A stretch of DNA of 59,596 nt from a virus. Lineage: Duplodnaviria > Caudoviricetes. The translations under genes were made by a program, and so were the position numbers. The DNA is taken from IMG/VR virus record IMGVR_UViG_3300037296_000151, positions 1 through 59,596 of that record, one strand, 5' to 3'. The notes beneath the pieces are model-generated. The model was given only the letters and a program-made list of their open reading frames with translations. It had not been told where the DNA came from and searched no databases. Shown here piece after piece: positions 1 through 59,596 of this stretch. Within the stretch, counting starts at the first letter, position 1, and every line of letters begins with the position of its first letter.

Positions 1-229
1 TGGCAACGTCGCCGCAGCCCGCGCCCTGTTTATGGGTCGTCAGGCCGGTGTCTGCGCCTATGGCACCACCAAGGGCCAGCGGTTCATGTGGAAGGAAGAA
101 GTGGAAGACTACGGCAACGAACCAACCGTTGTCGCGGGCACCATTGTCGGCGTCAAGAAGACCCGCTTCCGCAACAAGGACTTCGGCGTGATGTCGATCG
201 ACACCGCCGCCAAGAAGCCCGGCACCTAA
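1..229. repeat. Terminal direct repeat, left copy (3' end of the major capsid gene)
   Basis: Matches 59368-59596 except GT at 101-102 versus AC at 59468-59469; implies a circular unit of 59,367 bp. Confidence 0.97.
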
Positions 230-235
230 CGCTTG

Positions 236-262
236 ATCGACCCCCTCGCGGGGGTCGGTTTC
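236..262 (+). terminator. Stem-loop after the capsid stop codon (weak terminator or stabiliser)
   Basis: ATCGACCCCC-TCGC-GGGGGTCGGT followed by a short T run. Confidence 0.6.
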
Positions 263-296
263 GCATAGGCACCCATCAGAGCAAGGAACCGAAAAG

Positions 297-734
297 ATGC
301 TCCACCAGACCAAAACCGCCAAAGGGCTCAACACTCCCCCTGTTCCGTACCAAGCCGGGCAGGAAATGGTTGCGACCTTTGAACACACGTTCAACGACGC
401 TTTCACCACGGCAACCGACAAGATCGAGCTTGGCGTGCTGCCGGGCGGCGCGATCCTCACCGGCGCGACCGTCATTGGTGAAGGGCTTGGCGTGGCCACC
501 GCCAACGTCGGCTTTATGTCGGGTGAGCCCGGCGACAAGGACGACACACGCACCGTTGGCACCGAGTTTTTCTCGGCCCAGAGCGTAAACGATACCGAGC
601 AGGCAATGACCGCAGCAGCGGCCAAAGGCATCGCGCCCGACAATGCCCACCGTGGCATCGGCGCGACCGTCTCGGCAGACGTTGCCGCCAGTGCAGCCAA
701 AAAGCTGACGCTGGTGATCCGCTACACCTACTGA
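297..734 (+). CDS. Virion protein after the capsid gene (possible decoration protein), 145 aa
   Basis: AAGGA SD; Ala/Gly/Thr-rich sequence; position. Confidence 0.7.
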   Translation: MLHQTKTAKGLNTPPVPYQAGQEMVATFEHTFNDAFTTATDKIELGVLPGGAILTGATVIGEGLGVATANVGFMSGEPGDKDDTRTVGTEFFSAQSVNDTEQAMTAAAAKGIAPDNAHRGIGATVSADVAASAAKKLTLVIRYTY

Positions 735-841
735 GCAGCGCAGTAGGCTAGTGCGGGGCGGTTTTTTCCTCCCTTGGTTTCCGCCCCGCACGACCATCAC
801 GACCCTAGGCAATCCCCACCTCGGAAAAGGAACACCCCCCA

Positions 842-1333
842 ATGGACATCGTATCGAAGATCGAGCGCAAGAACGGCACCACCGTCACCTTTGGCAGCGA
901 CACCTACCACTTCAAACCGAAGCAGGAAGGCGGCAAGCACATCGCGGCTGTTGAGAACGAGACGCACATCAAGCGCCTTCTCAGCATCCCCGAAGGCTTT
1001 GAGCCACTGGACCCAGACGAGGCCCGCGACCTGATTGGCGCAGAGGCCGCGCTTGAGAACAACATCGAGCCCGAAGGCAACGCCGACAAAGACCACGGCG
1101 ACGACGAGCGCACCCCAGAGCAGAAGCTCGAAGACAACATCGAGCCGACCGGCACCGACGAGAACACCGGCACCGACGAAGGCACTGCGCCCGAAGGTGG
1201 CGACGACCTCGACGGGCTGGACGATGCCGCAATGCGCGTGGCCTACGAAGACCAGTTCGACAAGAAGCCGCAGGCCAACATGAAACCCGAAACCATGGCC
1301 AAGCGCATCCGAGAAGCCCGCGCCGCCAAGTAA
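842..1333 (+). CDS. Hypothetical protein with acidic linker, 163 aa
   Basis: AAGGA SD; ORF track; head-module position. Confidence 0.75.
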   Translation: MDIVSKIERKNGTTVTFGSDTYHFKPKQEGGKHIAAVENETHIKRLLSIPEGFEPLDPDEARDLIGAEAALENNIEPEGNADKDHGDDERTPEQKLEDNIEPTGTDENTGTDEGTAPEGGDDLDGLDDAAMRVAYEDQFDKKPQANMKPETMAKRIREARAAK

Positions 1334-1359
1334 ACCAACCCACCTGAAAGGAGCCAGCC

Positions 1360-2073
1360 ATGGCCTTCACAGCAAAAGATGTCATGCTCCGCGCCACCAC
1401 CGTCTTGCAGGACGCTGGGGCCGTGCGCTGGCCCGCCACAGAGCTTTTGCTCTGGCTGAACGACGCAGTGCGTGAGCTCGCGCTGCACAAACCGAACGCC
1501 GTGGCCGAAACCGCAGAGCTTAGCCTCGCGCAAGGCACATGGCAGAGCCTTCCAGCCGAGTATATCTCGCTCATTCGCGTGAGCCGGAACCTGACCAACG
1601 TGGCCGCCGATGTCGGTGGGCGCACAGGCGGTAAGGCGATCACCCCGATTGTGCGCGAAATCCTCGACGCACAGATGCCCGGCTGGCAAGATCTGACCGT
1701 GCTGCCTGCATCGCCCAACGTGACGCACATCATCCAAGACATGATGGACCCGCGCAGTTTCTATGTGGTCCCGGCTAACGATGGCACAGGCATCATCGAG
1801 GCGATTGTCTCCAAGATGCCCGCCGACATCGTGCAGCCCACCAACCCGCTCGACATCGACAGCTACACCGCGACCGTCGATCTGCCCGACATCTACCGCA
1901 ATGCGCTGGTGGACTTTGTGCTCTATCGCGCCTTCTCCAAGGACATGAACCTTGCAGGCAACGCACAGCGCGCCGGAGCCCACTACCAGCAGTTCGCGCA
2001 GGCCATCGGCATGAAGACCCAGACCGAGCAGGTTACGACCGTCAACACCACCGGCTCGCAGCCCAACAGCTAA
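1360..2073 (+). CDS. Head-tail adaptor-like protein (DUF6682-like), 237 aa
   Basis: AGGAG SD; RWPATELLLWLNDA and LVDFVLYRAFSKD motifs typical of this phage family. Confidence 0.7.
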   Translation: MAFTAKDVMLRATTVLQDAGAVRWPATELLLWLNDAVRELALHKPNAVAETAELSLAQGTWQSLPAEYISLIRVSRNLTNVAADVGGRTGGKAITPIVREILDAQMPGWQDLTVLPASPNVTHIIQDMMDPRSFYVVPANDGTGIIEAIVSKMPADIVQPTNPLDIDSYTATVDLPDIYRNALVDFVLYRAFSKDMNLAGNAQRAGAHYQQFAQAIGMKTQTEQVTTVNTTGSQPNS

Positions 2074-2088
2074 TAAGGGAGAGGCGAC

Positions 2089-2760
2089 ATGGCTCTTCCA
2101 ACCCGCCCGCTCAAAGACTTCCTGCCCATGGTGCTTCCCGAAGTGCCATACTGCCCGCGCCCGGTCGCGGAGCTTTACTTGCGGCTGGCGGCCATCGAGT
2201 TCTGCGAGCGTACCCGGTGCTGGCGCCATGTCACCACACAGGACGTTGCCGGGCAGGACGGGGCCATTGTCGCGCCTGACTACGCGACCATCCACGAAAT
2301 CGAGACAGCAGAGTGGGACGGGCAGATCGAGCTTTGCCCGACGCAGTTCTCAGAGATTGATACTGACGCCTACGGGGCCGAGGACGGGGCCGCAGGGCCG
2401 CCGCGCTACATCACGCAGGTTGCCGCCAACCAGATTGCAGTCGTGCCCTTTGCCACTGGCTCTCTGCGCCTCTCGCTCTTCCTCAAGCCGCGCTCTGGCT
2501 CCGAGTTTGGCGGCGACCCAAACGACCCCTTGCAGGACAAATACAACGTCGTGCCTGAGTTTATGTTCATCCAGCACGCCGATCACATCGCATCGGGCGC
2601 ACTGGCGCGGATTATGAACCTGCCGGATCAGACCTACACCAATCCGCAGATGGCACAGCAACACCTCGCTCGCTTCGAGCGCGCCTGCGACCGCAAATTT
2701 TCATCCAACATGAGAGGCCAGCATCGCGCCAAGCGCCGCACCAAAGCGCACCCGTTCTGA
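2089..2760 (+). CDS. Virion structural protein (second adaptor-like), 223 aa
   Basis: SD; LRLAAIEFCERTRCWR motif; synteny. Confidence 0.65.
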   Translation: MALPTRPLKDFLPMVLPEVPYCPRPVAELYLRLAAIEFCERTRCWRHVTTQDVAGQDGAIVAPDYATIHEIETAEWDGQIELCPTQFSEIDTDAYGAEDGAAGPPRYITQVAANQIAVVPFATGSLRLSLFLKPRSGSEFGGDPNDPLQDKYNVVPEFMFIQHADHIASGALARIMNLPDQTYTNPQMAQQHLARFERACDRKFSSNMRGQHRAKRRTKAHPF

Positions 2761-2791
2761 CCCCTCCCACCAACCAACGGAGCCGCCCGCG

Positions 2792-4372
2792 ATGCTGCAA
2801 CTACTCGACTTCAAGGGGGAAATCCCTCGCCGCCATCCCCGGCTCTTGCCCAAGGGGTTCGCGCAGCGGGCCGTGAACACACGGCTTGAAGATGGCTGCA
2901 TCGGTCCCGTCAAAGACCCGCTGTTTATCTCTGCCACCCCTGCGACAACCCGCTCGATGTACCTCGATGGCACGTCTTGGCTGACGTGGACGACCGACGT
3001 GGACGCCGTGCCCGGCCCGGTGGCGACAGATCGGCTCTACATCACCGGCGACGGTGCGCCTAAAATGCGCGTGGGCGAGCAGACCTATAACCTCGCCTTG
3101 CCGGGCCCGGTCAACGCGCCGACCGCCACGGCACTGCAAGCGGCTGACCCCGAAGAGTTTGAAGAGGTGTTCTACGTCTATACTTGGGTAACTGAGTGGG
3201 ACGAAGAAAGCCCGCCTTCGCCGCCGACCGACATCGTTCAGTATTCCGATGGCGTGGTGGTGCGCATCGACAGCCTCGACACACCGCCCGCCGGGCGCAT
3301 GGTGGACCGCGTGCGCTTCTACCGCTCGCAGACATCGGCCATGGGCAACACCTCGCTCTACTATGTGCATGAAATGCCCGTCGCCAACACCAGCTTCGAC
3401 CACGATCTATCGCTGGCGGAAATGGCCGAGCCGCTGCCCTCCAACGACTATGACACCCCGCCTGCCAGCATGAAGGGGCTTATCTCCCTGCCTAATGGCA
3501 TTATGGCCGCTTTCGACGGTAAGGAATTGCTGTTTTCTGAGCCCTACCGCCCCCATGCGTGGCCGGAAAAGTACCGCCTGTTTTCCGACTACCAGATCGT
3601 CGCACTGGCCGCCTTTGGCCCTTACATCGCCGTGCTGACCACCGGGACGCCCTATCTGGTGCAGGGCACGCACCCCGACAGCATGTCGATGCAGAAGATT
3701 GAAGAGCAGCTTCCCTGCCTCTCCAAAGCCGGAGCGATCGACGTAGGCTATGCCGTGGTTTACCCGTCCACAGAGGGGCTTGTGGTGCTGCAAAGCGGCG
3801 GCCCGCAGGTGATTAGCAAGTCGCTCTTCACCCGCTCCGAGTGGACCGCCTTGCGGCCTGAAACCTTCATCGCGGGCGCGTACTCTGGCCGCTATGTGTT
3901 CTCCTGCGATGGCGTCCTGCCGGGGGGGGCAGAAAAGACCGGAGTAATCGACCTGTCAGGCGAAATGCCGTTCTTGATCCGGTCGGACATCGACGCCGTT
4001 GCCATGTTCACCGACTTCCGCAGCGGCAAGCTCTATTGGGCCGACAGCGGCGGCGCTGGCATCCTTGCGTGGGATGAAGCCGACCAGACCAGCTACGCCA
4101 CTGCCATCTGGCGCACGGCCCTACTGGATCTTCCCGCGCCTTCCAACTTCGCCGCCATCTTGATCGAGGCCGACGACGTAGGCACGCCGCCAAGCTTCAC
4201 AGCCCGCATCTATGCCGATGGCATCCTGCGCCACACGATCACCACCTACAACGCGCCACAGCGTCTCCCTAGCGGGTTTCTAGCCGACCGTTGGGAGATT
4301 GAGGTCGAGGGCAATGTCTCCGTATCCTCCATCGCGCTTGGTGGCTCCTTCGAAGACTTGCAGAGGTTCTAA
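2792..4372 (+). CDS. Tail nozzle / stabilisation protein (beta-propeller-like), 526 aa
   Basis: LLFSEPYRPHAWP and YVYTWVTEWDEES motifs; podovirus synteny. Confidence 0.7.
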   Translation: MLQLLDFKGEIPRRHPRLLPKGFAQRAVNTRLEDGCIGPVKDPLFISATPATTRSMYLDGTSWLTWTTDVDAVPGPVATDRLYITGDGAPKMRVGEQTYNLALPGPVNAPTATALQAADPEEFEEVFYVYTWVTEWDEESPPSPPTDIVQYSDGVVVRIDSLDTPPAGRMVDRVRFYRSQTSAMGNTSLYYVHEMPVANTSFDHDLSLAEMAEPLPSNDYDTPPASMKGLISLPNGIMAAFDGKELLFSEPYRPHAWPEKYRLFSDYQIVALAAFGPYIAVLTTGTPYLVQGTHPDSMSMQKIEEQLPCLSKAGAIDVGYAVVYPSTEGLVVLQSGGPQVISKSLFTRSEWTALRPETFIAGAYSGRYVFSCDGVLPGGAEKTGVIDLSGEMPFLIRSDIDAVAMFTDFRSGKLYWADSGGAGILAWDEADQTSYATAIWRTALLDLPAPSNFAAILIEADDVGTPPSFTARIYADGILRHTITTYNAPQRLPSGFLADRWEIEVEGNVSVSSIALGGSFEDLQRF

Positions 4373-4375
4373 GCT

Positions 4376-7300
4376 ATGGCGCGACGCCCCAACCCCCCAA
4401 AGAGCATGGCAGGCGCTTTCGACAACCGGTTGAAGGAAGCTCTTGAGGTGCTGGCTGGCTTTCGCGGGAAAGCCGGGGATGCCGCGGTGCGCCGCAAAGA
4501 CCTCGTTAGGTATGACAACGTAATCGAGAAGAAAAACCAGATCGTCCTTGAGAAGCTGGACGATACGGAAACCGAGCTTACCAACCAATACACAGGCATC
4601 AACGCCGAGCTTGCGGATACGGTTAATAAGCTGGCGCAGGCGCGCATCGACATCGACCAAGCCATGGCAGACCTCGACGCCACTGAGATTGAAGTCGCAC
4701 AGGCGCGCGCCGACATCGTGGCCGCCGATGCTCTGGCGACAGGGGTGCGCAACGACCATGACGCGCTCACTGCCTCATTCTCCGGCACGCTGACCGACGC
4801 TTTCGAGGCCCGCGACACGCTTATCACCGAAGCGCGTGAACGGATCGGGCTGGCCGAGCACACAATCGCCGCCCAGGTGCCTGTAATGCGCTCGGTCGAA
4901 GACGCCATCGACACCATTTCGCAGAGCGTGGCGCGGCTGAATACCGTGCAACACGACATTGCCGGACGCATCGCTGACGCAGGTATCTATGTCGATGAAG
5001 CCGATGGCACCGTGCATATCTATGCGGTCGATCAGGTGGCCGGGCGCACCAGCGATGCTGAAATCCGCCTCGATGCCGCCGAAGCAAACATCAACCTGCG
5101 CGCCACCTACACCTATGTTGACGACCAGATTGCCACAGCCGTTATTGACCCGTCGCAAATCCCGATTTTTGACGACCTTCTGGCCCGCATCAACACAGTT
5201 GAAGTGGACCTCGACGCCGCAGAGGCCGCCATCACGCTCAAAGCGGATAGCACCACCCTCGATGGCTATGACGTGCGTCTCAGCGAAGCAGAGATTGATA
5301 TTGACGGGTTGCAGGGTGAGATTGCCCTGAAGGTGGATCGCACCGAGTTTGACGACGCCGAAACCCGCCTGACCTCTGCCGAGCAAACCCTCTCGAACAT
5401 CGACGGGGCCAGCATCAGCCAGAACGTCATGGACGTGCGAGAGCATGGCCGCAGGCTGGATCGAGACGAACTTCAAACCCTCGAAGACCTCCTTACTTTC
5501 TACGAAAACCGCGAAGTGCTGCGCCGTGAATTGGCCTTTGTCACGCAGGATATTCATGCCCGCGTGACCGAAGAGGGCGAGGCCATCGCCACGCAGACAA
5601 GCAGCTTGGGCGCGCAGATTGACAACGCAAACGCTCTTATCACCAATGAGCAGGCCGTGCGCGCGGCGGCAGATGAAGCCATGGCGCTCGACATCACCAC
5701 CCTGCAAGCCGATGTGGGCAACTTCTCAGCCACTCTGAGCCAAGAATACTACACGATCAGCCAAGCGGATCAGGCCATTTCCAGTGCCATTTCCTCTTTC
5801 GAGACTGAGTTCCGCGACCCTGCAACCGGGCAGATCAGGGCCACGGCGCTGACGCAGTATTACACGAAGACCGGCACCGACGACGCTATCTCGGCGGTTG
5901 AAACCACCTTGAGCGGGGAAATTCAGCGGGTTGAGGACAATTCGCAAGCCGGGCACTTCCAGCACCTACTCGACGCGACTGAGGCCGTAACGGTCGGGGC
6001 CGCTGTGACCGTCTCCGAGGCCGCTGGCGCTTTCGGGCAGGATGCCACCTTGATCGTGCGCGAAGGCGGTACAGCGCGCACCACAAATGGCGCGACCAAC
6101 GGGGCAAACTTCCGTCTGCCGGAGGCGCTGCGCACGCATCTGATGGGGCGGCGCGTCAAAATATCCGTGCTGGCGAAGAAACCCGCCACCAACCCCGCGA
6201 CCAACTTCTCAGTTGCCTACTCGACCAACAGCGAGGGCAACAGCGGCGCGCTATCTCTCGGTCCACTGCAACCCGATTACGCTTGGTATAGCGCGTATTA
6301 TGACCTCCCGTCAGGCGGGGCAGAGACGGACGACTTCATCGGCATCTTTGGCGACGACAGCAAGACCAACAAGGGCGTGCAGATCGCGCGCGTGCTGGTG
6401 GCGCGATCCGCCGAGGCCGAAGAGCTACCGGAAATTAGCAACCTATCTGCCGACATCAGCGATGTGTTGGGGCTTGAAGTGACGCCAACGCACGCTTTCG
6501 GCCAGTGGGTGCAAGACATCGGCGTGAGCGTGGCCGACCCAAACAATCCCGGTCAGACGCTTTCCGCGCGCACCTCCCTTACCGCTTCCGCCGTGGCCGA
6601 CATCGAGGGCAACCTTTCCTCTGTGATCGGGTTCAAGGCGCAAGCAGGCAATTCGGTATCCCTGCTCTCTTTGGTGGCCGCAAGCGATCCCAGCGGGGCA
6701 AGCTATTCTCTCGCCAAGCTCTCTGCCGACAACATCATCCTCGATGGTACCGTGGGCACCGAAAAGCTGGTTGTGGGGCTGGGGCGCAACATGCTCCCTA
6801 ATGCCGACTTCTCAGCGGGGTTGACGCATTGGGCAGTGGATTTGCGCTCTGGATCGGTCGGGACGGACAGCGAGCTTTCAGTGCGCACACCGGGGGAAAG
6901 CTGGGCCGGGCCGAAAACCGCAACCTTGATGATCCGTCAGCCCAGCAACGCAGCTACTGGTTATTTCCGTGCCGGATGCTTGACCGAGGATGCCAATGGC
7001 ACGCTTGGCTATGGCGTCGATGTCGAAGACGAAGAATGGTACGAAATTCAAGCCCGCGTCTCCACGCACCGCTGCACCGGGCGGCTCTTGATGCAGTTCT
7101 ACAGTGATAACGGCTCACTTTTGAGTTCCACGTTCAGCGAATATTTCGCGGTCAATGCTTCCAGCAGCACCAATCCGAACCAATGGCCGCGCTATTGGGT
7201 GAAGGCGCAGGCACCGACCGGCGCGGCCTATATGACCTTCAAGGTGGACAAGCACGGTACGCAAAGCGGCTCTGACAGCTTTCTCTTTTTGCACCATCCG

Positions 7301-8044
7301 CAGGCGGCGCTGACCACGGCCAGCGCCGGGCAGGCGAGCGCATGGTCGCCGGGCACCACCACCGTCATTGATGGCGGTCAAGTGCGCACCAACACGCTCC
7401 ACGGTGACAAGATCATCGGGCGCACGATCACTGGCGATCATATCGCGGGGAACAGCATTACCGCCTTCGAGGCCGACTTCGAGAGCTTGTCGGCGCTTGG
7501 CTTGACCGTAGGCAACGCCGACATCGTGGGCGACATTAAGAGCGACGACTTCGCCGCAGGATCGGCTGGCTGGCGTATCCGTAAGAGTGGCAGTGCAGAG
7601 TTCAACGACATCACCATCAGGCGGCAGTTGGTGCTGGCGCAGGGGTCTTTTGCGCCCGGTGGCACCGCTTCCGAGGGGACTGAATACCGCTGGGTTAACA
7701 CCGGTATCAGGATCGGCAAACATGACGTGTGGCGCGCGTCAGACATCACCCTTTTGGCCACGGCGGCGATCACCTCGGGCGCATCTGGGCCATCCAACAT
7801 AGACCCCAATAACGCCTTTTGGTCTTGTGAGGCGGTGGTTAGCCCCGGCGCGCGCTGGAATGGTTATGTTCCGGGCCAGCCGCAACCAAATATTTCTTAC
7901 CGCCAAGACCCGGCCACGCTGATTACACCCTCTTGGGCCACCGGCACGGATATGCGTGTGTTCCTACGTATCCGCGTCTTTAGTGAGGGCGGCCCCTCCT
8001 TCCCCAACCCGCTCATTCAGTGGAAGGTGTTTCACGTCAGCTAA
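4376..8044 (+). CDS. Long tail fibre / host-specificity protein, 1222 aa
   Basis: Coiled-coil N-half, carbohydrate-binding-like beta domains (NMLPNADFS), GWRIRKSGSAEFNDITIR near the C-terminus. Confidence 0.75.
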   Translation: MARRPNPPKSMAGAFDNRLKEALEVLAGFRGKAGDAAVRRKDLVRYDNVIEKKNQIVLEKLDDTETELTNQYTGINAELADTVNKLAQARIDIDQAMADLDATEIEVAQARADIVAADALATGVRNDHDALTASFSGTLTDAFEARDTLITEARERIGLAEHTIAAQVPVMRSVEDAIDTISQSVARLNTVQHDIAGRIADAGIYVDEADGTVHIYAVDQVAGRTSDAEIRLDAAEANINLRATYTYVDDQIATAVIDPSQIPIFDDLLARINTVEVDLDAAEAAITLKADSTTLDGYDVRLSEAEIDIDGLQGEIALKVDRTEFDDAETRLTSAEQTLSNIDGASISQNVMDVREHGRRLDRDELQTLEDLLTFYENREVLRRELAFVTQDIHARVTEEGEAIATQTSSLGAQIDNANALITNEQAVRAAADEAMALDITTLQADVGNFSATLSQEYYTISQADQAISSAISSFETEFRDPATGQIRATALTQYYTKTGTDDAISAVETTLSGEIQRVEDNSQAGHFQHLLDATEAVTVGAAVTVSEAAGAFGQDATLIVREGGTARTTNGATNGANFRLPEALRTHLMGRRVKISVLAKKPATNPATNFSVAYSTNSEGNSGALSLGPLQPDYAWYSAYYDLPSGGAETDDFIGIFGDDSKTNKGVQIARVLVARSAEAEELPEISNLSADISDVLGLEVTPTHAFGQWVQDIGVSVADPNNPGQTLSARTSLTASAVADIEGNLSSVIGFKAQAGNSVSLLSLVAASDPSGASYSLAKLSADNIILDGTVGTEKLVVGLGRNMLPNADFSAGLTHWAVDLRSGSVGTDSELSVRTPGESWAGPKTATLMIRQPSNAATGYFRAGCLTEDANGTLGYGVDVEDEEWYEIQARVSTHRCTGRLLMQFYSDNGSLLSSTFSEYFAVNASSSTNPNQWPRYWVKAQAPTGAAYMTFKVDKHGTQSGSDSFLFLHHPQAALTTASAGQASAWSPGTTTVIDGGQVRTNTLHGDKIIGRTITGDHIAGNSITAFEADFESLSALGLTVGNADIVGDIKSDDFAAGSAGWRIRKSGSAEFNDITIRRQLVLAQGSFAPGGTASEGTEYRWVNTGIRIGKHDVWRASDITLLATAAITSGASGPSNIDPNNAFWSCEAVVSPGARWNGYVPGQPQPNISYRQDPATLITPSWATGTDMRVFLRIRVFSEGGPSFPNPLIQWKVFHVS

Positions 8045-8086
8045 TTTCGGGTGGCGCGGCGGTAGCTTCCCAGCGGCCACTACATA

Positions 8087-8139
8087 TGGTATTAAGAGGA
8101 AACCTTCGCGCATGATGTGCGGTTTTCGGCAGGACGCCG
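8087..8139 (+). promoter_or_regulatory. Extended -10 plus two CsrA-type hairpins upstream of the tail fibre gene
   Basis: TGgTATTAA at 8087; TCGCGC-ATGAT-GTGCGG 8106-8122; CGGC-AGGAC-GCCG 8127-8139. Confidence 0.7.
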
Positions 8140-8169
8140 GATCTTCAACATCACCGCAGGGGCTCCTTC

Positions 8170-9642
8170 ATGGCATGGTATGGCACTGGCACGGTCAACG
8201 TCACAAACGGCTCCACCGCCGTTACCGGGACAGGGACCGAATTTATCTCTGGCTTGCAGGCTGGATGGGGCTTTGTCGGCCCCGATGGGCGAACCTATGA
8301 GATTGCCTCGATCCAGAGTGCAACCGGCCTCACGCTCTCCGCCCCCTACCTCGGATCGACACAGACCGGACAAGACTACGCGGCCTTTCCAACGCAAAGC
8401 CTCGCAGCCGACCTGACAGCCGCGATCAACACGCTGATTTCAGACTTCCAAGGCGTCAAAGATGGCGCTGGATCAGGCAAGTTTGGTAACGGCACCGCCG
8501 CCGCACCCGGCATGGCCTTTCTGGCAGATCAAGACACCGGCTTTTCCCGCCCGGCGGCAAACCAACTCGCCACGTCAACAGGCGGGGTGCGGCGCTTGCT
8601 GCTGTCAAGTTCTGCCTATCAGGTCGATGTGCCGATCACCGGCACGGCGGTTCAAGCCAGCGCCACCGATACCACAGTGGGGCGGCTTATGGCCGTGGGT
8701 GCTTTTGGCTTGGGGGCTGACGCTCTGCCGCAGGTCTCAGACCTTAATGGCATTAACGTCTCTGGTCTCTATCGTATTCTTGTGGCTAATGCCGCCGCTG
8801 GCAATGCACCCACAAACCATAACTATGTGGTACTGCACGCCTCATATGACACCAACAACGAAACCCAAATGGCGCAGCGTATTGCCATTGCTGACCCCGA
8901 GGTGTGGTTTCGTGTCAGAAACGCCACAGGCTGGCAACCGTGGGAGCGGGTACTGACCAGTGCTGAGGTTCAATCCAGCGCGACGGATACCACGGAGGGG
9001 AAATTGCTTACTGTCGGCGCTTTTGGGCTTGGGCAGAAAGCGACTACACCCGAAATACCGTCTTTCAGTGCCGCAGACACGCCTGCAGGCCGGTATCACT
9101 ATGTTCCGACTTCTGTAGGAGTGGCTGACGCACCGGCCGCAGCTTCAGGCAACGGGATGATTGTGGTTGACCGAGCGTTTGCCAATTCGCTGCGTCAGAC
9201 ACTTACCGAGAATAACGGGGGGTCAATCGGTGGCGCTACTTGGTCACGGACCTATAATGGGACCGGCGGTTGGTCACCGTGGCGCAAACACTATGACAGC
9301 CGAAATATTATCGGCACTGTCTCGCAATCGGCAGGCGTCCCAAGCGGCGCGGTGATTGAGCGCGGCAGCAACGCCAACGGGGAATATGTGCGGTTTGCGG
9401 ATGGGACGCAAATTTGCACACATCAAGTGAGTGCCGACGCTGCTGCGGAAGTGGCTTGGACTTTCCCAGCGGCTTTTTCGGCTACACCTTCTGTTTTGGG
9501 CACCCCGAATGTCGGGGGTCTAGCCCGTTATGCGACCATAGGATCACTTTTTTCCTCATCTGTTAAGCTATGGGCGTGGAATGGCAGTGGGGTTCGGGCA
9601 AATTCCGCTGTGCTTATGACTGCCATTGGCCGCTGGTTCTAA
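8170..9642 (+). CDS. Tail fibre with two pyocin-knob-like modules, 490 aa
   Basis: N-terminal WYGTGTVNVTNGSTAVTGTGT; repeated DTTxGxLxxVGAFGLG; GSNANGEYVRFADGTQIC C-terminus. Confidence 0.88.
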   Translation: MAWYGTGTVNVTNGSTAVTGTGTEFISGLQAGWGFVGPDGRTYEIASIQSATGLTLSAPYLGSTQTGQDYAAFPTQSLAADLTAAINTLISDFQGVKDGAGSGKFGNGTAAAPGMAFLADQDTGFSRPAANQLATSTGGVRRLLLSSSAYQVDVPITGTAVQASATDTTVGRLMAVGAFGLGADALPQVSDLNGINVSGLYRILVANAAAGNAPTNHNYVVLHASYDTNNETQMAQRIAIADPEVWFRVRNATGWQPWERVLTSAEVQSSATDTTEGKLLTVGAFGLGQKATTPEIPSFSAADTPAGRYHYVPTSVGVADAPAAASGNGMIVVDRAFANSLRQTLTENNGGSIGGATWSRTYNGTGGWSPWRKHYDSRNIIGTVSQSAGVPSGAVIERGSNANGEYVRFADGTQICTHQVSADAAAEVAWTFPAAFSATPSVLGTPNVGGLARYATIGSLFSSSVKLWAWNGSGVRANSAVLMTAIGRWF

Positions 9643-9654
9643 AGGAGAACACAC

Positions 9655-10017
9655 ATGAAAATTACGTTGCACATGCAAGCCGGGTTGCCCGGTGATCCTG
9701 AAACAACTGCAAGCGTTGCGGGCGATATTCTGACCGTCGACGGGGTGGACTATGACCTGTCGCCGGTGCCGGAGGGCGGGCAAGCCGTGCCGGAAGGGGA
9801 AAGCCCCTTTGTCGGGGCGATCACACGCACCAATGGCGAAGTCGTTTGCGAAATGCTCTGGCGCTATGACGGAGCCACAGCGGAGCCAGAACAGGCATAT
9901 GAAATCCCGGTCGTGACTGTGACCAACGGTGATGTGCCTGACCCGGTGACGCGCAAGCCGGAGCCAGAACCAGAGCCGGAGCCAGAAGGGCCGCCCGTAG
10001 AAGGAGAACCCGCGTGA
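9655..10017 (+). CDS. Tail-fibre-associated protein, 120 aa
   Basis: AAGGAG SD; GDILTVDGVDYDLS motif; follows the fibre gene. Confidence 0.7.
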   Translation: MKITLHMQAGLPGDPETTASVAGDILTVDGVDYDLSPVPEGGQAVPEGESPFVGAITRTNGEVVCEMLWRYDGATAEPEQAYEIPVVTVTNGDVPDPVTRKPEPEPEPEPEGPPVEGEPA

Positions 10018-10433
10018 CCTTTTCCCTGAACATCAAAACCGTGGACGACCTCGCCGCAGAGGATCAGGCGCGGATTGCCGAGCAGGTCAACGTCGAGCGC
10101 GACCGGCGCATTGATGGGCAATTCACCTTCAACGGCGTGGCCTACCAGAGCCGCCCACAGGACCGGGAAAACATGGCAGGCGCAGCAACATCTGCCCTTG
10201 CTGCCATCGTTAATGGGGCGCAGGCCGGTGATCTGCGCTGGCATGGGGGCACTGAGGACTTTGTTTGGATCGCAGCAGATAACAGCACGGTAGCGATGGA
10301 TGCTCAGACCATGTTTGCACTTGGTCAGGCGGCAATGGCGCACAAGCAAGACCATATATTCGCTGCGCGGGCGATCAAAGACATGGCGACGATCCCTGCC
10401 GATTACACCAACGACCAATACTGGCCGAGCTAA
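10014..10433 (+). CDS. DUF4376-like tail fibre assembly protein, 139 aa
   Basis: ERDRRI, WIAADNSTVAM motifs; AAGGAG SD, GTG start. Confidence 0.75.
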   Translation: MTFSLNIKTVDDLAAEDQARIAEQVNVERDRRIDGQFTFNGVAYQSRPQDRENMAGAATSALAAIVNGAQAGDLRWHGGTEDFVWIAADNSTVAMDAQTMFALGQAAMAHKQDHIFAARAIKDMATIPADYTNDQYWPS

Positions 10434-10444
10434 GGAGCAGCGCC

Positions 10445-10675
10445 ATGGGGGCGGGAGAGTTCTCAGACTTTGCTAGTCAGTACGGGCCTTTCGTCGCCCT
10501 TGGTGCCGTGGTGATCGTCGCTATGGCGGCGGTAATTCGGGCGCTCTGGCACCGCCTGAATGAACAAATCGACAAGCGGTTCGTTGACCATGAGACACAT
10601 TCGCAGCAAATGGCCGACGTGACCAAGACGCTCGACCACGCGCTCAAGTTTGTTGAGGGGAGCGGTCGTGGATAA
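10445..10675 (+). CDS. Small membrane protein, putative holin, 76 aa
   Basis: One predicted TM segment then charged tail; AAGGAG SD. Confidence 0.55.
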   Translation: MGAGEFSDFASQYGPFVALGAVVIVAMAAVIRALWHRLNEQIDKRFVDHETHSQQMADVTKTLDHALKFVEGSGRG

Positions 10676-10856
10676 CTTCTTGAAAATCCTTTGGGGTAAG
10701 CAAACGCCGCCATCGCGCGGAGAAGTGCGCTCTGTGCAGTTGCGTGAAGTGGCGGAAGCGAAGCGCCAAGAGCTAGAGCGCGCGATGTGCTATCGAAGCA
10801 AAGAGATTAACGGCCTTGTAAACGGGGTCTTACCGAAGAGAGAGGCCGAGCCATGA
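10668..10856 (+). CDS. Hypothetical protein, 62 aa
   Basis: GGAG SD then GTG at 10668; overlaps both neighbours. Confidence 0.55.
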   Translation: MDNFLKILWGKQTPPSRGEVRSVQLREVAEAKRQELERAMCYRSKEINGLVNGVLPKREAEP

Positions 10857-11260
10857 TCTATTTGATGATCGCAAACTACGTCGCCGCGCTCGCCGCAGTG
10901 GGATTGATGGTGCTGGTGACAATCGGCTTCGCGCCGCACTTGCGATTTCGCATCAGAGGGCACGACACCAACAGCCTTATGAGCATCTTTGTTGCCGTGA
11001 TCGCCGCGACATCTTGGGTCCGTATCCTCTATTGGAGCCTGTTGCGCCCGATGTTTGGCGTGGTCGGATGGATGCCACCCGGTAATTTCACGATGCTGGG
11101 CTTGTCGGTGAACATCGGCTTTAGCCTCGCTGCCTGCGTGGCTGCGCTCGCCGCTATGGGGGCTTTGTACTACAGTCTGCCGACTTGGGCGCAGCGCGAG
11201 TGGGGGTTCTTCAGGGCCCCCTTCTATCCACATAAATTCACGATCACTTGGCGCTGGTGA
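10853..11260 (+). CDS. Multi-TM membrane protein (holin/antiholin candidate), 135 aa
   Basis: About three hydrophobic segments; ATGA coupling. Confidence 0.65.
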   Translation: MIYLMIANYVAALAAVGLMVLVTIGFAPHLRFRIRGHDTNSLMSIFVAVIAATSWVRILYWSLLRPMFGVVGWMPPGNFTMLGLSVNIGFSLAACVAALAAMGALYYSLPTWAQREWGFFRAPFYPHKFTITWRW

Positions 11261-11298
11261 GCTGGGCTATCGCGCCGCTACCCAAGGGCGGCGGCCTA

Positions 11299-11336
11299 TG
11301 CTAATGTAAGCGCAATTCCCCGCGCAGGACGTGCGG
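11299..11336 (+). promoter_or_regulatory. Extended -10 plus CsrA-type hairpin
   Basis: TGcTAATGT at 11299; CCGCGC-AGGAC-GTGCGG 11320-11336. Confidence 0.7.
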
Positions 11337-11367
11337 CCACACGCAAGAGAAATGCGAAAGGCCAGCC

Positions 11368-11868
11368 ATGTCCACCGACACCCCCACAACCCGCGCAGAG
11401 CCGCCCTTCGACACTGAAGCGTGGCGCGATCTGCGCAATCGTAAGCTGCAAGAGTGGATTGGGGATGCCAGCGCCATCGCCTTCCTACAGCAATTTGGCG
11501 ACTTCTGTGAGGTCATTGACGACCTTTGGGACCAAGATAAGCCCGTCACCAAGGACGACCTGACGCGCGTGCTCTTCGTCGCCATGACGGAAATGCCGCT
11601 GAACCCCTTCTTTGATCGCTTCAAAGGCCAGCTTGTGCCGGTCATGGTCACAGGCATCAACGCTTGGCTCGATGCCAACACGCTTGAGCAGGGCAGCGAG
11701 AACGACAAGGTGTTCGCCTATGTCCTGCGCGATTGGTACGCCGAGTTGATCGCCTTTGTGATCTACCTCGCACGCGGGCGAGACTACATGCGCGCCGTGA
11801 GCATGGAGGTGCGCCACTTCTTCACACATCAAGAGAGCCTTGAAGAGTACAAGGAGGATTTGACATGA
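11368..11868 (+). CDS. Helical protein with DDxxD motif (isoprenoid-synthase-like?), 166 aa
   Basis: VIDDLWDQD; ATGA coupling to the next gene. Confidence 0.75.
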   Translation: MSTDTPTTRAEPPFDTEAWRDLRNRKLQEWIGDASAIAFLQQFGDFCEVIDDLWDQDKPVTKDDLTRVLFVAMTEMPLNPFFDRFKGQLVPVMVTGINAWLDANTLEQGSENDKVFAYVLRDWYAELIAFVIYLARGRDYMRAVSMEVRHFFTHQESLEEYKEDLT

Positions 11869-12893
11869 GCTTTGGTGGCGGTCAGAGCGCACCCGATCCA
11901 GACCCACGGATTGGTGAGGCGGCGCTGAAAAGCGCGGAAATCGGGGGCAAGTACCTCGATTGGATGAAAGATCAGTCCAAAATCTCCAACAAGTGGGCTC
12001 TGGACGACCGAGCGCGGCATCAAACCGTGTTTCAGCCGTTGCAGGACGAGTACATCGCCCGATCGCAGGAAGGGCCGGATTACGCGGGCGTCGAGCAGGA
12101 CGTTGATCGCGCCGCCGCTGATGCCTCTTTGCAAGCCTCGCAGGCGCAAGCGCAGATGGACCGCCAGTTGGCGGCACAGGGGATCGACCCCCGGTCAGGG
12201 CGCTCCGCAGAGACGATGCGGCGCTCTGAGCTTGATGAAGCTCTTATGACAACGGGCGTCAGCAACCAGACGCGCTTGCAGGGCCGCGCCGCCGCCGAGG
12301 CGGAAAGCGAAATGATGAAGTCCAACGCGATCAATATGGGCTCTGGCTTGGGCGTGAACCCAGCCACCTCGCTTGGCCTGTCCAATAGCTCGATGTCGTC
12401 GGGCTTCTCTGGCGCCATGAAGGGCCAAGGGCAGATGATGTCGGGCCTGAACATGCAGTACGGGCAGCAGATGGACAAATGGCGGGCCGATCAGGAGCAG
12501 AGCAACAGCCTATGGGGCGGCATCGGCAACATCGCAGGCTTGGGTATCTCGATGATGTCTTCCAAGGAGTACAAGGAAGACAAGCGCCCGGCCAAGGGCG
12601 TGCTCGATGCCGTGCGCTCGATGCCGGTTGAGGAATGGAAGTACAAGGAAGGGCTAGGCGATGGCGGCGCGCATGTTGGTCCCTACGCCGAGGACTTCCA
12701 TGCAGCCACAGGCAAGGGGGATGGCAAGTCTATCCCGATCATCGACGCCATCGGCGTCACCATGGGCGCGGTGCAGGAGCTCGATCGCAAGATGCGCAAG
12801 GGCGAAGGCAGGGCCAAGGGTGGCAATGCCGACGATCCCGGCGACCGGCGCGGCAGCGGGCCGAGCCCGAAAAGCATCATGGGGGCGATCTAA
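11865..12893 (+). CDS. Internal virion/ejection protein with C-terminal peptidase S74 (intramolecular chaperone)-like domain, 342 aa
   Basis: Gly/Ser/Met-rich body; SSKEYKE...WKYK...HVGPYAEDF. Confidence 0.75.
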   Translation: MSFGGGQSAPDPDPRIGEAALKSAEIGGKYLDWMKDQSKISNKWALDDRARHQTVFQPLQDEYIARSQEGPDYAGVEQDVDRAAADASLQASQAQAQMDRQLAAQGIDPRSGRSAETMRRSELDEALMTTGVSNQTRLQGRAAAEAESEMMKSNAINMGSGLGVNPATSLGLSNSSMSSGFSGAMKGQGQMMSGLNMQYGQQMDKWRADQEQSNSLWGGIGNIAGLGISMMSSKEYKEDKRPAKGVLDAVRSMPVEEWKYKEGLGDGGAHVGPYAEDFHAATGKGDGKSIPIIDAIGVTMGAVQELDRKMRKGEGRAKGGNADDPGDRRGSGPSPKSIMGAI

Positions 12894-13765
12894 TGGGCAC
12901 AGGGGCATTTCTGACCGGCCTTGCAGGCGGGATTGATAGCGGCATCGGTATCAAGGAGCGCAAGAAAGACCGCGAGCGCGAGGACAAGTGGCTCGAAATC
13001 GCCAAGCTGAACGCCGAGCGGGGCGTGCTCGACCACGAAAGCGAGCGTGCCTATCGGTCGCAGCCGGACGGTGGCGGCGGTTCCGGCGGTTCTGGCGGCA
13101 GCGGCGGGGGCGGGGCTGGCATGGTCTATTCCGGTCGCAACGGTGCATCGGCCCGCGATATGCGCGGAGGTGATCGAGAGTTGCTGGCCAAGACCCTCAT
13201 GGCGGAAGCCGGAGGCGAGGGCTATGAGGGTATGCTGGCCGCAGGGGCGGTGATCCATAACCGAGCCAACACCAAAGGCTACGGCGACAGCCTGCGCGAC
13301 GTGATTATGAAGCCGGGGCAGTTTTCCGCGTGGAACGGCGTGACGGGCTATGCGGGCGGTGAAGGCGGGCTCGATATGGACAAGATCAATCCCAGCGAGC
13401 ACGCGCTGAAAGCGGCTGACGCGATCCTCTCTGGCAGCTTTGAAGATCCGACGGGCGGCGCGACCCATTACTACAACCCTTCCGTCGCCAATCCCAAGTG
13501 GGGCCAGAAGCGCGCCGGGGGGGATTGGCTCACAATCGGCAATCATATCTTTGGCTCTGCCGATGCCGGCCGATCTGGCGCGCGCTCCAAGCCGCGCAAG
13601 GCCGCACCTGCGCCGCAGTCGACCGAGCGCCCGCAGGCGCGACCCGTCGAGCCGACCGAGCGCCCGCAGGCCCGCCCTATGGCCGAGGCTGCACCATCAC
13701 CAGCGCCCGCAGAGCGCGGTATTCTTTCGACCGGCGAGCTTCTGGCCCGCCGCTACACCGTTTAA
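12893..13765 (+). CDS. Virion protein with SleB/Hydrolase_2 cell-wall hydrolase domain, 290 aa
   Basis: TLMAEAGGE, VIHNR, GQFSAWN, DPTGGATHYY, IGNHIF; TAATG coupling at 12893. Confidence 0.88.
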   Translation: MGTGAFLTGLAGGIDSGIGIKERKKDREREDKWLEIAKLNAERGVLDHESERAYRSQPDGGGGSGGSGGSGGGGAGMVYSGRNGASARDMRGGDRELLAKTLMAEAGGEGYEGMLAAGAVIHNRANTKGYGDSLRDVIMKPGQFSAWNGVTGYAGGEGGLDMDKINPSEHALKAADAILSGSFEDPTGGATHYYNPSVANPKWGQKRAGGDWLTIGNHIFGSADAGRSGARSKPRKAAPAPQSTERPQARPVEPTERPQARPMAEAAPSPAPAERGILSTGELLARRYTV

Positions 13766-13776
13766 GGAGGCCCAGC

Positions 13777-15726
13777 ATGTCGGGTTTGGGAAGTTTCGTA
13801 AAAGGCGCGTTTGATGGCTATTCCTTTGGCGAGAACGTCAAGGACAAGAAGGCCGAGCGCGAGCGCAAAAAAGACCGCCATGAATGGGACGGGGCTGCGC
13901 AAGAGCGCGCCTCAGAGCGCCACGGTTGGGCGCGCGGTGATAACGAGTGGGTAGGCGAGCAACGCGGGCGGCAGCGCGAGACATGGGAGCGCGAGGACGA
14001 TACGCGCGAAGCCTATGCCGACGCCTATGAGGCAACCAAGGACAGCTACGGAGAAGACGGGGGGCGCGGCGTGATCGAGGGCGACAGCCAGCCGGTCACG
14101 ATCAGCACCAGCGGCGACGGTCCCGGCGCAGAGCCCCTTGTGCGGCCTAAGTCGAAGCCTGAACACCTCAATGCCCCGCAGCCGCGCAGTGTTATGATCG
14201 AAGCCCCGACAGCACCCCGCGCACCAGAGGCCGCGCCCAACGTCGCGCCCAGCGTCGGCACAGATGGCCCAGCCATGCAGCGTACCGCGCCGGTACAGCC
14301 GGTTGCGCCTTCTATGTCCGAGCGCGGCGTCATGGATACCGCACCGGCACAGGCACCCGCGCCCCGGCGTCCATCGCGCACCGAGCACGCCAGCAAGTTT
14401 GAGGCTCCGGCTCATGTCATGCGCGCGGCGCAGGAAGCCGACAAGATCGAGGAAATGCTCGAAAGCGGCACCTATGAGCCGGGCGGCCCGCCGCTGGCCG
14501 AGCAGGACAAGGCTATGTTTGCGGATCTTCTCGCGCAGCGTGACGCCGAGCTTATGGCATGGTCGCAGGACGACCGCCCGCTTAACGGCGGCCAGTTCAA
14601 CACGGCAGACGAGCGCCGGGACGCCTTTGGCAACACCGGGCCGCGTCAGGCCGCCGAAGGCACGCGGGCAACGCCTGCCTCGATGGCTGCGCCTGCCATG
14701 GACCCGGCCCCGGCAATGCCTGCCCCAGACGGGCCGATCAGCCGCGCAGCACCGGGCGAGGTGCAGCCGCAGCAGGGCTGGCGTGCTGGTCCTGACCCAC
14801 AGGCACCCCGCAACCCGCCAGCGCCACCAGCGCAGCCCCAGCCCGGCGCTGCGCCCGGCGAGGCGACCGGCGCAGTGCCGGTCGAGCGCGAGACGATTGA
14901 AGAGCTTGACGACCGGGCCGCAAACGCGCCCATCGAAGAGGGTGGCGCGCCTTCCGTTGAGGTGGCAGAGGCGACCTTGACCAAGGGCGTTGTTGGCGAG
15001 GGCGGCGCGATGAAGAGCACGCCCGCGCGCGACAAGAAGGCCACGGAGAGTTTCATGGACCGATACGCCAAGGTTGGCGCACCAATGGTCATGGAGCACT
15101 ACCTCAAGACCGGCCAGCCAGATAAAGCCAAAGCCTTCGAGGAATGGCTCGACACCCGCGAAACCAAGCAGGCCATGCGCTCTTGGTCCGAGGGCGTGCG
15201 CCGGGCCGCCGTGGGCGATTGGGATGGCGTGCTCGATCACCTGTCTGAGACATACAACGGCGTTGACGATGGCTATACGGTGCTGCGTGACAAATCCGCC
15301 ATCACCAAAGACAGCCGGGGCAACGTCACCGGGGGGTATGTCACCTTCAAAGACAGCGAGACGGGCGAAGAGTTCGTGCGCGAGTTCAAGGATCAATCCG
15401 ACATCATCGAGCTTGGCATCTACGCGCTCGCGCCGGAGCAGATGTTTGAATACCTCTATAAGATTGACCAAGAGGCGCGCAGCACCGGCAAGAAGCTGAT
15501 TGAAGAACGCGAAGGCAAGGTGAAGGACTACGCGGGCATGATTGGCGATGAAATGGACAGCATTCGCAAGGCCGAGAGCGAGAAATACAACCCGGCTGAC
15601 CGCCTCACGGAAGATCAAATCCGCGAGCAAGCGGAGCTCAACGTGCGGCGGCGCTTGGCGATTGGCGAGCAGCATGTCACCGGGGGCGGAAAGTCGGAGC
15701 CACCACAAGATTATCGTATGAATTAG
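13777..15726 (+). CDS. Internal virion (ejection) protein, 649 aa
   Basis: AAGGAGG SD before ATG 13777; Pro/Ala-rich middle; position before darB. Confidence 0.75.
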   Translation: MSGLGSFVKGAFDGYSFGENVKDKKAERERKKDRHEWDGAAQERASERHGWARGDNEWVGEQRGRQRETWEREDDTREAYADAYEATKDSYGEDGGRGVIEGDSQPVTISTSGDGPGAEPLVRPKSKPEHLNAPQPRSVMIEAPTAPRAPEAAPNVAPSVGTDGPAMQRTAPVQPVAPSMSERGVMDTAPAQAPAPRRPSRTEHASKFEAPAHVMRAAQEADKIEEMLESGTYEPGGPPLAEQDKAMFADLLAQRDAELMAWSQDDRPLNGGQFNTADERRDAFGNTGPRQAAEGTRATPASMAAPAMDPAPAMPAPDGPISRAAPGEVQPQQGWRAGPDPQAPRNPPAPPAQPQPGAAPGEATGAVPVERETIEELDDRAANAPIEEGGAPSVEVAEATLTKGVVGEGGAMKSTPARDKKATESFMDRYAKVGAPMVMEHYLKTGQPDKAKAFEEWLDTRETKQAMRSWSEGVRRAAVGDWDGVLDHLSETYNGVDDGYTVLRDKSAITKDSRGNVTGGYVTFKDSETGEEFVREFKDQSDIIELGIYALAPEQMFEYLYKIDQEARSTGKKLIEEREGKVKDYAGMIGDEMDSIRKAESEKYNPADRLTEDQIREQAELNVRRRLAIGEQHVTGGGKSEPPQDYRMN

Positions 15727-15805
15727 GTAGATCGGCACAACATATTGCGCTAATCTCTATTCAGACGATCTTTCTTCCTGTTTGATTATCTGACCTCACA
15801 GACTT

Positions 15806-15838
15806 GACCCCGGCCTTGACAGCCGGGGTCTTTTTTTT
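15806..15838 (+). terminator. Rho-independent terminator
   Basis: GACCCCGGC-CTTGACA-GCCGGGGTC followed by T8. Confidence 0.92.
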
Positions 15839-15878
15839 GCGGGCGGTGCGCGGCACGCTTCACCGATCCTCTTGCATC

Positions 15879-15915
15879 TGCTATCGTCGGCTAAATCCCC
15901 GCGCATGATGTGCGG
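15879..15915 (+). promoter_or_regulatory. Extended -10 plus CsrA-type hairpin upstream of darB
   Basis: TGcTATCGT at 15879; CCGCGC-ATGAT-GTGCGG 15899-15915. Confidence 0.7.
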
Positions 15916-15947
15916 CCACCCCCTTAATCTCTTTTCCGAGGTGAATT

Positions 15948-18900
15948 GTGGCCGAAAACGTCTTTGCGATCCTTCCGACCGAATATGAAGCACGAAAAGC
16001 TAAGGCTGACGCCGAAGGCCGCGACATCTTCGATAACCCGAAACTTCCATCCCTTGAGGATGGATCGCCCGACTATGACGCGCTTGGCGGGCAGTATCAG
16101 GTGCCGCCAAACATCATCAAAGCCGTGGCAGACAGCGCCGGTGTTGATCCCAAGCAAGCCCCAGAGTTCGCAGCCCGCGCCGCCGCTGCCATCGGTAAAG
16201 AGCTTCAATCGGGCAAGGACGTGCCAACGGCGCTCAAGACGATCCTTGGCGACGAGGCCGCAACCGCTGAATTGCTGAAATACGCCGATGGCATCGCCCG
16301 GCAGCGCGAAGGCGCAGAGCCAGTAGAGGCCGAGGACGAGCAAGGACGCCTCTCCAAAGCCTTTGAAATGGGCGAGAAGGGCGCGATCAAGCGCGGGCAT
16401 GAGTTCGCGCGGGACGCTTCCGCCGCCGTGGAAGAGGGCGCATTCGGCCAAGGCGTGGCGGGGCTGCGCGAGAAGGCCGAGAACGCCTTGTTCGTGGGCG
16501 AGGATGGCAACCCCAACGCGCTAGGCCGTGTAGTCAACGCCGGGCGCAAGATGGCCGAAAAGGGCGATGGCCTCTCCCGTCCGACAGTCGGCGGCGAAAA
16601 GGTGACGCAGGAAGAGCGCGCCGAAGACCTCCGCAGCAACGTGAGCCCAATGGCGCAGGCCGCAGAGGCGCGCTTGAAAGAGCTTTCCGAAGGCGGTTTC
16701 GAGATTATGGATTGGCGCGATATTCGCGGCCTTGGCTCCGCTGTGCAGTTCATGGGCGAGAACATCGCCACGTCTCTGCCGCAGATGGGCGCGAGCATGG
16801 CGTCGGGGCCGTTTCAACCGCTGGTGACAATCACCCTTCTGGGCGGTGAGGCTAACGAGGAATTGAAAGAGCGCACCGAATTGAGCGAGGCCGACCGGGT
16901 TGCCGTTGCAACCGGCGCAGGCACCGCCATGTGGGCGCTTGAAACGATTGGTCTAGGCCGTGTGTTCGGCGGGTTGGTCCCGTCGCAGGTGGCGAAGCAG
17001 GCGCTCAAGGGCGAGCTTTCCGAGACGCTTATCAAAGCAGGCTTCAAGCGCAGTGCTGCGCGCGTGCTCGAAGCAGGTATCGCGGAAGGCTCTACCGAGG
17101 CGCTGCAAGAGGGCATCGTCATGGGTGCGACCGCCGCCGCTGGTGGCAAGTACGAGCGCGGCGAGGTTATCGACCGCCTGACCTCCGCTTTCGCGGGCGG
17201 CGCTGGTGCCGGTGCTGGCCTGCGTGCCGGGGCCGAGCCTATGGCCGCCATGCGGGACCGCCGCGAGGCGCGCGATCAACAAGGTTCGGGGGGCGACGGG
17301 GATACGCCAGCGGCGGGCGTGCCTCCCATTCAGCCGGGGGGCGCGCCGCAAAGTCCTCCGGCACCAGACGCAGGGCCGCAGGCCGGGCCATTGCCTCCCG
17401 CGCCAGCGCCCACACCAGCACCGACCATCGAGCACCCGCCGCTTGGGCCGCTCGCGCAGGCCGCCGCGCGTGCGCCTGACCTTGCTGTGCCTGACGCAGA
17501 GCAGGGCGGCATGGTCGAAGTGCAGACCTTGGACGGGGAAACCTTCACAGCAGAGTTCGTGGAGGAAGGGCCGGGCGGTATCCGCGTGCGCGACGAGCAA
17601 GGCGAGTTCACCATCCCGCGCGCCGACATCGAGGCCGGTACGCAGGTTAAGCCGGTGCGTGAGCAGGCCGTGCGCTTCCCTGACATGAAGCCGGGCAAGG
17701 AAGTCAGCCTCGAAGCCCCTGACGGTAAGGTGTATCGCAGCACTTTCCTTGAAGAGACGCAGGGCGGTGTGGCCGTGCGTATCGGCGGCGAGCGCGTTGA
17801 GCTTTCCGACCGTGAGTTCGATCTAGCGATTGATGCCGCGTTCTTGCAGGAGCAGCAGGCAAAAGGCGGGCAAAAGGCCGACGCCGCGCCCGCAACCGAA
17901 ACAACCGAAACGCCAACTGCTACCGCGCCGGAAGCGCCCGCAGCGCCGCAAACGTCAGCCGATCCGGTCGAAACCGCGCAGGAAACGGACCCGGTAGCCT
18001 TTGCCGAGGCCGAGCGCGCCGAGAAGGTGGAGCGCCGCCGCGCGGTGATCGAGCGCGAGATTTCTGCGACCGAAGCCGAGGAAGGCTTCAACCTCACGCC
18101 GCAGGAGCGCAAGAGCCTGACAGATCGCGCCATGGAGGAAGGCGGGGCGCTGGACGTGTCCGGTGCAACCCGCGAAATCCTCAAGACGCCCCCGCCACTG
18201 TCTGAGGAAGTGGTCGACCAAGGCGACGTGCCGCCGCTCTTCGATGAAGAAACCACAGAGCCCGCAACCGGCACACTGGACGAGGACGCAGCCCCAGAAG
18301 AGGCCGCCCCGCAAGACCCGTCGCAGGATTGGGACAGCATGGACGAGGTGGGCCGGGATAAGGCTCTCCGCGCGGCTGGCTATGTCACGAAGAACGGCAA
18401 GCTGAACGCGCCGGGACGCAAGGCGCTTTCTTCGCCGTGGGCTGATCTATCGCCCAAGGTGCAGGCTGCGATTGGTGGGCAGTCTGAGCCCGCCGCAGAG
18501 GCCGCGCCAGAGCCGGATGAAGCCGAGTTGAAGCGCCGCGACCGCGTTGCCAAGCATGACGAATGGAAGGCGAAAGCCGATCAGGCAGAGCAGAGCATTG
18601 AGGTTGACGAGCGCCTGCCCGGCAAACAGGCGCAGGGCGTGCCAACCGCCGCCTATCGTGTCGCGCCATGGCCTGACGGTGGTTATGCCGTGAACGTAAG
18701 CGCCAACACCGGTAACGGTGGCTTTGGTGCTCCGTTCACGCCGGGCTTTGACACCAAGGAAGCCGCCGTAGAGGAAGCGCAGAAGCGTATCCGCGAACAT
18801 GCCCAGGCGGTTCTTGCAGACAAGAACGCGACCGAGAGCGACAGCAGCAAGAAAGAGGCGCAGAAGATCCTTGATTGGCTCGATGCGCGCGGCCCTGCGC

Positions 18901-21900
18901 CGGAGCCGGAAGCGGTTCAAGGCGACGACTTCGACCGAGATATGACCGACAAGATGATTTCGGTTCGCGCCGACATCAGGGCGAAGGAGCCGGTCACGGT
19001 TACAGGGTCAAAGGTAACCATCGGCAAAAACACGATCACAACGCGCGAATATCAAGAGCAGTTGGCGCGTATCACGAGCGAGGACGCGCACAACGCCAGC
19101 ATGAAGGCTGCGCTCCGATCCAAGCTCGCAGAATTGGCCGCGACCGAGCCGGAAGCCGCCCCAGAGGCCGCAGCCGAGCCGACCATCGAGAATATCCGCA
19201 CCAAGGCCGCCGTGCTGCGTGGTGTTCCCAAGGATCAAGCCCCTGACGTGGGCAACGTCTCCCTGAAATGGGACGACCGCGAAGGCGGGTTCATCTTCTC
19301 CCGCAAGCATACCGACAAGGTGCGCGCGGCGCTTGAAGCGTCACGCCCCACCACCCCTGAAACAGAGGTGGGGCAGGGTGAGGCAACGGAGCCGGATCAG
19401 AAGCCCATAGGCGCTCGAACCGACAGCGGGCCGCGCGTCCTAATCAACCTTGTGGGGCCGGATGGCCTGACGGATGCCGAGCGTGGCAAGCCTTACGAGA
19501 AGGCCGAAGAGACACCAGCGCCGAAGCCGGAAGAGGCGAAGCCCGCCGACGCCCCTGAAATCACGGTGCATACGACCGGGGGTAGCCTTGGCAGCATGAC
19601 GATCAACGGGGCGAAAGCTATCGCAATCTCTCTGGTTGCTGACGGTCGCGGCAAGTCGAGCGGCATGGATCGTGGCTTTAAGCACTATGCCGATCAGTGG
19701 TTCGGCAAGAACCGGATCAAGAGCCCGAAAGGTCATATCTTCATCCAGCCGGATCACGCTCTCGATGCTTTCTATTTCAAGCGTTCGGAGATTGAGGCGT
19801 ATCTGAACCGCGGGAAAACGAAACCCGACGCCAAGCCCGCGCCCAAGGCACCGGCCAAGAAGACGACCGGCGCGGATCGCCCCATGGCTGACCTGACAAA
19901 GCTCGACTACGAGGGCTTTGACGATAAGACCCGCGAGGACGGGCAGAACAGCCCCGGCAAGCGCGAGGCGCGCAGCGAGACGGGCCGTTGGGCGCGTTCC
20001 GTGGTCAAACTGCTGCGCGAGGCAGGCTTCACCGACACGCTCAACGCTAAGGGCAAGAAGCAGAAGGCGGTATCGTTCGGTTGGGGTATGCGCCATGAAC
20101 CCGACGAGACGAGCATCCACCTGACAGCGCCCAATGGGGCAGACCTCTATGTGCGCATGGGGTCGTCTATGTCGCGGGGTAAGGCTCTAAGCATCCTTGT
20201 GCAGTTCCGTGGCGAGCCGGAAAAGCCCGGCTACAGCAAGTCGTTCCTTGGCAGCAACGAGTTCCTCGATGAAACCATGACGCCCGCAGAGGCGGTGGAG
20301 AAGATCATCCAGTGGTCTAAGCGGGGCGATCCGAAGCAGGAGAAGGCGAAGGAAGAACCGACCGCATGGAAGCCTACGGTTGAAAATTACCCGTTCTCAG
20401 ACAGCGAGGCGGGAAATCCCGGCCCGCAGGCCCGCCGTTGGTTTGAGGCCGCATCAGATGATCTGTTGCTTAACCCAAAGGTCAATGGGTTCGGTCTGGC
20501 GGACAACTGGCTGCGCGCAGAATTAAAGCGACGGAAGATTGGGATATACACTCCATCCGACAAGGAGGCCGAGCCTGCCGAGAAGCCCGCGCCGGTTAAG
20601 GACACCACGCCCGCCGCTGACGCCTCCCCAGACTTCGACGCCATGTTTGACGATGTGCGCGCAGAGGTGGAAGGCAAGCCGGAGCCGAAGGTATCGAAGG
20701 CCGACCGTGATGCAGAACGCGCTAAGGCCGCAGGGGCGCAAGCCGCGCTCGATGGCCGCGAGCGTCAGACGCCGGGCTGGGCCGTTGGCACGCCTGCGGC
20801 GAGGGTGTGGATCGACGCCTACGACAGCACGAAGAAAGCCGACAAGGCCGAGGGCTGGCAGTCGAACAAGGGTCTATCGCTATTCAAGCGCGTCATGGGG
20901 CAGAGCAACAACAGCTTGGAGGACATGCGAACCGGCGTGTTCCCCGAAGTGGCCGAGTATGCCGATTGGCTGGGCAGCCTGACAGACGCCGAGCTTGATA
21001 AGATCGCGCCTGTGTTCCGTGACGACTTCAACCCATTCCACGGCGCAACCTTCCTTGGCAACGGCGGGATTGCCGAAGCAGAGGCCGCCTTTGCAGAGGT
21101 CGGCGTGGTGCGCGAGAAGCCGGAGGCCGATGCCGAAGTATCCGCGCAGCAGGAGCGCGATGATTGGGCGCGGCAGCTTGAAGATGGCTATGACCTCTAC
21201 GCGCCGGGTGAGGTGATCCCCGACGCAGGACCGGGGGCGATCCCGTTCAAGCAGTGGACCGTAGTTTCCCCCGGCCAGTTCGCAGCGGGTGTAGGCGACA
21301 GCCCCCAGCAGGCGGTAGAGGCATATCTGAACCGCCAAGACGAAGGCGACAGTGCGCCACAGGACCGCAGCGCGGGCGAGGCGGCCAGCAGCGCCGCCAA
21401 AAACACCGGACAGGCCGTAAACGACGCGCTGGACGGGCTGGTTGAGCTATTCGGGGGCAAGAACACCCTAAGCTCCGGCCTGACCTTCTCTGCCGAAACC
21501 TACGAAAAGGCCAAGCCGCTTTTCATTGCGGCCGCACAAGGTTTCCGCGATGCCGGGCGCGACATCAAGGACGTGATGCGGGCCGTGGTGCGCGAGCTTG
21601 TGGGCCGTGGTGCCAACCTCGATCAGATGAAGCCCTATGTGGTTCGCTTTACCGAAGACGTTCATTCTGGTAAAATCAGCCTCAACCCCGATCAGGAGAC
21701 GCCCGATGCTGGCCGACCAGTACGCCAAAACGCTGATGAACCATTGGCAGGAGTGGAGCCCGAAGCGGTTTCGCCGGATGCAGAAGGCGGGAACGCTGGA
21801 GCAGGAAGCGAACAAGCAGGGGCGCGAAATCGAGGACCGCGTAAAAGTGATGATGCGTCAGGGGATGCAGCGCCACGAGGCGGAAGAAATGGTAAGGGAC

Positions 21901-24900
21901 GACCTGTATCCGGCACCCGAAGCCGACTAGAAGACCCCCAAACCCCTAAATCTAAAGCGGTCAAGAAGTCCCGTAACTCGGAAATCCCGCAAGCGGATTT
22001 CGAGATTACCGACGATCTGCGTCTTGGTCGGGGCGGCGAAGCTGAGAAGTTCAGCGACAACATCGCGGCCATTGAAACCCTCAAAGCCATCGAGGCCGAA
22101 AACCGCCGCGCCACGCCCGACGAACAATCTGTGCTGGCGCGCTATGTCGGCTGGGGCGGGCTTGCCAACGCCTTCCGCGTTGCGGGCTCCGCAGAGGGCG
22201 AGGGCGTGGCGAAGGGTTGGGAGAAGCGCGTAGCGCAGCTTGAAGACCTCCTTGAACCAGAAGAGCTAAAGGCCGCGCGCAATTCGACCAAGGCCGCGCA
22301 CTACACCTCTGAGCTTGTGACCAAGGCCGTGTGGAAGGCCGCGCAGAAAGCGGGTTTCCGTGGCGGCGCTGTGTTGGAGCCCTCCGTGGGCATCGGTAAC
22401 TTCCTTGGCTTGATGCCGAAGGAATTGCGCGGAAAGAGCCCGGTCATGGCCGTGGAATACGACAGCCTGACCGCGCGTATCGCCAAGCACCTCTACCCCA
22501 ACGCGACTGTGCTGCACTCTGGCTTTCAGGACGTGCCGTTGCCGGATGGGCAATTCGCCTTGGCAACGGGCAACCCGCCCTTTGGCCGCGACCGCCTGCG
22601 GTTCCAGCACTTGCCCGGCATCAACGGCAAGACGATCCACCACCAGTTCTTCGAGGCATCGCTTCACGCTCTAGAGCCGGGCGGCATCCTCTCTATGGTT
22701 GTGAGCCGCTACATCATGGACGGTAAATCGGCAGAGAACCGTATCTCGCTGGCACGCCGGGCCGAGCTTGTGGGCGCGATCCGCCTGCCATCGTCGGCTT
22801 TCCGCGAGAACGCGCGCACCGAAGTCGTCACTGACATTCTGGTGTTCCGCAAGCATGAGGCTACGCCCGACGAGGTGAACGCGGCCATCTTCATCGCCAC
22901 CGGCCAAGGCTCGCTCCCGAAAGACATCACGACCGAGGGCATGGAGACAGCGCAGCGGCTTGCCGATGGCATGAAGAAGTGGCTCAACGTCACCGAGTTC
23001 CAAGACCCGAAGGGCTCCGGCGAAACGCTGGCGATGAACGAGTATTTCCACCGCAACCCTTCAATGGTTGTGGGCGAGATTGGCGCTACCGGCACCATGC
23101 ACAAATCCAACGAGCTAGGCGTCACGCTGGACGCCTCTGAGCTTCCGGCAAAGCTGGAAGCCGCCATCGAGCGCCTGCCAGAGCGTGCGCCCAAGGATGG
23201 CATCGCAGAGCGCACCGCCGAGCGTTTCGAGCGCCTGTCAGATGCCATGCGCCTATCCCTTCTGGGGGTGGAGCCCGGCGACGTGCGCGTTGACGAGGAT
23301 GGCCGCATTATCTCCGTGGTCGAGCAGATGGATGGCGACAAGCCGATCCTCTCCGAGCAGGAGATTAACGCAGACACGCCCTATACCGCTGAGTATTTCA
23401 TCGGCACGGACGGGAAATGGCGCCGGGAAATCGACAAGCTCGATGCCGATGGCAAAAAGATCAAACGCAAGAACAAAGAGGGCAAGCTCACCAACCTTAA
23501 CGTGAAGGAGGTTCAGGTGGTGGAAGACCCCGCCTCGATCCCTTCTGCGGCGAAGTGGGGCGAGAAGCGCATTGAACAGCTTCGGGACATGCTGCCAATC
23601 CGCGATGCCTTCAAGCGGCAGGTAGAGCTTGAGGCGCAGAACGCGACCGACAAGAAGATCGAGGCCAACAGGCAGGCGCTCAAGGCGGCCTATGACAGCT
23701 TCAAGAAGAAGCATGGGGCGCTGCACCAGCCGCGTATCCGCAACATCACTGATGGGTTGCCTGATGGCGGCCTTATCCTCGCCGTGGAAGAGTTGACCTC
23801 TAAGCCGGGCGAGCGTCAGGTAAAGGTGGCAGACGCGCCGATCCTTTCCAAGCGGATCATCACGCCGACCGTCGCGCGCGAGAGCGCGGCCAACATGGAC
23901 GAGGCGATCACCATTTCCCTGTCCGAGACGGGCGGGCTCGATACCGAGCGCATGGCAAGCCTTCTGGGCAAGAGCGTGCCCGACATCGAGGCGGCCTTGG
24001 CCGAGGGTGACGCGCCGCGCGGGTTCTACGATCCAGAGCAATCCAAGTGGGTCACATCGGATGAATACCTATCCGGCGAAGTGCGCCGCAAGCTGGCCGC
24101 CGCAGAGCGTGCCGGGCTCGATGCCAACGTCGATGCACTGAACAAGGTTGCGCCTGCACCATGGGGACCAGCCGAGATTACCCCGGCGCTTGGGGCCAAC
24201 TGGATACCGCGTCAGGTCTATGCCGATTTCCTCAAGCACCTTGGCTACAAAACCGCCGCGGTGAAGTATCAAGCCTTGACCAACACCTATGGCATCGACG
24301 TCGATGGCAAGCCCGGCGCAGCGTGGGCAACATCGGGCCGTGCATGGTCGCCTGTGAAGATCACAGAAGCGATGATGAATAGTTCGTCTATCCGCGTGAC
24401 CTACAGGAACGCCGACGACAAGACGGTGGTGGATGAAGAGGCCACCGCCGAGAGCCAATCCAAGGGCGAGGAAATCTTCAACGAGTTCCAAGATTGGGCC
24501 TTTGCCGATCAGGCGCGGCGCGATCAGCTTGTCGAGATTTTCAACGGCCTGTTTAACACGCGCGTCACCCGCCAGCGTGACGGTTCGCACCTGTCACTGC
24601 CGGGGGCCAATCCCTCGATCAAGATGCGCCGCCACCAGAACAACGCCATCTGGCGCGGCATCACTGACAGGGTTGTGCTCTACGATCACGTTGTCGGCGC
24701 GGGCAAGACCTTCACCGCCATTGCGCGGGTGATGGAGCGCCGCCGGATGGGCTTGTCCCGCAAGCCTATGATTGTGGTCCCTAACCACCTGACAGAGCAG
24801 TGGGCGAAGGATTGGCGGTTGCTCTATCCCGGCGCGAAACTGCTTGTCGCTGGCAAGAAGGACTTCGAGAAGGTCAATCGTCGCCGCCTCTTCGCGCGGA

Positions 24901-27900
24901 TCGCTGCGGGCGATTATGACGCGGTAATCATCGGCCATAGCCAGATCACTATGGTTGCGATGGACCCAGAGGTAGAAATTAAATACCTCGAAGACGAGCT
25001 GAGGAACGCGCTCGATGCCGTGAAAGAGGCCGAGGATCAGGCGGCAGAGGATGGCACCGACAGCGGGCGTTTCAAACCCTTCGGCGTGAAGGAGGCCGAG
25101 CGCCTTGTCACCAAGCTGGAAGAGCGCATGGCAAAGGTGCGCTCCAAGAAGCGCGACAACCTCATTACCTTTCAGCAGATGGGCGTTGACGACCTGACGA
25201 TTGACGAGGCGCATGAGTTCAAGAACCTCGCCTATTCCTCGCGCCTGACCGGCGTTTCCGGCATGGGCAACAAAGAGGGCTCGCAGAAGGCCATCGACTT
25301 GCACCTCAAGCTGCGCTCGCTGCATGACAGCAACGCCTCGATGTCTTTCCTGACCGGCACGCCTATCTCTAACTCAGTCTCCGAAATGTACCTGTTGCTG
25401 CGCAACCTCGCGCCCAACCAGTTGCGCGAAATGGGGCTGGAAAACTTTGACGCTTGGCGCTCTATGTTCGTCTCTGCCACCTCCGAGTGGGAGCCGACCG
25501 AGGCGGGCGGGCTGAAAGAGGTCACGCGCCTTGGCCGCGAGTGGACGAACATGCGTACGCTCATGGACCTCTACTATTCGGTGTCCGACGCGGTGACGCT
25601 GGACGACATCAAAGAAGCCTACGCCGAGGACAACAACGGGGCCGAGTTCCCTGTCCCGCGCGTGAAGGGCGACAAGAAGGGCGAAGGCCGCCGCATGGTC
25701 GCGGTAAAGCCGGGGCCAGAGCAGACCCGCATCCTCAATGATATTGTGGCGGGCTTCGATGGCCTGCCCGGTATTTCTGACCCGATGGAGCGTGCCGCCG
25801 AGCGGCTGCGCCTCATGGACAAGGCGCGCAAGGTGGCGCTCGATCCCCGCGCCGTGGACCCAAAGAACGCGGCTGACCCCGAAGGCGGGAAGATCCGGGC
25901 CGTGGTCGATAACATCGCGCGCATCTACCGGGCATTTGATGCCGACAAAGGCACGCAGGTTGTGTTCCTTGACCGATCGGTTCCGAAGTCGAAGGGCGAT
26001 AAGAAGGTGGTGGCCGAGTATGACGCGGCCCTGAAAGCCTATGACGACGCAATCAGGGCGCAGGACGACAAGAAGATCGCGGCCGCCATCGAGAAGCTCG
26101 AAAAGTTCGACAATAACGACATCGACGCCCGGCGCGCGGCTCTGGCCGGGGGCTGGAACGCTTATGACGAAATCAAGGATCAGCTTGTAGCGCAGGGCAT
26201 CCCAGAGCACGAAATCGCCTTTGTGCAGAACGCTGATACCGAAGTGAAGAAGAAGTCGCTCTTTGCCGAGGTGCGCAGCGGCAAGGTGCGCGTGATCCTT
26301 GGATCGACCCCGCGCATGGGGGCAGGGACCAACGTGCAGGATCGCCTTGTGGCGCTGCACCACGTCGATGTGACGTGGAAGCCTTCGGACATCGAGCAGC
26401 GGGAAGGCCGGATCGTGCGCCAAGGCAACATGCTCTTGGATCAGTACGGGCAGGCAGATTTTGAAGTCGAGGTGCTGGCTTATGCCACCGAGCGCACCGT
26501 CGATGCTAAAATGTGGGACTTGAACGGCCAGAAGCTCCGCGCGATCAACGGTATCCGCAAGTACGATGGCAGCTTCCTCATGGAATTTGAGGACGCCGAA
26601 AGCGCCTCGATGGCGGAAATGGCGGCGCTTGCCACCGGCAACCCGCTCATGGTGGAGCGGATTAAGCTGGACGGGGCGAAAAAGAAGTTGCTGGCCAAGC
26701 AACGGACCTTCAACAAGCAGCGCAACGCCAACCGGGCCAAGCTCTCAAGCGCCGAGCGCACGCTCGATACAGCCGACGCGCGGGCCGCTCTATACGAACA
26801 GACAGCCAAGGCGATCCAGAAGGCGCGCGATGAAATCGAAAAGCGCAGCGCCAAGCGGTCTATCGAGGTCGAAGGCAAGACCTATGGCAGCATAGATGAA
26901 GCCGTGGATGCCATCGACGCAGCCATTGCCGAGCAGCGCGGCGACAAGGAGAACGGGCGCTTCCGCATCAAGATCGCGGGGCTCCCGGTGACGACGCAGA
27001 GCGATGCTTCCAAGTTGGTGCGCGAGGCATTTGGCCGGGAGGGCTTCGAGGCCAGCGTTGGCGGGGAAACCTTCATCGACCCCCACGAGGCAGGCAAGGC
27101 GATGGCCAGTGCGCTAAACAAGGCGCTGGCCGATCAGGCGAACCTCGACACGCAGTCTCTTGATGGGCTTTCTGTCATGGGGATGGCGCTAGAGGTCACA
27201 GTAAACGATAGCTGGGGCGGCGATAAATCCGCCTCTGTTTCGGTGCTCCACGACGGGCGGGAAGTGTGGGAAAACACCTACTACAGCAAGAATGGCGCAA
27301 TCACTTCCGGCGAGTTCACAGCCACACTCAACAAGATCGACAGGACGCTCACGCCAGATCGTTTTGAAGGTGCTGCGCAGTACCAGCGGGATGCCAAGGC
27401 CGAAGCCATTGCCGAAATTCCAGAGATCAAGAAGACGCTGGAAAGGGAGTGGCCGCAGGCGGGCGAGCTTGACGAGGTAAACAAACGGCTGGACACGGTA
27501 ATCGCCGGGCTGGAAGGAGGGACCAATGCCGCGCAAGAGCCAGAGGGCGAGGGCGACCTGAAAGCCAAGCGCCGCGTCACCGGGCGGGGCATCCCCTATT
27601 CCAAGGAAGTCGGGCAGGCGGTTATTCAAGACCTCAAGGCCGAGCTTAAACAGGCTGGGATCGAGGGCCGCGTGCGCCTGCACATCGCGCCGAAGTTCAA
27701 CCATCAAGGCCAAACCCTCGATGGCTACTTCCTCGATGGCATGATCGGCGTGGGCACTGAGGCGCATGATGGCGCTATGGGTATCCTGCGCCATGAAATC
27801 ATCCACGCGCTGCGTGACAGCCGCCTCTGGGGGCAGTCGCATGGGCTCTTTACCCCTGCGGAGTGGCGCGCTCTGGTGCGTGCCGCGCGCACGGACAAGC

Positions 27901-30900
27901 GCCTCATGGATCAGGTGAGCGAGATGTATCCCAATCTGACCGGGCCTGACCTTGTGGAAGAAGCCATCGCGGAAATGTACCGCGAGTGGTCGGACAAGAA
28001 AGACCGCGATCTATCGAGCCCGCAAGGCAAGGCGATGGAGAAGCTGCGCCAGATCATCGAGGCTATCGTCAACGCGCTACGCGCCAACGGGGCCAACGAG
28101 GCGGCGGCAGTGTTTGACCGTATCCGGTCGGGCGAAATCGGCGGGCGCGGGCCTGACGGGACCAGCCCGCAAGGGCCGGGGGGCGGCGTCAAGGCGCGTG
28201 TCTCGGGCAAGGGCATCACGCGGGGCATCCCCTTCGGCACCGCGCACCTCAAGACCCAGAACGTCAAAGAACGGGTGTCGAGCTTCCTCACCGACGTTAT
28301 GGGCGGCGGCGTGCAGGCCGGGGCAAATGCGCTTGGCCTTGTGCCGGGCCGCCCCTTGATCGAAGAGCTAGGCAAGCGCCTGCCAGCACTGCAACGCTAT
28401 CTCGGACTGAAAGAGAAGATGGACGCCGACCGGCAGCAGTGGCACGCCAAGACCGATGAAGTCGCGCAAGAGTGGATCAAGCTGGGCAAGAAGGATACCG
28501 AGGCCAATGGCCGCCTTATGGACCTGATGCACCGCTCCACCATTGCGGGCGTCGATCCTTCCAAAAACTTCGCCGTGTTCAAGGGCGAGAAGGCCAGCGA
28601 CAGGAATGCACGTTACCGCTCTTTCGCGTCGTTCAAGGCTGAGTTCGATGCTCTGCCGGCCGATTTTCAGGAGATGTTCGGCAAGGTGAAGGACGCCTAT
28701 ACTGAAATGGCCGACGCCTTCGAGGAAGCCGTGCTTGAGAACGTGCGCAGCGCGCAGCAAGTGGCCTTGCGCAAAGCGGAGCGGGCCTACCGCAAAGCAG
28801 TCAAGCGCGTAGAAGATGATGGGCTCACAGGGCAGGAGCGCGACGACGCGCTCGCAGAGGCGCAAGCGCGTGTCGATGCCGCCCGCGCTAATGTCGGATG
28901 GGCGCAGAAGGCGCGGCTCGCGTCCCTGCGATCCGAGTTCGAAAGCAACCGGCTGACCGGCCCTTATTTTCCCCTGGCACGTTTCGGCAACTACTTCGTT
29001 GGCGGGCGCAATCCCAAGAGTGGCGAGATTGAAACGTTCTCTCGGTTTGAAAGCGAGCAGGACCAGAAAGAGGAAAGCCGCCGCCTTGAGGAAGAGGGTT
29101 ATGAAGTCGAAAGTGGCGTGCTGGGCGGGCAGGATGCCGACCTGAAAGGCATGGTCGATCCTAACTTTGTGGCCGATATTCAGGAGCTACTTGCCGACAG
29201 CGGCGCAGATGAAGGTATCATGGACGCTGTGTGGCAACGCTGGCTGGAAACCTTGCCGGATATGTCCGTGCGTAAGAACCGTATCCACCGGAAGGGGCGT
29301 GCGGGCTTTAGCAAGGACGCGCTTCGTGCCTTCGCGCACCACCAGTTCCACGGCGCTCACCAGCTTGCGCGCCTGCGCTATGGCCTCAAGATGGGCGACG
29401 AAATCGACCAAGCCTATGAGGAAAGCGAAGAGGTAGCTGATGCGACCAACCGCAACCGGGCAACGCTGGTGGTCGATGAAGTCGCGCGCCGCCATAAAGA
29501 AACCATGCGCCCGAAGGTGGCCGCATGGGCGAGCGCAATGTCGGGGCTGGCTTTCACTTGGTATCTGGCGCAGACCCCCGCCGCCGCTATCGTCAACCTG
29601 TCTCAGACAACCGTGGTCGGCGTGCCGTTGATGAAGGCGGCCTTCGCGGGCTCTTCGGTGAAGGACGTGACCGTTGAGCTTGGCAAGGCGGCAGCGGAAT
29701 TTGCGCGTGGCGGTGTCAACAAGGGGGCGGAAGCCTCCAAGAACCTAACGGAAAAGGAGCGCGAGGCGATGCGCGAGGCGCATAAGCGCGGCATCGTGGA
29801 CAAGACGCAGGCGCATGACATCGCAGGCGTTCAAGAAACGGGGCTCGAATACTCTGGCGAGCGCGAGAAGTGGATGAAGCGCCTTTCGTGGATGTTCCAC
29901 AAGGCCGAGGTGGCAAACCGCGAGACGACCTTCCTCGCCTCTTACCGGATGGCGCGCAAGAACGGCTCGCCGCACGCCGAGGCCATCGAGAAGGCGGGCA
30001 AGCTGACGTGGAAGATCCACTTCGACTATCAGCACAGCAGCCGCCCGCGCTTCATGCAGAACGATTACATGCGCGTGCTGACCATCTTCCGCCAATTCAC
30101 CGTGAACATGCTTTACCGCATGGCACGAGACACGCACCAATCGCTGAAAGGGGCGACCCCAGAAGAGCGCACCGAGGCGCGGGCGCAGTTGGCAGGCATT
30201 ACGCTCTCCATGGCCGCGCACGCGGGCATCACAGGCGTTTGGGGCTATGGGCTGGTTATGTCGGTGCTGGGCATGATCCTGCCCGGCATGGACGACGACG
30301 ACGTTGAGGAATGGGTGCAAGACGCGCTCTTGCTCGAAGGCGACAGCATCGGCACGGCGGCATGGAATTACGCGATGGGCATGGCGCTCAAGGGCGTTCC
30401 CGGCCACGTCACCGGCATCAATCTGACCAGCCGTATCGGCATGGCTGACCTTTGGTTCCGCGCGCCGTACAAAGACCTCGAAGCCGAAGACAGCATCCAG
30501 CACTACATGAACGAGCTTGCCGGTCCTATCCCGTCTATCGCGTTCAGCGTAGGCCGGGGCATCGAGCAGGTGTTGAACGCGGGCTCCTTCCGCGAGGTTA
30601 TGCGCGGCGTCGAAACGGCAACGCCAAAGGCAGTCAACGATTTACTGCAAGCTGGCCGCTATGCAGTCGAAGGGGTGCAGACGCGCCGCGGCGATCCGGT
30701 GCTCGAAGACGTGGGCATGAAGGACGTGCTAGTGCAGGCGTTTGGCTTCACCCCTGCGGCAGTGGGCGAGGCTTACGACAAGGCCGGGCGCATGAAGCAG
30801 CTAGAGCAGCGGATCACCGACAAGCGGTCGCGCCTGCAACAGCGGGTTGGTGATGCGGTTCTCAAGGGCAAGCCGGTCAGCGAGAAGCTGATGCGACAGA

Positions 30901-31067
30901 TCAGGGACTTCAACGCGGCGCACCCGACTTACCCGATCAGCCGCAAGACGATCACGCAGTCGGTGAAGGGGCGGCTTCGGTATTCCAACGGCTTTGACGC
31001 CGGGGCGAATATCAATCCGAAGTTGCGCCAGCAGATCGAGGACAGTCTCGCTCCGCGTCTATACTGA
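15948..31067 (+). CDS. darB: Giant DarB-like polyvalent protein (N6-adenine MTase, SNF2 helicase, zincin, PLxRFG domain), 5039 aa
   Basis: VLEPSVGIG at 22371; NPPF at 22572; GAGKT at 24696; DEAH at 25203; QREGRIVRQGN; HEIIH at 27792; PLARFG at 28971. Confidence 0.9.
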   Translation: MAENVFAILPTEYEARKAKADAEGRDIFDNPKLPSLEDGSPDYDALGGQYQVPPNIIKAVADSAGVDPKQAPEFAARAAAAIGKELQSGKDVPTALKTILGDEAATAELLKYADGIARQREGAEPVEAEDEQGRLSKAFEMGEKGAIKRGHEFARDASAAVEEGAFGQGVAGLREKAENALFVGEDGNPNALGRVVNAGRKMAEKGDGLSRPTVGGEKVTQEERAEDLRSNVSPMAQAAEARLKELSEGGFEIMDWRDIRGLGSAVQFMGENIATSLPQMGASMASGPFQPLVTITLLGGEANEELKERTELSEADRVAVATGAGTAMWALETIGLGRVFGGLVPSQVAKQALKGELSETLIKAGFKRSAARVLEAGIAEGSTEALQEGIVMGATAAAGGKYERGEVIDRLTSAFAGGAGAGAGLRAGAEPMAAMRDRREARDQQGSGGDGDTPAAGVPPIQPGGAPQSPPAPDAGPQAGPLPPAPAPTPAPTIEHPPLGPLAQAAARAPDLAVPDAEQGGMVEVQTLDGETFTAEFVEEGPGGIRVRDEQGEFTIPRADIEAGTQVKPVREQAVRFPDMKPGKEVSLEAPDGKVYRSTFLEETQGGVAVRIGGERVELSDREFDLAIDAAFLQEQQAKGGQKADAAPATETTETPTATAPEAPAAPQTSADPVETAQETDPVAFAEAERAEKVERRRAVIEREISATEAEEGFNLTPQERKSLTDRAMEEGGALDVSGATREILKTPPPLSEEVVDQGDVPPLFDEETTEPATGTLDEDAAPEEAAPQDPSQDWDSMDEVGRDKALRAAGYVTKNGKLNAPGRKALSSPWADLSPKVQAAIGGQSEPAAEAAPEPDEAELKRRDRVAKHDEWKAKADQAEQSIEVDERLPGKQAQGVPTAAYRVAPWPDGGYAVNVSANTGNGGFGAPFTPGFDTKEAAVEEAQKRIREHAQAVLADKNATESDSSKKEAQKILDWLDARGPAPEPEAVQGDDFDRDMTDKMISVRADIRAKEPVTVTGSKVTIGKNTITTREYQEQLARITSEDAHNASMKAALRSKLAELAATEPEAAPEAAAEPTIENIRTKAAVLRGVPKDQAPDVGNVSLKWDDREGGFIFSRKHTDKVRAALEASRPTTPETEVGQGEATEPDQKPIGARTDSGPRVLINLVGPDGLTDAERGKPYEKAEETPAPKPEEAKPADAPEITVHTTGGSLGSMTINGAKAIAISLVADGRGKSSGMDRGFKHYADQWFGKNRIKSPKGHIFIQPDHALDAFYFKRSEIEAYLNRGKTKPDAKPAPKAPAKKTTGADRPMADLTKLDYEGFDDKTREDGQNSPGKREARSETGRWARSVVKLLREAGFTDTLNAKGKKQKAVSFGWGMRHEPDETSIHLTAPNGADLYVRMGSSMSRGKALSILVQFRGEPEKPGYSKSFLGSNEFLDETMTPAEAVEKIIQWSKRGDPKQEKAKEEPTAWKPTVENYPFSDSEAGNPGPQARRWFEAASDDLLLNPKVNGFGLADNWLRAELKRRKIGIYTPSDKEAEPAEKPAPVKDTTPAADASPDFDAMFDDVRAEVEGKPEPKVSKADRDAERAKAAGAQAALDGRERQTPGWAVGTPAARVWIDAYDSTKKADKAEGWQSNKGLSLFKRVMGQSNNSLEDMRTGVFPEVAEYADWLGSLTDAELDKIAPVFRDDFNPFHGATFLGNGGIAEAEAAFAEVGVVREKPEADAEVSAQQERDDWARQLEDGYDLYAPGEVIPDAGPGAIPFKQWTVVSPGQFAAGVGDSPQQAVEAYLNRQDEGDSAPQDRSAGEAASSAAKNTGQAVNDALDGLVELFGGKNTLSSGLTFSAETYEKAKPLFIAAAQGFRDAGRDIKDVMRAVVRELVGRGANLDQMKPYVVRFTEDVHSGKISLNPDQETPDAGRPVRQNADEPLAGVEPEAVSPDAEGGNAGAGSEQAGARNRGPRKSDDASGDAAPRGGRNGKGRPVSGTRSRLEDPQTPKSKAVKKSRNSEIPQADFEITDDLRLGRGGEAEKFSDNIAAIETLKAIEAENRRATPDEQSVLARYVGWGGLANAFRVAGSAEGEGVAKGWEKRVAQLEDLLEPEELKAARNSTKAAHYTSELVTKAVWKAAQKAGFRGGAVLEPSVGIGNFLGLMPKELRGKSPVMAVEYDSLTARIAKHLYPNATVLHSGFQDVPLPDGQFALATGNPPFGRDRLRFQHLPGINGKTIHHQFFEASLHALEPGGILSMVVSRYIMDGKSAENRISLARRAELVGAIRLPSSAFRENARTEVVTDILVFRKHEATPDEVNAAIFIATGQGSLPKDITTEGMETAQRLADGMKKWLNVTEFQDPKGSGETLAMNEYFHRNPSMVVGEIGATGTMHKSNELGVTLDASELPAKLEAAIERLPERAPKDGIAERTAERFERLSDAMRLSLLGVEPGDVRVDEDGRIISVVEQMDGDKPILSEQEINADTPYTAEYFIGTDGKWRREIDKLDADGKKIKRKNKEGKLTNLNVKEVQVVEDPASIPSAAKWGEKRIEQLRDMLPIRDAFKRQVELEAQNATDKKIEANRQALKAAYDSFKKKHGALHQPRIRNITDGLPDGGLILAVEELTSKPGERQVKVADAPILSKRIITPTVARESAANMDEAITISLSETGGLDTERMASLLGKSVPDIEAALAEGDAPRGFYDPEQSKWVTSDEYLSGEVRRKLAAAERAGLDANVDALNKVAPAPWGPAEITPALGANWIPRQVYADFLKHLGYKTAAVKYQALTNTYGIDVDGKPGAAWATSGRAWSPVKITEAMMNSSSIRVTYRNADDKTVVDEEATAESQSKGEEIFNEFQDWAFADQARRDQLVEIFNGLFNTRVTRQRDGSHLSLPGANPSIKMRRHQNNAIWRGITDRVVLYDHVVGAGKTFTAIARVMERRRMGLSRKPMIVVPNHLTEQWAKDWRLLYPGAKLLVAGKKDFEKVNRRRLFARIAAGDYDAVIIGHSQITMVAMDPEVEIKYLEDELRNALDAVKEAEDQAAEDGTDSGRFKPFGVKEAERLVTKLEERMAKVRSKKRDNLITFQQMGVDDLTIDEAHEFKNLAYSSRLTGVSGMGNKEGSQKAIDLHLKLRSLHDSNASMSFLTGTPISNSVSEMYLLLRNLAPNQLREMGLENFDAWRSMFVSATSEWEPTEAGGLKEVTRLGREWTNMRTLMDLYYSVSDAVTLDDIKEAYAEDNNGAEFPVPRVKGDKKGEGRRMVAVKPGPEQTRILNDIVAGFDGLPGISDPMERAAERLRLMDKARKVALDPRAVDPKNAADPEGGKIRAVVDNIARIYRAFDADKGTQVVFLDRSVPKSKGDKKVVAEYDAALKAYDDAIRAQDDKKIAAAIEKLEKFDNNDIDARRAALAGGWNAYDEIKDQLVAQGIPEHEIAFVQNADTEVKKKSLFAEVRSGKVRVILGSTPRMGAGTNVQDRLVALHHVDVTWKPSDIEQREGRIVRQGNMLLDQYGQADFEVEVLAYATERTVDAKMWDLNGQKLRAINGIRKYDGSFLMEFEDAESASMAEMAALATGNPLMVERIKLDGAKKKLLAKQRTFNKQRNANRAKLSSAERTLDTADARAALYEQTAKAIQKARDEIEKRSAKRSIEVEGKTYGSIDEAVDAIDAAIAEQRGDKENGRFRIKIAGLPVTTQSDASKLVREAFGREGFEASVGGETFIDPHEAGKAMASALNKALADQANLDTQSLDGLSVMGMALEVTVNDSWGGDKSASVSVLHDGREVWENTYYSKNGAITSGEFTATLNKIDRTLTPDRFEGAAQYQRDAKAEAIAEIPEIKKTLEREWPQAGELDEVNKRLDTVIAGLEGGTNAAQEPEGEGDLKAKRRVTGRGIPYSKEVGQAVIQDLKAELKQAGIEGRVRLHIAPKFNHQGQTLDGYFLDGMIGVGTEAHDGAMGILRHEIIHALRDSRLWGQSHGLFTPAEWRALVRAARTDKRLMDQVSEMYPNLTGPDLVEEAIAEMYREWSDKKDRDLSSPQGKAMEKLRQIIEAIVNALRANGANEAAAVFDRIRSGEIGGRGPDGTSPQGPGGGVKARVSGKGITRGIPFGTAHLKTQNVKERVSSFLTDVMGGGVQAGANALGLVPGRPLIEELGKRLPALQRYLGLKEKMDADRQQWHAKTDEVAQEWIKLGKKDTEANGRLMDLMHRSTIAGVDPSKNFAVFKGEKASDRNARYRSFASFKAEFDALPADFQEMFGKVKDAYTEMADAFEEAVLENVRSAQQVALRKAERAYRKAVKRVEDDGLTGQERDDALAEAQARVDAARANVGWAQKARLASLRSEFESNRLTGPYFPLARFGNYFVGGRNPKSGEIETFSRFESEQDQKEESRRLEEEGYEVESGVLGGQDADLKGMVDPNFVADIQELLADSGADEGIMDAVWQRWLETLPDMSVRKNRIHRKGRAGFSKDALRAFAHHQFHGAHQLARLRYGLKMGDEIDQAYEESEEVADATNRNRATLVVDEVARRHKETMRPKVAAWASAMSGLAFTWYLAQTPAAAIVNLSQTTVVGVPLMKAAFAGSSVKDVTVELGKAAAEFARGGVNKGAEASKNLTEKEREAMREAHKRGIVDKTQAHDIAGVQETGLEYSGEREKWMKRLSWMFHKAEVANRETTFLASYRMARKNGSPHAEAIEKAGKLTWKIHFDYQHSSRPRFMQNDYMRVLTIFRQFTVNMLYRMARDTHQSLKGATPEERTEARAQLAGITLSMAAHAGITGVWGYGLVMSVLGMILPGMDDDDVEEWVQDALLLEGDSIGTAAWNYAMGMALKGVPGHVTGINLTSRIGMADLWFRAPYKDLEAEDSIQHYMNELAGPIPSIAFSVGRGIEQVLNAGSFREVMRGVETATPKAVNDLLQAGRYAVEGVQTRRGDPVLEDVGMKDVLVQAFGFTPAAVGEAYDKAGRMKQLEQRITDKRSRLQQRVGDAVLKGKPVSEKLMRQIRDFNAAHPTYPISRKTITQSVKGRLRYSNGFDAGANINPKLRQQIEDSLAPRLY
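21706..21930 (+). CDS. Overprinted 74-aa ORF in the +1 frame inside darB (TnpV-like helical pattern)
   Basis: AGGAG SD before ATG 21706; TTTACC-17 nt-TAAAAT promoter at 21648-21676; protein-like sequence. Confidence 0.65.
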   Translation: MLADQYAKTLMNHWQEWSPKRFRRMQKAGTLEQEANKQGREIEDRVKVMMRQGMQRHEAEEMVRDDLYPAPEAD

Positions 31068-31080
31068 ATGGGTGGTCCTG

Positions 31081-31117
31081 TGCTATAACAGGGCCATCCC
31101 CCGCGCATGAGGTGCGG
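31081..31117 (+). promoter_or_regulatory. Extended -10 plus CsrA-type hairpin upstream of the endolysin
   Basis: TGcTATAAC at 31081; CCGCGC-ATGAG-GTGCGG 31101-31117. Confidence 0.7.
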
Positions 31118-31142
31118 CACCCTAGCAAAACAGGTGCGCCTC

Positions 31143-31973
31143 ATGTCGATCCAGCTTGGTACTCTCCGTCACGATATTTTTGAGGTCCAAACGGGCCTCA
31201 AGCACTCTGGCTATGATCCCGGCCCGCTCGATGGCTTCTGGGGGCCGCGTACCTTTGATGCGGCCACGGCCTTCATCGCCGGGGGCAGCAAGACCGGCTC
31301 CCGTTGGGCGATCACCGAAATGGGCGAGGGGCTGCGCGATCTAGGCTGGCTCTCTGACGATCCGCTGATTGCCAGCGCAGAGGTCGTGCGCGAGGCGCTA
31401 ATCAACCTCACGGCGGCCTATGGTGCCCCACGCGCCGCCTATGAGCCTGACTACGCCAGCGATCCGCTTGTCTCGAAGACAAAGCCTGCCCTCGCCTCGA
31501 TCAGCGAGGGGCGTGTGATCGAGCAGGCGGGCAATGTCGTCACCCTTCTGGTGCTGCACACATCGGCAACCTCTGGGACGTGGTGGCGCGGCAAGACCGT
31601 CGAGCAGATGCGCGACGAGTTCGACCGCTGGCACCGGGCAAAGGGCTGGAATGGCGTCGGCTATCATGGCGTTTATGCACCGGATGGCAGCAGCGCACCG
31701 GGCCGACCCTACGAGCAGCAGGGGGCGCATGTGAGCGGGCACAATGAGGGCTCCATCGGCTTTTGCATGGTCCCGATTAGAACGATCGACAAGATGGGGC
31801 ATTGGTCGACCTATTACACGCCGGAGCAAGTCGCGGCAGTACGCCGGGATCTGCACAAGCTCGCAGAGCGCACGCCCATCGCGCGCCTTGCCGGGCACAA
31901 CGAGTTCAGCAACAAGCTCTGCCCCGGCTTCGTGGTCGAAGACAAGGAGTGGACGGAGCTCGCAGTCGCATGA
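31143..31973 (+). CDS. Endolysin: PG-binding domain plus N-acetylmuramoyl-L-alanine amidase (Amidase_2)
   Basis: GYDPGPLDGFWGPRT; LVLHTSA, GWNGVGYH, GAHVSGHN, GHNEFSNKLCPGF. Confidence 0.9.
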   Translation: MSIQLGTLRHDIFEVQTGLKHSGYDPGPLDGFWGPRTFDAATAFIAGGSKTGSRWAITEMGEGLRDLGWLSDDPLIASAEVVREALINLTAAYGAPRAAYEPDYASDPLVSKTKPALASISEGRVIEQAGNVVTLLVLHTSATSGTWWRGKTVEQMRDEFDRWHRAKGWNGVGYHGVYAPDGSSAPGRPYEQQGAHVSGHNEGSIGFCMVPIRTIDKMGHWSTYYTPEQVAAVRRDLHKLAERTPIARLAGHNEFSNKLCPGFVVEDKEWTELAVA

Positions 31974-32242
31974 TGTTCAAGGTACTGACAATCGCCCTTC
32001 TGGCCGCGCTGGCGGCCTGTGTGGGCCTCTCTGGCGTAGTCTGGTGGCAATCCGGCGCCATCGACGCGCTGCGCATTGAAAAAGCAACCCTGCGGCTTTC
32101 TTTGGAGGGCTGCAACGCCCGCGCCGCCAATCAACATGAGGATAAGAAAAGCGATGCTGAAATTGACAACATGCTTGATCTGCGCCGCGTCCCTGATAGC
32201 TGGTTGCTCCCCCCAGCCCCCGGCAGTGGTGGCCTCTACTGA
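31970..32242 (+). CDS. i-spanin (Rz-like), 90 aa
   Basis: N-terminal TM anchor and coiled coil; ATGA coupling to the endolysin. Confidence 0.75.
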   Translation: MMFKVLTIALLAALAACVGLSGVVWWQSGAIDALRIEKATLRLSLEGCNARAANQHEDKKSDAEIDNMLDLRRVPDSWLLPPAPGSGGLY

Positions 32243-32663
32243 GGCGATCTTCTGCGACGTGGAAGAAAAGCGCCGGTTCACGCAGGAAGAGATTAACTGG
32301 CGCGCGGCGCACGCCCCTTGGAACCTGCGCCGCGACTATAAGACCAACCTGACCTATGAACGTGAGTGCGAGGCCGAGGTCGAATAAATCAGCTACGGTG
32401 CAAATTTCGTTGAATTTATCCACGGTAATTGCCCGCGCATATTTCTTGCCTTTGACGGTCAAATTGGCGGCATAGCCAGAGCCTTTTTTGATAAGGCCAT
32501 GTTCGCGCAGGATGCACATTGCCGTGTGTCCAGTGGTGAAACCTAGTGCGTAAGAAATCACCGCCCCGTTAAGCGTTTGACGTGGTGTTTCATCGCCAAA
32601 ATTGGCGTTTGCGTGAACCGCTATCACTTGTTCGTCAGAGATAATGTCGCTGGGCTTTTCCAT
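31977..32663 (-). CDS. Hypothetical protein; first ~92 codons gene-like, remainder runs antisense through the spanins
   Basis: AAGGA SD; no stop before the convergent spanin genes. Confidence 0.5.
   Translation of the reverse strand: MEKPSDIISDEQVIAVHANANFGDETPRQTLNGAVISYALGFTTGHTAMCILREHGLIKKGSGYAANLTVKGKKYARAITVDKFNEICTVADLFDLGLALTFIGQVGLIVAAQVPRGVRRAPVNLFLREPALFFHVAEDRLSRGHHCRGLGGATSYQGRGADQACCQFQHRFSYPHVDWRRGRCSPPKKAAGLLFQCAARRWRRIATRLRQRGPHRPPARPEGRLSVP
32154..32387 (+). CDS. o-spanin (Rz1-like lipoprotein), overlapping the i-spanin
   Basis: Lipobox LIAGC; start could also be 32136. Confidence 0.75.
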   Translation: MLKLTTCLICAASLIAGCSPQPPAVVASTEAIFCDVEEKRRFTQEEINWRAAHAPWNLRRDYKTNLTYERECEAEVE

Positions 32664-32673
32664 GATCGGTCCT

Positions 32674-33138
32674 TTATGTACGGTCTGGATCGGCTTCCCG
32701 ATATTCTGGTTTTTCTGGAATTATGTATGGGAAAGTGACCGGAACACGGCTGTCTTTACTGGTGAAGTATGTCTTGAACTTCTCGCCAGTTTCTTCGTCC
32801 GTAAACCACTCCCAAAACACAATGCCGTCGATGTTGTAAGCGTTACCGTCAGCGCCCTTGAACACGTTTGATGCGCGGCGGTTTTGCCAAGTGTCTTCGC
32901 CAACCTCGACCCACTCATCGTCGCTTCCCGTAATGGGCGTAAGTGGCTTGTAAGACGCAAGTTTGGTAAACAAATCAACGGCGAAAGGTGCCGAGCTGCC
33001 GCTGTGGCCTTGATCGCAAAACACCTTTAGCAATTCTAAAGTGCCTTCTCGCAGCCATTTGTTCGGCCCGTCCTCTGTGTCGCTGGCAGGGTATCCCGCG
33101 AACTCAAGTTCTGTCTCTGCCCAATTCATCATGCTCAT
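32674..33138 (-). CDS. Hypothetical phage protein, 154 aa
   Basis: QGHSGSSA, PLTPITGSDDEW, QNRRASNVFK motifs; SD. Confidence 0.8.
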   Translation of the reverse strand: MSMMNWAETELEFAGYPASDTEDGPNKWLREGTLELLKVFCDQGHSGSSAPFAVDLFTKLASYKPLTPITGSDDEWVEVGEDTWQNRRASNVFKGADGNAYNIDGIVFWEWFTDEETGEKFKTYFTSKDSRVPVTFPYIIPEKPEYREADPDRT

Positions 33139-33147
33139 AATCTGGTC

Positions 33148-33447
33148 CTATTGTGTAAGCAGTTTCGGACGGCTTTCAATGTCGTCTAAACCCTGCAAGA
33201 TTTCATAATCCGACAAGACACCCTCTGCCATGCCGATGGTGTAGTTTTCCTTGCCGCCGTCCATGTTCAGGTGGCTAACGTCAAAGTAAGGCACTTTGGA
33301 CTTACCCCCGAAACCGCCAAGCATCCGAGTGCCGACGATCTGCTTGTACATGAAATGCCGCTTTCGACGCGCTCCGATGAAGTGAAACACCCTGAGAACG
33401 TCACCCTCTTTCATTGCGCGGCCATGTTTGTCGCGTGTCTCAGTCAT
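33148..33447 (-). CDS. Hypothetical protein, 99 aa
   Basis: ORF with SD in a leftward operon. Confidence 0.7.
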   Translation of the reverse strand: MTETRDKHGRAMKEGDVLRVFHFIGARRKRHFMYKQIVGTRMLGGFGGKSKVPYFDVSHLNMDGGKENYTIGMAEGVLSDYEILQGLDDIESRPKLLTQ

Positions 33448-33623
33448 GATCCCTCAATCCTCAAAGGCTTTGATTTCATTCGACGCATACCGCCACATTC
33501 GTTCGGGTGGGCGCAGTGCATGACGCCAGTAGACCGGCATGATGGGCAGTACAGGCCGGAGGGATTATCGCTCACGGGCGCATCATCTGCTGCCTTTTCC
33601 TCAATGTAATCTATACCTTTCAT
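33444..33623 (-). CDS. Small Cys-rich protein, 59 aa (not in ORF track)
   Basis: MKGIDY...YCPSC...HCAHPNECGG; ATGA coupling to the next gene. Confidence 0.55.
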   Translation of the reverse strand: MKGIDYIEEKAADDAPVSDNPSGLYCPSCRSTGVMHCAHPNECGGMRRMKSKPLRIEGS

Positions 33624-33640
33624 CCTATGCGTCCCCTATG

Positions 33641-33847
33641 TTAGGTGTTTTCTGCGAAGGCGCGGGCGGCTTTCAGCGCCGCCGCCTTGGTCTTAAACGT
33701 GCGTTCAATCCCGTCTTTGCGCATCAAGGTCCGACCATCCACTTTTGCAGTGTGGCGTTCTTCGGGCCATTTCGTCCCGCCTCGACCAGCGCTGTAGACA
33801 TTGGCGAACCCTGTTGAAATCTTGGCTGTTGTGCCTGCGCTGGTCAT
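33641..33847 (-). CDS. Small basic protein, 68 aa
   Basis: AAGGA SD. Confidence 0.6.
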   Translation of the reverse strand: MTSAGTTAKISTGFANVYSAGRGGTKWPEERHTAKVDGRTLMRKDGIERTFKTKAAALKAARAFAENT

Positions 33848-33859
33848 TGGGTCGGTCCT

Positions 33860-34051
33860 TTAAGTGGTTGTGAAGTGGGGGCAATCTTCTGCCCATGCAT
33901 TATGCGTTTGTGGCGCGCTAGCACCCCATAGGCGAGCGCGGAAAACAGGCGGCGGCAATTGCGACTTTTCCCATGCACAATGGAGCAATGTACTGCTGTC
34001 GCTGTGGGTGCAGTGGGTGCAAATACTGCAAGCTCTTTTAACTTCTGTCAT
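33860..34051 (-). CDS. Small Cys-rich protein, 63 aa
   Basis: CSICTHC...C...CPHF; AAGGA SD. Confidence 0.6.
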   Translation of the reverse strand: MTEVKRACSICTHCTHSDSSTLLHCAWEKSQLPPPVFRARLWGASAPQTHNAWAEDCPHFTTT

Positions 34052-34091
34052 GTTCTCGGTCCTTTGTGTCGGGTTCGGTTACATCTTAGCC

Positions 34092-34170
34092 TGACATTAA
34101 AGGTGTTCACAAATACTGTCAAGCATTACCGTTCATAACGCTGTACATTATGAACAACGGAATGTAATGT
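34092..34170. promoter_or_regulatory. Putative res/operator site of the serine recombinase
   Basis: AT-rich; GTTCATAA (34131)...TTATGAAC (34148) inverted repeat; TGACA...TGTCA pair. Confidence 0.5.
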
Positions 34171-34176
34171 TCGGAC

Positions 34177-34848
34177 ATGATCACAATACCCGAATTTACA
34201 GGCAACCTTTACGGATATGCCCGCGTCTCGACCGAGGAGCAAAACCTCGACCTACAGATGGACGCTTTGCGCGCAGCGGGCATCCCTGACAATCGCATCT
34301 TCACCGAAAAACTGTCTGGCAAGACGACCAAGCGCCCTAAGCTGGAATTGGTGCGCAAGGTCATGCGCGCTGGTGACGGACTTGTCGTCTGGCGCATGGA
34401 CCGGATCGGGCGCAACACCATTGAGGTGATCCAGTTCATTGATGCGCTGGCGAAAGATCAAATCCTATTCCGCAGCCTGTCGGAGCAAATCGACCTGACC
34501 TCGCCTATGGGCCGTTTCATGGTCACTATCTTTGCTGGGTTGGCCCAATGGGAACGCGACATGATCGCGGCCCGTACAAGCGCGGGGATGGCTGCAGCAA
34601 GGGCGCGGGGGGTTCGCATGGGGCCAAAACACCTGATCCTTGATTGCCCCAAGCGGTTCGCCAAATTCATAGAGTTGTGGAAGTCTGGCGACATCCCCGA
34701 TGGCACACTGTCAGCCCGCGAAATTGCCGCCACGTTGAACGCGGTAGAGGGCAGCAAGTTGCCCAAGATGAAGTCGCACACGTCATATGCCAACTGGAAG
34801 GCGCGTGGGTTCAACGGCTTTAACAAAGAAACGATGGAAAGGGTTTAA
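34177..34848 (+). CDS. Small serine recombinase (resolvase/invertase family), 223 aa
   Basis: YGYARVST catalytic motif; VWRMDRIGR; ERDMIAART. Confidence 0.95.
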   Translation: MITIPEFTGNLYGYARVSTEEQNLDLQMDALRAAGIPDNRIFTEKLSGKTTKRPKLELVRKVMRAGDGLVVWRMDRIGRNTIEVIQFIDALAKDQILFRSLSEQIDLTSPMGRFMVTIFAGLAQWERDMIAARTSAGMAAARARGVRMGPKHLILDCPKRFAKFIELWKSGDIPDGTLSAREIAATLNAVEGSKLPKMKSHTSYANWKARGFNGFNKETMERV

Positions 34849-34849
34849 C

Positions 34850-35539
34850 GTGGAAAAGCTTCGCGTTCTTGATCTTTTCAGTGGAATCGGCGGGTTTAGC
34901 CTTGGGTTTGATTGGGCAGGGATGGAGACCGTTCAGTTTGTTGAGTGGGAGCCGAAAGCGCAACGCATACTCAAAAAGCATTGGCCGCATGTGCCAATTC
35001 ATGGGAATATTAAAACGTATGAGCCGACACGAAATGAGGCAGATGTCATTTGCGGAGGTTTCCCCTGTCAGCGGTTTTCAACAGCCGCTAGAGGAAGAAA
35101 CATTGCCGAAGATTTATGGCCGGAAATGCGCCGCATCATCGAGGTTGTCAGACCCATTTGGGTTGTGGCTGAGAACGTCCCTCGCGTGGGCCATGACTAT
35201 CCCGCAGGAGAACTGGAAGCTATCGGCTACACCTGCTGGCCGCTCACTCTGGACGCTGCGCCACGCGGACGCAGACACAAGCGCAGAAGGGCTGTCTTTG
35301 TGGCCCACGCCAACGAGAACGGCCAACCAAAATGCCCCCTCAATGCGGAAATGGAAAAGCTGCAAGGCGGTTCAGGACGAGGCTGGGGGCATCAACCCGC
35401 GCCTTTGGGAATGGCAACACGGGTTCCCGGATGGTTGGACAGATGTAACTTGCTAGGGAACGCATTCAGTCCGCATGTTGCCCACGCGATAGGCAGCGCA
35501 ATAGTTTTAAGCCAAAGAGAATTTGGCTGTTCACAATAG
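34850..35539 (+). CDS. DNA (cytosine-5) methyltransferase, alpha polypeptide
   Basis: DLFSGIGG (I), GGFPCQ (IV), AENV (VI), RRR (VIII), LGNA (X); GTG start. Confidence 0.9.
   Translation: MEKLRVLDLFSGIGGFSLGFDWAGMETVQFVEWEPKAQRILKKHWPHVPIHGNIKTYEPTRNEADVICGGFPCQRFSTAARGRNIAEDLWPEMRRIIEVVRPIWVVAENVPRVGHDYPAGELEAIGYTCWPLTLDAAPRGRRHKRRRAVFVAHANENGQPKCPLNAEMEKLQGGSGRGWGHQPAPLGMATRVPGWLDRCNLLGNAFSPHVAHAIGSAIVLSQREFGCSQ
35034..35456 (+). CDS. Nested alternative-frame MTase beta polypeptide carrying motif IX
   Basis: LWPTP and GINPRLWEWQHGFPDGWT in a second frame; exact start uncertain (35034 or 35043). Confidence 0.7.
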   Translation: MRQMSFAEVSPVSGFQQPLEEETLPKIYGRKCAASSRLSDPFGLWLRTSLAWAMTIPQENWKLSATPAGRSLWTLRHADADTSAEGLSLWPTPTRTANQNAPSMRKWKSCKAVQDEAGGINPRLWEWQHGFPDGWTDVTC

Positions 35540-35741
35540 GAGCCTGCTCACATAATCACGCCCCGTTCTTGTTATGTCTATGTGAGCATTTGGGGTTTAA
35601 GGTGCTGCAATCAAACGAAGTTGATGTAATTCAAAATCCCCCGCCGCGAGGCGTGAGAGTTCGAATCTCTCCTTGGGCACCAATGACTTAGCAGGCTTTC
35701 CGCTCCTGCAATTTACCTCTGCTCACATACCCTGCTCACAT
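35527..35741. repeat. Integrase arm-type sites flanking the attP core
   Basis: CTGCTCACAT at 35544, 35719, 35732; CTGTTCACA at 35527; inverted ATGTGAGCA at 35580. Confidence 0.75.
35629..35682 (+). mobile_element. attP core: 3' portion of tRNA-Leu(CAA), anticodon loop to CCA
   Basis: TTCAAAA loop, variable arm, T-arm GAGAG-TTCGAAT-CTCTC, CCA end; 5' half absent; next to the integrase. Confidence 0.9.
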
Positions 35742-35772
35742 AGTCTTGCTATGATCCCGTTACGTTCTTCGG

Positions 35773-36816
35773 TCACTTCCGTAGGTTCTGCGCGTCAATA
35801 GAGAGCTTCAACCGGTTCGCGCGCTTGCGGTAATAGGCGACCATTTCGGCGCTCTGGTTCGTCACCGCTTGGATCTGTGCATCACTCGCACCGGCTTCGG
35901 CAAGCTCGATGATCGCCAGCTTGCGCAGGCCGTGCAGGGTGAAGGGCTTGGCCTTCGGGCCGAGCGTATCCCGCCAAGCGCGAAACGCCTTTTCAACGGC
36001 GTTGTAGCCGACCGGCTGGCGCAGGTTCTTCGCAATCACATGATCGCCGCGTGGCGTCAGCCCGGCGATGAAGTCGCGCAGGCGCGCGGGGCATCCCGTT
36101 TCAAATAGCTCGTCGCTCTTTTCATCGAGCACAAACATTGTCTCGCCCTGAAACTGGTCGCGCTTCATGCCAATGGCCGCACCGGGGCGCTGGCCGGTGC
36201 CGAGAATGAGTTGAACGGCGATCTGCACGTTCTCCGGCGCGGTATCGAGCCTGCCGATCATCCACGCGGGCCAAGGCTCATAAGGCGACTTAGGCTTGTA
36301 CGATGCCAGGTTCTTCGCCGGGTTCGGGCCGAGCGGCCAATCAAGCTCCGTTGCGGCGTAGTTCCACAGGATCGAGATGGTTTGCGCGTATTTGCTCGCC
36401 TTGCGCGGCGTGTCGGCCATCTTTGCCAACGCGGCCTTGAGCATCGGTCGCGTAATGCGGGACATATCCTTGTCGCCATTCTTCTCCGCGATCCGGTCCA
36501 TGTCGCGGCGGTAGCTGGCCTTAGTCGACGCTGCGAGGTCTTTCTGAACGGTATGATCTGCACGCCATGCCTCGATGCACTCGCGCCACGTCTGCTGCGC
36601 CGGGCGTTGCTGCGCCTCGCTACGGCCCGACCGAAACTCCCAATAGATCGTGTCGAGCAATTTGGCATCCCCTCGCCAATCTATGAGGTATTCCTTTGAC
36701 CGCTGTTTCCCGCCCTCCATCTTAGTAACCCGATAATAGGGCTCCCACGCGCCTTTGTGCGTGCGCCATCGCCATGTGAGGCTTGGCTTGGTGATGCGGG
36801 GCTTGGGCGTTTTCAT
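35773..36816 (-). CDS. int: Tyrosine integrase, 347 aa
   Basis: TGQRPG, HGLRK, C-terminal YY; adjacent attP. Confidence 0.93.
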   Translation of the reverse strand: MKTPKPRITKPSLTWRWRTHKGAWEPYYRVTKMEGGKQRSKEYLIDWRGDAKLLDTIYWEFRSGRSEAQQRPAQQTWRECIEAWRADHTVQKDLAASTKASYRRDMDRIAEKNGDKDMSRITRPMLKAALAKMADTPRKASKYAQTISILWNYAATELDWPLGPNPAKNLASYKPKSPYEPWPAWMIGRLDTAPENVQIAVQLILGTGQRPGAAIGMKRDQFQGETMFVLDEKSDELFETGCPARLRDFIAGLTPRGDHVIAKNLRQPVGYNAVEKAFRAWRDTLGPKAKPFTLHGLRKLAIIELAEAGASDAQIQAVTNQSAEMVAYYRKRANRLKLSIDAQNLRK

Positions 36817-37022
36817 AGCTCAAAGTCCTCTTCGGGCAGGGACGCGCTGCCGTTCAGTATGGCCTCGATGTCAGCCACGCGCCAGCGTTCACAGCCGCCG
36901 ACGCGGGCGGGCGGGGGTAGAGCCCCCGCACCAACCAGCCGCCGAAACTCTGCCTGCGACATATCGAGCATCTTGGCTGCGGTCGTCTCGCGCACGGCGA
37001 GCGGTAGGATCGGCGCGTTCAT
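36813..37022 (-). CDS. Excisionase-like wHTH protein, 69 aa
   Basis: AAKMLDMS...LPPP...RWRVADIE; coupled to int. Confidence 0.75.
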   Translation of the reverse strand: MNAPILPLAVRETTAAKMLDMSQAEFRRLVGAGALPPPARVGGCERWRVADIEAILNGSASLPEEDFEL

Positions 37023-37192
37023 GCCTCACTCTCCTGAAATTCCCCGCACCAATCATCGCGCTTGGTAAACGGCCATGCGCGGGCATCGGTGGGGCTGTCT
37101 ATAAATGCGGGCGGCATACGGCGGCACTCGCCAATCAGAACGGATCGGCCCTGTCGCCACCATTTGCAGCGGGTGCAGGTCGGCTGGCTCAT
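37019..37192 (-). CDS. Small 4-Cys protein, 57 aa (not in ORF track)
   Basis: CTRCKWW...GECRRMPP...WP...DWCGEF; ATGA coupling on both sides. Confidence 0.7.
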   Translation of the reverse strand: MSQPTCTRCKWWRQGRSVLIGECRRMPPAFIDSPTDARAWPFTKRDDWCGEFQESEA

Positions 37193-37455
37193 GCCTTCCC
37201 CCCTAGCCCAAGTGCTGCGCGGGCGGCATTTTCCACCTCTGCGATATGGTCCGCCATGCGCTTGCCGTGAATGTGCGGCTTGAATGCAATCTCCCGCAGC
37301 GCAGCTTCTAGCGCGTCTATGCGTTGTTGGTGAATGTCTGCGCGGACGTATTCAGTAGCGGTGCAATCCGTCATGTGGGTTGACCAAAAGGTGCCATAAC
37401 CGCCTTCATCCTCGTGTTCAGCTTGCGCCCATATCCGTTCCGGTGCGTCTGTCAC
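37189..37455 (-). CDS. Hypothetical protein, 88 aa
   Basis: APERIW...EYVRAD pattern; coupled ORF. Confidence 0.7.
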   Translation of the reverse strand: MTDAPERIWAQAEHEDEGGYGTFWSTHMTDCTATEYVRADIHQQRIDALEAALREIAFKPHIHGKRMADHIAEVENAARAALGLGGKA

Positions 37456-37808
37456 TGGCTGTCCTCCGTGATAGCGCGTAGGCGTTCGGTGTAAGCCTTA
37501 ACGCCGCGCTGATAGCCTTCCCATTCCTTGACGCTCACAAAATGCGCCATGCTCTTAGCCAAGCTGCCTTCGATGTTTTCAGCCAGCAGCACCTTCGCCG
37601 CCTCCTGCGGTGTCATGGCGTCACATCGCTGCCCCTCGGCAACTAGGCGATCCATGGCGGCGCTCTCTAGCGTCTTTATGCGCTCGGCTTGGGCGCGAAG
37701 TTCCTGCGATACCTGCGCGGCAAGCTGGCTGTTGAAGTCGCGGCCCCCGCTGCGCACGTTGTCCATTGCGCGGGCCAGCTTTTCGGCCTTGGTCAGTTCA
37801 TCGTTCAT
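37452..37808 (-). CDS. Hypothetical protein, 118 aa
   Basis: Coupled ORF in the operon. Confidence 0.65.
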   Translation of the reverse strand: MNDELTKAEKLARAMDNVRSGGRDFNSQLAAQVSQELRAQAERIKTLESAAMDRLVAEGQRCDAMTPQEAAKVLLAENIEGSLAKSMAHFVSVKEWEGYQRGVKAYTERLRAITEDSQ

Positions 37809-38152
37809 GCCTTCCCTTCCTTCGCGCTGCGCTCCATCGCCCAGCGATAGACGCGCTGCTTGAACCGCTCCTTTGCCAGAGCGCCATCCCTAAGCAGCAC
37901 ATTGCGCACATAGCGATGATCGAGGCCGAGGTCGCGGGCGCAGTCTCCGATGCTGGGCCATGTGTGGCCTGCGACGGTGACGGGGATAGGCTTGCGGCCC
38001 CCTCTGGGGTTTTTCGCGCCGTACTTGCGCAGGCCAACGCCATCGAGCGTCCCGCGCTCCATCGACGTGTAGATCGTCTGCTTGGACACCTTGAGCGCCT
38101 TGGCCGCCTCCGGCACGCTCTCATAGACCTTGCCTCGCACTTCAACTCTCAT
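37805..38152 (-). CDS. Protein with tandem NUMOD1-like HTH modules
   Basis: YESVPEAAKALKVS and WPSIGDCARDLGL. Confidence 0.65.
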   Translation of the reverse strand: MRVEVRGKVYESVPEAAKALKVSKQTIYTSMERGTLDGVGLRKYGAKNPRGGRKPIPVTVAGHTWPSIGDCARDLGLDHRYVRNVLLRDGALAKERFKQRVYRWAMERSAKEGKA

Positions 38153-38493
38153 GCCCTCTTCTCCGCGATAGTCACGCACAGGCCGGTGACTGCGGCGCGG
38201 ATAGAAGGATCGACGCTGCGCAGGGACCGAATAAGCGTTGCCTCTTCGGTGGTAAGCTCCACCGGGGGCGTCTCCCCCTGCGTCTCAGGGAAGAAGAGCG
38301 CAGGCGGCATATCGAGCGCCTGTGCAAGCTCAAAGAGGCGCGAGGCCGCGATCCGGTTCGATCCCAACTCGTACTTCTGTATCTGCTGGAAAGACACGCC
38401 CAGCTTGAGGGCGATGTCGGTTTGGCTCATGCCGCGCAGCTTGCGCGCGGTTTTCAAGGTCTTGCCAACGTGGGCGTCAATGGGGTGTGTCAT
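38149..38493 (-). CDS. XRE-family HTH regulator, 114 aa
   Basis: SQTDIALKLGVSFQQIQKYELGSNRI. Confidence 0.88.
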   Translation of the reverse strand: MTHPIDAHVGKTLKTARKLRGMSQTDIALKLGVSFQQIQKYELGSNRIAASRLFELAQALDMPPALFFPETQGETPPVELTTEEATLIRSLRSVDPSIRAAVTGLCVTIAEKRA

Positions 38494-38759
38494 GCTGCGA
38501 TGTCCTCGCGGGTGTTGTGCTCTGATGTGAAACGGACTGCGGTAAAGGGCCAATCTTCGCCCCGTATCTTCGCGCGGTCGCGCAACTTCTTGGCCTGCTC
38601 CTTGGTGCCTGACCATGCGTATGCTGTGCCTTCGGTGGTCCCGGCGCCAGAAAGGTGAAGGTAGGTCTTGGTGCGCGGTATCTTGAAGCGCACGCGGTTG
38701 TTGTCGGTGCGGTGATACTGCGTGTTGATCGGCGGGGCAGAGCTAAAGGTATCGGTCAT
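38490..38759 (-). CDS. Hypothetical protein, 89 aa
   Basis: AGGAGG SD; ATGA coupling. Confidence 0.65.
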   Translation of the reverse strand: MTDTFSSAPPINTQYHRTDNNRVRFKIPRTKTYLHLSGAGTTEGTAYAWSGTKEQAKKLRDRAKIRGEDWPFTAVRFTSEHNTREDIAA

Positions 38760-39118
38760 GCCGCGCCCTCCTTGCTGAAAACCACAATCGCGGCCTCTGC
38801 GGCAACGTACTGGCCCGGCCAGCGACTTTCGTCGCCAAACATGGCCAGTGCCATTTCGCGGGCGACCTTCTCGACGGGATCGACCACGGCGGGCTGTGTG
38901 GCGCGACGGGCGAGGCGGGCGGTGTGCTTGCGCCCGGCGATGGCTTCCGCGTCGTCGGCAGTCTCGCCCCATTCCGCGATCACGTTCAGAGCGTGCTCCA
39001 TGCGCTTGATGCGCTCCTGCATTTCGCCAAAGGCGGCGACTTGCAGGCGGTCGATGTTGATAGGCTCGCCTTGCGCGTAGCTGTGCGGCCCGGTCTTTAC
39101 TGTCACCATTCTACTCAT
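38756..39118 (-). CDS. Hypothetical protein, ~120 aa
   Basis: ORF in operon; start uncertain. Confidence 0.55.
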   Translation of the reverse strand: MSRMVTVKTGPHSYAQGEPINIDRLQVAAFGEMQERIKRMEHALNVIAEWGETADDAEAIAGRKHTARLARRATQPAVVDPVEKVAREMALAMFGDESRWPGQYVAAEAAIVVFSKEGAA

Positions 39119-39122
39119 CTTA

Positions 39123-39341
39123 TCATCCCATCTTTGCAATTCGTTCGTCCCGCTCTTCCTGCTGCGCAGCATCGTGGCCTTGCCACCAAGCCACGCGCAG
39201 GGGCGGGTTGTTGTCGTGAGGGCAGTCGTCGCGCCGGGCGTACCCAGCCTCTTTCCCTGCCCGGTAGGCATCCCAGAACCCCTCCGGCCTTTTGATCGGG
39301 GGGCGTGCTCTCAGTCTCTTTGTTTTTGCGCTAACTCTCAT
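39123..39341 (-). CDS. Rmf/CrpP-fold small protein, 72 aa
   Basis: AYRAGKEAG...CPH...AWWQGH. Confidence 0.65.
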   Translation of the reverse strand: MRVSAKTKRLRARPPIKRPEGFWDAYRAGKEAGYARRDDCPHDNNPPLRVAWWQGHDAAQQEERDERIAKMG

Positions 39342-39694
39342 GTCTCGTCTTCCTCGCGTCTCACGACGCCGCCGCCCACCTTGCGCTTCCAGCGGTCGCG
39401 CTTGTGGCCGGGCAGCTTTCGCTTGTGCGGATCTTCCGCGTTGACGTGCCGGGCGCGCACGGCGCGCGCCTTGGCGATGTTGGGGGCGTCATGCTTTGCG
39501 GTCTTGGCCATGTGGCACCAGCAACAAAGCACGTCGCAGTTTTCGAGAGTGTTCCCGCCGCCTAGCTCGCATGGGATGCGGTGATCGTACTCAGGTCCAT
39601 CGCCGGGCATGATGTCGCGCCCACACTGTTCGCAGCGACCGCCGCAGCGGTCCCATGCTTGCAGTTTGGTGCGGCGGGAAAACTCCTGTCTCAC
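39338..39694 (-). CDS. HNH endonuclease, 118 aa
   Basis: CEQC, DHRIP...GGN...N...CWCH. Confidence 0.88.
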   Translation of the reverse strand: MRQEFSRRTKLQAWDRCGGRCEQCGRDIMPGDGPEYDHRIPCELGGGNTLENCDVLCCWCHMAKTAKHDAPNIAKARAVRARHVNAEDPHKRKLPGHKRDRWKRKVGGGVVRREEDET

Positions 39695-39984
39695 GTTCTC
39701 ACAAGCTCCCAGAGGATCGCCTTGCGGCCCGACTTGTTCTTGCCGCGCTCGCCGCTGTCCACGATCATGCCCGCCTTGCGCAGTTCAGTGATGCGCGGGC
39801 GGATCGCCAGCATGTCATGCCCCAATGCAGCCGCAATTTCGTCGGCGCTGCGCGGGGCGGGGGCTTTAGTGAGATAATCGAGCACTTGGGCGCGCATACT
39901 GCCTGCCCTAACCTCGATCTTCTCGGCGGCCTCGATGCTGGTGTCTGTCCCAGCATGGCCGATCTTCTTGAAGGTGTACCCCAT
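39691..39984 (-). CDS. Winged-helix DNA-binding protein, 97 aa
   Basis: SADEIAAAL...IRPRITEL...G.I.DSG. Confidence 0.75.
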   Translation of the reverse strand: MGYTFKKIGHAGTDTSIEAAEKIEVRAGSMRAQVLDYLTKAPAPRSADEIAAALGHDMLAIRPRITELRKAGMIVDSGERGKNKSGRKAILWELVRT

Positions 39985-40253
39985 CAGGCCATCCCCAACG
40001 CTTCTTTATACATATCGAGCACCGCTTCCTCTTCCGCGATGTCGTCTTTGTCGCGCTTGCGCATAGAGATTACCTTGCGCAGAACCTTGGTGTCATAGCC
40101 GAGGCTGCGCGCCTCGCTCATTACCTCCTTCTGCTGCTCGGCAAGGTCTTTCTTCTCACTGTCCAAACGCTCGATGCGCTCGACAAACTGGCGCAGTTCG
40201 TTGGCGGTCACGCGGTAGGTGGCATCGCCTTCGGTGGTGGTCGTGTCTGTCAT
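39984..40253 (-). CDS. gapR: GapR-like nucleoid-associated protein (DUF2312), 89 aa
   Basis: ELRQFVERIERL..EKK...GYDTKVLRKVI..RKRD......EEAVLDMY. Confidence 0.9.
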   Translation of the reverse strand: MTDTTTTEGDATYRVTANELRQFVERIERLDSEKKDLAEQQKEVMSEARSLGYDTKVLRKVISMRKRDKDDIAEEEAVLDMYKEALGMA

Positions 40254-40313
40254 GTCTCGATCCTCATAAGGTTATGGCGGGCAGGGCGGTGCAGCGCCCG
40301 GCCCGCAGTTGGG

Positions 40314-41321
40314 TCAGGCGTTGGCGCGCTCGTCTGCGAGGTCGATCAACGTCTTGTACTCGTCTGGAAGCTCCTGTTCGATTTCCGACAGCGCCTTGGC
40401 GTGGCTCTCCATCACCGCCTCGACATCGGAACCAGACACGCCGTTGAGGTCGGTGCGGATCATGTCGATCTTGCCGTTAGCGCGGATTTCAAAGAGCCGG
40501 TTGCCATAGGCTTCGCGCAGCTTGTCGCGGTCGCCATCGGACAGCTTGGCCGCGTCGGCCCCGGCAGTCTTGAGGTCGTCCTCCGTCTCGGCCAGCTTGA
40601 TCGCGGTCAGCATCGCGTCGAGGTCAGGCGCAGGGTCTTCCTGTGCCTTCTTGCGGCTCTTCACCTTGTCAGCGACGGACGCGGCCCGGCTCTTCTTCGG
40701 CGCTTCCGGCTCTTGCTCGCCCTGCGGCGTCACGTCGCGCATTTCGCGGGGCATGTCCTGCGCCTCTTCCGCGATGTGGATACCGCGCAGAACGTCCGTG
40801 AACACGTCACGCAGGGCAAAGCCACGCGCACGCAGTTGCATCATGCGCTTGGGGTACTGCTTCCACGGTCCTTGTTTGCCGATCAGGCCAGCGGTTTGCG
40901 CGTCGTCCCAAGAGAACTCGCGAACCGTTGCAGTCTCGCCCTTACGCTGCACCTTGCAGTAGGCGATCATGTCTTTGTCTTCGCCCTCAATCCATTCTTC
41001 GATGCTTTCGAGCTTGCCGGAGCCGCGCACCAGCGCGATCATCGCGTCACCCCAGATCGAGGGGCGGCCATTGATTACCGCGATGTTCTGCATGGCTTGC
41101 AGGGGCGGCAGGCCGATTTCGGAGCCCCACTGGATCGCAACCAGAATATTGCCGGGCTGGCCTTGGTAGTCTTTTGGCACGATGTTCGACTTCGACATCA
41201 CGTCAGCGAAGCGCATGGCCTCGTCAAAGGTCTTGGGTGCCATCATGCCCATGCTCTGCGGCAGGGCGGCGGGCGCGGTGGTCGCGCCCTCGTAGTGTGC
41301 GGGGGAGTGATCGTTAGCCAT
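40314..41321 (-). CDS. recT: RecT-like ssDNA annealing protein, 335 aa
   Basis: QNIAVINGRPSIWGD, WKQYPKRMMQLRA. Confidence 0.8.
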   Translation of the reverse strand: MANDHSPAHYEGATTAPAALPQSMGMMAPKTFDEAMRFADVMSKSNIVPKDYQGQPGNILVAIQWGSEIGLPPLQAMQNIAVINGRPSIWGDAMIALVRGSGKLESIEEWIEGEDKDMIAYCKVQRKGETATVREFSWDDAQTAGLIGKQGPWKQYPKRMMQLRARGFALRDVFTDVLRGIHIAEEAQDMPREMRDVTPQGEQEPEAPKKSRAASVADKVKSRKKAQEDPAPDLDAMLTAIKLAETEDDLKTAGADAAKLSDGDRDKLREAYGNRLFEIRANGKIDMIRTDLNGVSGSDVEAVMESHAKALSEIEQELPDEYKTLIDLADERANA

Positions 41322-42294
41322 TGATAATATCCTCTAGCTTGGTTGAGAGCCGCAACACGCGGCTGGTGGTGGTGTTGCTGAACTTGTCAGCGATGTCGGG
41401 GTGCGCGGCGCGCAAGCCCCTCGTGTCGATGCGGGTGGTGTCCTGCGCCTTCCATGTCGCGATCTGCTCGCCGCGATAGGTGATCTTCTCGGCGTCACCG
41501 ATGCTCGACACGATTTCGAGCTTCTTGGCGTCCATCTTCTTCTTGAGCGCCTTTTCCTCGGCCTTGAGCGCGTCGTATGCCTCGCAGGCATTGGCGACAT
41601 CGACGCCCACGATCTGCGCCTTGTCGGCCAGATGCTTCGGCCAAAGCAGCGCCGCGTCGTCCATGTTGATCGGTTCAGGGGGGTTGCGGTCTTCGACGCG
41701 CTTCCAGAAGGCTTCCGCCTCGCCCAGAAGATCCGCGATCAGGTCTTCGTTGCGCTCAACGGTGTAGGTGCGGAAGTCGTTGCCGCCCAAGAGCACGGCG
41801 CAATCCCACATGGGCACGTCGCAAATCGCCATGTACCACATGCACTGCAACAGGTAGTAATCGGGCACTTCATCGGTGCCAGCCTCGCCCCAAAACTGCG
41901 TCGTGAACTTGTCGCCGGTCTTGCACTCAAGGCCGCGATCAGTGGTCAGTCGACCGTCTTTGAAGCGGACGTTTCCGGCGATGTCGGGATTGATAACCGC
42001 CCGGTCGATGTTGGCGCAGGCGATGGAAAGCTCTGGGTGTGTCAGCAGCTTGTTGACGCGCTGGACCTTGTTGCCGCTGCGCTTGGCATACTCTTTGGCC
42101 ACCACGTCTTCGAGCACATGGCCCCAATAGGCGGGCTCGCTCATTTCGTCCTCGTCCTCGATGGGGTTCACCTTCGAGAAATAGACATCGAGGGGCGTCT
42201 TCCACTTCGACAGGCCGAGGATCGCGGCCATGTCGGAGCCACCTAGACCGGCCTGCCGGGCCTCTAGGAATTGCTTGTGGGTTTGTTCAGTCAT
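41314..42294 (-). CDS. YqaJ-like viral recombination exonuclease, 326 aa
   Basis: GLGGSD, ANID, LECKT, YLLQCMWYM. Confidence 0.9.
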   Translation of the reverse strand: MTEQTHKQFLEARQAGLGGSDMAAILGLSKWKTPLDVYFSKVNPIEDEDEMSEPAYWGHVLEDVVAKEYAKRSGNKVQRVNKLLTHPELSIACANIDRAVINPDIAGNVRFKDGRLTTDRGLECKTGDKFTTQFWGEAGTDEVPDYYLLQCMWYMAICDVPMWDCAVLLGGNDFRTYTVERNEDLIADLLGEAEAFWKRVEDRNPPEPINMDDAALLWPKHLADKAQIVGVDVANACEAYDALKAEEKALKKKMDAKKLEIVSSIGDAEKITYRGEQIATWKAQDTTRIDTRGLRAAHPDIADKFSNTTTSRVLRLSTKLEDIING

Positions 42295-42497
42295 TTGGGG
42301 GATTTCTTTCTGTCAAGCGCGCCGTTCAGTCGCACGCGCATCTTTCGGGTTCCCTCGACGCCCATAGGGTCGTGGGTGCTATCGTCGGGCCGGGCGGCGG
42401 CAAATCCCGCGCACCAACAAAGCAGATCAGACATCGCCCAACTGAGGGCTTCCGCCTCTGCGCGCGGGATGGTGATGGTGATTGGATCGTCCGACAT
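42291..42497 (-). CDS. Hypothetical protein, 68 aa
   Basis: TGATG coupling; ORF track. Confidence 0.55.
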   Translation of the reverse strand: MSDDPITITIPRAEAEALSWAMSDLLCWCAGFAAARPDDSTHDPMGVEGTRKMRVRLNGALDRKKSPK

Positions 42498-42679
42498 CAG
42501 ATCCCCGCCGCAATCAGCTTGGGGAAGACGACGTGATCGAGCCACGCGCCGAAGCCCACGGCGGCGACCATGGCCGCGACGACGATCAGGGGGCGGGCCT
42601 TGGCCCATGCCTCACGGCGAGCTTGCGCCGTGTTCATGCGCCCAAAGGCGCAAAGGATGGTGTAATGGTGTGTGTGCAT
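42497..42679 (-). CDS. Small membrane protein, 60 aa
   Basis: AAGGA SD; one TM segment. Confidence 0.6.
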   Translation of the reverse strand: MHTHHYTILCAFGRMNTAQARREAWAKARPLIVVAAMVAAVGFGAWLDHVVFPKLIAAGI

Positions 42680-42708
42680 GGGGCAATCCTTCTGCTTCGT
42701 TTGCTAGT

Positions 42709-42741
42709 TGCAATAAAATAGCAGGTGCAATCAAAATTACA
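42709..42741. promoter_or_regulatory. Putative repressor operators (TGCAAT-N4-ATTRCA family)
   Basis: TGCAATAAAATAGCA at 42709; TGCAATCAAAATTACA at 42726, identical to 50664. Confidence 0.65.
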
Positions 42742-42914
42742 AGACAGAAAGTTACTGCTTAAAATTCCAAAACGGGAATTTTGGGGTTGTTGTTTTGTTC
42801 ACGACAAGACAGATTCACGACCATTGCAAAATATCGTGACCGGGGGGGACTTTGTAACACCCCAAAGCGTTTAGCGGTATTTTTGTTTTCGATGTCAGAA
42901 GGTTAGGGGTAGTT

Positions 42915-43073
42915 ATGTGTTTTCAGGCAGGATCAACAACGAAAGCTCCGGCTCTGCGCTCCGAGCAGCGACAGGCAGAAGATCGGGAGTTTGAGGGGCT
43001 TGTGCGAGCCATGGCTCCAGCACAACGCAAAGAAATGGCCGCAGCCCTACGGCAGCGCCATTCGTCCGAATAA
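42915..43073 (+). CDS. Small 52-aa ORF convergent with the repressor; candidate antirepressor (not in ORF track)
   Basis: AGGGG SD; resembles repressor C-terminal helices; LexA-box-like GTTG-N7-GTTC at 42786. Confidence 0.5.
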   Translation: MCFQAGSTTKAPALRSEQRQAEDREFEGLVRAMAPAQRKEMAAALRQRHSSE

Positions 43074-43109
43074 ATCTAAAAAAGGTGGCGCGCTATTTAA
43101 GCTGGCGCG

Positions 43110-43424
43110 TCACCGTTTTCTTTTTTTGGCTTTAGCCGCAAAGGATCGAGCGAAGTTTAACCAGATCGCTCTCTCTTCGGCACTCAGGTCTCTAAATCTT
43201 TCGATAAGAAACTCTTCATCACCTTCTTCTGGCGCATTGTAATCGACCAGCTCCGAGGGATGCACCCCCAGCGACTGTCCGATACGCCCTTGCAGGGCTG
43301 CGTCTAAGCGGCGCAAGCCCCGCTCCACCTGCGCAAAATAGGGTTGGGATATACCGACCTTTTCCGCAGCTTCTCTTTGCGTGAGGCCAGCTTTTTCGCG
43401 GACCTCTTTTATTCTTAGTTTCAT
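43110..43424 (-). CDS. Prophage repressor (XRE HTH, no S24 peptidase domain), 104 aa
   Basis: LTQREAAEKVGISQPYFAQVERG; divergent from Cro. Confidence 0.85.
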   Translation of the reverse strand: MKLRIKEVREKAGLTQREAAEKVGISQPYFAQVERGLRRLDAALQGRIGQSLGVHPSELVDYNAPEEGDEEFLIERFRDLSAEERAIWLNFARSFAAKAKKRKR

Positions 43425-43558
43425 CTAACCTCACCGAGCAATTAACGCGATAAACGTGTTTTTATTTTTCTGCGTTCAGCCGCAGTTGTAATTTGACGCA
43501 ATGAAGGTGCTATCGCAACCGCCAATGGCCCTTGCTCGACCAAGCCATCTTGACACAA

Positions 43559-43574
43559 TGCGATCAAGATTGCA
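43559..43574. promoter_or_regulatory. Putative operator at the rightward promoter
   Basis: TGCGATCAAGATTGCA just after TTGACA (43550). Confidence 0.6.
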
Positions 43575-43584
43575 AAAAGCAATT

Positions 43585-43821
43585 ATGAAACTCTCTGATT
43601 ACATCGAAAGCTACCCCGGCGCTAAGACCCAGAGTGAGTGGGCCTTGGAGTTCGGCATGAGCCAACCGTTCTTCTCGCAAGTCCTGAGCGGCCAGCGCCG
43701 CCCCGGCTTCGACACTATGGTTAGGATCGAGCGCACCACGCGCGGCGCGGTCCCTGTTTCGTCGTGGGCCGCGCCCATGCAGGAGGACGCGCCTGCCGTG
43801 GAGTTGCGCGATGCCGGGTGA
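43585..43821 (+). CDS. Cro-like HTH protein, 78 aa
   Basis: TQSEWALEFGMSQPFFSQVLSGQRRP...IERTTRGAV. Confidence 0.85.
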   Translation: MKLSDYIESYPGAKTQSEWALEFGMSQPFFSQVLSGQRRPGFDTMVRIERTTRGAVPVSSWAAPMQEDAPAVELRDAG

Positions 43822-44026
43822 TCCGGCGCGCAAGACCACGGACGACAGGGAGCCGCGCATAAGGCCCATGCGGTCAGGCGGCAAAGTCTTCTGGCATCCC
43901 TGCAAGGTCTGTGGCCTGCCCTATGCGCCATTCGGGCGCGGCGTCGATAGTCGGCGCGGAAAAATGGGCGAGTGGTTCTGCCAAGAACATCTGCCCGAAG
44001 ATCACCACAACAACAAGAAAGGCTGA
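43811..44026 (+). CDS. Small Zn-finger protein, 71 aa
   Basis: HPCKVCG...APFG...WFCQEH. Confidence 0.7.
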   Translation: MPGDPARKTTDDREPRIRPMRSGGKVFWHPCKVCGLPYAPFGRGVDSRRGKMGEWFCQEHLPEDHHNNKKG

Positions 44027-44028
44027 AC

Positions 44029-44520
44029 ATGGCTAAAGCAACTCCCCCGTTTATGCGCTTTCTGGCTGGATACACTGTCTGCCCTGACACCGGATGCTGG
44101 CTTTGGGATGGGTCGAAGTATCCGAATGGATACGGCTGGCTCAAGGTGTTCGGAAAGGTCATGTCGGTACATCGGTTTTCTTACGAACTGCACAAAGGCC
44201 CGATCCCTGAAGGTCTTTGTATCCTGCACTCATGCGACGTTCGGCACTGCGTCAACCCCGATCACCTGCGTACCGGCACCCATCAAGAAAATATGACCGA
44301 AGCAGCCGAGAGGGGGCGGATGCCGAGAGGCCGAAGCCATCACGCTTTTGGCAAGCGCCACCTGCGCCCCAAGCAGGCACATCGAGTGCGCGTGCTCGGG
44401 CGGGTCTTCGAGAGCCAGAAGGCAGCGGAGAGGGCGCTCAACTTGGGCAGCGGAACGGTTCGGTACTGGATCAAGAACAGCCCTGAAAAGGCAGAAATCA
44501 TCAGCAAGGGAAACACCTGA
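44029..44520 (+). CDS. HNH homing-type endonuclease, 163 aa
   Basis: GCWLW, HRFSY, LHSCDVRHCVNPDHL..GT..EN. Confidence 0.9.
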   Translation: MAKATPPFMRFLAGYTVCPDTGCWLWDGSKYPNGYGWLKVFGKVMSVHRFSYELHKGPIPEGLCILHSCDVRHCVNPDHLRTGTHQENMTEAAERGRMPRGRSHHAFGKRHLRPKQAHRVRVLGRVFESQKAAERALNLGSGTVRYWIKNSPEKAEIISKGNT

Positions 44521-45002
44521 TGCACAACCAATGCGAATTTATCGGCAACCTTGGGCGCGATCCAGAGGTTAAGACGTTCAACAACGGCGGCAAGGTCTGC
44601 AACTTGCGCTTGGCTGTTTCCGAGAAATGGCGCGACAAGGAGAGCGGCGAGCGCAAAGAGCACACGGAGTGGATTTCCGTAGCAGTGTTCCAAGAGGGGC
44701 TAATCCGCGTATGTGAGCAGTACCTCAAAAAAGGCTCCAAAGTCTTCGTCCAAGGCAAGATGAAGACCCGCAAGTATCAGGACCAGAGCGGCAACGATCG
44801 GTATAGCACCGAAGTCGTGCTGCAAGGGTTCGGTGGCAAGCTGGTTATGCTCGACGGTAAGAGCGGCGGCGACAGCGGCGGTGGATCAGGCGGCTACGGT
44901 GGTGGCTATGGCGGCGGCGATGATGGCCCCAGCGGTGGTGGATCGAGCGGCGGCACGCAGTACGGCCAGCAGCAAGACTTAGACGACGAAATTCCGTTTT
45001 AG
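44520..45002 (+). CDS. ssb: Single-stranded DNA-binding protein, 160 aa
   Basis: GNLGRDPE, YLKKGSKV, DDEIPF tail. Confidence 0.97.
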   Translation: MHNQCEFIGNLGRDPEVKTFNNGGKVCNLRLAVSEKWRDKESGERKEHTEWISVAVFQEGLIRVCEQYLKKGSKVFVQGKMKTRKYQDQSGNDRYSTEVVLQGFGGKLVMLDGKSGGDSGGGSGGYGGGYGGGDDGPSGGGSSGGTQYGQQQDLDDEIPF

Positions 45003-45004
45003 TT

Positions 45005-45415
45005 ATGAAAATCTCTGCCGCCGAATATGCCCTCATGCAGTCCCGCGCTCCCAAGAAGCAGCAAGCGGGGAAGAAGAAGGCAAAATACAGCAACAAGAAG
45101 GTGGTGGTCGACGGTCATACCTTCGACAGCAAGGCAGAGGCGCGGCGCTACGGCGAGTTGAAGCTCCAACAGCGCGCGGGCGAGATTTTCGATTTGGAAA
45201 TGCAAGTACCTATCCCGCTGCAAGGGCGGGATGGGCCGTTACTCAGCCCCGCCGGGCGGGTGCTCAAGTACAAGGCAGATTTCACCTACCTGACGCGCTC
45301 CGGCGATGTCGTGGTGGAAGATGTCAAAGGCTTCGAGACACCAGAATACAAGCTCAAAAGAGCGATCCTCGCGGCAATGGGCATCACAATCCGAGAAGTC
45401 AGATACAGGAAGTAG
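45005..45415 (+). CDS. DUF1064-family nuclease, 136 aa
   Basis: FDSKAEARRY, YKADF, VEDVKG. Confidence 0.85.
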   Translation: MKISAAEYALMQSRAPKKQQAGKKKAKYSNKKVVVDGHTFDSKAEARRYGELKLQQRAGEIFDLEMQVPIPLQGRDGPLLSPAGRVLKYKADFTYLTRSGDVVVEDVKGFETPEYKLKRAILAAMGITIREVRYRK

Positions 45416-45425
45416 AGGTTCAGGC

Positions 45426-46289
45426 ATGGCGCTCTGGTACAGATTTGAGATTAGTGCGTGGAACATCGGCACCGACGACCTGACACTAGAGCAGGAGGCG
45501 GCCTATCTGCGCATCGTCAATGCCACGCACCTTCATCAAGAGGCGATCAAGGACAATATGCGGGTGCTGGGCGGTCTTTGGCGCTGCCACGAGCGCCGGG
45601 CGAAGCGGCTGCGGCAAGAGTTGATCGACGCTGGCAAGCTGGTGTCAGCGGGTGGCCGGCTGTTTAACCCGCGCGCGCTCGAAGAGGCCAAATCGTTCAA
45701 AGAGTACACCGAGCAGCAGGCCGAGTATGGCCGCATGGGCGGCAAGGCTAAGGGCAAGGGCAAGGTACAGGATGATCTGCCCGGCATGGACGCGGAAGAG
45801 GCGAAACCGGAGCCAGCGCCAGAGCAGAAGCCGGAGCCAGCACCAGAGACGGAGCCGGAAAAAAGTACGGACAGTGCCGGGCAGTGTCCGGCCTCAGAGG
45901 CACCACCAGAAGAGCTTGAGCCGCGCGAGCGCGTGCTGGTTGCTATGGGACATGACCCCTCCGGCCTCACGGCGGGCGGCAAGCTGGTCGGCACACAAGC
46001 CGACATGATGCAATACGCGCGGTGGCGCGACGAGCTTGGCCTTTCGATGGAGGACATCGAGGGCGTGATTGGCGAGGTCTGCCGTGGCAAGCGCGACGGA
46101 CCCCCAACATCATTCAGATATTTCACCGCGGCGATGCAACGGTTCGCGGAAGAGAAGGCCGAGGCGGCCAAACCGCTGCCCAAGGTCCAACGCAAAGAGG
46201 ACAGAAGCCGGGACGTGTCAGAGGCGCTAGGCGGCGTCGTGAAGCGGTTCCCCGGTGTTCAGAAACCAAGTGAGAGGAAGAAGGCATGA
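45426..46289 (+). CDS. Putative replication initiator (DUF1376/YdaU-like N-terminus), 287 aa
   Basis: TDDLTLEQEAAYLRI; position after ssb. Confidence 0.7.
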   Translation: MALWYRFEISAWNIGTDDLTLEQEAAYLRIVNATHLHQEAIKDNMRVLGGLWRCHERRAKRLRQELIDAGKLVSAGGRLFNPRALEEAKSFKEYTEQQAEYGRMGGKAKGKGKVQDDLPGMDAEEAKPEPAPEQKPEPAPETEPEKSTDSAGQCPASEAPPEELEPRERVLVAMGHDPSGLTAGGKLVGTQADMMQYARWRDELGLSMEDIEGVIGEVCRGKRDGPPTSFRYFTAAMQRFAEEKAEAAKPLPKVQRKEDRSRDVSEALGGVVKRFPGVQKPSERKKA

Positions 46290-46954
46290 GTAACGAAGCG
46301 AGAGACGAGACAATCGGCACGGCGCTGGATAACTGGCTGGCCCGCTATACCCCGCCCCGGCACATGCAGAGCAACGATGTCGCGATGCAGGCCGAGGCCA
46401 ACGCCATGTTCGACGCACTGGCGAAGATCGGGCCCGGCCAAGGCTATGCCGAGTGGATCGAGCGCACGCTCACGGAAATGGACGGGCGCATGAGGACACG
46501 CGCATGGCCGACCGTGGGCGAGTTGAGCGAGACTGCAAAGCAGGTGGCGCAGAAAATGGCCCCGGCCCGGCGCTCTTTCCGACCGCACAACGGACATCAG
46601 CAGAGCGACGAAGAGCAGGAGCGGCAAAACAGCCTGCGCAAGATCGCCAATGCCATCAAGTCAGGCCAGCCTGTGACGGAGCACGCCGCGTGGGGGCGTC
46701 TCGCAGTCGAGCTTGTGCAATTCGGGCATATCACCAGCGAGCAGCGCGACCGCCTGCGCTCTGGCGTCTTCTTCAAGTACCGCTCGATGTACGGTGAAGA
46801 GAAGGCGCGCAAGCATGAGGAAGAGTGCAAGGCCCGGCATGAGCACGGCGAGCGGCTGCACCGGGCAGATCGGGAGCAGGAGCGCCAGAAATATAACCTG
46901 CCGCACCATGAGCATGAGCCGGAGCATGACTACGGCGACATGATCGACGCATGA
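46286..46954 (+). CDS. Hypothetical protein (possible replication accessory), 222 aa
   Basis: ATGA coupling; RAWPTVGEL motif. Confidence 0.7.
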   Translation: MSNEARDETIGTALDNWLARYTPPRHMQSNDVAMQAEANAMFDALAKIGPGQGYAEWIERTLTEMDGRMRTRAWPTVGELSETAKQVAQKMAPARRSFRPHNGHQQSDEEQERQNSLRKIANAIKSGQPVTEHAAWGRLAVELVQFGHITSEQRDRLRSGVFFKYRSMYGEEKARKHEEECKARHEHGERLHRADREQERQKYNLPHHEHEPEHDYGDMIDA

Positions 46955-47142
46955 GCGAGCCGAGCGACGACCCGCAAGCGGATCTTGACGAGATTGAGCA
47001 GAAGGCCGCTATCCTACAATACGGCGATGGCCTGACGCGCTACATGGCCGAGCTACAAGCGGCCAAAGAGCGCGGATACAAAAACTGGATCGAGGCGCGC
47101 ATGAAGATCAAACAGGCAATTAAAAAAGGGCGCGAGGGATAA
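46951..47142 (+). CDS. Hypothetical protein, 63 aa
   Basis: EQKAAILQYGDGLTR..AE motif; coupled ORF. Confidence 0.65.
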   Translation: MSEPSDDPQADLDEIEQKAAILQYGDGLTRYMAELQAAKERGYKNWIEARMKIKQAIKKGREG

Positions 47143-47160
47143 CCCCCGCGCCCCTTTCTT
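47122..47160. terminator. Bidirectional terminator between convergent operons
   Basis: A6, GGGCGCG...CGCGCCC stem, T-rich tail. Confidence 0.75.
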
Positions 47161-47177
47161 TGCCCGCCTGGGCGGTT

Positions 47178-47408
47178 TTAATCGAGCACTTCTTCGAGCA
47201 CCTGCGCGCGGATAACAAACCACGGCGTTTGATCCGGCTGGCTGCGGTTCTTGGCTATGATCGCCACGATTTCATCCATTTCCTCAAGCTCAAGCTGTTT
47301 GACTAAGCCAGCGGGAATATAGCAGTCCTCGTCGTTGTCTTCGCGGATCGCAAAGCCTGCGCCGTTCTCGATGATGTTCGTGACGATACAGGTGCGTTTG
47401 ATTGCCAT
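47178..47408 (-). CDS. Small OB-fold/cold-shock-like protein, 76 aa
   Basis: GAGFAIRED..EDCYIP; AAGGA SD. Confidence 0.65.
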   Translation of the reverse strand: MAIKRTCIVTNIIENGAGFAIREDNDEDCYIPAGLVKQLELEEMDEIVAIIAKNRSQPDQTPWFVIRAQVLEEVLD

Positions 47409-47426
47409 ATCGGTGTCCTTTCAGGG

Positions 47427-47484
47427 GGTAGGTAGGTTAGCTCTAACAGGTGGGCAGGTTAGCCCTAATGGGTGGGTAGGTTAG
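47427..47484. repeat. Three direct repeats with 22-bp period
   Basis: GGTRGGYAGGTTAG(CYCTAA) starting at 47427, 47449, 47471. Confidence 0.85.
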
Positions 47485-47978
47485 AAGAGGCGGCCATCCT
47501 CGAAGCGGGTGAGGATCAGGTGCCGCGCGTCTTCCATGTCGGGATCATAGAGCGCGTAAACGTCCGAGTTGGTCAGGATTTCGGCGTAGCGTGTCGCCAC
47601 GCGGAAAGTCGTCGCATAGTCGGCGCCAAGCGCGCGCAGGCTCTCGCCATAGGCCGCTGCCTCCATTTCGAGCTTCACACCGTCCCGGCGCATCACGAGC
47701 GCCACCAGCAACGCAGCGGCGATGTAGAGCAAGTAGGTTGGCCCCTCGATACCCCAAGCCCGAGCGCCTTGATGGAGCATCGTGCCAAGCGCGATGGCGA
47801 TCAGGGCCAGCGTGTAATGCTGCGCGACGTGCCATTCCTCATGGCGGCGCAAAACCTTGTTGTCCCACATGCTGAAAGGGATACGGACCCAAAACAGCTT
47901 GGCATGGCCCCAATTATCGGGCGAGACAGTCTGCACATAGGGCAGGATGCCCCGCGCTAGTCCAAAACGTAGTTTCAT
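47481..47978 (-). CDS. Membrane zincin-like metallopeptidase, 165 aa
   Basis: HEEWH (HExxH), two TM segments, EMEAAAY. Confidence 0.7.
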   Translation of the reverse strand: MKLRFGLARGILPYVQTVSPDNWGHAKLFWVRIPFSMWDNKVLRRHEEWHVAQHYTLALIAIALGTMLHQGARAWGIEGPTYLLYIAAALLVALVMRRDGVKLEMEAAAYGESLRALGADYATTFRVATRYAEILTNSDVYALYDPDMEDARHLILTRFEDGRLF

Positions 47979-48083
47979 CTGCTCAATCTCCTTTGCAGTG
48001 TCATGGCTCTCTGGCGCATGGTGCTGACCTCGAAGGGGAGGGGGAAATAAATTCCCTCCCCCCCCCCAAGGGCAGGCGATGCG

Positions 48084-48428
48084 TCAGCAGCCGCGCTGTG
48101 CGCGCATGGTGTTGATGGCGTCATACTGGCCCTTCGCCTGTGCCAACTGCGCCGATTGGTCGGAGCCCGCCGACAGGGCGAACAGGGCAGGCCAGAACAG
48201 GACCATGCCCACGCCCATCGCCACGGCATCGCTATCGGCCTTCTTCTTCTGCGAGGCGGTGAGGGTGTTCACATTAGCCACGACGCGGGCATGTTCAGCG
48301 GCCAGTGCGCGGCAATTCATGTTGGCATAAGTGTACGTCGGCACCGGAGCGGGCGCGATAGCGTCGGGCTGGTCAGCGCAGGCCGACAGCATGGCAACGG
48401 CGGATACGGCGCAAATCAATTTCTTCAT
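48084..48428 (-). CDS. Lipoprotein, 114 aa
   Basis: MKKLICAVSAVAMLSAC lipobox; GGGAG SD. Confidence 0.8.
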   Translation of the reverse strand: MKKLICAVSAVAMLSACADQPDAIAPAPVPTYTYANMNCRALAAEHARVVANVNTLTASQKKKADSDAVAMGVGMVLFWPALFALSAGSDQSAQLAQAKGQYDAINTMRAQRGC

Positions 48429-48510
48429 GGTAGTAGTCTCCCTTGGTGGGTTGTCATGGCCGGAATTGGCGCATGGGATCGGGCCGCGCGCAGCGGCCCT
48501 CACCGATGCG

Positions 48511-49191
48511 TCAGCCTGCCTGAAACTCCTGAACGATGCCGTGCTTGTTGCAGGACGGGCAGATGCAGGCCGCGTATTCGTCGTAGTCGCTATCGTGGTT
48601 GGGCAGGGCGCAGTGGTCTTGATCGAACCCTTGCTTGGTCCTCATGCCCCAGATGGTCGCGGCGACCATGAATGATCCGGTATGACCGCAGTCGGGGCAG
48701 AACATTTTAAGATCGTCTTCTGCCTCAAGCGCGGCGTCCCATGTGCGGATGAACCATTCGATTGCCTCGATCTGCGCCGCCTTCTCGGCGGTTTCGGGGA
48801 TAAAATCGACATCGGCGGAAACATCAGCCAGCAGCTCGTCCGCGCTCTTGTGCGGCAGCTTCTCGCGGGCGCAGAACTCGCGCAGCGCGTCCGTCAGGAC
48901 CGCCGTGCCAATCTCTTCGGGCTGGTGGCACTCCGGCAGGTAGAAGTCCCAATAGAGCGCCCATGTGGCCGCGTCGTCGTCAGCCTCAAACTCGGTGGAA
49001 TAGATCGGCACCAGCAGCTTGCCCGGCGCGGTGATGAAGCCGTAGGCGTTGGCATGGAACACCGCGACCATTGCATCAGGATCGTCTCCCAAGTCTTCGG
49101 GGCTGATACCTATGACAAACGCCGCCTTGGCGCTGGTCATATTGCGGCGGGTGGCCTTGAAAGCCTCGAATGTGAGTGCTTGGTTGGTCAT
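48511..49191 (-). CDS. Hypothetical protein with C-terminal Zn ribbon, 226 aa
   Basis: CPDCG...CPSC. Confidence 0.7.
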   Translation of the reverse strand: MTNQALTFEAFKATRRNMTSAKAAFVIGISPEDLGDDPDAMVAVFHANAYGFITAPGKLLVPIYSTEFEADDDAATWALYWDFYLPECHQPEEIGTAVLTDALREFCAREKLPHKSADELLADVSADVDFIPETAEKAAQIEAIEWFIRTWDAALEAEDDLKMFCPDCGHTGSFMVAATIWGMRTKQGFDQDHCALPNHDSDYDEYAACICPSCNKHGIVQEFQAG

Positions 49192-49538
49192 TTGTCACCG
49201 CCTTTCAGGTACTCGGCAAGGCCAAGGTCTTCCGCCCGCGCCTTAAACTGGCCCCCGAAAATGCTGCCCGCCGTTTTCTTGAAGCTATCCTTCATCAGCA
49301 TCAGGATCAGCGCCCGCGTCTCGACGCTCTTGGCCTCTTTGGCTACGTCCATCGCGCAGTCAGCAGCCGCACGAAGGCAGAGCATCATCGCGCCCCAACG
49401 GTCCATGCGGCCCCCGTCAAACTGGCCTTTCGTCTCTTTCATGGATGCGTCTTTGATCCGGTCGGTCGCGCCTTCCTCGATCAGCATACGCTCCGTCTCT
49501 GCGGCGGCTTTAATGTCAAAATCTAGTGTGTCGGTCAT
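49188..49538 (-). CDS. Hypothetical protein, 116 aa
   Basis: AAGGAG SD. Confidence 0.7.
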   Translation of the reverse strand: MTDTLDFDIKAAAETERMLIEEGATDRIKDASMKETKGQFDGGRMDRWGAMMLCLRAAADCAMDVAKEAKSVETRALILMLMKDSFKKTAGSIFGGQFKARAEDLGLAEYLKGGDK

Positions 49539-49608
49539 ATCGTTACTCCTTGGTTACATGCTGTGGCGCATGGTGCTGCCCCGCGCGAAGCGGGGCAGGC
49601 GATGCGTC

Positions 49609-49965
49609 TCAGCCGTAAACGAGCGTGCCAAAGGCCGCGTTCTGGATCAGCGCGTCGGCGGTGTCAGCGTCCTCGCCCTCGGCCAGCCAATCGGCCAGAT
49701 AGACCGGCGCGAGGGGGATGCGCTCTAGGAAGTCGGCGCGGGTGAAGCTCCATGTTGTCTCAGGGTCTTCGGCATCGACGCCGCGCACCATCCATGTGTG
49801 TTCGCCCCAGACTTCCTCATTCTGGTAGCTCACGTTCTCGCCCTTGGCGTTCAGAACCTCGACATCAGCGGCCCAATAGTTGATGCCCCCCTCGATGGCG
49901 GTAATCATCAGGTCAGATACCCGCTTAGGCTCGATTTCGAGTGTGAGTGTGAGTGTGAGTGTCAT
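49609..49965 (-). CDS. Hypothetical phage protein, 118 aa
   Basis: TAIEGGINYW...DADTADALIQ...FG.LVYG; AAGGAG SD. Confidence 0.75.
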   Translation of the reverse strand: MTLTLTLTLEIEPKRVSDLMITAIEGGINYWAADVEVLNAKGENVSYQNEEVWGEHTWMVRGVDAEDPETTWSFTRADFLERIPLAPVYLADWLAEGEDADTADALIQNAAFGTLVYG

Positions 49966-50174
49966 GCTTGTTCTCCTTGGTTGGTAAGTGTTGCTGTCGC
50001 CGCGTCAGAGCGCGCCACCGCTGCCTCTGGCACGACCGTCAGCCCGCCGCAGGCGCAGCACAGCACCGCGTTGCCTGTGGTCGGGTGGATCGACCCGCAC
50101 GGCACATCGCGCGGGTTCCAGTTGCCGGAATTGGTGTTCAAAACGTGGATCGGGGCTGTGTTGGTGCAGGGCAT
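49962..50174 (-). CDS. Small Cys-containing protein, 70 aa
   Basis: Coupled ORF. Confidence 0.55.
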   Translation of the reverse strand: MPCTNTAPIHVLNTNSGNWNPRDVPCGSIHPTTGNAVLCCACGGLTVVPEAAVARSDAATATLTNQGEQA

Positions 50175-50389
50175 CAGATTGCCTCCCCGTCGACTTCCAG
50201 AAGGGCGGGTTCACCGTTGATGCTCACTTCGCCAAGGATCGGATCACCGTTAGGCCAAGCGCCAAAGTTGCTTTCAGCGCAGTGCATGTGCGCATCAATC
50301 AGCCGCTTGGCCTCTTCCTCGGAAGCCGCTTCGACGCGGATCGAGGCATAGAGCTTCATATCAAACGTGTATTCGCGGGTATCGGCCAT
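50174..50389 (-). CDS. Hypothetical protein, 71 aa
   Basis: IRVEAASEEEAK; TGATG coupling. Confidence 0.6.
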   Translation of the reverse strand: MADTREYTFDMKLYASIRVEAASEEEAKRLIDAHMHCAESNFGAWPNGDPILGEVSINGEPALLEVDGEAI

Positions 50390-50628
50390 CAGATCGCCCC
50401 CAGCGGTGTGTCGATGGCCTCTGGTGCGGAGCAAGTACCCCACGCCATGAAGTGCGCCCGACCGTTCATGTCGCAGGCGATGTCAGTCACCGCACGGACA
50501 TTTTCGAGGGCTTCATTGTGGCTCTTGTAGGGGCCAGCAATCAGGTACGGGCGGCCCGCGTCGATGGCCGAAACGTAGTGAAATGGGTGGTCAGGATTGA
50601 CCTCGGACTTAAAGGTAATAGTGGACAT
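50389..50628 (-). CDS. Hypothetical protein, 79 aa; first gene of the leftward operon
   Basis: AAGGAG SD before ATG at 50628. Confidence 0.65.
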   Translation of the reverse strand: MSTITFKSEVNPDHPFHYVSAIDAGRPYLIAGPYKSHNEALENVRAVTDIACDMNGRAHFMAWGTCSAPEAIDTPLGAI

Positions 50629-50663
50629 GAATAGTCTCCTTGGTTGCAGTAGCCTTTGCATCT

Positions 50664-50679
50664 TGCAATCAAAATTACA
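50664..50679. promoter_or_regulatory. Putative repressor operator
   Basis: TGCAATCAAAATTACA identical to 42726-42741. Confidence 0.65.
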
Positions 50680-50847
50680 GCTTTGCAAGTAATTCGGCGC
50701 AAAATCAGCAAAATCAGCAAAAAAAACCGCTTTCCCGTCCATGGCTGGTGGATGGCACAAACTCACCCGGTAAGTGGTTGAAAACAAACAAACCGCACCA
50801 AGGCTACCCTTGAAGGGATCCCTTGCTGGCAGTTACAAGGTAATTTT

Positions 50848-50932
50848 CGTCAAACGACCGTCAAACGCTCGTCAAACGCTCGTGGATCGACCGTGGATCG
50901 ACCGTGGATCGACCGTGGATCGACCGTGGATC
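50848..50932. repeat. Tandem array with 11-bp period
   Basis: 3x CGTCAAACG(AC/CT), then 4x CGTGGATCGAC plus a partial fifth copy. Confidence 0.95.
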
Positions 50933-51175
50933 ATACAAACTTGTTTGGTAAGTACCTGATAATAAACAAACCATGCCTAGGCCCCCCTTCAAGCAGATAA
51001 GATAAGATAAGATAAGAGTGGTGGTGGTGGTGCGCGCGCGAGACTTGTAACTCAGGAAAGCTGTAACTTTCGAAGCTCTCGACGCAGGCCATTTTTTTGC
51101 GTACCTTGCTGATTGCAGATTGAACAGCGTGCAGGCCGCTCGATCTGCAAACCGAGCAGAGCAGCAGGACGCCAG

Positions 51176-51730
51176 ATGCCGAAGACCTCCAAAGCGAGAA
51201 AGGATGCACCTGTCCCGAAGTGGGCAGAGCCGTTTGGCATCAGCGCCAAGCAAGCGATGTTCGTCGAGGAATACCTCATCGACCTCAACGCAACTCAGGC
51301 CGCCATCCGAGCCGGATACTCCGAAAAGACCGCTCGATCACAGGGCCAAAGACTGCTTACAAATGTTGACATCAAGCGGGCTGTGAAAGACCGCATCGAG
51401 GCGCGATCAGAGCGCACCAAGATTGACCAAGATTACATTCTCAACGGCATCAACGACACCGTGCAGCGATGTCGGCAGGCGCAGTTGGTCACCGACCGCG
51501 AAGGCTTGCCCGTCCTCGTTGAGACACCAGACGGGATGCTGACGCCTGCCTTCACCTTCGATGCCTCCAACACGCTCAAAGGCTTCGAGCTTCTAGGCAA
51601 GCATCTGGGCATGTGGAAAGAGAAGGTCGAGCTCGACTTCTCTGCCGAGCTACTGGCCGCAGCCAAAGCCGTGACCCAAGGAACGCCCGGCGTTCGACCG
51701 GGTGGGCTGAACCTTCCTGACGACGACTGA
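51176..51730 (+). CDS. terS: Terminase small subunit, 184 aa
   Basis: FVEEYLIDLNATQAAIRAGYS; ELLGKHLGM. Confidence 0.93.
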   Translation: MPKTSKARKDAPVPKWAEPFGISAKQAMFVEEYLIDLNATQAAIRAGYSEKTARSQGQRLLTNVDIKRAVKDRIEARSERTKIDQDYILNGINDTVQRCRQAQLVTDREGLPVLVETPDGMLTPAFTFDASNTLKGFELLGKHLGMWKEKVELDFSAELLAAAKAVTQGTPGVRPGGLNLPDDD

Positions 51731-51744
51731 GGGAGGCTCTGGCA

Positions 51745-53364
51745 GTGCTAGACGAGGCTCCGGCGGTAAACATACCCAACCCTCTACCGCTCGACTACGA
51801 GCCCAAGAACGCCGCAGAGCTACTGGCCTGCGCCCGCGCATCAGCCGAGTGGCGACTGTGCTCCGGCTACCTCTACAAGATCATCGTCAAAGAGACGGAC
51901 GACGCCGACGAAGCAGGCGTGGTCAAGCCGTTCAAGCCGAACAAGGCGCAACGCAAGTTCCTGCGCGAGATCCACTACCGCAACATCGTACTTAAGGCGC
52001 GTCAGTTGGGTTTCACCACCCTCTCTGCCATCCTCTTCCTCGATCACGCGCTATGGGTAGGTGACACCCAGCGTTGCGGCATCATTGCCCACACCATCGA
52101 GGCCGCAGAGGTGATCTTCCGCGACAAGGTGAAGTTTGCCTACTTCAACCTGCCCGAAGACATTCGCGCGCTCTTCCCGATCAAGACCGACAATGCGTCA
52201 GAAATCGTCTTTGCGCACAACAACAGCAGCATCCGCGTCTCGACCTCAATGCGCTCCGGCACGATCAACCGCCTGCATATCTCCGAAATGGGCAAGATTG
52301 CCGCCAAGAACCCCGAAAAGGCCGTGGAAATCGTCACAGGCTCGCTGCCAGCCGTGCCACAGAGCGGCATCGCCATCATCGAGAGTACCGCCGAGGGCAA
52401 GAGCGGCGAGTTCTACAACATGGCGACCCGCGCCGAGAAGCTGCACGCCATGGGCTTGCCGCTGACCAAGGATCAGTGGGCTTTCCACTTCTTTCCGTGG
52501 TTCATCACCCCCGATTACGTCACTGACCCCAGAAACGTGCGGATCAGCCCCGAAGAGCACGAATACTTCGACATCGTTGGTCGCGAAATGGGCGTGCGGA
52601 TCAAGCTGCCACAGCGGGCTTGGTACATCGCCAAGCGCGAGAACGAGCAGGGCGGCGATGTCGAGAAGATGTGGCGCGAGTACCCGTCGACACCTGCCGA
52701 GTGCTGGCAGCGCGGCACAGCAGGCACATTCTACGCGCCTCAGATGCTCCGAGCCCGCGCAGAGGGCCGCATCACCAAGCTGCGCCACGTCTCCAATGTG
52801 CCGGTCCACACGTTCTGGGACATCGGTTCTGGCGATGGCACTGGCATCTGGTCGATGCAGCACGTCGGCAATCAGCACCGCTTCCTCAAGTACATGGAGG
52901 ATTGGGCGCGGGGATACAGCTATTTCGTCAAGCAGTTGCGCGAGACAGGCTGGCTCTTTGGCGTCCACTACCTGCCCCACGACGCAGAGCATGAGCGGCA
53001 AGGCAAGGAGGGCACGTTCACGCCCCTGTCCTTGCTGCAAGACCTCGCCCCCGATTGGACCTTCCAGATCGTCCCGCGCATCCCTGACCTCTCCGTAGGC
53101 ATCCAAATGACACGCGAGAAGCTGTCAGAGGCTTGGTTCGATGTGGACGAGTGCGCCGAGGGCATCGAGCACATGGAGCTCTACCACAAAAAATGGAACG
53201 CCCGCATTGGCGCATTCACCGAAGAGCCGGAAAAGCTCGACGGACACTCAGAAGCCGCCGACGCGCTGCGCCAGTGGGCGCAAGGCTTCGATCCTACCCT
53301 CATGGGCAAGGCTTTCACCCCAAAATCACACAGACGCCGCCCAAAAGGAGGCATGGTTGCATGA
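51745..53364 (+). CDS. terL: Terminase large subunit, 539 aa
   Basis: LKARQLGFTT Walker A, LHISE, IESTAEG, WDIG, H.ADALR. Confidence 0.93.
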   Translation: MLDEAPAVNIPNPLPLDYEPKNAAELLACARASAEWRLCSGYLYKIIVKETDDADEAGVVKPFKPNKAQRKFLREIHYRNIVLKARQLGFTTLSAILFLDHALWVGDTQRCGIIAHTIEAAEVIFRDKVKFAYFNLPEDIRALFPIKTDNASEIVFAHNNSSIRVSTSMRSGTINRLHISEMGKIAAKNPEKAVEIVTGSLPAVPQSGIAIIESTAEGKSGEFYNMATRAEKLHAMGLPLTKDQWAFHFFPWFITPDYVTDPRNVRISPEEHEYFDIVGREMGVRIKLPQRAWYIAKRENEQGGDVEKMWREYPSTPAECWQRGTAGTFYAPQMLRARAEGRITKLRHVSNVPVHTFWDIGSGDGTGIWSMQHVGNQHRFLKYMEDWARGYSYFVKQLRETGWLFGVHYLPHDAEHERQGKEGTFTPLSLLQDLAPDWTFQIVPRIPDLSVGIQMTREKLSEAWFDVDECAEGIEHMELYHKKWNARIGAFTEEPEKLDGHSEAADALRQWAQGFDPTLMGKAFTPKSHRRRPKGGMVA

Positions 53365-53804
53365 CCCACGGAAACACCCAACCCGTTCTCGATCTATCAA
53401 AACGCGCATGGCAGAAAAGCTATGGCGATGTGACCGTCATTGGCACATGGACCTTGGGCAACCGCCGCCCGACGCTGGCTCTGGTGCCGACACGGCCCAA
53501 GCCGACGCATGACCGGGTTATCCCCTGCCTTGTGCCGATCGACCTCGCCTTTGCGTGGGACGAGCACACAGGCGATCCCGGCCATGCCGCGCAAATGTCC
53601 ATGCAGTTCGCCGCAGCCCTTGGCCTGAACCCCGTCGAGCCGCGCAACGTCGTCAAGGTGACGATGATCGTGCGCGAGCACCTGGGCGACCTTCTGATGA
53701 TGCCTTCAATGCCTGAAACCGAGCGCGAAATCGTTGCTGACGTGCTCCTGACCGACACCAACACCGGGAAAACCCGCGAGCAGGAGATTATGGACGATGT
53801 TTGA
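53361..53804 (+). CDS. Hypothetical protein between terL and portal, 147 aa
   Basis: AGGAGG SD; ATGA coupling. Confidence 0.75.
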   Translation: MTHGNTQPVLDLSKRAWQKSYGDVTVIGTWTLGNRRPTLALVPTRPKPTHDRVIPCLVPIDLAFAWDEHTGDPGHAAQMSMQFAAALGLNPVEPRNVVKVTMIVREHLGDLLMMPSMPETEREIVADVLLTDTNTGKTREQEIMDDV

Positions 53805-56118
53805 GAACGATACCGGAGACGACCCAGCCAAGCGCGGCCAAGTCTCTTTCAACAAAGCGACCTCGATGGACCCGCTTGACCGCTACGACTTCGGCAAGCC
53901 GATCACCAAGAAGGTTGCGCGCAACGATCTTGATGCTGACGAGGCGCAGGCCATCTGGCGCCGACTAACGGGCCACTACCGCCGCGAGCTTGAACGCCAG
54001 AGCGAGAACCGGATGCAAATGGCGATGGATGCCGACTTCTACGACGGTATCCAGTGGAGCGAAGAGGACGCGCAGTACCTCTTGGACCGCAGCCAGCAAC
54101 CCTTGGTCTATAACGTCATTGCGACCACGATTAACTGGCTGCTTGGCACCGAAAAGCGCGGGCGCACTGACTACAAAATCCTGCCCCGGCACGACGAGGG
54201 CAGCAAGAGCGCCGAGCGCAAGTCTCAGTTGCTCAAGTACCTCGCAGACGTGAACCGCTCCGAGTTCGCTATCTCTGCCGCCTTCGCTGATTGCGTGAAG
54301 GTGGGCGTGGGCTGGCTGGAATGTGGCGTTCAAGAGGACGACGAGGGCGAGCCGATCTACGACCGGCGCGAAAGCTGGCGCAATATCCTCTTCGACAGCA
54401 TGGCCGAGGAAATGGATACCTCCGATGGCCGCTACCAGTTCCGCACCAAATGGACTGACATGGACATCGCCAAGAGCATGTTCCCCGAGCGGCGCGCGAT
54501 CCTCGATCTGGCGGCCTCGACCTCCTTTGACCTAATGCGCAGCCTCGATGGCGATGGCGACGACGCCATGGACGCCGCCGAAAACGCCGCGGCGCAGACC
54601 TCCTTGCACGGCTCCCTCGATGATGTCGTGGCCGAGCGCGAGCGCGTGCGCTTGATCGAGGCATGGTTCCGCGTGCCCACCGAAAGCCGCTTTGTGCGTG
54701 GGGGGCAGTTCTCCGGCGAGTTGTTCGACCCGCGCAGCGAGGGACACCAGCAAGAGGTAATGATGGGCCGCTCTACGGTGGTGCGCAAAGTCCGTATGCG
54801 GATGCACGTCGCCATCTTCTGCGAGGCAGGCTTGCTCTTCCTTGCCAAGTCTCCCTACCGCCACAATGCTTTTCCATTCACCCCGATCTGGGCATACCGC
54901 CGCGACCGCGATGGCCTGCCCTATGGGCCAATCCGCCTCATGCGCGACCCGCAGTCGGACGTGAACAAGCGCGCCTCCAAGGCTCTGCATATCCTCTCTA
55001 GCTCCAAGGTGGTGATGGACGAGGGCGCAGTGCCCGATCTGGACGAGTTTGCCGAAGAGGTAGCGCGCCCCGATGCGATCATTGTCAAACGGCAGGGAAA
55101 AGAGCTTCGCTTTGACATCGACCGCGATCTAGCTGACGCGCACCTCAACCTCATGTCGTCGTCTATTCAGATGATCCAGAGCATGAGCGGGGTCACAGAC
55201 GAGAACCTTGGCCGCACCACCAACGCGACATCAGGCAAGGCGATCATCGCCCGGCAGGATCAAGGCTCACTCGCCACCGCCTCGATCTTCGACAACCTGC
55301 GCTTTGCCCGGCAGGTGCATGGCTCCAAGCAGCTATCGCTGACCGAGCAGTACATGACCGAGGAAAAGCAGTTCCGCATCACCAACATGCGCGGCAACCC
55401 TGAGTTCATCAAAGTGAACGATGGCCTGCCCGAAAACGACATGGTGCGCCACAAGGCCGATTACATCATCAGCGAGGACGATTGGAACGCCACCATGCGC
55501 CAAGCACAGGTGGAGCAGTTGCTCGAAATGATGGGCAGCTTGGGCCAAGTCGCGCCGCAGGTGGTCATGGCGACCCTCGATCTACTGGTCGAAACCATGG
55601 ACGTGCCGCAGCGTGAAGAGCTTGTGAAGCGTATCCGCCAGATCACCGGGCAAGAAGACCCCGACGCCGATCCCAACAACCCCGATCCCGAAACCATCCA
55701 GCGCAACCAAGCCAAGACAGAGCAAGCCGACTTCGAGAAGCGCGCCGCCATGGCCGAGTTGGAGGACAAGGAAGCCAGCGCCGCCTACAAGCGCGCGCAA
55801 ACCGAAAAGATGGGTGCAGAGACAGGCAAGGTCGTGGCCGAGATCCGCAACATTCTCGCCAACACCGCCAACAGCAACGTCGAGACGCAGGTACGCGCAC
55901 TAGAAGCCGCCGCCGCCATCATGGGAGCCAAAGGGCTCGCAGGCGTGGCCGACACAGTGCTCGAAGAGGCTGGTTTTACCTCCGCACCGCGCAAGGGTCT
56001 GCCCATGCCGGGGCAGGGCGTACCAATGCCAGCAGCGCCGCAAGCACCTCCCCAGCAGATCGAGCAGCCCGCAGCGCCGGGCCAGCAGATGATGAACCCA
56101 GAGCCGGGCGGTTACTGA
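53797..56118 (+). CDS. Portal protein, 773 aa
   Basis: DFYDGIQW, MRDPQSDVNKR, SGKAIIARQDQG; position. Confidence 0.9.
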   Translation: MFENDTGDDPAKRGQVSFNKATSMDPLDRYDFGKPITKKVARNDLDADEAQAIWRRLTGHYRRELERQSENRMQMAMDADFYDGIQWSEEDAQYLLDRSQQPLVYNVIATTINWLLGTEKRGRTDYKILPRHDEGSKSAERKSQLLKYLADVNRSEFAISAAFADCVKVGVGWLECGVQEDDEGEPIYDRRESWRNILFDSMAEEMDTSDGRYQFRTKWTDMDIAKSMFPERRAILDLAASTSFDLMRSLDGDGDDAMDAAENAAAQTSLHGSLDDVVAERERVRLIEAWFRVPTESRFVRGGQFSGELFDPRSEGHQQEVMMGRSTVVRKVRMRMHVAIFCEAGLLFLAKSPYRHNAFPFTPIWAYRRDRDGLPYGPIRLMRDPQSDVNKRASKALHILSSSKVVMDEGAVPDLDEFAEEVARPDAIIVKRQGKELRFDIDRDLADAHLNLMSSSIQMIQSMSGVTDENLGRTTNATSGKAIIARQDQGSLATASIFDNLRFARQVHGSKQLSLTEQYMTEEKQFRITNMRGNPEFIKVNDGLPENDMVRHKADYIISEDDWNATMRQAQVEQLLEMMGSLGQVAPQVVMATLDLLVETMDVPQREELVKRIRQITGQEDPDADPNNPDPETIQRNQAKTEQADFEKRAAMAELEDKEASAAYKRAQTEKMGAETGKVVAEIRNILANTANSNVETQVRALEAAAAIMGAKGLAGVADTVLEEAGFTSAPRKGLPMPGQGVPMPAAPQAPPQQIEQPAAPGQQMMNPEPGGY

Positions 56119-56132
56119 CCGCCCGCAACCCC

Positions 56133-56150
56133 TCGCATGAAGTGAAAGGA
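56133..56150 (+). promoter_or_regulatory. CsrA-type hairpin abutting the SD
   Basis: TCGC-ATGAA-GTGA then AAGGA. Confidence 0.6.
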
Positions 56151-56157
56151 CCACCAC

Positions 56158-56739
56158 ATGACCGGAGCCCTCTACGCCCGACGCCCCAACCCGGTAAAGG
56201 CCGTGCAGTGGCGCAAACACGGCGACCACCCCGATGTCACGCCTGCCGTGGATTGGCCCGGCACAGCGTCCGACACCCAAGGGAAAATTCGCATCCCCGG
56301 CCAAGGCATCATGCTTGTGAGCCCCGGCGATTGGATCGTGGACGGGCTCTCTGTCCACAACCCGCACCGCTTAATCATCCCTGCCGGCCGATTTGCGGAA
56401 GACTACCAACCCTACCCAACCAAGGAGAGAACCATGAGTGAACAAGACATCGAGGCAGAGATTGTCGCCAAGGGCAAGACCGCGCCACGCATCACCCCCG
56501 ACATGCTCGACGCAGAGATTGCAGACGAGGATTACCACGTCTTCAAAGGCTCATGCCTGACCATCTGCGTGCTGACGCTGCAAAACGGCTACAGCGTCGT
56601 GGGGCAAAGCGCCTGCGCCGATCCGGCCAACTTCGACGCCGAGATTGGCCGCAAGATTGCCCGCGAGAACGCCCGCAACGCCATCTGGCCGCTCTTGGGG
56701 TTCCGCCTCAAGGACCAACTGGCGCGGGGGGAAAGCTGA
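56158..56739 (+). CDS. Fusion of unknown AVQW/PGDWI domain and N4 Gp49/Sf6 gp66-family domain (internal start at 56434), 193 aa
   Basis: APRITP...LTICVLTLQNGYSVVGQSAC.DPANFDAEIGRKIA...IWPLLGF; internal AAGGAG SD. Confidence 0.8.
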   Translation: MTGALYARRPNPVKAVQWRKHGDHPDVTPAVDWPGTASDTQGKIRIPGQGIMLVSPGDWIVDGLSVHNPHRLIIPAGRFAEDYQPYPTKERTMSEQDIEAEIVAKGKTAPRITPDMLDAEIADEDYHVFKGSCLTICVLTLQNGYSVVGQSACADPANFDAEIGRKIARENARNAIWPLLGFRLKDQLARGES

Positions 56740-57302
56740 TGCCCCGTTTCACCAAGAAGCCCGTCACCATCGAGGCCGTGCAGTGGCACGAGCACGGCGA
56801 CCATCCGGCAGTGAAGGCCGAAATCCTGTCTGCATGGGCAAGCGAGACTGTCGGACCCGACACCCATGGCATGATCGAGACGCTGGAAGGCGATCACTGC
56901 GTTTCCCCCGGAGATTGGATCATCAAGGGCGTGAAGGGCGAGCTATACCCCTGCAAGCCTGACATTTTCGAGGCGACCTATGAGCCCGCCGATGGCATCG
57001 CCGGAAAGAGCATGGGTTTCGGCGGAGCTATCTCTGCGCTGAAAGAAGGCCACCGCGTTGCGCGTGAGGGCTGGAACGGCAAGGGCATGTGGCTCGCGCT
57101 CTCCTGCAACAACACCCGCGAGGTGCCTGCCGAGGGGTTTTGGTCGCCACACAACGCCCAGCACGCCCGCGACAATGGCGGCAGCGCCACGGTCCTGCCC
57201 TCCATCACCATGAAGACAGCCGATGGCTCGATCCTCATGGGCTGGCTTGCCTCGCAAACCGACATGCTGGCCGACGATTGGCACATCGTTGACCAGCAAT
57301 AA
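56739..57302 (+). CDS. Fusion of unknown KKPV/PGDWI domain and DUF2829 (Tad2-like) domain, 187 aa
   Basis: FGGAISALKEGHRVAREGWNGKGMWL...GWLASQTDMLADDW; TGATG coupling. Confidence 0.85.
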   Translation: MPRFTKKPVTIEAVQWHEHGDHPAVKAEILSAWASETVGPDTHGMIETLEGDHCVSPGDWIIKGVKGELYPCKPDIFEATYEPADGIAGKSMGFGGAISALKEGHRVAREGWNGKGMWLALSCNNTREVPAEGFWSPHNAQHARDNGGSATVLPSITMKTADGSILMGWLASQTDMLADDWHIVDQQ

Positions 57303-57309
57303 CACCAAC

Positions 57310-57326
57310 CGCATGACGTGAAAGGA
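57310..57326 (+). promoter_or_regulatory. CsrA-type hairpin abutting the SD
   Basis: CGC-ATGAC-GTG then AAAGGA. Confidence 0.55.
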
Positions 57327-57332
57327 AACCAC

Positions 57333-58211
57333 ATGGCGGAACACGACGACGATCTTCTCACAGAGGAAGAAATGGCAGCACTCGAAGCCGAAGAAGGCGA
57401 AGAGGTGGATGGCTCCGCGTCTCTCGAAGAGGATGCAGAGGCTTGGGCACGCTCCGGCTGGAAAGAACAGGGCATGGCCGCAGCCGACGACGACGAGGAC
57501 GACGAACCCGACGCGCAGCAGGAAGAGCCCGCGCCGCAGGAAGAGCCGAAGGAGCCTGAACAGCCCCGCGTCTCTACGTCCGAGTTGGACAAGCAGTTGT
57601 CCGATCTGCGCAAGCAGGACGACGAATTGCTCGATCAGTACGACGATGGCGACCTCACCCGCGAGGAACTGGCCGCCGCGCGTGCTGAGTTGCAGTCGAA
57701 GGCCGACGACCTGACCTCTTCTAAAGCTCTTGAAATGGCCCGCGCCGAGCAGGAAATGAAGGCGTGGAAAGCCAGCGTGGGCGGATACCTGAAAGAGTAT
57801 CCCGGCCTCAAGGACGACAAGGTGATCGAAGCCTTTGATGCCGAGGTGCGCGCAGTCACGTCGAGCCGGGCCTATGCCAGCATGACCTATGAGCAGCAGT
57901 TGGCACTGGCACACAAGCGTCTCGCGGCGACAGGCGAGGACATCGGCCTCGATGTGCCACCGCTCAAGGGTCGCAAGCAGGCTGACCCAGACCCGAAGCC
58001 GGGCAAGAAGTCAGAGGCCAAGGGCGAGGATCTGGGCGGCGTGCCAAAGACCCTTGCCCGCGTGCCTGCGTCGGATCGCACCGACGAGGATGGCGGCAAG
58101 TATTCGGCGCTACAGAAGATCGTGGACCGAGGCACCCCTGACGAAATCGAGGAAGCCTTGGGCCGCCTCTCGGAAGAAGAGCGCAACCGCTTTTCCTCCA
58201 TGCAAACCTAA
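57333..58211 (+). CDS. Putative capsid scaffolding protein, 292 aa
   Basis: Acidic N-terminus, coiled coil, position before capsid; SD favours ATG 57333. Confidence 0.75.
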   Translation: MAEHDDDLLTEEEMAALEAEEGEEVDGSASLEEDAEAWARSGWKEQGMAAADDDEDDEPDAQQEEPAPQEEPKEPEQPRVSTSELDKQLSDLRKQDDELLDQYDDGDLTREELAAARAELQSKADDLTSSKALEMARAEQEMKAWKASVGGYLKEYPGLKDDKVIEAFDAEVRAVTSSRAYASMTYEQQLALAHKRLAATGEDIGLDVPPLKGRKQADPDPKPGKKSEAKGEDLGGVPKTLARVPASDRTDEDGGKYSALQKIVDRGTPDEIEEALGRLSEEERNRFSSMQT

Positions 58212-58228
58212 GCAGAAGGAAAAAGCCG

Positions 58229-58414
58229 TTGCTGGTTTTGAAGCTCAAAGCATCCGACAGGGTTATGATCGGCTCCACAGTCGTCAATGTCCGTGAAATC
58301 GGCAACGGCAGGGTGCGTCTCGCTATCGACGCACCCACCGATGTTCCGGTGACGAATGAGAGTGCACCATCGGCGCACCGAAAAGAGGGGATTGACAAGC
58401 CCTCTTCCCGTTGA
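58229..58414 (+). CDS. csrA: CsrA/RsmA-like RNA-binding protein, 61 aa
   Basis: MLVL...VMIG...V.V......VRLAIDAP..V.V aligns by eye with CsrA; AAGGA SD, TTG start. Confidence 0.8.
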   Translation: MLVLKLKASDRVMIGSTVVNVREIGNGRVRLAIDAPTDVPVTNESAPSAHRKEGIDKPSSR

Positions 58415-58424
58415 CCCCTACATA

Positions 58425-58491
58425 TGGTATGAAGGGGCATCACTAAGCGCATGATGTGCTTGTGCAGGTAACTTAATAACCCGCATGAGGA
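58425..58491 (+). promoter_or_regulatory. Extended -10 plus CsrA-type hairpin, and a second site on the capsid SD
   Basis: TGgTATGAA at 58425; AAGCGC-ATGAT-GTGCTT 58445-58461; CGCATGAGGA at 58482. Confidence 0.7.
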
Positions 58492-58498
58492 CATCAAA

Positions 58499-59596
58499 AT
58501 GCAGACGATCATCCCGTTTGGCGACGTGAAGGCCCAAAAAAAATGGTCTTCCAACCTCGCCGTCGACACCCTTTCCAAGAGCTACTTCTCGAAGAAGTTC
58601 ATTGGCAAAGGCGACAACAACATCATCGAGCAGAAGACCGAGCTTGAGAGCGACAAGGGCGAGAAAATCTCGTTCGACCTCTCCGTTCAGCTTCGCGGCA
58701 CCCCCACGCAGGGCGATAACCGCGTGAAGGGCAAAGAAGAAAACCTCAAGTTCTACACCGATGAAGTTATCATCGACCAGACACGGAAATCCGTTTCCGC
58801 TGGTGGTCGCATGACCCGCAAGCGTACCGCGCATGATATGCGCGTCGTCGCCAAGAACCGCTTGGGCGACTACTGGTCGAAGTATCTGGACGAGTTGATG
58901 TTCATGTACCTCTCCGGCGCGCGCGGCATGAACGAGGACTACATCGAGCCCGAAGACTTCACAGGTCACGCAGGCAACCCGATGCAGGCACCCGACAGCC
59001 AGCACATCGTTTATGGCGGTGACGCCACCTCCAAGGCCACGCTCGACGCCGCCGACACGCTCAACCGCGATGTCGTGGAAAAGGTTGTGACGCTGGCGAA
59101 GATGATGCGCGCTACCGATCCTGAAACCGCCAACATGGTCCCTGTGACCGTCGAGGGCGAGGATCGCTATGTCATGGTCATGTCGCCATTCCAAGAGCAC
59201 AACCTGCGTACCGACACCGGGGCGACAGGCTGGCTTGAGTTGCAGAAGGCCGCAGCCGCAGCCGAGGGCAACAAGAACAAGATTTTCAAAGGCGGCTTGG
59301 GGATGATTAACAACGTCATTCTCCACTCGCATGAAAGCGTTGTTCGCTTTGACGACTACGGCGCTGGTGGCAACGTCGCCGCAGCCCGCGCCCTGTTTAT
59401 GGGTCGTCAGGCCGGTGTCTGCGCCTATGGCACCACCAAGGGCCAGCGGTTCATGTGGAAGGAAGAAACGGAAGACTACGGCAACGAACCAACCGTTGTC
59501 GCGGGCACCATTGTCGGCGTCAAGAAGACCCGCTTCCGCAACAAGGACTTCGGCGTGATGTCGATCGACACCGCCGCCAAGAAGCCCGGCACCTAA
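58499..59596 (+). CDS. Major capsid protein (N4-gp56/DUF4043 family), 365 aa
   Basis: ISFDLSVQL, GKEENLKFY, RALFMGRQAG, DYGN, KDFGV. Confidence 0.93.
   Translation: MQTIIPFGDVKAQKKWSSNLAVDTLSKSYFSKKFIGKGDNNIIEQKTELESDKGEKISFDLSVQLRGTPTQGDNRVKGKEENLKFYTDEVIIDQTRKSVSAGGRMTRKRTAHDMRVVAKNRLGDYWSKYLDELMFMYLSGARGMNEDYIEPEDFTGHAGNPMQAPDSQHIVYGGDATSKATLDAADTLNRDVVEKVVTLAKMMRATDPETANMVPVTVEGEDRYVMVMSPFQEHNLRTDTGATGWLELQKAAAAAEGNKNKIFKGGLGMINNVILHSHESVVRFDDYGAGGNVAAARALFMGRQAGVCAYGTTKGQRFMWKEETEDYGNEPTVVAGTIVGVKKTRFRNKDFGVMSIDTAAKKPGT
59368..59596. repeat. Terminal direct repeat, right copy
   Basis: Matches 1-229 with a 2-nt difference. Confidence 0.97.

What the first reader, a model, noticed from the sequence alone, without database searches (positions are those of the whole stretch)
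56158..57302. Duplicated unknown domain fused to two different immune-signal sponge families
Seen: two coupled genes between portal and scaffold begin with the same domain (YARRPNPVKAVQW..HGDHP...VSPGDWI and FTKKPVTIEAVQW..HGDHP...VSPGDWI). The first is fused to an N4 Gp49/Sf6 gp66-family domain, the second to DUF2829. Known: DUF2829 is the Tad2 family of sponges for Thoeris/cyclic nucleotide signals. From memory, to be verified: the Gp49 family (PF13876) includes the anti-CBASS sponge Acb4. Inference: a domain fused twice to sponges is a strong candidate for a further anti-defence module (sponge or signal-degrading enzyme), giving a four-domain counter-defence cassette under hairpin control.
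Basis: partly seen in the sequence, partly recalled or inferred. Interest (0 to 1): 0.82.

Follow-up and report, generated by a model that had tools for sequence, protein, structure and literature searches.

The report
Two sponge genes sharing an unknown domain
A phage carries two back-to-back genes for proteins that soak up bacterial alarm molecules, and both begin with the same small, very widespread domain of unknown function that keeps turning up beside such immune-signalling genes and deserves a laboratory test.

Summary
Gene A (56158-56739) and gene B (56739-57302, TGATG overlap) lie between portal and scaffold. Both start with a homologous ~88-aa domain (40% identity, E 2e-11). A ends in an Acb4-family domain (PF13876, E 1.6e-28) and B in a Tad2-family domain (PF11195, E 2.1e-23).

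The shared N-domain is a predicted SH3/Tudor-like barrel. It matches no Pfam family above threshold, only a weak PGDYG hit. Its family is very large: 23,783 clusters at 50% identity, and 840 of 50,697 isolate phage records. Most members stand alone.

A minority are fused to Tad2, Acb4 or Sequestin, or to MazG, NADAR and other domains. Stand-alone copies are rarely next to known sponges. However, I found N-domain genes beside sponge genes in two genomes, and nested antisense between the TIR and SLATT genes of type VII Thoeris-like pairs in four loci.

No paper I found characterises the domain. An analogous small N-terminal domain of RyR Tad was inactive alone and forms a swapped dimer. So the sponge assignments are solid, while an anti-defence role for the N-domain is plausible (about 45%) but unproven. 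First readers of this scan flagged similar PGDYG-like::Tad2 fusions in several other genomes.

The parts
53797..56118 (+). portal gene, upstream border of the variable slot
   Evidence: 773-aa ORF. It is 45-58% identical to portals of 11 IMG/VR relatives that share the order terL-portal-scaffold-MCP.
56103..56126 (+). GC-rich hairpin spanning the portal stop codon
   Evidence: Fold of 56095-56160: -21.5 kcal/mol, z -3.1, 1 of 200 shuffles as good. No T-run follows, and the scan does not call it a terminator.
56134..56150 (+). 17-nt motif CGCATGA(A/C)GTGAAAGGA, copy 1, holding the ribosome-binding site of gene A
   Evidence: There are two exact matches to the pattern in the window, here and at 57310. 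A third site has 2 mismatches, and 0.06 matches are expected by chance.
56158..56739 (+). gene A: N-domain (degenerate copy) fused to an Acb4-family domain, 193 aa
56158..56421 (+). N-domain copy A (residues 1 to about 88)
   Evidence: Profile hit E 3.3e-22. 40% identity to copy B. At most 38-41% identical to any of about 370 family members, and the conserved C-terminal motif is lost.
56424..56436 (+). internal AAGGAGA-N3-ATG (Met93): retained start region of a once separate Acb4 gene, and a possible internal start
   Evidence: Sequence read. The region is unstructured, -2.8 kcal/mol. Stand-alone Acb4 homologues in phages align from residues 88-93 of gene A, and phrog_322 matches from residue 90.
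56491..56718 (+). Acb4-family (PF13876) domain of gene A
   Evidence: Pfam E 1.6e-28, residues 112-187. SPO1 Acb4 structure 9E4W, E 0.002.
56739..57302 (+). gene B: N-domain (consensus-like copy) fused to a Tad2-family domain, 187 aa
   Evidence: Closest protein is P0264, 76% identical over the N-domain, named DUF2829 protein of Palleronia pelagia by its source.
56739..57002 (+). N-domain copy B (residues 1 to about 88)
   Evidence: Profile hit E 9.6e-41. AlphaFold2 model pLDDT 85.2, pTM 0.75, six strands plus one helix.
57012..57290 (+). Tad2-family (PF11195) domain of gene B
   Evidence: Pfam E 2.1e-23. Solved Tad2 structures 8KBI E 8e-18, 8WJD, 9EIB, 8SME. Met92 aligns with the first Met of the solved stand-alone Tad2 8KBI.
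57310..57326 (+). 17-nt motif, copy 2, holding the ribosome-binding site of the scaffold gene. With copy 1 it brackets the cassette.
57318..58211 (+). scaffold-like acidic protein (likely start ATG 57333), downstream border of the slot
   Evidence: ORF. 29-34% identical to the matching gene of relatives. No Pfam hit.

Best explanation
Genes A and B form a translationally coupled counter-defence cassette. It was inserted into a variable slot of the head-gene operon, between portal and scaffold, and is bracketed by a duplicated 17-nt ribosome-binding-site motif.

Each gene is an in-frame fusion of an ~88-aa SH3/Tudor-like beta-barrel (the N-domain) to a complete sponge gene. The sponge part still carries its ancestral first Met, and in A also its Shine-Dalgarno sequence. 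Gene A may therefore also yield free Acb4 from Met93.

By homology, the C-terminal part of A is an Acb4-type sponge, expected to form tetramers that sequester CBASS cyclic dinucleotides. The C-terminal part of B is a Tad2-type sponge, expected to sequester Thoeris NAD-derived signals, and in some Tad2 proteins other nucleotides as well.

The N-domain is none of the described sponge families. It belongs to a very large, uncharacterised phage family distantly related to Pfam PGDYG. My preferred reading is that it is an autonomous module acting on the same nucleotide immune-signalling axis, most likely TIR/NAD-derived signals, by binding the signal or otherwise neutralising the pathway.

Shown: the sequences, the domain matches, the fusions and the gene neighbourhoods. 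Inferred: every activity. My odds are about 0.9 that the C-terminal domains are functional members of the sponge families, and about 0.45 that the N-domain has such an activity of its own.
For: C-terminal domains: Pfam, PHROG and PDB matches. The published function of both families was read in passages of Chang et al. and Tal et al..

The slot is variable and collects such genes.
- Relative L097 has portal-KTSC-DUF6378-Tad2-[X+Tad2]-scaffold.
- Ruegeria phage 45A6 has portal-[X+Tad2]-[stand-alone N]-...-scaffold.
- 3 of 11 further relatives carry Acb4, X+Sequestin|Acb4 or X between scaffold and MCP.

N-domain fusions:
- Among the 120 best hits of 102-328 aa: 7 Sequestin, 5 Acb4 (one protein holds both) and 2 Tad2, one of them the query itself.
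- Among the 120 best longer hits: 16 proteins carry Tad2, Acb4 and/or Sequestin (8, 5 and 4; one has two), 8 carry other Pfam families, and 96 carry none.
- The other identifiable partners are mostly nucleotide-related: MazG, dATP/dGTP pyrophosphohydrolase, NADAR, DNA methylase.

N-domain acting in trans beside sponges:
- 45A6.
- Prevotella prophage L186, with the N gene two ORFs upstream of a Sequestin+Tad2 fusion.

N-domain gene nested antisense between SLATT and ThsB-type TIR genes:
- Viral contig L020.
- Three bacterial genomes. That is 3 of 81 genomes of that family and 3 of 9 N places found there.
- The layout is kept although TIR and SLATT are only 39-45% identical between loci.
- TIR+SLATT is type VII Thoeris, which signals with canonical cADPR (passages of Yirmiya et al.).

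The family is large and strongly conserved.
Against: - Most N-domain genes stand alone: about 70 of 78 IMG/VR loci have no C-terminal extension over 40 aa.
- Of their 150 immediate neighbour ORFs, none of the 25 most frequent Pfam families was a sponge family. Terminase was the commonest, with 7. The remaining 23 of the 48 families found were not shown to me.
- My own narrow HMMs found a sponge domain within about 4 kb in only 2 of 80 loci.
- In the less biased set at 50% clustering, only 1 of 91 longer members carried Acb4.
- C-terminal partners are extremely diverse: 199 extensions fall into 149 clusters.
- Some N genes sit between housekeeping genes.
- The fold is a generic small barrel. 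The best PDB matches are Z 3.8 (2.0 A, 42 residues) for the single domain and Z 5.4 (2.7 A, 50 residues) for the tandem form, with no Foldseek hit at E <= 1e-3.
- The core motif also occurs as a 30-fold repeat in a 3743-aa protein, so it may be a fold signature rather than an active site.
- Copy A has lost that motif.
- A different small N-terminal domain (X), which shares the same partner set (Tad2, Sequestin; Acb4 as the neighbouring gene), was inactive alone against type I Thoeris and forms a strand-swapped dimer in the RyR Tad crystal (passages).
- Supplementary tables of Tal et al. were closed, so I cannot exclude that N-domain proteins were among their tested candidates that showed no activity.
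Confidence: 0.5

Rival explanations
1. The N-domain is an architectural module, for example a strand-swapping dimeriser or clamp. It helps fused cargo domains assemble or stay soluble, and it has no ligand or anti-defence activity of its own.
For: - In RyR Tad, the small beta N-terminal domain (X) was inactive alone. In the crystal it swaps its first strand to help dimerise the protein (passages of bioRxiv 10.64898/2026.06.04.730250).
- N and X precede the same partners: Tad2 and Sequestin, with Acb4 fused to N and encoded by the gene next to X fusions.
- N and X share a colinear C-terminal motif. hhalign gives probability 27% over 37 columns, pairwise E 7e-4.
- N is nearly always N-terminal: 174 N+C-extension architectures against 19 with an N-terminal extension, among 369 proteins.
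- Natural tandem NN proteins exist. The model of one has pLDDT 81.6 and pTM 0.62.
- The core motif recurs as a structural repeat.
Against: - Most family members are stand-alone proteins of about 75-130 aa, which need a function of their own.
- In Ruegeria phage 45A6 the N gene is separate and sits beside an X+Tad2 fusion that already has its own N-terminal domain.
- Tad2 and Acb4 form tetramers without any extra domain in the published structures (passages).
- The nested position in TIR-SLATT pairs is hard to explain for a mere assembly tag.
- Homology of N and X is not established: hhalign probability was 3% with the first alignment.
Confidence: 0.28
2. The N-domain is a distant relative of Acb5, the small tetrameric phage enzyme that cuts 3'3'-cGAMP into 2'3'-cyclic mononucleotides. 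The fusions would then pair a signal-degrading enzyme with a sponge.
For: - This subfamily has nearly invariant His, Asp, Glu and Trp residues in loops: W16, D21, H22, E50, H53, D59, W60.
- Acb5 activity depends on an Arg, a Trp and a His (sections 8 of Tal et al.).
- Both occur in Bacillus, Mycobacterium and Streptomyces phages and in haloarchaeal viruses.
Against: - Taxon profiles differ. Acb5 was reported in 96 complete phage genomes, 66 of them Streptomyces phages. The N-domain hits 840 records, with Streptomyces outside the top ten, and a Streptomyces-phage member recovers only 22 Streptomyces records.
- Minimal family members lack the His residues altogether.
- No Acb5 sequence could be obtained, because the supplements were closed. 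Residue numbering could not be matched on the Streptomyces-phage member I read.
Confidence: 0.07
3. The N-domain targets its cargo to the virion, by binding portal, scaffold or capsid interior. The sponges would then be packaged and injected with the DNA.
For: - The cassette lies inside the head-gene operon, directly after the portal gene.
- N genes are often just upstream of terminase genes: Terminase_6C in 7 and Terminase_3 in 1 of 150 neighbour ORFs.
- A conserved N-terminus with hypervariable C-termini is typical of targeting domains.
- The weak top Foldseek hit is a phage decoration protein, E 0.48.
Against: - In other phages the gene lies among small early or non-structural genes: Goe2, the right arm of mycobacteriophages, and after recombination genes in a Streptomyces phage.
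- It also occurs in bacterial TIR-SLATT loci and between housekeeping genes.
- Sponges act stoichiometrically, so a few injected copies would do little (established knowledge about sponges, not tested here).
Confidence: 0.05
4. The N-domain has a role unrelated to immunity, for example binding a host protein or nucleic acid for takeover. Its fusions to sponges would be chance products of gene-dense accessory regions where neighbouring small genes fuse by stop-codon loss.
For: - Both fusions here keep the ancestral Met of the sponge gene, and A keeps its Shine-Dalgarno sequence, as expected for read-through of once separate neighbours.
- Partners include unrelated domains: acyl carrier protein, RF-1, DnaJ zinc finger, DUF551.
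- 96 of the 120 best longer hits have no recognisable partner.
Against: - Three different sponge families recur as partners. Fusions occur in distant hosts: Rhodobacterales, Latilactobacillus and metagenomes.
- Sponge families are a tiny share of phage genes, yet they make up 16 of the 24 Pfam-annotated partners.
- There are further links to TIR-SLATT pairs.
Confidence: 0.1

Closest known systems
Acb4 (anti-CBASS 4, Bacillus phage SPO1; Pfam PF13876, N4 Gp49/Sf6 gp66 family)
   Same: The C-terminal ~100 residues of gene A match PF13876 at 99.5 bits and the solved SPO1 Acb4 (9E4W). The NF-x-x-EIGR stretch is conserved, as are three pocket positions: F48->Y145, F62->F159, I66->I163.
   Different: Here it is preceded in-frame by a 92-residue N-terminal extension. 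Five ligand-contact positions differ (K36->C, E49->S, Y57->A, T70->I, K81->P by the alignment), so the ligand cannot be predicted. Tetramer formation and binding were not tested.
Tad2 (Thoeris anti-defence 2; Pfam PF11195/DUF2829), including HgmTad2/AcrIIA7, SptTad2 and SPO1 gp34.65
   Same: Residues 91-185 of gene B align end to end with seven solved Tad2-family sequences, E 8e-18 to 2e-11. The GWNGKGM and WLASQTDMLA-DW motifs are conserved.
   Different: An extra N-terminal domain is present. Which of the known Tad2 ligands it binds (gcADPR, His-ADPR, cyclic dinucleotides, cUMP/cCMP) is unknown.
Published two-domain sponges: Acb4-Tad2 (Pasteurella phage Pm86), Sequestin-Tad2, Sequestin-Acb4 (Tal et al., bioRxiv 10.1101/2025.07.12.664507; phage Ab09 gp59, bioRxiv 10.64898/2026.06.04.730250)
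   Same: The logic is the same: small anti-signalling domains are strung together or placed side by side, and fusion to Tad2/Acb4 was the clue that revealed Sequestin (passages).
   Different: The shared partner here is not Sequestin. There is no PF21825 hit at E <= 10, and it is beta-rich rather than helical. It has no Pfam family above threshold, so a fusion census based on Pfam would not list it (method read).
RyR Tad (Pectobacterium phage CB1 gp68): N-terminal small beta domain plus RyR-repeat gcADPR sponge
   Same: [quoted passage not shown] That X domain is also fused to Tad2 and Sequestin in relatives of this phage. It shares a colinear ...P-D-(I/V)-F-E-x-x-Y... motif with the N-domain.
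   Different: No significant sequence homology to the N-domain: hhalign probability 3% and 27%. X alone had no activity against type I Thoeris and dimerises by strand swap. Nothing comparable is known for N.
Pfam PGDYG (PF14083), a family of unknown function
   Same: The same PGD(W/Y)-...-YP-...-F-...-Y core. A tandem family member, P0062, scores 52.7 bits, and 17 of 91 longer members hit at E <= 1e-3. Some records annotate homologues as 'PGDYG protein'.
   Different: The two window copies score below the gathering cut-off: B 15-16 bits against 27, and A gives no hit. The Pfam model spans parts of two tandem units. No paper in the searched library holds 'PGDYG' or 'PF14083'.

Membership tests
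Acb4 / PF13876 (C-terminal domain of gene A) | Sequence match to the family model above the curated cut-off | tested here: met
   99.5 bits against a cut-off of 27, profile positions 1-81 of 82. phrog_322 E 7.4e-50.
Acb4 / PF13876 (C-terminal domain of gene A) | Similarity to the solved founding member (SPO1 Acb4, 9E4W) and conservation of its ligand-contact residues | tested here: inconclusive
   phmmer E 0.002 over 51 residues. Of the positions named in the paper, F48, F62 and I66 are conserved or conservatively replaced. K36, E49, Y57, T70 and K81 are not.
Acb4 / PF13876 (C-terminal domain of gene A) | Homotetramer that sequesters cyclic dinucleotides and blocks CBASS | not testable with these tools
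   Needs protein biochemistry and plaque assays.
Tad2 / PF11195 (C-terminal domain of gene B) | Sequence match to the family model above the curated cut-off, and to solved Tad2 proteins | tested here: met
   83.1 bits against a cut-off of 25, profile positions 1-73 of 73. 8KBI E 8.1e-18, 8WJD 5.6e-16, 9EIB 2.2e-12, 8SME 2.4e-11.
Tad2 / PF11195 (C-terminal domain of gene B) | Homotetramer that sequesters gcADPR or related signals and blocks Thoeris | not testable with these tools
   Needs biochemistry and plaque assays.
Sequestin / PF21825 (considered for the N-domain) | Match to PF21825, and a helical 60-80-aa fold | tested here: not met
   No PF21825 hit for either N-domain at E <= 10. The model is six beta strands plus one short helix. 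PF21825 does occur as a separate domain C-terminal to the N-domain in other proteins.
PGDYG / PF14083 (considered for the N-domain) | Score above the Pfam gathering cut-off (27 bits) | tested here: not met
   Copy B: 16.4 and 15.0 bits. Copy A: no hit. The relationship at superfamily level is supported by intermediate members.
Lockin (considered for the N-domain) | Beta-rich protomer forming a hexameric cog. The authors reported it absent from complete phage genomes of INPHARED. | tested here: inconclusive
   The N-domain is present in 840 of 50,697 INPHARED-derived records, which does not fit the reported distribution. No Lockin sequence was available, because the supplements were closed. No PDB sequence or fold match of any kind was found.
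Acb5 (considered for the N-domain) | Homotetramer with Arg/Trp/His pocket residues that cleaves 3'3'-cGAMP | not testable with these tools
   Sequences are only in closed supplements. Taxon distributions differ.
TadIV-1 (considered for the N-domain) | Helical dimer of about 90 aa, confined to Straboviridae | tested here: not met
   The paper describes two antiparallel helices per protomer and a narrow host range (passages). The N-domain is a beta barrel with a very wide host range.
N-terminal domain of RyR Tad (X domain) | Detectable homology to CB1 gp68 residues 1-86 | tested here: inconclusive
   hhalign probability 0.2% (single sequence), 3% (8-sequence alignment) and 27% (12 sequences, 37 columns).

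The most novel reading that the evidence does not exclude
The PGDYG-like N-domain is a new and very large family of immune-signal-binding proteins aimed at TIR-made NAD derivatives such as canonical cADPR. Phages would use it as a stand-alone or fused sponge. A subset of type VII Thoeris loci would keep a copy, antisense between the TIR and SLATT genes, as a built-in buffer or off-switch. If so, the window encodes four signal-handling domains in two proteins, and about 1.7% of isolate phage records (840 of 50,697) carry an unrecognised anti-Thoeris gene.
Probability: 0.22. Interest if true: 0.85.

Novelty: new variant of a known kind. Interest (0 to 1): 0.6.

Why it matters
Sponge proteins are a main way in which phages silence CBASS, Thoeris and Pycsar. 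Fusion to Tad2/Acb4 is exactly how Sequestin was found. The domain described here has the same kind of fusion record, but no Pfam family covers it, so a Pfam-based fusion census would not list it.

It is far more abundant than any described sponge family in the counts I could make: 23,783 clusters at 50% identity, and 840 isolate phage records. If it binds or destroys an immune signal, it would be one of the commonest anti-defence genes in phages. Its nested position in TIR-SLATT pairs would also point to a regulatory layer inside a bacterial defence system.

If instead it is only an assembly module, like the N-terminal domain of RyR Tad appears to be, that would explain a recurrent architecture of sponge proteins. 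Either answer is reachable with routine binding and plaque assays.

Tried and rejected
- **Homodimer prediction** of the N-domain (complex prediction, 2 copies, alignment A1): score 0.28 against a mark of 0.42, no verdict, controls not run. It counts neither for nor against self-association.
- **PDB by sequence:** single sequence, 0 hits at E <= 10. Profile, one chance-level hit at E 2.6.
- **PDB by fold:**
  - Foldseek found no match at E <= 1e-3.
  - VIA-align wide gave a best Z of 3.8 (2.0 A, 42 residues) for the single domain.
  - It gave Z 5.4 (2.7 A, 50 residues) for a natural tandem protein.
  - All hits are generic SH3/Tudor barrels. This does not show a new fold.
- **BFVD** returned only uncharacterised or 'PGDYG' phage proteins. 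The **ESM Atlas** gave the same. **NCBIfam** had nothing.
- **Goe2 neighbours:** 10 ORFs around the stand-alone gene, no Pfam hit.
- **Capsid-targeting idea:** kept only as a weak rival.
- **Recent tandem duplication of the two N-domains:** rejected. Copy B is 76% identical to a Palleronia protein, while copy A's eight best hits among about 370 family members are other proteins at 33-42% identity, not copy B.
- **N-Acb4 fusions in isolate phages:** 7 records covered at least 80% of gene A. The one I opened, Acidovorax phage AP1, is X+Tad2 followed by a separate Acb4, and the apparent N part is an overlapping open frame. I therefore make no claim about isolates. N-Acb4 fusions are documented only from the metagenome protein sets.
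- **Net charge** does not discriminate. N-domains have median pI 5.7, and the sponge domains are equally acidic.
- **Literature searches:**
  - 'PGDYG'/'PF14083': 0 papers.
  - 'PF13876': 6 papers held, 3 listed.
  - 'Acb4', 'Acb5', 'TadIV-1' and a five-term search on Tad2 with an N-terminal domain.
  - In the listings and passages I read, none describes the N-domain.
  - My statement that it is uncharacterised rests on these searches only, and supplementary tables were closed.
- Sequencing-run and read-mapping tools were not used.
Full report
**What is in the sequence.**
The window is a whole virus record of 59,596 bases, with CheckV completeness 98. On the + strand the late region reads:
- terL, 51745-53364
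- portal, 53797-56118
- gene A, 56158-56739
- gene B, 56739-57302
- an acidic scaffold-like gene, ORF from 57318, likely ATG at 57333, to 58211
- a CsrA-like gene, 58229-58414
- the major capsid gene, from 58499

A and B overlap as TGATG. Their first ~88 residues are homologous: 40% identity, E 2e-11. A family profile finds both, and only these two, in the record. Gene A continues into PF13876 (99.5 bits) and gene B into PF11195 (83.1 bits).

**The C-terminal domains.**
PF13876 is the Acb4 family. I read the passages of Chang et al. (bioRxiv 10.1101/2024.12.30.630793) that place SPO1 Acb4 in PF13876 and describe a tetramer that sequesters 3'3'-cGAMP. Gene A also hits the solved SPO1 protein 9E4W (E 0.002).

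Using the contact residues listed in that paper, the adenine-pocket positions are kept (F62, I66, and F48 as Tyr). The guanine-pocket and backbone contacts differ. The ligand therefore cannot be read from the sequence.

Gene B aligns end to end with seven solved Tad2-family sequences, E 8e-18 to 2e-11. Filing both C-terminal domains in these families is well supported. Their activities remain inferred.

**How the fusions look.**
Stand-alone Acb4 homologues in isolate phages align with gene A from residues 88-93. Residue 93 is a Met, preceded by AAGGAGA at the right spacing in an unstructured stretch. Met92 of gene B aligns with the first Met of the solved stand-alone Tad2 8KBI.

Both genes thus look like an N-domain ORF that reads through into a complete sponge gene. 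Gene A may still produce free Acb4 from the internal start (inference).

A 17-nt motif holding the ribosome-binding site occurs exactly twice, in front of gene A and in front of the scaffold gene, so it brackets the cassette (0.06 matches expected by chance). This fits insertion of the two genes into a portal-scaffold junction.

A stable hairpin covers the portal stop codon. It has no T-run, and no promoter-like site was found. 'Hairpin control' is therefore not shown.

**The slot is a collecting place for such genes.**
- A relative with a 51% identical portal (L097) has portal-KTSC-DUF6378-Tad2-[X+Tad2]-scaffold.
- Ruegeria phage 45A6 has portal-[X+Tad2, 147 aa]-[stand-alone N-domain, 92 aa]-three further ORFs, the last with a weak Tad2-like end-scaffold-capsid.
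- Of 11 further IMG/VR relatives, 3 carry Acb4, X+Sequestin followed by Acb4, or X between scaffold and capsid gene. In the other 8 my five HMMs found nothing.

'X' is a second small beta domain. It is the same one that forms the N-terminus of RyR Tad (CB1 gp68).

**What the N-domain is.**
- *Curated families.* Pfam gives only sub-threshold PGDYG hits for copy B and nothing relevant for copy A. NCBIfam gives nothing. The PHROG families that match are all of unknown function.
- *Fold.* The AlphaFold2 model (pLDDT 85.2, pTM 0.75) is a six-stranded small barrel with one short helix. It resembles SH3/Tudor barrels only generically: best Z 3.8 at 2.0 A over 42 residues, and no Foldseek hit at E <= 1e-3.
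- *Size.* A profile search finds 23,783 representatives at E <= 1e-3, of which 13,169 are at E <= 1e-10. tblastn finds the domain in 840 of 50,697 phage records, from Bacillus, Mycobacterium, Staphylococcus, Gordonia, Streptococcus, Acinetobacter, Vibrio and Caulobacter phages to a haloarchaeal virus.
- *Conservation.* It is high, with consensus ...RKKPV-IEA-QW---GDHP...TLEGGH-V-PGDWII-G-KGE-YPCKPDIF--TYE. Many members have a CxxC...HxH insert.
- *Caveats.* Minimal members and a 3743-aa protein with 30 repeats keep only the PGDW...YP...F...Y core. That core may therefore be a fold signature. Copy A in the window has lost it, and copy B is consensus-like.

**Association with immune-signal genes: for.**
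- Among the 120 best hits of 102-328 aa there are 7 Sequestin, 5 Acb4 (one protein holds both) and 2 Tad2 fusions, one being the query.
- Among the 120 best hits of 161-2000 aa, 16 carry Tad2 (8), Acb4 (5) and/or Sequestin (4). Eight carry other families: MazG twice, dATP/dGTP pyrophosphohydrolase, NADAR, DNA methylase, RF-1, acyl carrier and DUF7736. The remaining 96 carry none.
- A single-CDS N+Tad2 fusion exists in a Latilactobacillus phage.
- The N gene lies beside X+Tad2 in 45A6. It lies two ORFs upstream of a Sequestin+Tad2 fusion in a Prevotella genome.
In viral contig L020 the N gene fills the gap between a SLATT gene and a ThsB-type TIR gene, on the opposite strand (Pfam).
- The same layout is in Faecalibacillus faecis, Clostridiales VE202-01 and a third genome. 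That is 3 of 81 genomes of that family, and 3 of the 9 N places found there. TIR and SLATT are only 39-45% identical between loci, so the arrangement is old.
- TIR+SLATT is type VII Thoeris, which signals with canonical cADPR (passages of Yirmiya et al., bioRxiv 10.64898/2025.12.03.692087).

**Association: against.**
- In 80 IMG/VR loci chosen by N-domain similarity, 78 gave an ORF call, and about 70 of these have no extension over 40 aa.
- Their 150 flanking ORFs gave 48 Pfam families. None of the 25 shown was a sponge family, and terminase led with 7.
- My own narrow HMMs found a sponge domain in only 2 of the 80 loci.
- In the set clustered at 50% identity, 1 of 91 longer members had Acb4.
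- The 199 extensions fall into 149 clusters.
- Two N genes sit between glycosidase genes, or between thioesterase and formate-lyase genes.
- The counts are biased, because the query itself comes from a fusion and related sequences share ancestry.

**What is in print.**
Tal et al. (bioRxiv 10.1101/2025.07.12.664507; I read the outline, sections 7 and 8, and passages) found Sequestin by asking Pfam which unknown families are fused to Tad2 or Acb4. A domain without a Pfam family cannot appear in such a query.

- The N-domain is not Sequestin or TadIV-1, both of which are helical.
- Its distribution does not fit Lockin, reported absent from complete phage genomes.
- Its distribution does not fit Acb5 either, reported in 96 genomes, 66 of them Streptomyces phages.
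- I could not compare sequences, because these are in closed supplements.

The closest precedent is RyR Tad (bioRxiv 10.64898/2026.06.04.730250, passages). [quoted passage not shown]

That domain (X) and the N-domain precede the same partners and share a colinear motif. Homology is not established, with hhalign probability of 3% and 27%.

**Verdict.**
The cassette is a real pair of sponge-family genes in an anti-defence slot of the head operon. As such it is a new variant of the known multi-domain sponge theme.

The shared N-domain is the interesting part. It is a very abundant, unnamed phage domain with repeated, independent links to Thoeris-type genes, on both the phage side and the defence side. 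I put about 0.45 on an activity of its own on that signalling axis, about 0.28 on a purely architectural role, and the rest on the other rivals. All activities are inferred, and the tests that would decide are routine.

First readers of this scan flagged similar PGDYG-like::Tad2 fusions in several other genomes, and also reported Tad1 and DHH fusions. I did not verify those, apart from the TIR-SLATT layout and the X+Tad2 next to N layout, both of which I found independently on other DNA.

Noticed in passing
window 58229-58414 (+): A 61-aa CsrA-family protein (PF02599, E 5.8e-10) is encoded between the scaffold and major capsid genes. In relatives the same slot holds Acb4, or X-domain and Sequestin genes.
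   Followed up: partly
L020:2102-3280; L182/L191; L183/L192; L198: An N-domain gene is nested antisense in the ~300-nt gap between SLATT (DUF4231/SLATT_1) and ThsB-type TIR genes, a type VII Thoeris-like pair. It occurs in one viral contig and three bacterial genomes. The layout is kept while TIR and SLATT diverge to 39-45% identity.
   Followed up: partly
L097:2316-3562; L166:3938-5811; L175:2861-3645; L179:8213-8443: A second small beta domain (X, ...GY-V-Y-DG...Y-SWSP-DVFE--Y...) is the same as the N-terminus of RyR Tad (CB1 gp68). In relatives of this phage it is fused to Tad2 or Sequestin, or stands alone, in the head-gene slots. It has no Pfam family.
   Followed up: partly
protein P0122 (3743 aa, from the representative search): A giant protein holds about 30 tandem repeats of the C-terminal half of the N-domain (GDW--TG--GE...F---Y). 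This suggests the core motif is a structural repeat unit.
   Followed up: no
L184:2501-2746; L185:2501-2743: Orphan N-domain genes, 74-78% identical to the Thoeris-nested one, lie between housekeeping genes of Erysipelotrichaceae MAGs: two GH1 glycosidases in one, and acyl-ACP thioesterase and pyruvate formate-lyase in the other.
   Followed up: no
window 56134-56150 and 57310-57326: Two exact matches to the 17-nt motif CGCATGA(A/C)GTGAAAGGA, which includes the ribosome-binding site, lie in front of gene A and the scaffold gene. This is a possible footprint of how the cassette was inserted.
   Followed up: partly
L170:2750-3690 (Acidovorax phage AP1): X+Tad2 (166 aa) is followed by a separate Acb4 gene near the integrase. 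A tblastn match that looked like an N-Acb4 fusion was an overlapping open frame in GC-rich DNA.
   Followed up: yes

What the first reader, a model, noticed from the sequence alone, without database searches (positions are those of the whole stretch)
58229..58491. Candidate self-contained phage CsrA regulon with a shifted (AUGA) loop code
Seen: a CsrA-like gene sits directly before the capsid gene, and one hairpin family, stem-GC[A(T/G)GAN]GT-stem, recurs in late-gene leaders: 8106 (tail fibre), 11320 (ejection operon), 15899 (darB), 31101 (endolysin), 56133 (anti-defence cassette), 57310 (scaffold) and 58445 (capsid). Related sites are CGGC-AGGAC-GCCG at 8127, GCAGGACGC on the terS SD (51164) and CGCATGAG on the capsid SD (58482). 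The outer stem covaries (CC/GG at 15899, AA/TT at 58445) and the seven main copies keep a G-U wobble next to the closing pair, which points to RNA rather than a DNA operator. Known: CsrA/RsmA binds GGA loops such as the CAGGA(U/C)G repeats of CsrB, and CsrA is largely absent from Alphaproteobacteria. Seen: most loops here read AUGA, and the CsrA H43-R44 positions (VHREE) are T-N (VTNES). Inference: the phage brings its own CsrA with relaxed or altered specificity to control virion, lysis and anti-defence genes. I recall csrA-like genes being annotated in Bcep22-like phages but know of no described target motif.
Basis: partly seen in the sequence, partly recalled or inferred. Interest (0 to 1): 0.92.

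Follow-up and report, generated by a model that had tools for sequence, protein, structure and literature searches.

The report
Phage CsrA gene and leader switches
A phage carries its own small CsrA-type RNA-binding protein next to its capsid gene, and five of its late messages begin with one small hairpin that can instead fold back over the start codon, which points to an untested switch for making virus parts; the proposed special "AUGA code" is better explained by RNA-RNA pairing.

Summary
The 61-aa ORF (58229-58414) is a true CsrA-family protein (Pfam 39.4 bits, cut-off 27; fold match to CsrA/RsmE). It has T-N where CsrA has H43-R44. The hairpin is real. GCGCANGANGTGC occurs 5 times, all on the late strand, against 0.13 expected. 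Each copy lies 12-14 nt after a TGnTA element and before the capsid, tail-fibre, virion-protein, giant-protein or amidase gene. The sites at 56133 and 57309 are weaker. Of 154 distinct capsid leaders from related phages, 125 keep the hairpin. New here: loop plus 3' arm is complementary to the cognate start-codon region (-10.1 against -7.1 kcal/mol for non-cognate pairs; 0 of 2000 permutations). The variable loop base pairs U-A 46, G-C 43 and A-U 7 times. So "AUGA" reads as an anti-start-codon, and a protein code is not shown. The R44/GGA association (36/10/5/47) fails a phylogenetic test, genomes mix loop types, and exceptions run both ways. Six capsid-related phages without csrA lack the capsid-leader hairpin; H66, which has csrA, has four copies. 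Best reading (confidence 0.5): the phage's own CsrA acts on bistable late leaders, probably opening the occluded start site. Binding is untested. This scan noted the same system before on other DNA; I found no paper describing it.

The parts
58229..58414 (+). csrA-like gene, 61 aa, last gene after the scaffold-like gene; T43-N44 in place of H43-R44
   Evidence: Pfam PF02599 39.4 bits, cut-off 27. PHROG 9500. Alignment to CsrA chains. Profile of 36 phage homologues hits RsmE 2jpp at E 9.9e-13. AF2 model pLDDT 84.7; the ten best fold matches are all CsrA/Rsm chains.
58425..58433 (+). TGGTATGAA, extended -10-like element of the capsid unit (inferred promoter)
   Evidence: Shared TGnTAnnnn 12-14 nt before the GCGC of all five hairpins. 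Not called by the consensus scan.
58444..58462 (+). P1 hairpin of the capsid leader: UAAGCGC-AUGAU-GUGCUUG
   Evidence: RNAalifold on 12 close relatives predicts it, with compensatory outer pairs.
58449..58502 (+). Alternative long 'closed' hairpin: P1 loop, 3' arm and following bases pair with the SD (GAGGA 58487-58491), the spacer and the AUG (58499-58501)
   Evidence: MFE -24.3 kcal/mol, z -3.5. Forcing P1 costs 10.2 kcal/mol and frees the AUG. Family-wide cognate complementarity.
58499..59596 (+). Major capsid gene
   Evidence: phrog_334, E 1.2e-123.
8087..8172 (+). Tail-fibre leader: TGGTATTAA, P1 8106-8122 (AUGAU loop), second hairpin CGGC-AGGAC-GCCG 8127-8139, ACAUCA complement, ATG 8170
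   Evidence: Tail fibre PHROG 2712, E 1.1e-64.
11299..11370 (+). Leader of the 11368 operon (unknown protein, then a virion structural protein): TGCTAATGT, P1 11320-11336 (AGGAC loop); GGACGUG pairs with CAUGUCC at the start codon
15879..15950 (+). Leader of the 5039-aa virion protein gene: TGCTATCGT, P1 15899-15915 (AUGAU loop). Here the bases 3' of P1, not P1 itself, pair with the GUG start.
   Evidence: Intrinsic terminator-like site 15806-15830 just upstream.
31081..31145 (+). Amidase (lysis) leader: TGCTATAAC, P1 31101-31117 (AUGAG loop); CAUGAGGUGC pairs with GCGCCUCAUG including the start codon 31143
   Evidence: Amidase PHROG 822, E 1.3e-33.
56131..56160 (+). Weak related site inside the operon: UCGC-AUGAA-GUGA next to the AAAGGA SD of the gene at 56158
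   Evidence: (2 mismatches to the core). A like site in one relative, L008.
57307..57336 (+). Weak related site before the scaffold-like gene: CGC-AUGAC-GUG next to the AAAGGAAA SD

Best explanation
The phage encodes its own CsrA-family RNA-binding protein as the last gene of the terminase-portal-scaffold block. Five separately started late units (capsid, tail fibre, a virion-protein operon, the giant virion protein, the lysis amidase) begin with the same 5' element. That element can take two forms. One is a short local hairpin, P1: GCGC/GUGC stem, C-G closing pair, A-N-G-A(N) loop. In relatives this is exactly the A(N)GGAX-type loop that CsrA proteins bind. The other is a longer helix in which the P1 loop and 3' arm pair with the Shine-Dalgarno to start-codon stretch of the same message and hide it. 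The closed form is predicted to be the more stable one. I infer that the phage protein binds the P1 loop, holds P1, and so keeps the start site open. Capsid, tail, ejection and lysis proteins would then be translated only once the portal-scaffold-csrA block has been expressed. The U in 'AUGA' is there because CAUGA pairs with UCAUG at the start codon. Shown: family membership and fold of the protein; the repeated element and its placement; its conservation; the cognate complementarity; the co-occurrence with csrA-like genes. Inferred: transcript starts, the switch, protein binding, and the direction (activation).
For: Protein. Element: 5 exact copies against 0.13 expected, all on the late strand before gene starts.

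Conservation: csrA-like ORF upstream of the capsid gene in 165 of 207 related loci. In loci without it there, a hit elsewhere in the record or genome in 5 of 5 and 15 of 22. A strict hairpin is present in 125 of 154 distinct capsid leaders. Related genomes carry 2-5 GUGC-type copies on the capsid strand; 32 of 42 non-capsid sites have the extra C-G pair.

Closed helix: cognate duplex -10.1 against -7.1 kcal/mol non-cognate, 0 of 2000 permutations. Variable positions pair as U-A 46 / G-C 43 / A-U 7, and at the next variable position G-C 51 / U-A 20 / C-G 19 / A-U 7. The helix touches the start codon in 88 of 123. The MFE pairs the start codon in 94 of 123. Non-capsid leaders: -14.1 against -13.1, 7 of 5000 permutations.

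RNA rather than DNA: sense folds beat antisense, -20.2 against -18.0, in 80 of 123, p 1.8e-7. P1: RNAalifold picks it in two sub-alignments, with compensatory outer pairs. When P1 is forced the start codon is mostly free in 79 of 123.

Hosts lack CsrA: the only Pfam hit is the prophage copy in 4 of 5 host genomes, and there is none in the fifth.

Outgroups: 6 of 6 capsid-related phages without a csrA-like gene have no capsid-leader hairpin. Phage H66, with two csrA-like genes, has 4 GUGC-type copies (5 pattern matches), all on one strand, and 0 on the other.

Precedent: CsrA activates ymdA by destabilising an SD-sequestering structure (abstract of PMC7492729).
Against: No binding, transcript or expression data exist for this phage; the sequencing-run look-up is told under Tried and rejected. 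The window's protein lacks R44, which a review legend calls essential for RNA binding (PMC7366521), and has no basic residue at 43-47. Four of its five loops lack GGA.

The P1 core is almost invariant (pair types C-G 123; G-U 113; C-G 117; G-C 112 of 123). The four core pairs were also required by my selection, so they carry little covariation. Outer pairs are paired in 53-54% of leaders against 39-42% in shuffles. P1 appears in only 6 of 123 MFE structures, and forcing it costs 7.7 kcal/mol on average.

Within the window's own clade the closed structure is 86.8% paired, but no better than column shuffles. In the giant-gene leader P1 does not compete with the start-site helix (cost 0), and in the tail-fibre leader the cost is only 1.6 kcal/mol.

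Seven of 22 genomes gave no csrA-like hit at E<=0.01. At E<=5 only L095 gains a plausibly placed one. L110, and perhaps L097, keep the leader without a detected csrA.

Co-occurrence is largely one clade's shared ancestry; H66 is the only outside point. The consensus scan finds no promoter at the five sites. Direction (activation or repression) rests on predicted energies only.
Confidence: 0.5

Rival explanations
1. The leaders are protein-independent RNA devices: a 5' stem-loop for stability plus a start-site-occluding helix opened by ribosomes, temperature, an RNase or co-transcriptional kinetics. The CsrA-like protein does something else, for example acts on host messages ('moron') or has an assembly or virion role.
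For: The closed helix explains the loop sequence without any protein. The window's protein lacks R44. L110, and perhaps L097, keep the leader with no csrA-like hit found. JC1's CsrA gave one peptide in purified virions, and the authors call the gene a moron (passages of PMC9144972).
Against: The gene is fixed between the scaffold and capsid genes in 165 of 207 loci, which does not fit an accessory moron. The hosts checked have no Csr system to plug into. The P1 loop with its C-G closing pair is the known CsrA/RsmE target shape, A(N)GGAX, in 57 of 154 capsid leaders (AGGA 51, AUGGA 6; PMC4005645 passages). Phages without the gene lack the hairpin in 6 of 6, and H66 has both.
Confidence: 0.2
2. 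Canonical CsrA-type repression or homeostasis. The dimer bridges the P1 loop and the GGA of the Shine-Dalgarno and blocks ribosomes, perhaps relieved by a partner protein as assembly proceeds. This would resemble CsrA-FliW control of flagellin in Bacillus (recalled, not read here).
For: Two sites at a workable spacing: the P1 loop and the SD lie about 25-35 nt apart in most capsid leaders. A second CAUGAGGA-type motif sits on the capsid SD in the window's clade. Most characterised CsrA targets are repressed (abstract of PMC7492729). The position between scaffold and capsid suits a stoichiometry control.
Against: The start site is already hidden by RNA in the predicted ground state (94 of 123), so a repressor would be redundant. 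In that state both candidate sites are base-paired. No FliW-like partner was looked for.
Confidence: 0.15
3. One reading: the protein has a changed specificity (T-N at 43-44) that reads AUGA loops instead of GGA loops, a shifted code that co-evolves with residue 44.
For: Raw association in 98 phages: GGA loop with R44 in 36, GGA without R in 10, no GGA with R in 5, no GGA without R in 47. All 6 AUGGA hexaloop leaders have R44.
Against: Of 11 phylogenetically independent pairs, 3.5 go the same way, 1.2 go the opposite way and 6.3 show no change; median p 0.6. L024 and L153 have R-R with only AUGA loops. L182 has R-H with four AGGA loops. H66 has Q-N (aligned by eye) with three AGGA loops. The window itself mixes 4 AUGA and 1 AGGA. 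In solved complexes R44 touches the loop backbone or stacks on the first A, not the first G (PMC4005645 passages). The loop base covaries with its RNA partner.
Confidence: 0.1
4. The repeat is a DNA operator (inverted repeat) for a late transcription factor, not an RNA element.
For: Fixed distance from the -10-like element. The repeat is palindrome-like.
Against: A G-U (G-T in DNA) is kept in P1 in 113 of 123. Sense folds are more stable than antisense, p 1.8e-7. The partner sequence tracks the start codon at variable distance.
Confidence: 0.03

Closest known systems
CsrA/RsmA/RsmE and their hairpin operators (RsmE-hcnA, PDB 2jpp; RsmZ stem-loops)
   Same: Same protein family and fold. The target-like element is a short hairpin with a C-G closing pair and an A(N)GGA(X) loop in many relatives, plus a GGA on the Shine-Dalgarno (PMC4005645 passages).
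   Different: The gene is phage-borne in hosts without CsrA. The window protein has N at position 44. Four of its five loops have UGA, not GGA. The element is also one strand of a start-site-occluding helix. No sponge RNA is known.
CsrA-mediated translational activation of E. coli ymdA
   Same: The 5' leader forms a structure that hides the ribosome-binding site, and the CsrA sites lie in the strand that must be pulled away (abstract of PMC7492729). The same logic is predicted here.
   Different: ymdA is a single host gene under a global regulator. Here it is a repeated, conserved module on 2-5 late units per phage, with the regulator encoded alongside. Activation is only inferred.
'CsrA-like regulator' genes annotated in Bcep22-like and related podophages (Bcep22 gp54, GP4, JC1 gp47, LASTA gp20)
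   Same: Same gene in the same place, between scaffold-like and capsid genes. The Bcep22, LASTA and Itty13 capsid leaders carry the same hairpin.
   Different: In the papers I could search, the gene is treated as a moron that may alter host biofilm or metabolism, or as possibly virion-associated (PMC9144972, PMC8310193, PMC7366521, PMC8450108; passages only). None names a target in the phage's own messages.
CsrA-FliW-flagellin partner switch of Bacillus subtilis (recalled; only the title of PDB 5dmb was seen)
   Same: A CsrA protein that controls translation of the most abundant structural subunit of a self-assembling machine through sites in its leader.
   Different: No FliW-like partner was sought or found. 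The mechanism there is repression; here the leader is self-occluding.

Membership tests
CsrA/RsmA protein family (Pfam PF02599) | Sequence match above the curated family threshold | tested here: met
   39.4 bits against a cut-off of 27, residues 1-42. A profile of 36 phage homologues hits RsmE at E 9.9e-13.
CsrA/RsmA protein family (Pfam PF02599) | CsrA protomer fold (beta strands 1-5) | tested here: met
   AF2 model: pLDDT 84.7, above 90 over residues 1-40. The ten best Foldseek matches are all CsrA/RsmA/RsmE chains: TM 0.59-0.62, rmsd 1.8-2.1 A over 44-45 columns, probability 1.00. The Foldseek E-values are only 7e-3 to 4e-2, as expected for so short a chain. The C-terminal helix is not predicted; residues 45-61 have low confidence.
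CsrA/RsmA protein family (Pfam PF02599) | Interlocked homodimer | tested here: inconclusive
   One job was run; see Tried and rejected.
CsrA/RsmA protein family (Pfam PF02599) | Conserved Arg44, needed for RNA binding | tested here: not met
   N44 in the window protein. Among 98 relatives, 41 have R and 57 do not.
CsrA/RsmA protein family (Pfam PF02599) | Binds GGA-containing RNA | not testable with these tools
   Needs EMSA, ITC or CLIP.
CsrA-controlled mRNA leader | GGA in the loop of a short hairpin, plus a second site at the Shine-Dalgarno | tested here: inconclusive
   Window: 1 of 5 P1 loops has GGA and 4 have UGA. Relatives: AGGA 51, AUGGA 6, AUGA 48, AAGA 19, ACGA 1, no strict hairpin 29, of 154. 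A GGA on the SD is uninformative.
SD-sequestering leader opened by CsrA (ymdA type) | Leader structure that hides the ribosome-binding site, with the candidate protein site in the competing strand | tested here: met
   Predicted only: the MFE pairs the start codon in 94 of 123 leaders. Forcing P1 frees it in 79 of 123. Cognate complementarity: 0 of 2000 permutations.
SD-sequestering leader opened by CsrA (ymdA type) | The protein raises translation | not testable with these tools
   Needs reporter, toeprint or knock-out experiments.
Any Rfam RNA family | Match to a curated covariance model | tested here: not met
   0 matches at gathering scores in the whole window. Only chance-level rows (E 0.9-7) on 58380-58520.

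The most novel reading that the evidence does not exclude
A CsrA-fold protein serves as the protein 'ligand' of a riboswitch-like leader module that phages of this large group place on 2-5 late units. By trapping the 5' hairpin it frees the start codon, so that capsid, tail, ejected-protein and lysis synthesis waits for the portal-scaffold block. This would be a self-contained assembly-order checkpoint working in hosts that have no Csr system. In the window's clade the protein would do this without Arg44, by a changed binding mode that accepts A-N-G-A loops.
Probability: 0.3. Interest if true: 0.8.

Novelty: new variant of a known kind. Interest (0 to 1): 0.62.

Why it matters
Phage csrA-like genes have been annotated since Bcep22. 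The papers I could search treat them as accessory genes that tamper with host physiology. The comparison here gives the gene a concrete, testable target in the phage's own late messages. It also shows that the target is one half of a conserved two-state leader that hides the start codon. If binding is confirmed, this would be a compact protein-operated translational switch, reused on several operons and spread over hundreds of phages of Alpha-, Beta- and Gammaproteobacteria, including hosts with no Csr system. It would be a natural example of CsrA acting as an activator. It would also be a portable part (one 61-aa protein plus a leader of about 60 nt) for synthetic control. Finally, it corrects the attractive idea of a shifted 'AUGA code': the U is explained by pairing with the start codon.

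Tried and rejected
A tblastn of the 61-aa protein against the phage collection found nothing at E<=0.01. The protein is too short and diverged; relatives were reached through the capsid gene instead.

Rfam gave no family. No tRNA was found.

Homodimer job (complex prediction, two copies, alignment A3): the verdict was 'no answer', score 0.37 against a mark of 0.42. I count it neither for nor against.

Sequencing runs: one DNA holder (X1, possibly the source) and no RNA holder were listed.

The consensus promoter scan called none of the five TGnTA elements.

Fixed-column counting of the closed helix failed family-wide. MAFFT does not keep the two strands in register when the loop is 4 or 5 nt, or when the helix slides by 1-2 nt relative to the AUG (A4 and A6). 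I therefore used per-sequence duplex folding with permutation controls. That method optimises each duplex, so the pair tallies lean towards pairing; the permutations are the control. No covariance model was built.

On the 12-sequence clade alignment, the closed structure did not beat column shuffles.

Residue-44/loop covariation was considered and rejected as unproven.

Papers: Gill et al. 2011 (PMC3187461) is not held, so I cannot say what that paper states about gp54 or promoters. In PMC13443453 a term search for R44, phage, position 44 and non-GGA found nothing. Supplements were not opened; supplementary tables of PMC7366521 and PMC8450108 list csrA-positive phages and may bear on distribution.

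The claim that no target motif is in print rests on searches of the held library only.

I considered a short upstream ORF starting at the loop AUG and dropped it: it has no SD, is not conserved, and is absent from AGGA loops (by eye).
Full report
WHAT IS THERE. The window is a whole virus record, 98% complete by CheckV. Its layout is that of Bcep22-like podophages: terminase, portal, scaffold-like gene, a small ORF, capsid; then virion, tail-fibre, giant-protein and lysis genes. The nearest capsid relatives are prophages in Roseovarius (83%), Thioclava (79%) and Roseicyclus (77%). Roseovarius belongs to the Rhodobacterales, Alphaproteobacteria.

The small ORF at 58229-58414 is a CsrA-family protein:
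- Pfam gives 39.4 bits against a cut-off of 27.
- PHROG 9500 is 'CsrA-like regulator'.
- A profile of 36 phage homologues hits RsmE (2jpp) at E 9.9e-13.
- An AlphaFold model (pLDDT 84.7) has CsrA/RsmA/RsmE chains as its ten best fold matches, with TM about 0.6 and rmsd about 1.9 A.
- Where CsrA reads V-H-R-E-E, this protein reads V-T-N-E-S.

THE HAIRPIN FAMILY. The sharper core GCGCANGANGTGC occurs exactly five times, all on the + strand, against 0.13 expected.

Each of the five copies:
- lies 12-14 nt after a TGnTAnnnn element;
- extends to a 6-7 bp stem with a G-U next to the closing C-G;
- precedes one of these genes: capsid, tail fibre, an unknown protein plus virion structural protein, the 5039-aa virion protein, or an amidase.

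A strong terminator-like site lies just before the giant-gene unit. The consensus sigma-70 scan does not call these elements, so the transcript starts are inferred.

The sites at 56133 and 57309 are weaker: 3-4 bp stems, no promoter-like element, directly abutting the SD. Among the relatives held with 3 kb of upstream sequence, I found a like site in only one.

RELATIVES. The csrA-like gene before the capsid gene is already annotated in Bcep22 (gp54), GP4 and LASTA. I gathered 207 loci with a capsid homologue. Some contigs were fetched twice; the set collapses to 154 distinct leaders.
- A csrA-like ORF lies upstream in 165 of 207.
- About a dozen of the 42 without one have too little flank.
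- Of those with enough flank, 5 of 5 and 15 of 22 have a csrA-like hit elsewhere in the record or genome, often right after the scaffold-like gene.
- Seven of 22 have none at E<=0.01. Relaxing to E<=5 adds one plausibly placed hit, for L095.
- L110, and perhaps L097, therefore keep a leader without a detected csrA.

In 125 of 154 distinct capsid leaders a strictly defined hairpin is present (stem of at least 4 bp, C-G closing pair, loop A-N-G-A or AUGGA). The loop classes are AGGA 51, AUGA 48, AAGA 19, AUGGA 6, ACGA 1, none 29. Most of the 29 carry near-variants, by eye.

The pattern recurs 2-5 times on the capsid strand of related genomes, and 27 of 28 records have a match. Of 42 non-capsid sites (38 fetched plus 4 of the window), 32 have the extra C-G pair typical of the leader form; the rest look like chance hits inside genes.

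THE NEW POINT: A SECOND, COMPETING HELIX. Folding whole leaders does not give the small hairpin. It gives a long one in which the P1 loop and 3' arm pair with the SD-to-AUG stretch:
- window capsid leader, -24.3 kcal/mol, z -3.5;
- Bcep22, -40.8 kcal/mol, z -6.6;
- the amidase and 11368 leaders behave alike.

Across 123 capsid leaders:
- The cognate duplex between 'GC + loop + GUGC' and the 20 nt around the start codon averages -10.1 kcal/mol, against -7.1 for non-cognate pairs; 0 of 2000 permutations reach the cognate value. A far-upstream control gives -5.1.
The next variable position shows all four Watson-Crick types.
- The helix touches the start codon in 88 of 123.
- The MFE pairs the start codon in 94 of 123 and keeps P1 in only 6.
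- Sense folds are more stable than antisense folds (p 1.8e-7), as expected for RNA with G-U pairs.

Non-capsid leaders show the same tendency more weakly (7 of 5000 permutations). Some cases are striking, such as 12 perfect pairs in L239.

In short, CAUGA in the hairpin is the complement of UCAUG at the start codon. In GGA-type phages, GGA(N)GUGC pairs with GCAC(N)UCC just before the AUG.

IS P1 REAL? Its four core pairs hardly vary, and my selection required them, so they say little. Support comes from four points:
- compensatory outer pairs in the window's clade (A-U 6, G-C 3, G-U 1);
- variant stems that keep pairing;
- the 6-bp form in non-capsid leaders;
- the kept G-U: the same U pairs with A in the closed helix, as a base serving two partners should.

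Forcing P1 costs 7.7 kcal/mol on average. In the window the costs are capsid 10.2, amidase 8.1, 11368 operon 6.4, tail fibre 1.6 and giant gene 0. Forcing P1 leaves the start codon mostly free in 79 of 123. All energies are model predictions.

THE 'SHIFTED CODE'. Raw counts look good: GGA with R44 in 36, GGA without R in 10, no GGA with R in 5, no GGA without R in 47 (n=98). On the capsid tree, however, GGA changes 15 times and R44 changes 9 times. Of 11 independent pairs, R44 goes the same way in 3.5, the other way in 1.2, and does not change in 6.3 (median p 0.6).

Exceptions run both ways:
- L024 and L153 have R-R with only AUGA loops.
- L182 has R-H with four AGGA loops.
- H66 has Q-N (by eye) with three AGGA loops.

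Single genomes mix loop types. In solved RsmE complexes R44 contacts the loop backbone or stacks on the first adenine (PMC4005645 passages), so it is not an obvious reader of the first G. I therefore treat the code as not shown. What remains is that many of these proteins, the window's included, lack the arginine that a review legend calls essential (PMC7366521). That is evidence against canonical binding.

LINK BETWEEN GENE AND HAIRPIN. The hosts have no CsrA of their own. In five host genomes the only Pfam hit is the prophage copy (4 genomes) or there is none (1 genome). PMC7366521 says the same of Burkholderia cepacia and B. cenocepacia, and of S. meliloti.

Outgroups with capsids 25-32% identical were also checked:
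- Six phages without any csrA-like gene at E<=1 have short scaffold-capsid spacers or plain leaders and no capsid-leader hairpin. They are Stx phage 75/02, Vibrio D96a, Aeromonas phiARM81mr, Microcystis Mae-JY35, Pseudomonas YMC17/07/R4900a and E. coli phi191. Each has only 0-2 background pattern hits.
- Pseudomonas phage H66 has two csrA-like genes. It carries four GUGC-type copies (five pattern matches), all on one strand, none on the other, and none in the controls. They lie next to csrA and before other genes, not before the capsid gene.
- LASTA and Itty13, both with csrA, have the hairpin on the capsid leader and once more on the same strand.

This fits a functional link. Apart from H66, however, it is one clade's shared history.

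MECHANISM. I commit to the following. The phage protein binds the A-N-G-A(N) loop of P1, most easily while the leader is still being made. It thereby holds off the more stable closed helix, so the start site stays open. Without the protein the leader relaxes into the closed, silent form. This is the logic shown for CsrA and ymdA (abstract of PMC7492729). Because csrA ends the portal-scaffold block, the effect would be to delay capsid, tail, ejected-protein and lysis synthesis until that block has been expressed. Confidence is 0.5 for the link as a whole. Activation is favoured over repression only because a repressor of an already self-closed leader seems redundant. The rivals are given with their odds in the Rival explanations section.

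PRIOR KNOWLEDGE. The papers I could search call the gene a moron, a possible virion component, a possible biofilm modulator or a possible anti-CRISPR device (PMC9144972, PMC8310193, PMC7366521, PMC8450108; passages only). None describes a target in phage messages, and four searches found no such description. Gill et al. 2011 could not be read.

This scan's own earlier notes describe the same gene-plus-leader system in many other genomes, including the fold-back on the start site. I reached the reading before seeing them. They are not independent evidence.

Noticed in passing
L006:2639-2875 and L044:2689-2952 (also L045, L046): The csrA-like ORF in these relatives looks like two CsrA-like repeats in one chain (79-87 aa). 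It may be a single-chain pseudo-dimer.
   Followed up: no
window 8080-8095 and 58418-58433; relatives: In the Rhodobacterales-type phages the promoter-like element is (C)ACAT(A/G)TGGTA(T/G), partly palindromic, with no -35 and sometimes repeated about 30 nt upstream. Burkholderia, Ralstonia and Rhizobiales relatives instead have a plain TTGCAA -35 and a TAnAAT -10. The former may need a phage factor.
   Followed up: no
window 15806-15830: A strong intrinsic-terminator-like hairpin with a run of eight T lies directly before the promoter-like element and hairpin of the 5039-aa gene.
   Followed up: partly
window 58383-58406; L130, L133, L055 upstream of the capsid promoter-like element: A GC-rich hairpin overlaps the 3' end of csrA (AGAGGG...CCCUCU). 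In close relatives the matching hairpin is followed by a T run, so the csrA block probably terminates before the capsid unit. The scan tool did not call it in the window.
   Followed up: partly
L212:1372-1773 (-), L201 record: In the Rhizobium/Agrobacterium/Sinorhizobium prophage group the scaffold-like and csrA-like genes lie about 30 kb from the capsid gene, on the other strand of the record. The capsid leader still has the hairpin and its start-codon complement.
   Followed up: partly
W05 (Pseudomonas phage H66) 16918-17052 (-) and 33124-33285 (+): Two csrA-like genes in one phage. One hairpin copy lies inside the 3' end of the second csrA gene, 38 nt before the next gene's start.
   Followed up: partly
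window 58482-58501 and A5 columns 42-61: In the window's clade the SD-proximal GCAUGAGGA can also pair with the start codon (CAUGA with UCAUG), giving a third, local hairpin that RNAalifold prefers.
   Followed up: no
window 15948-31067: One open frame of 5039 aa (giant virion protein). Only a weak PHROG match was found for its first 1000 residues.
   Followed up: no
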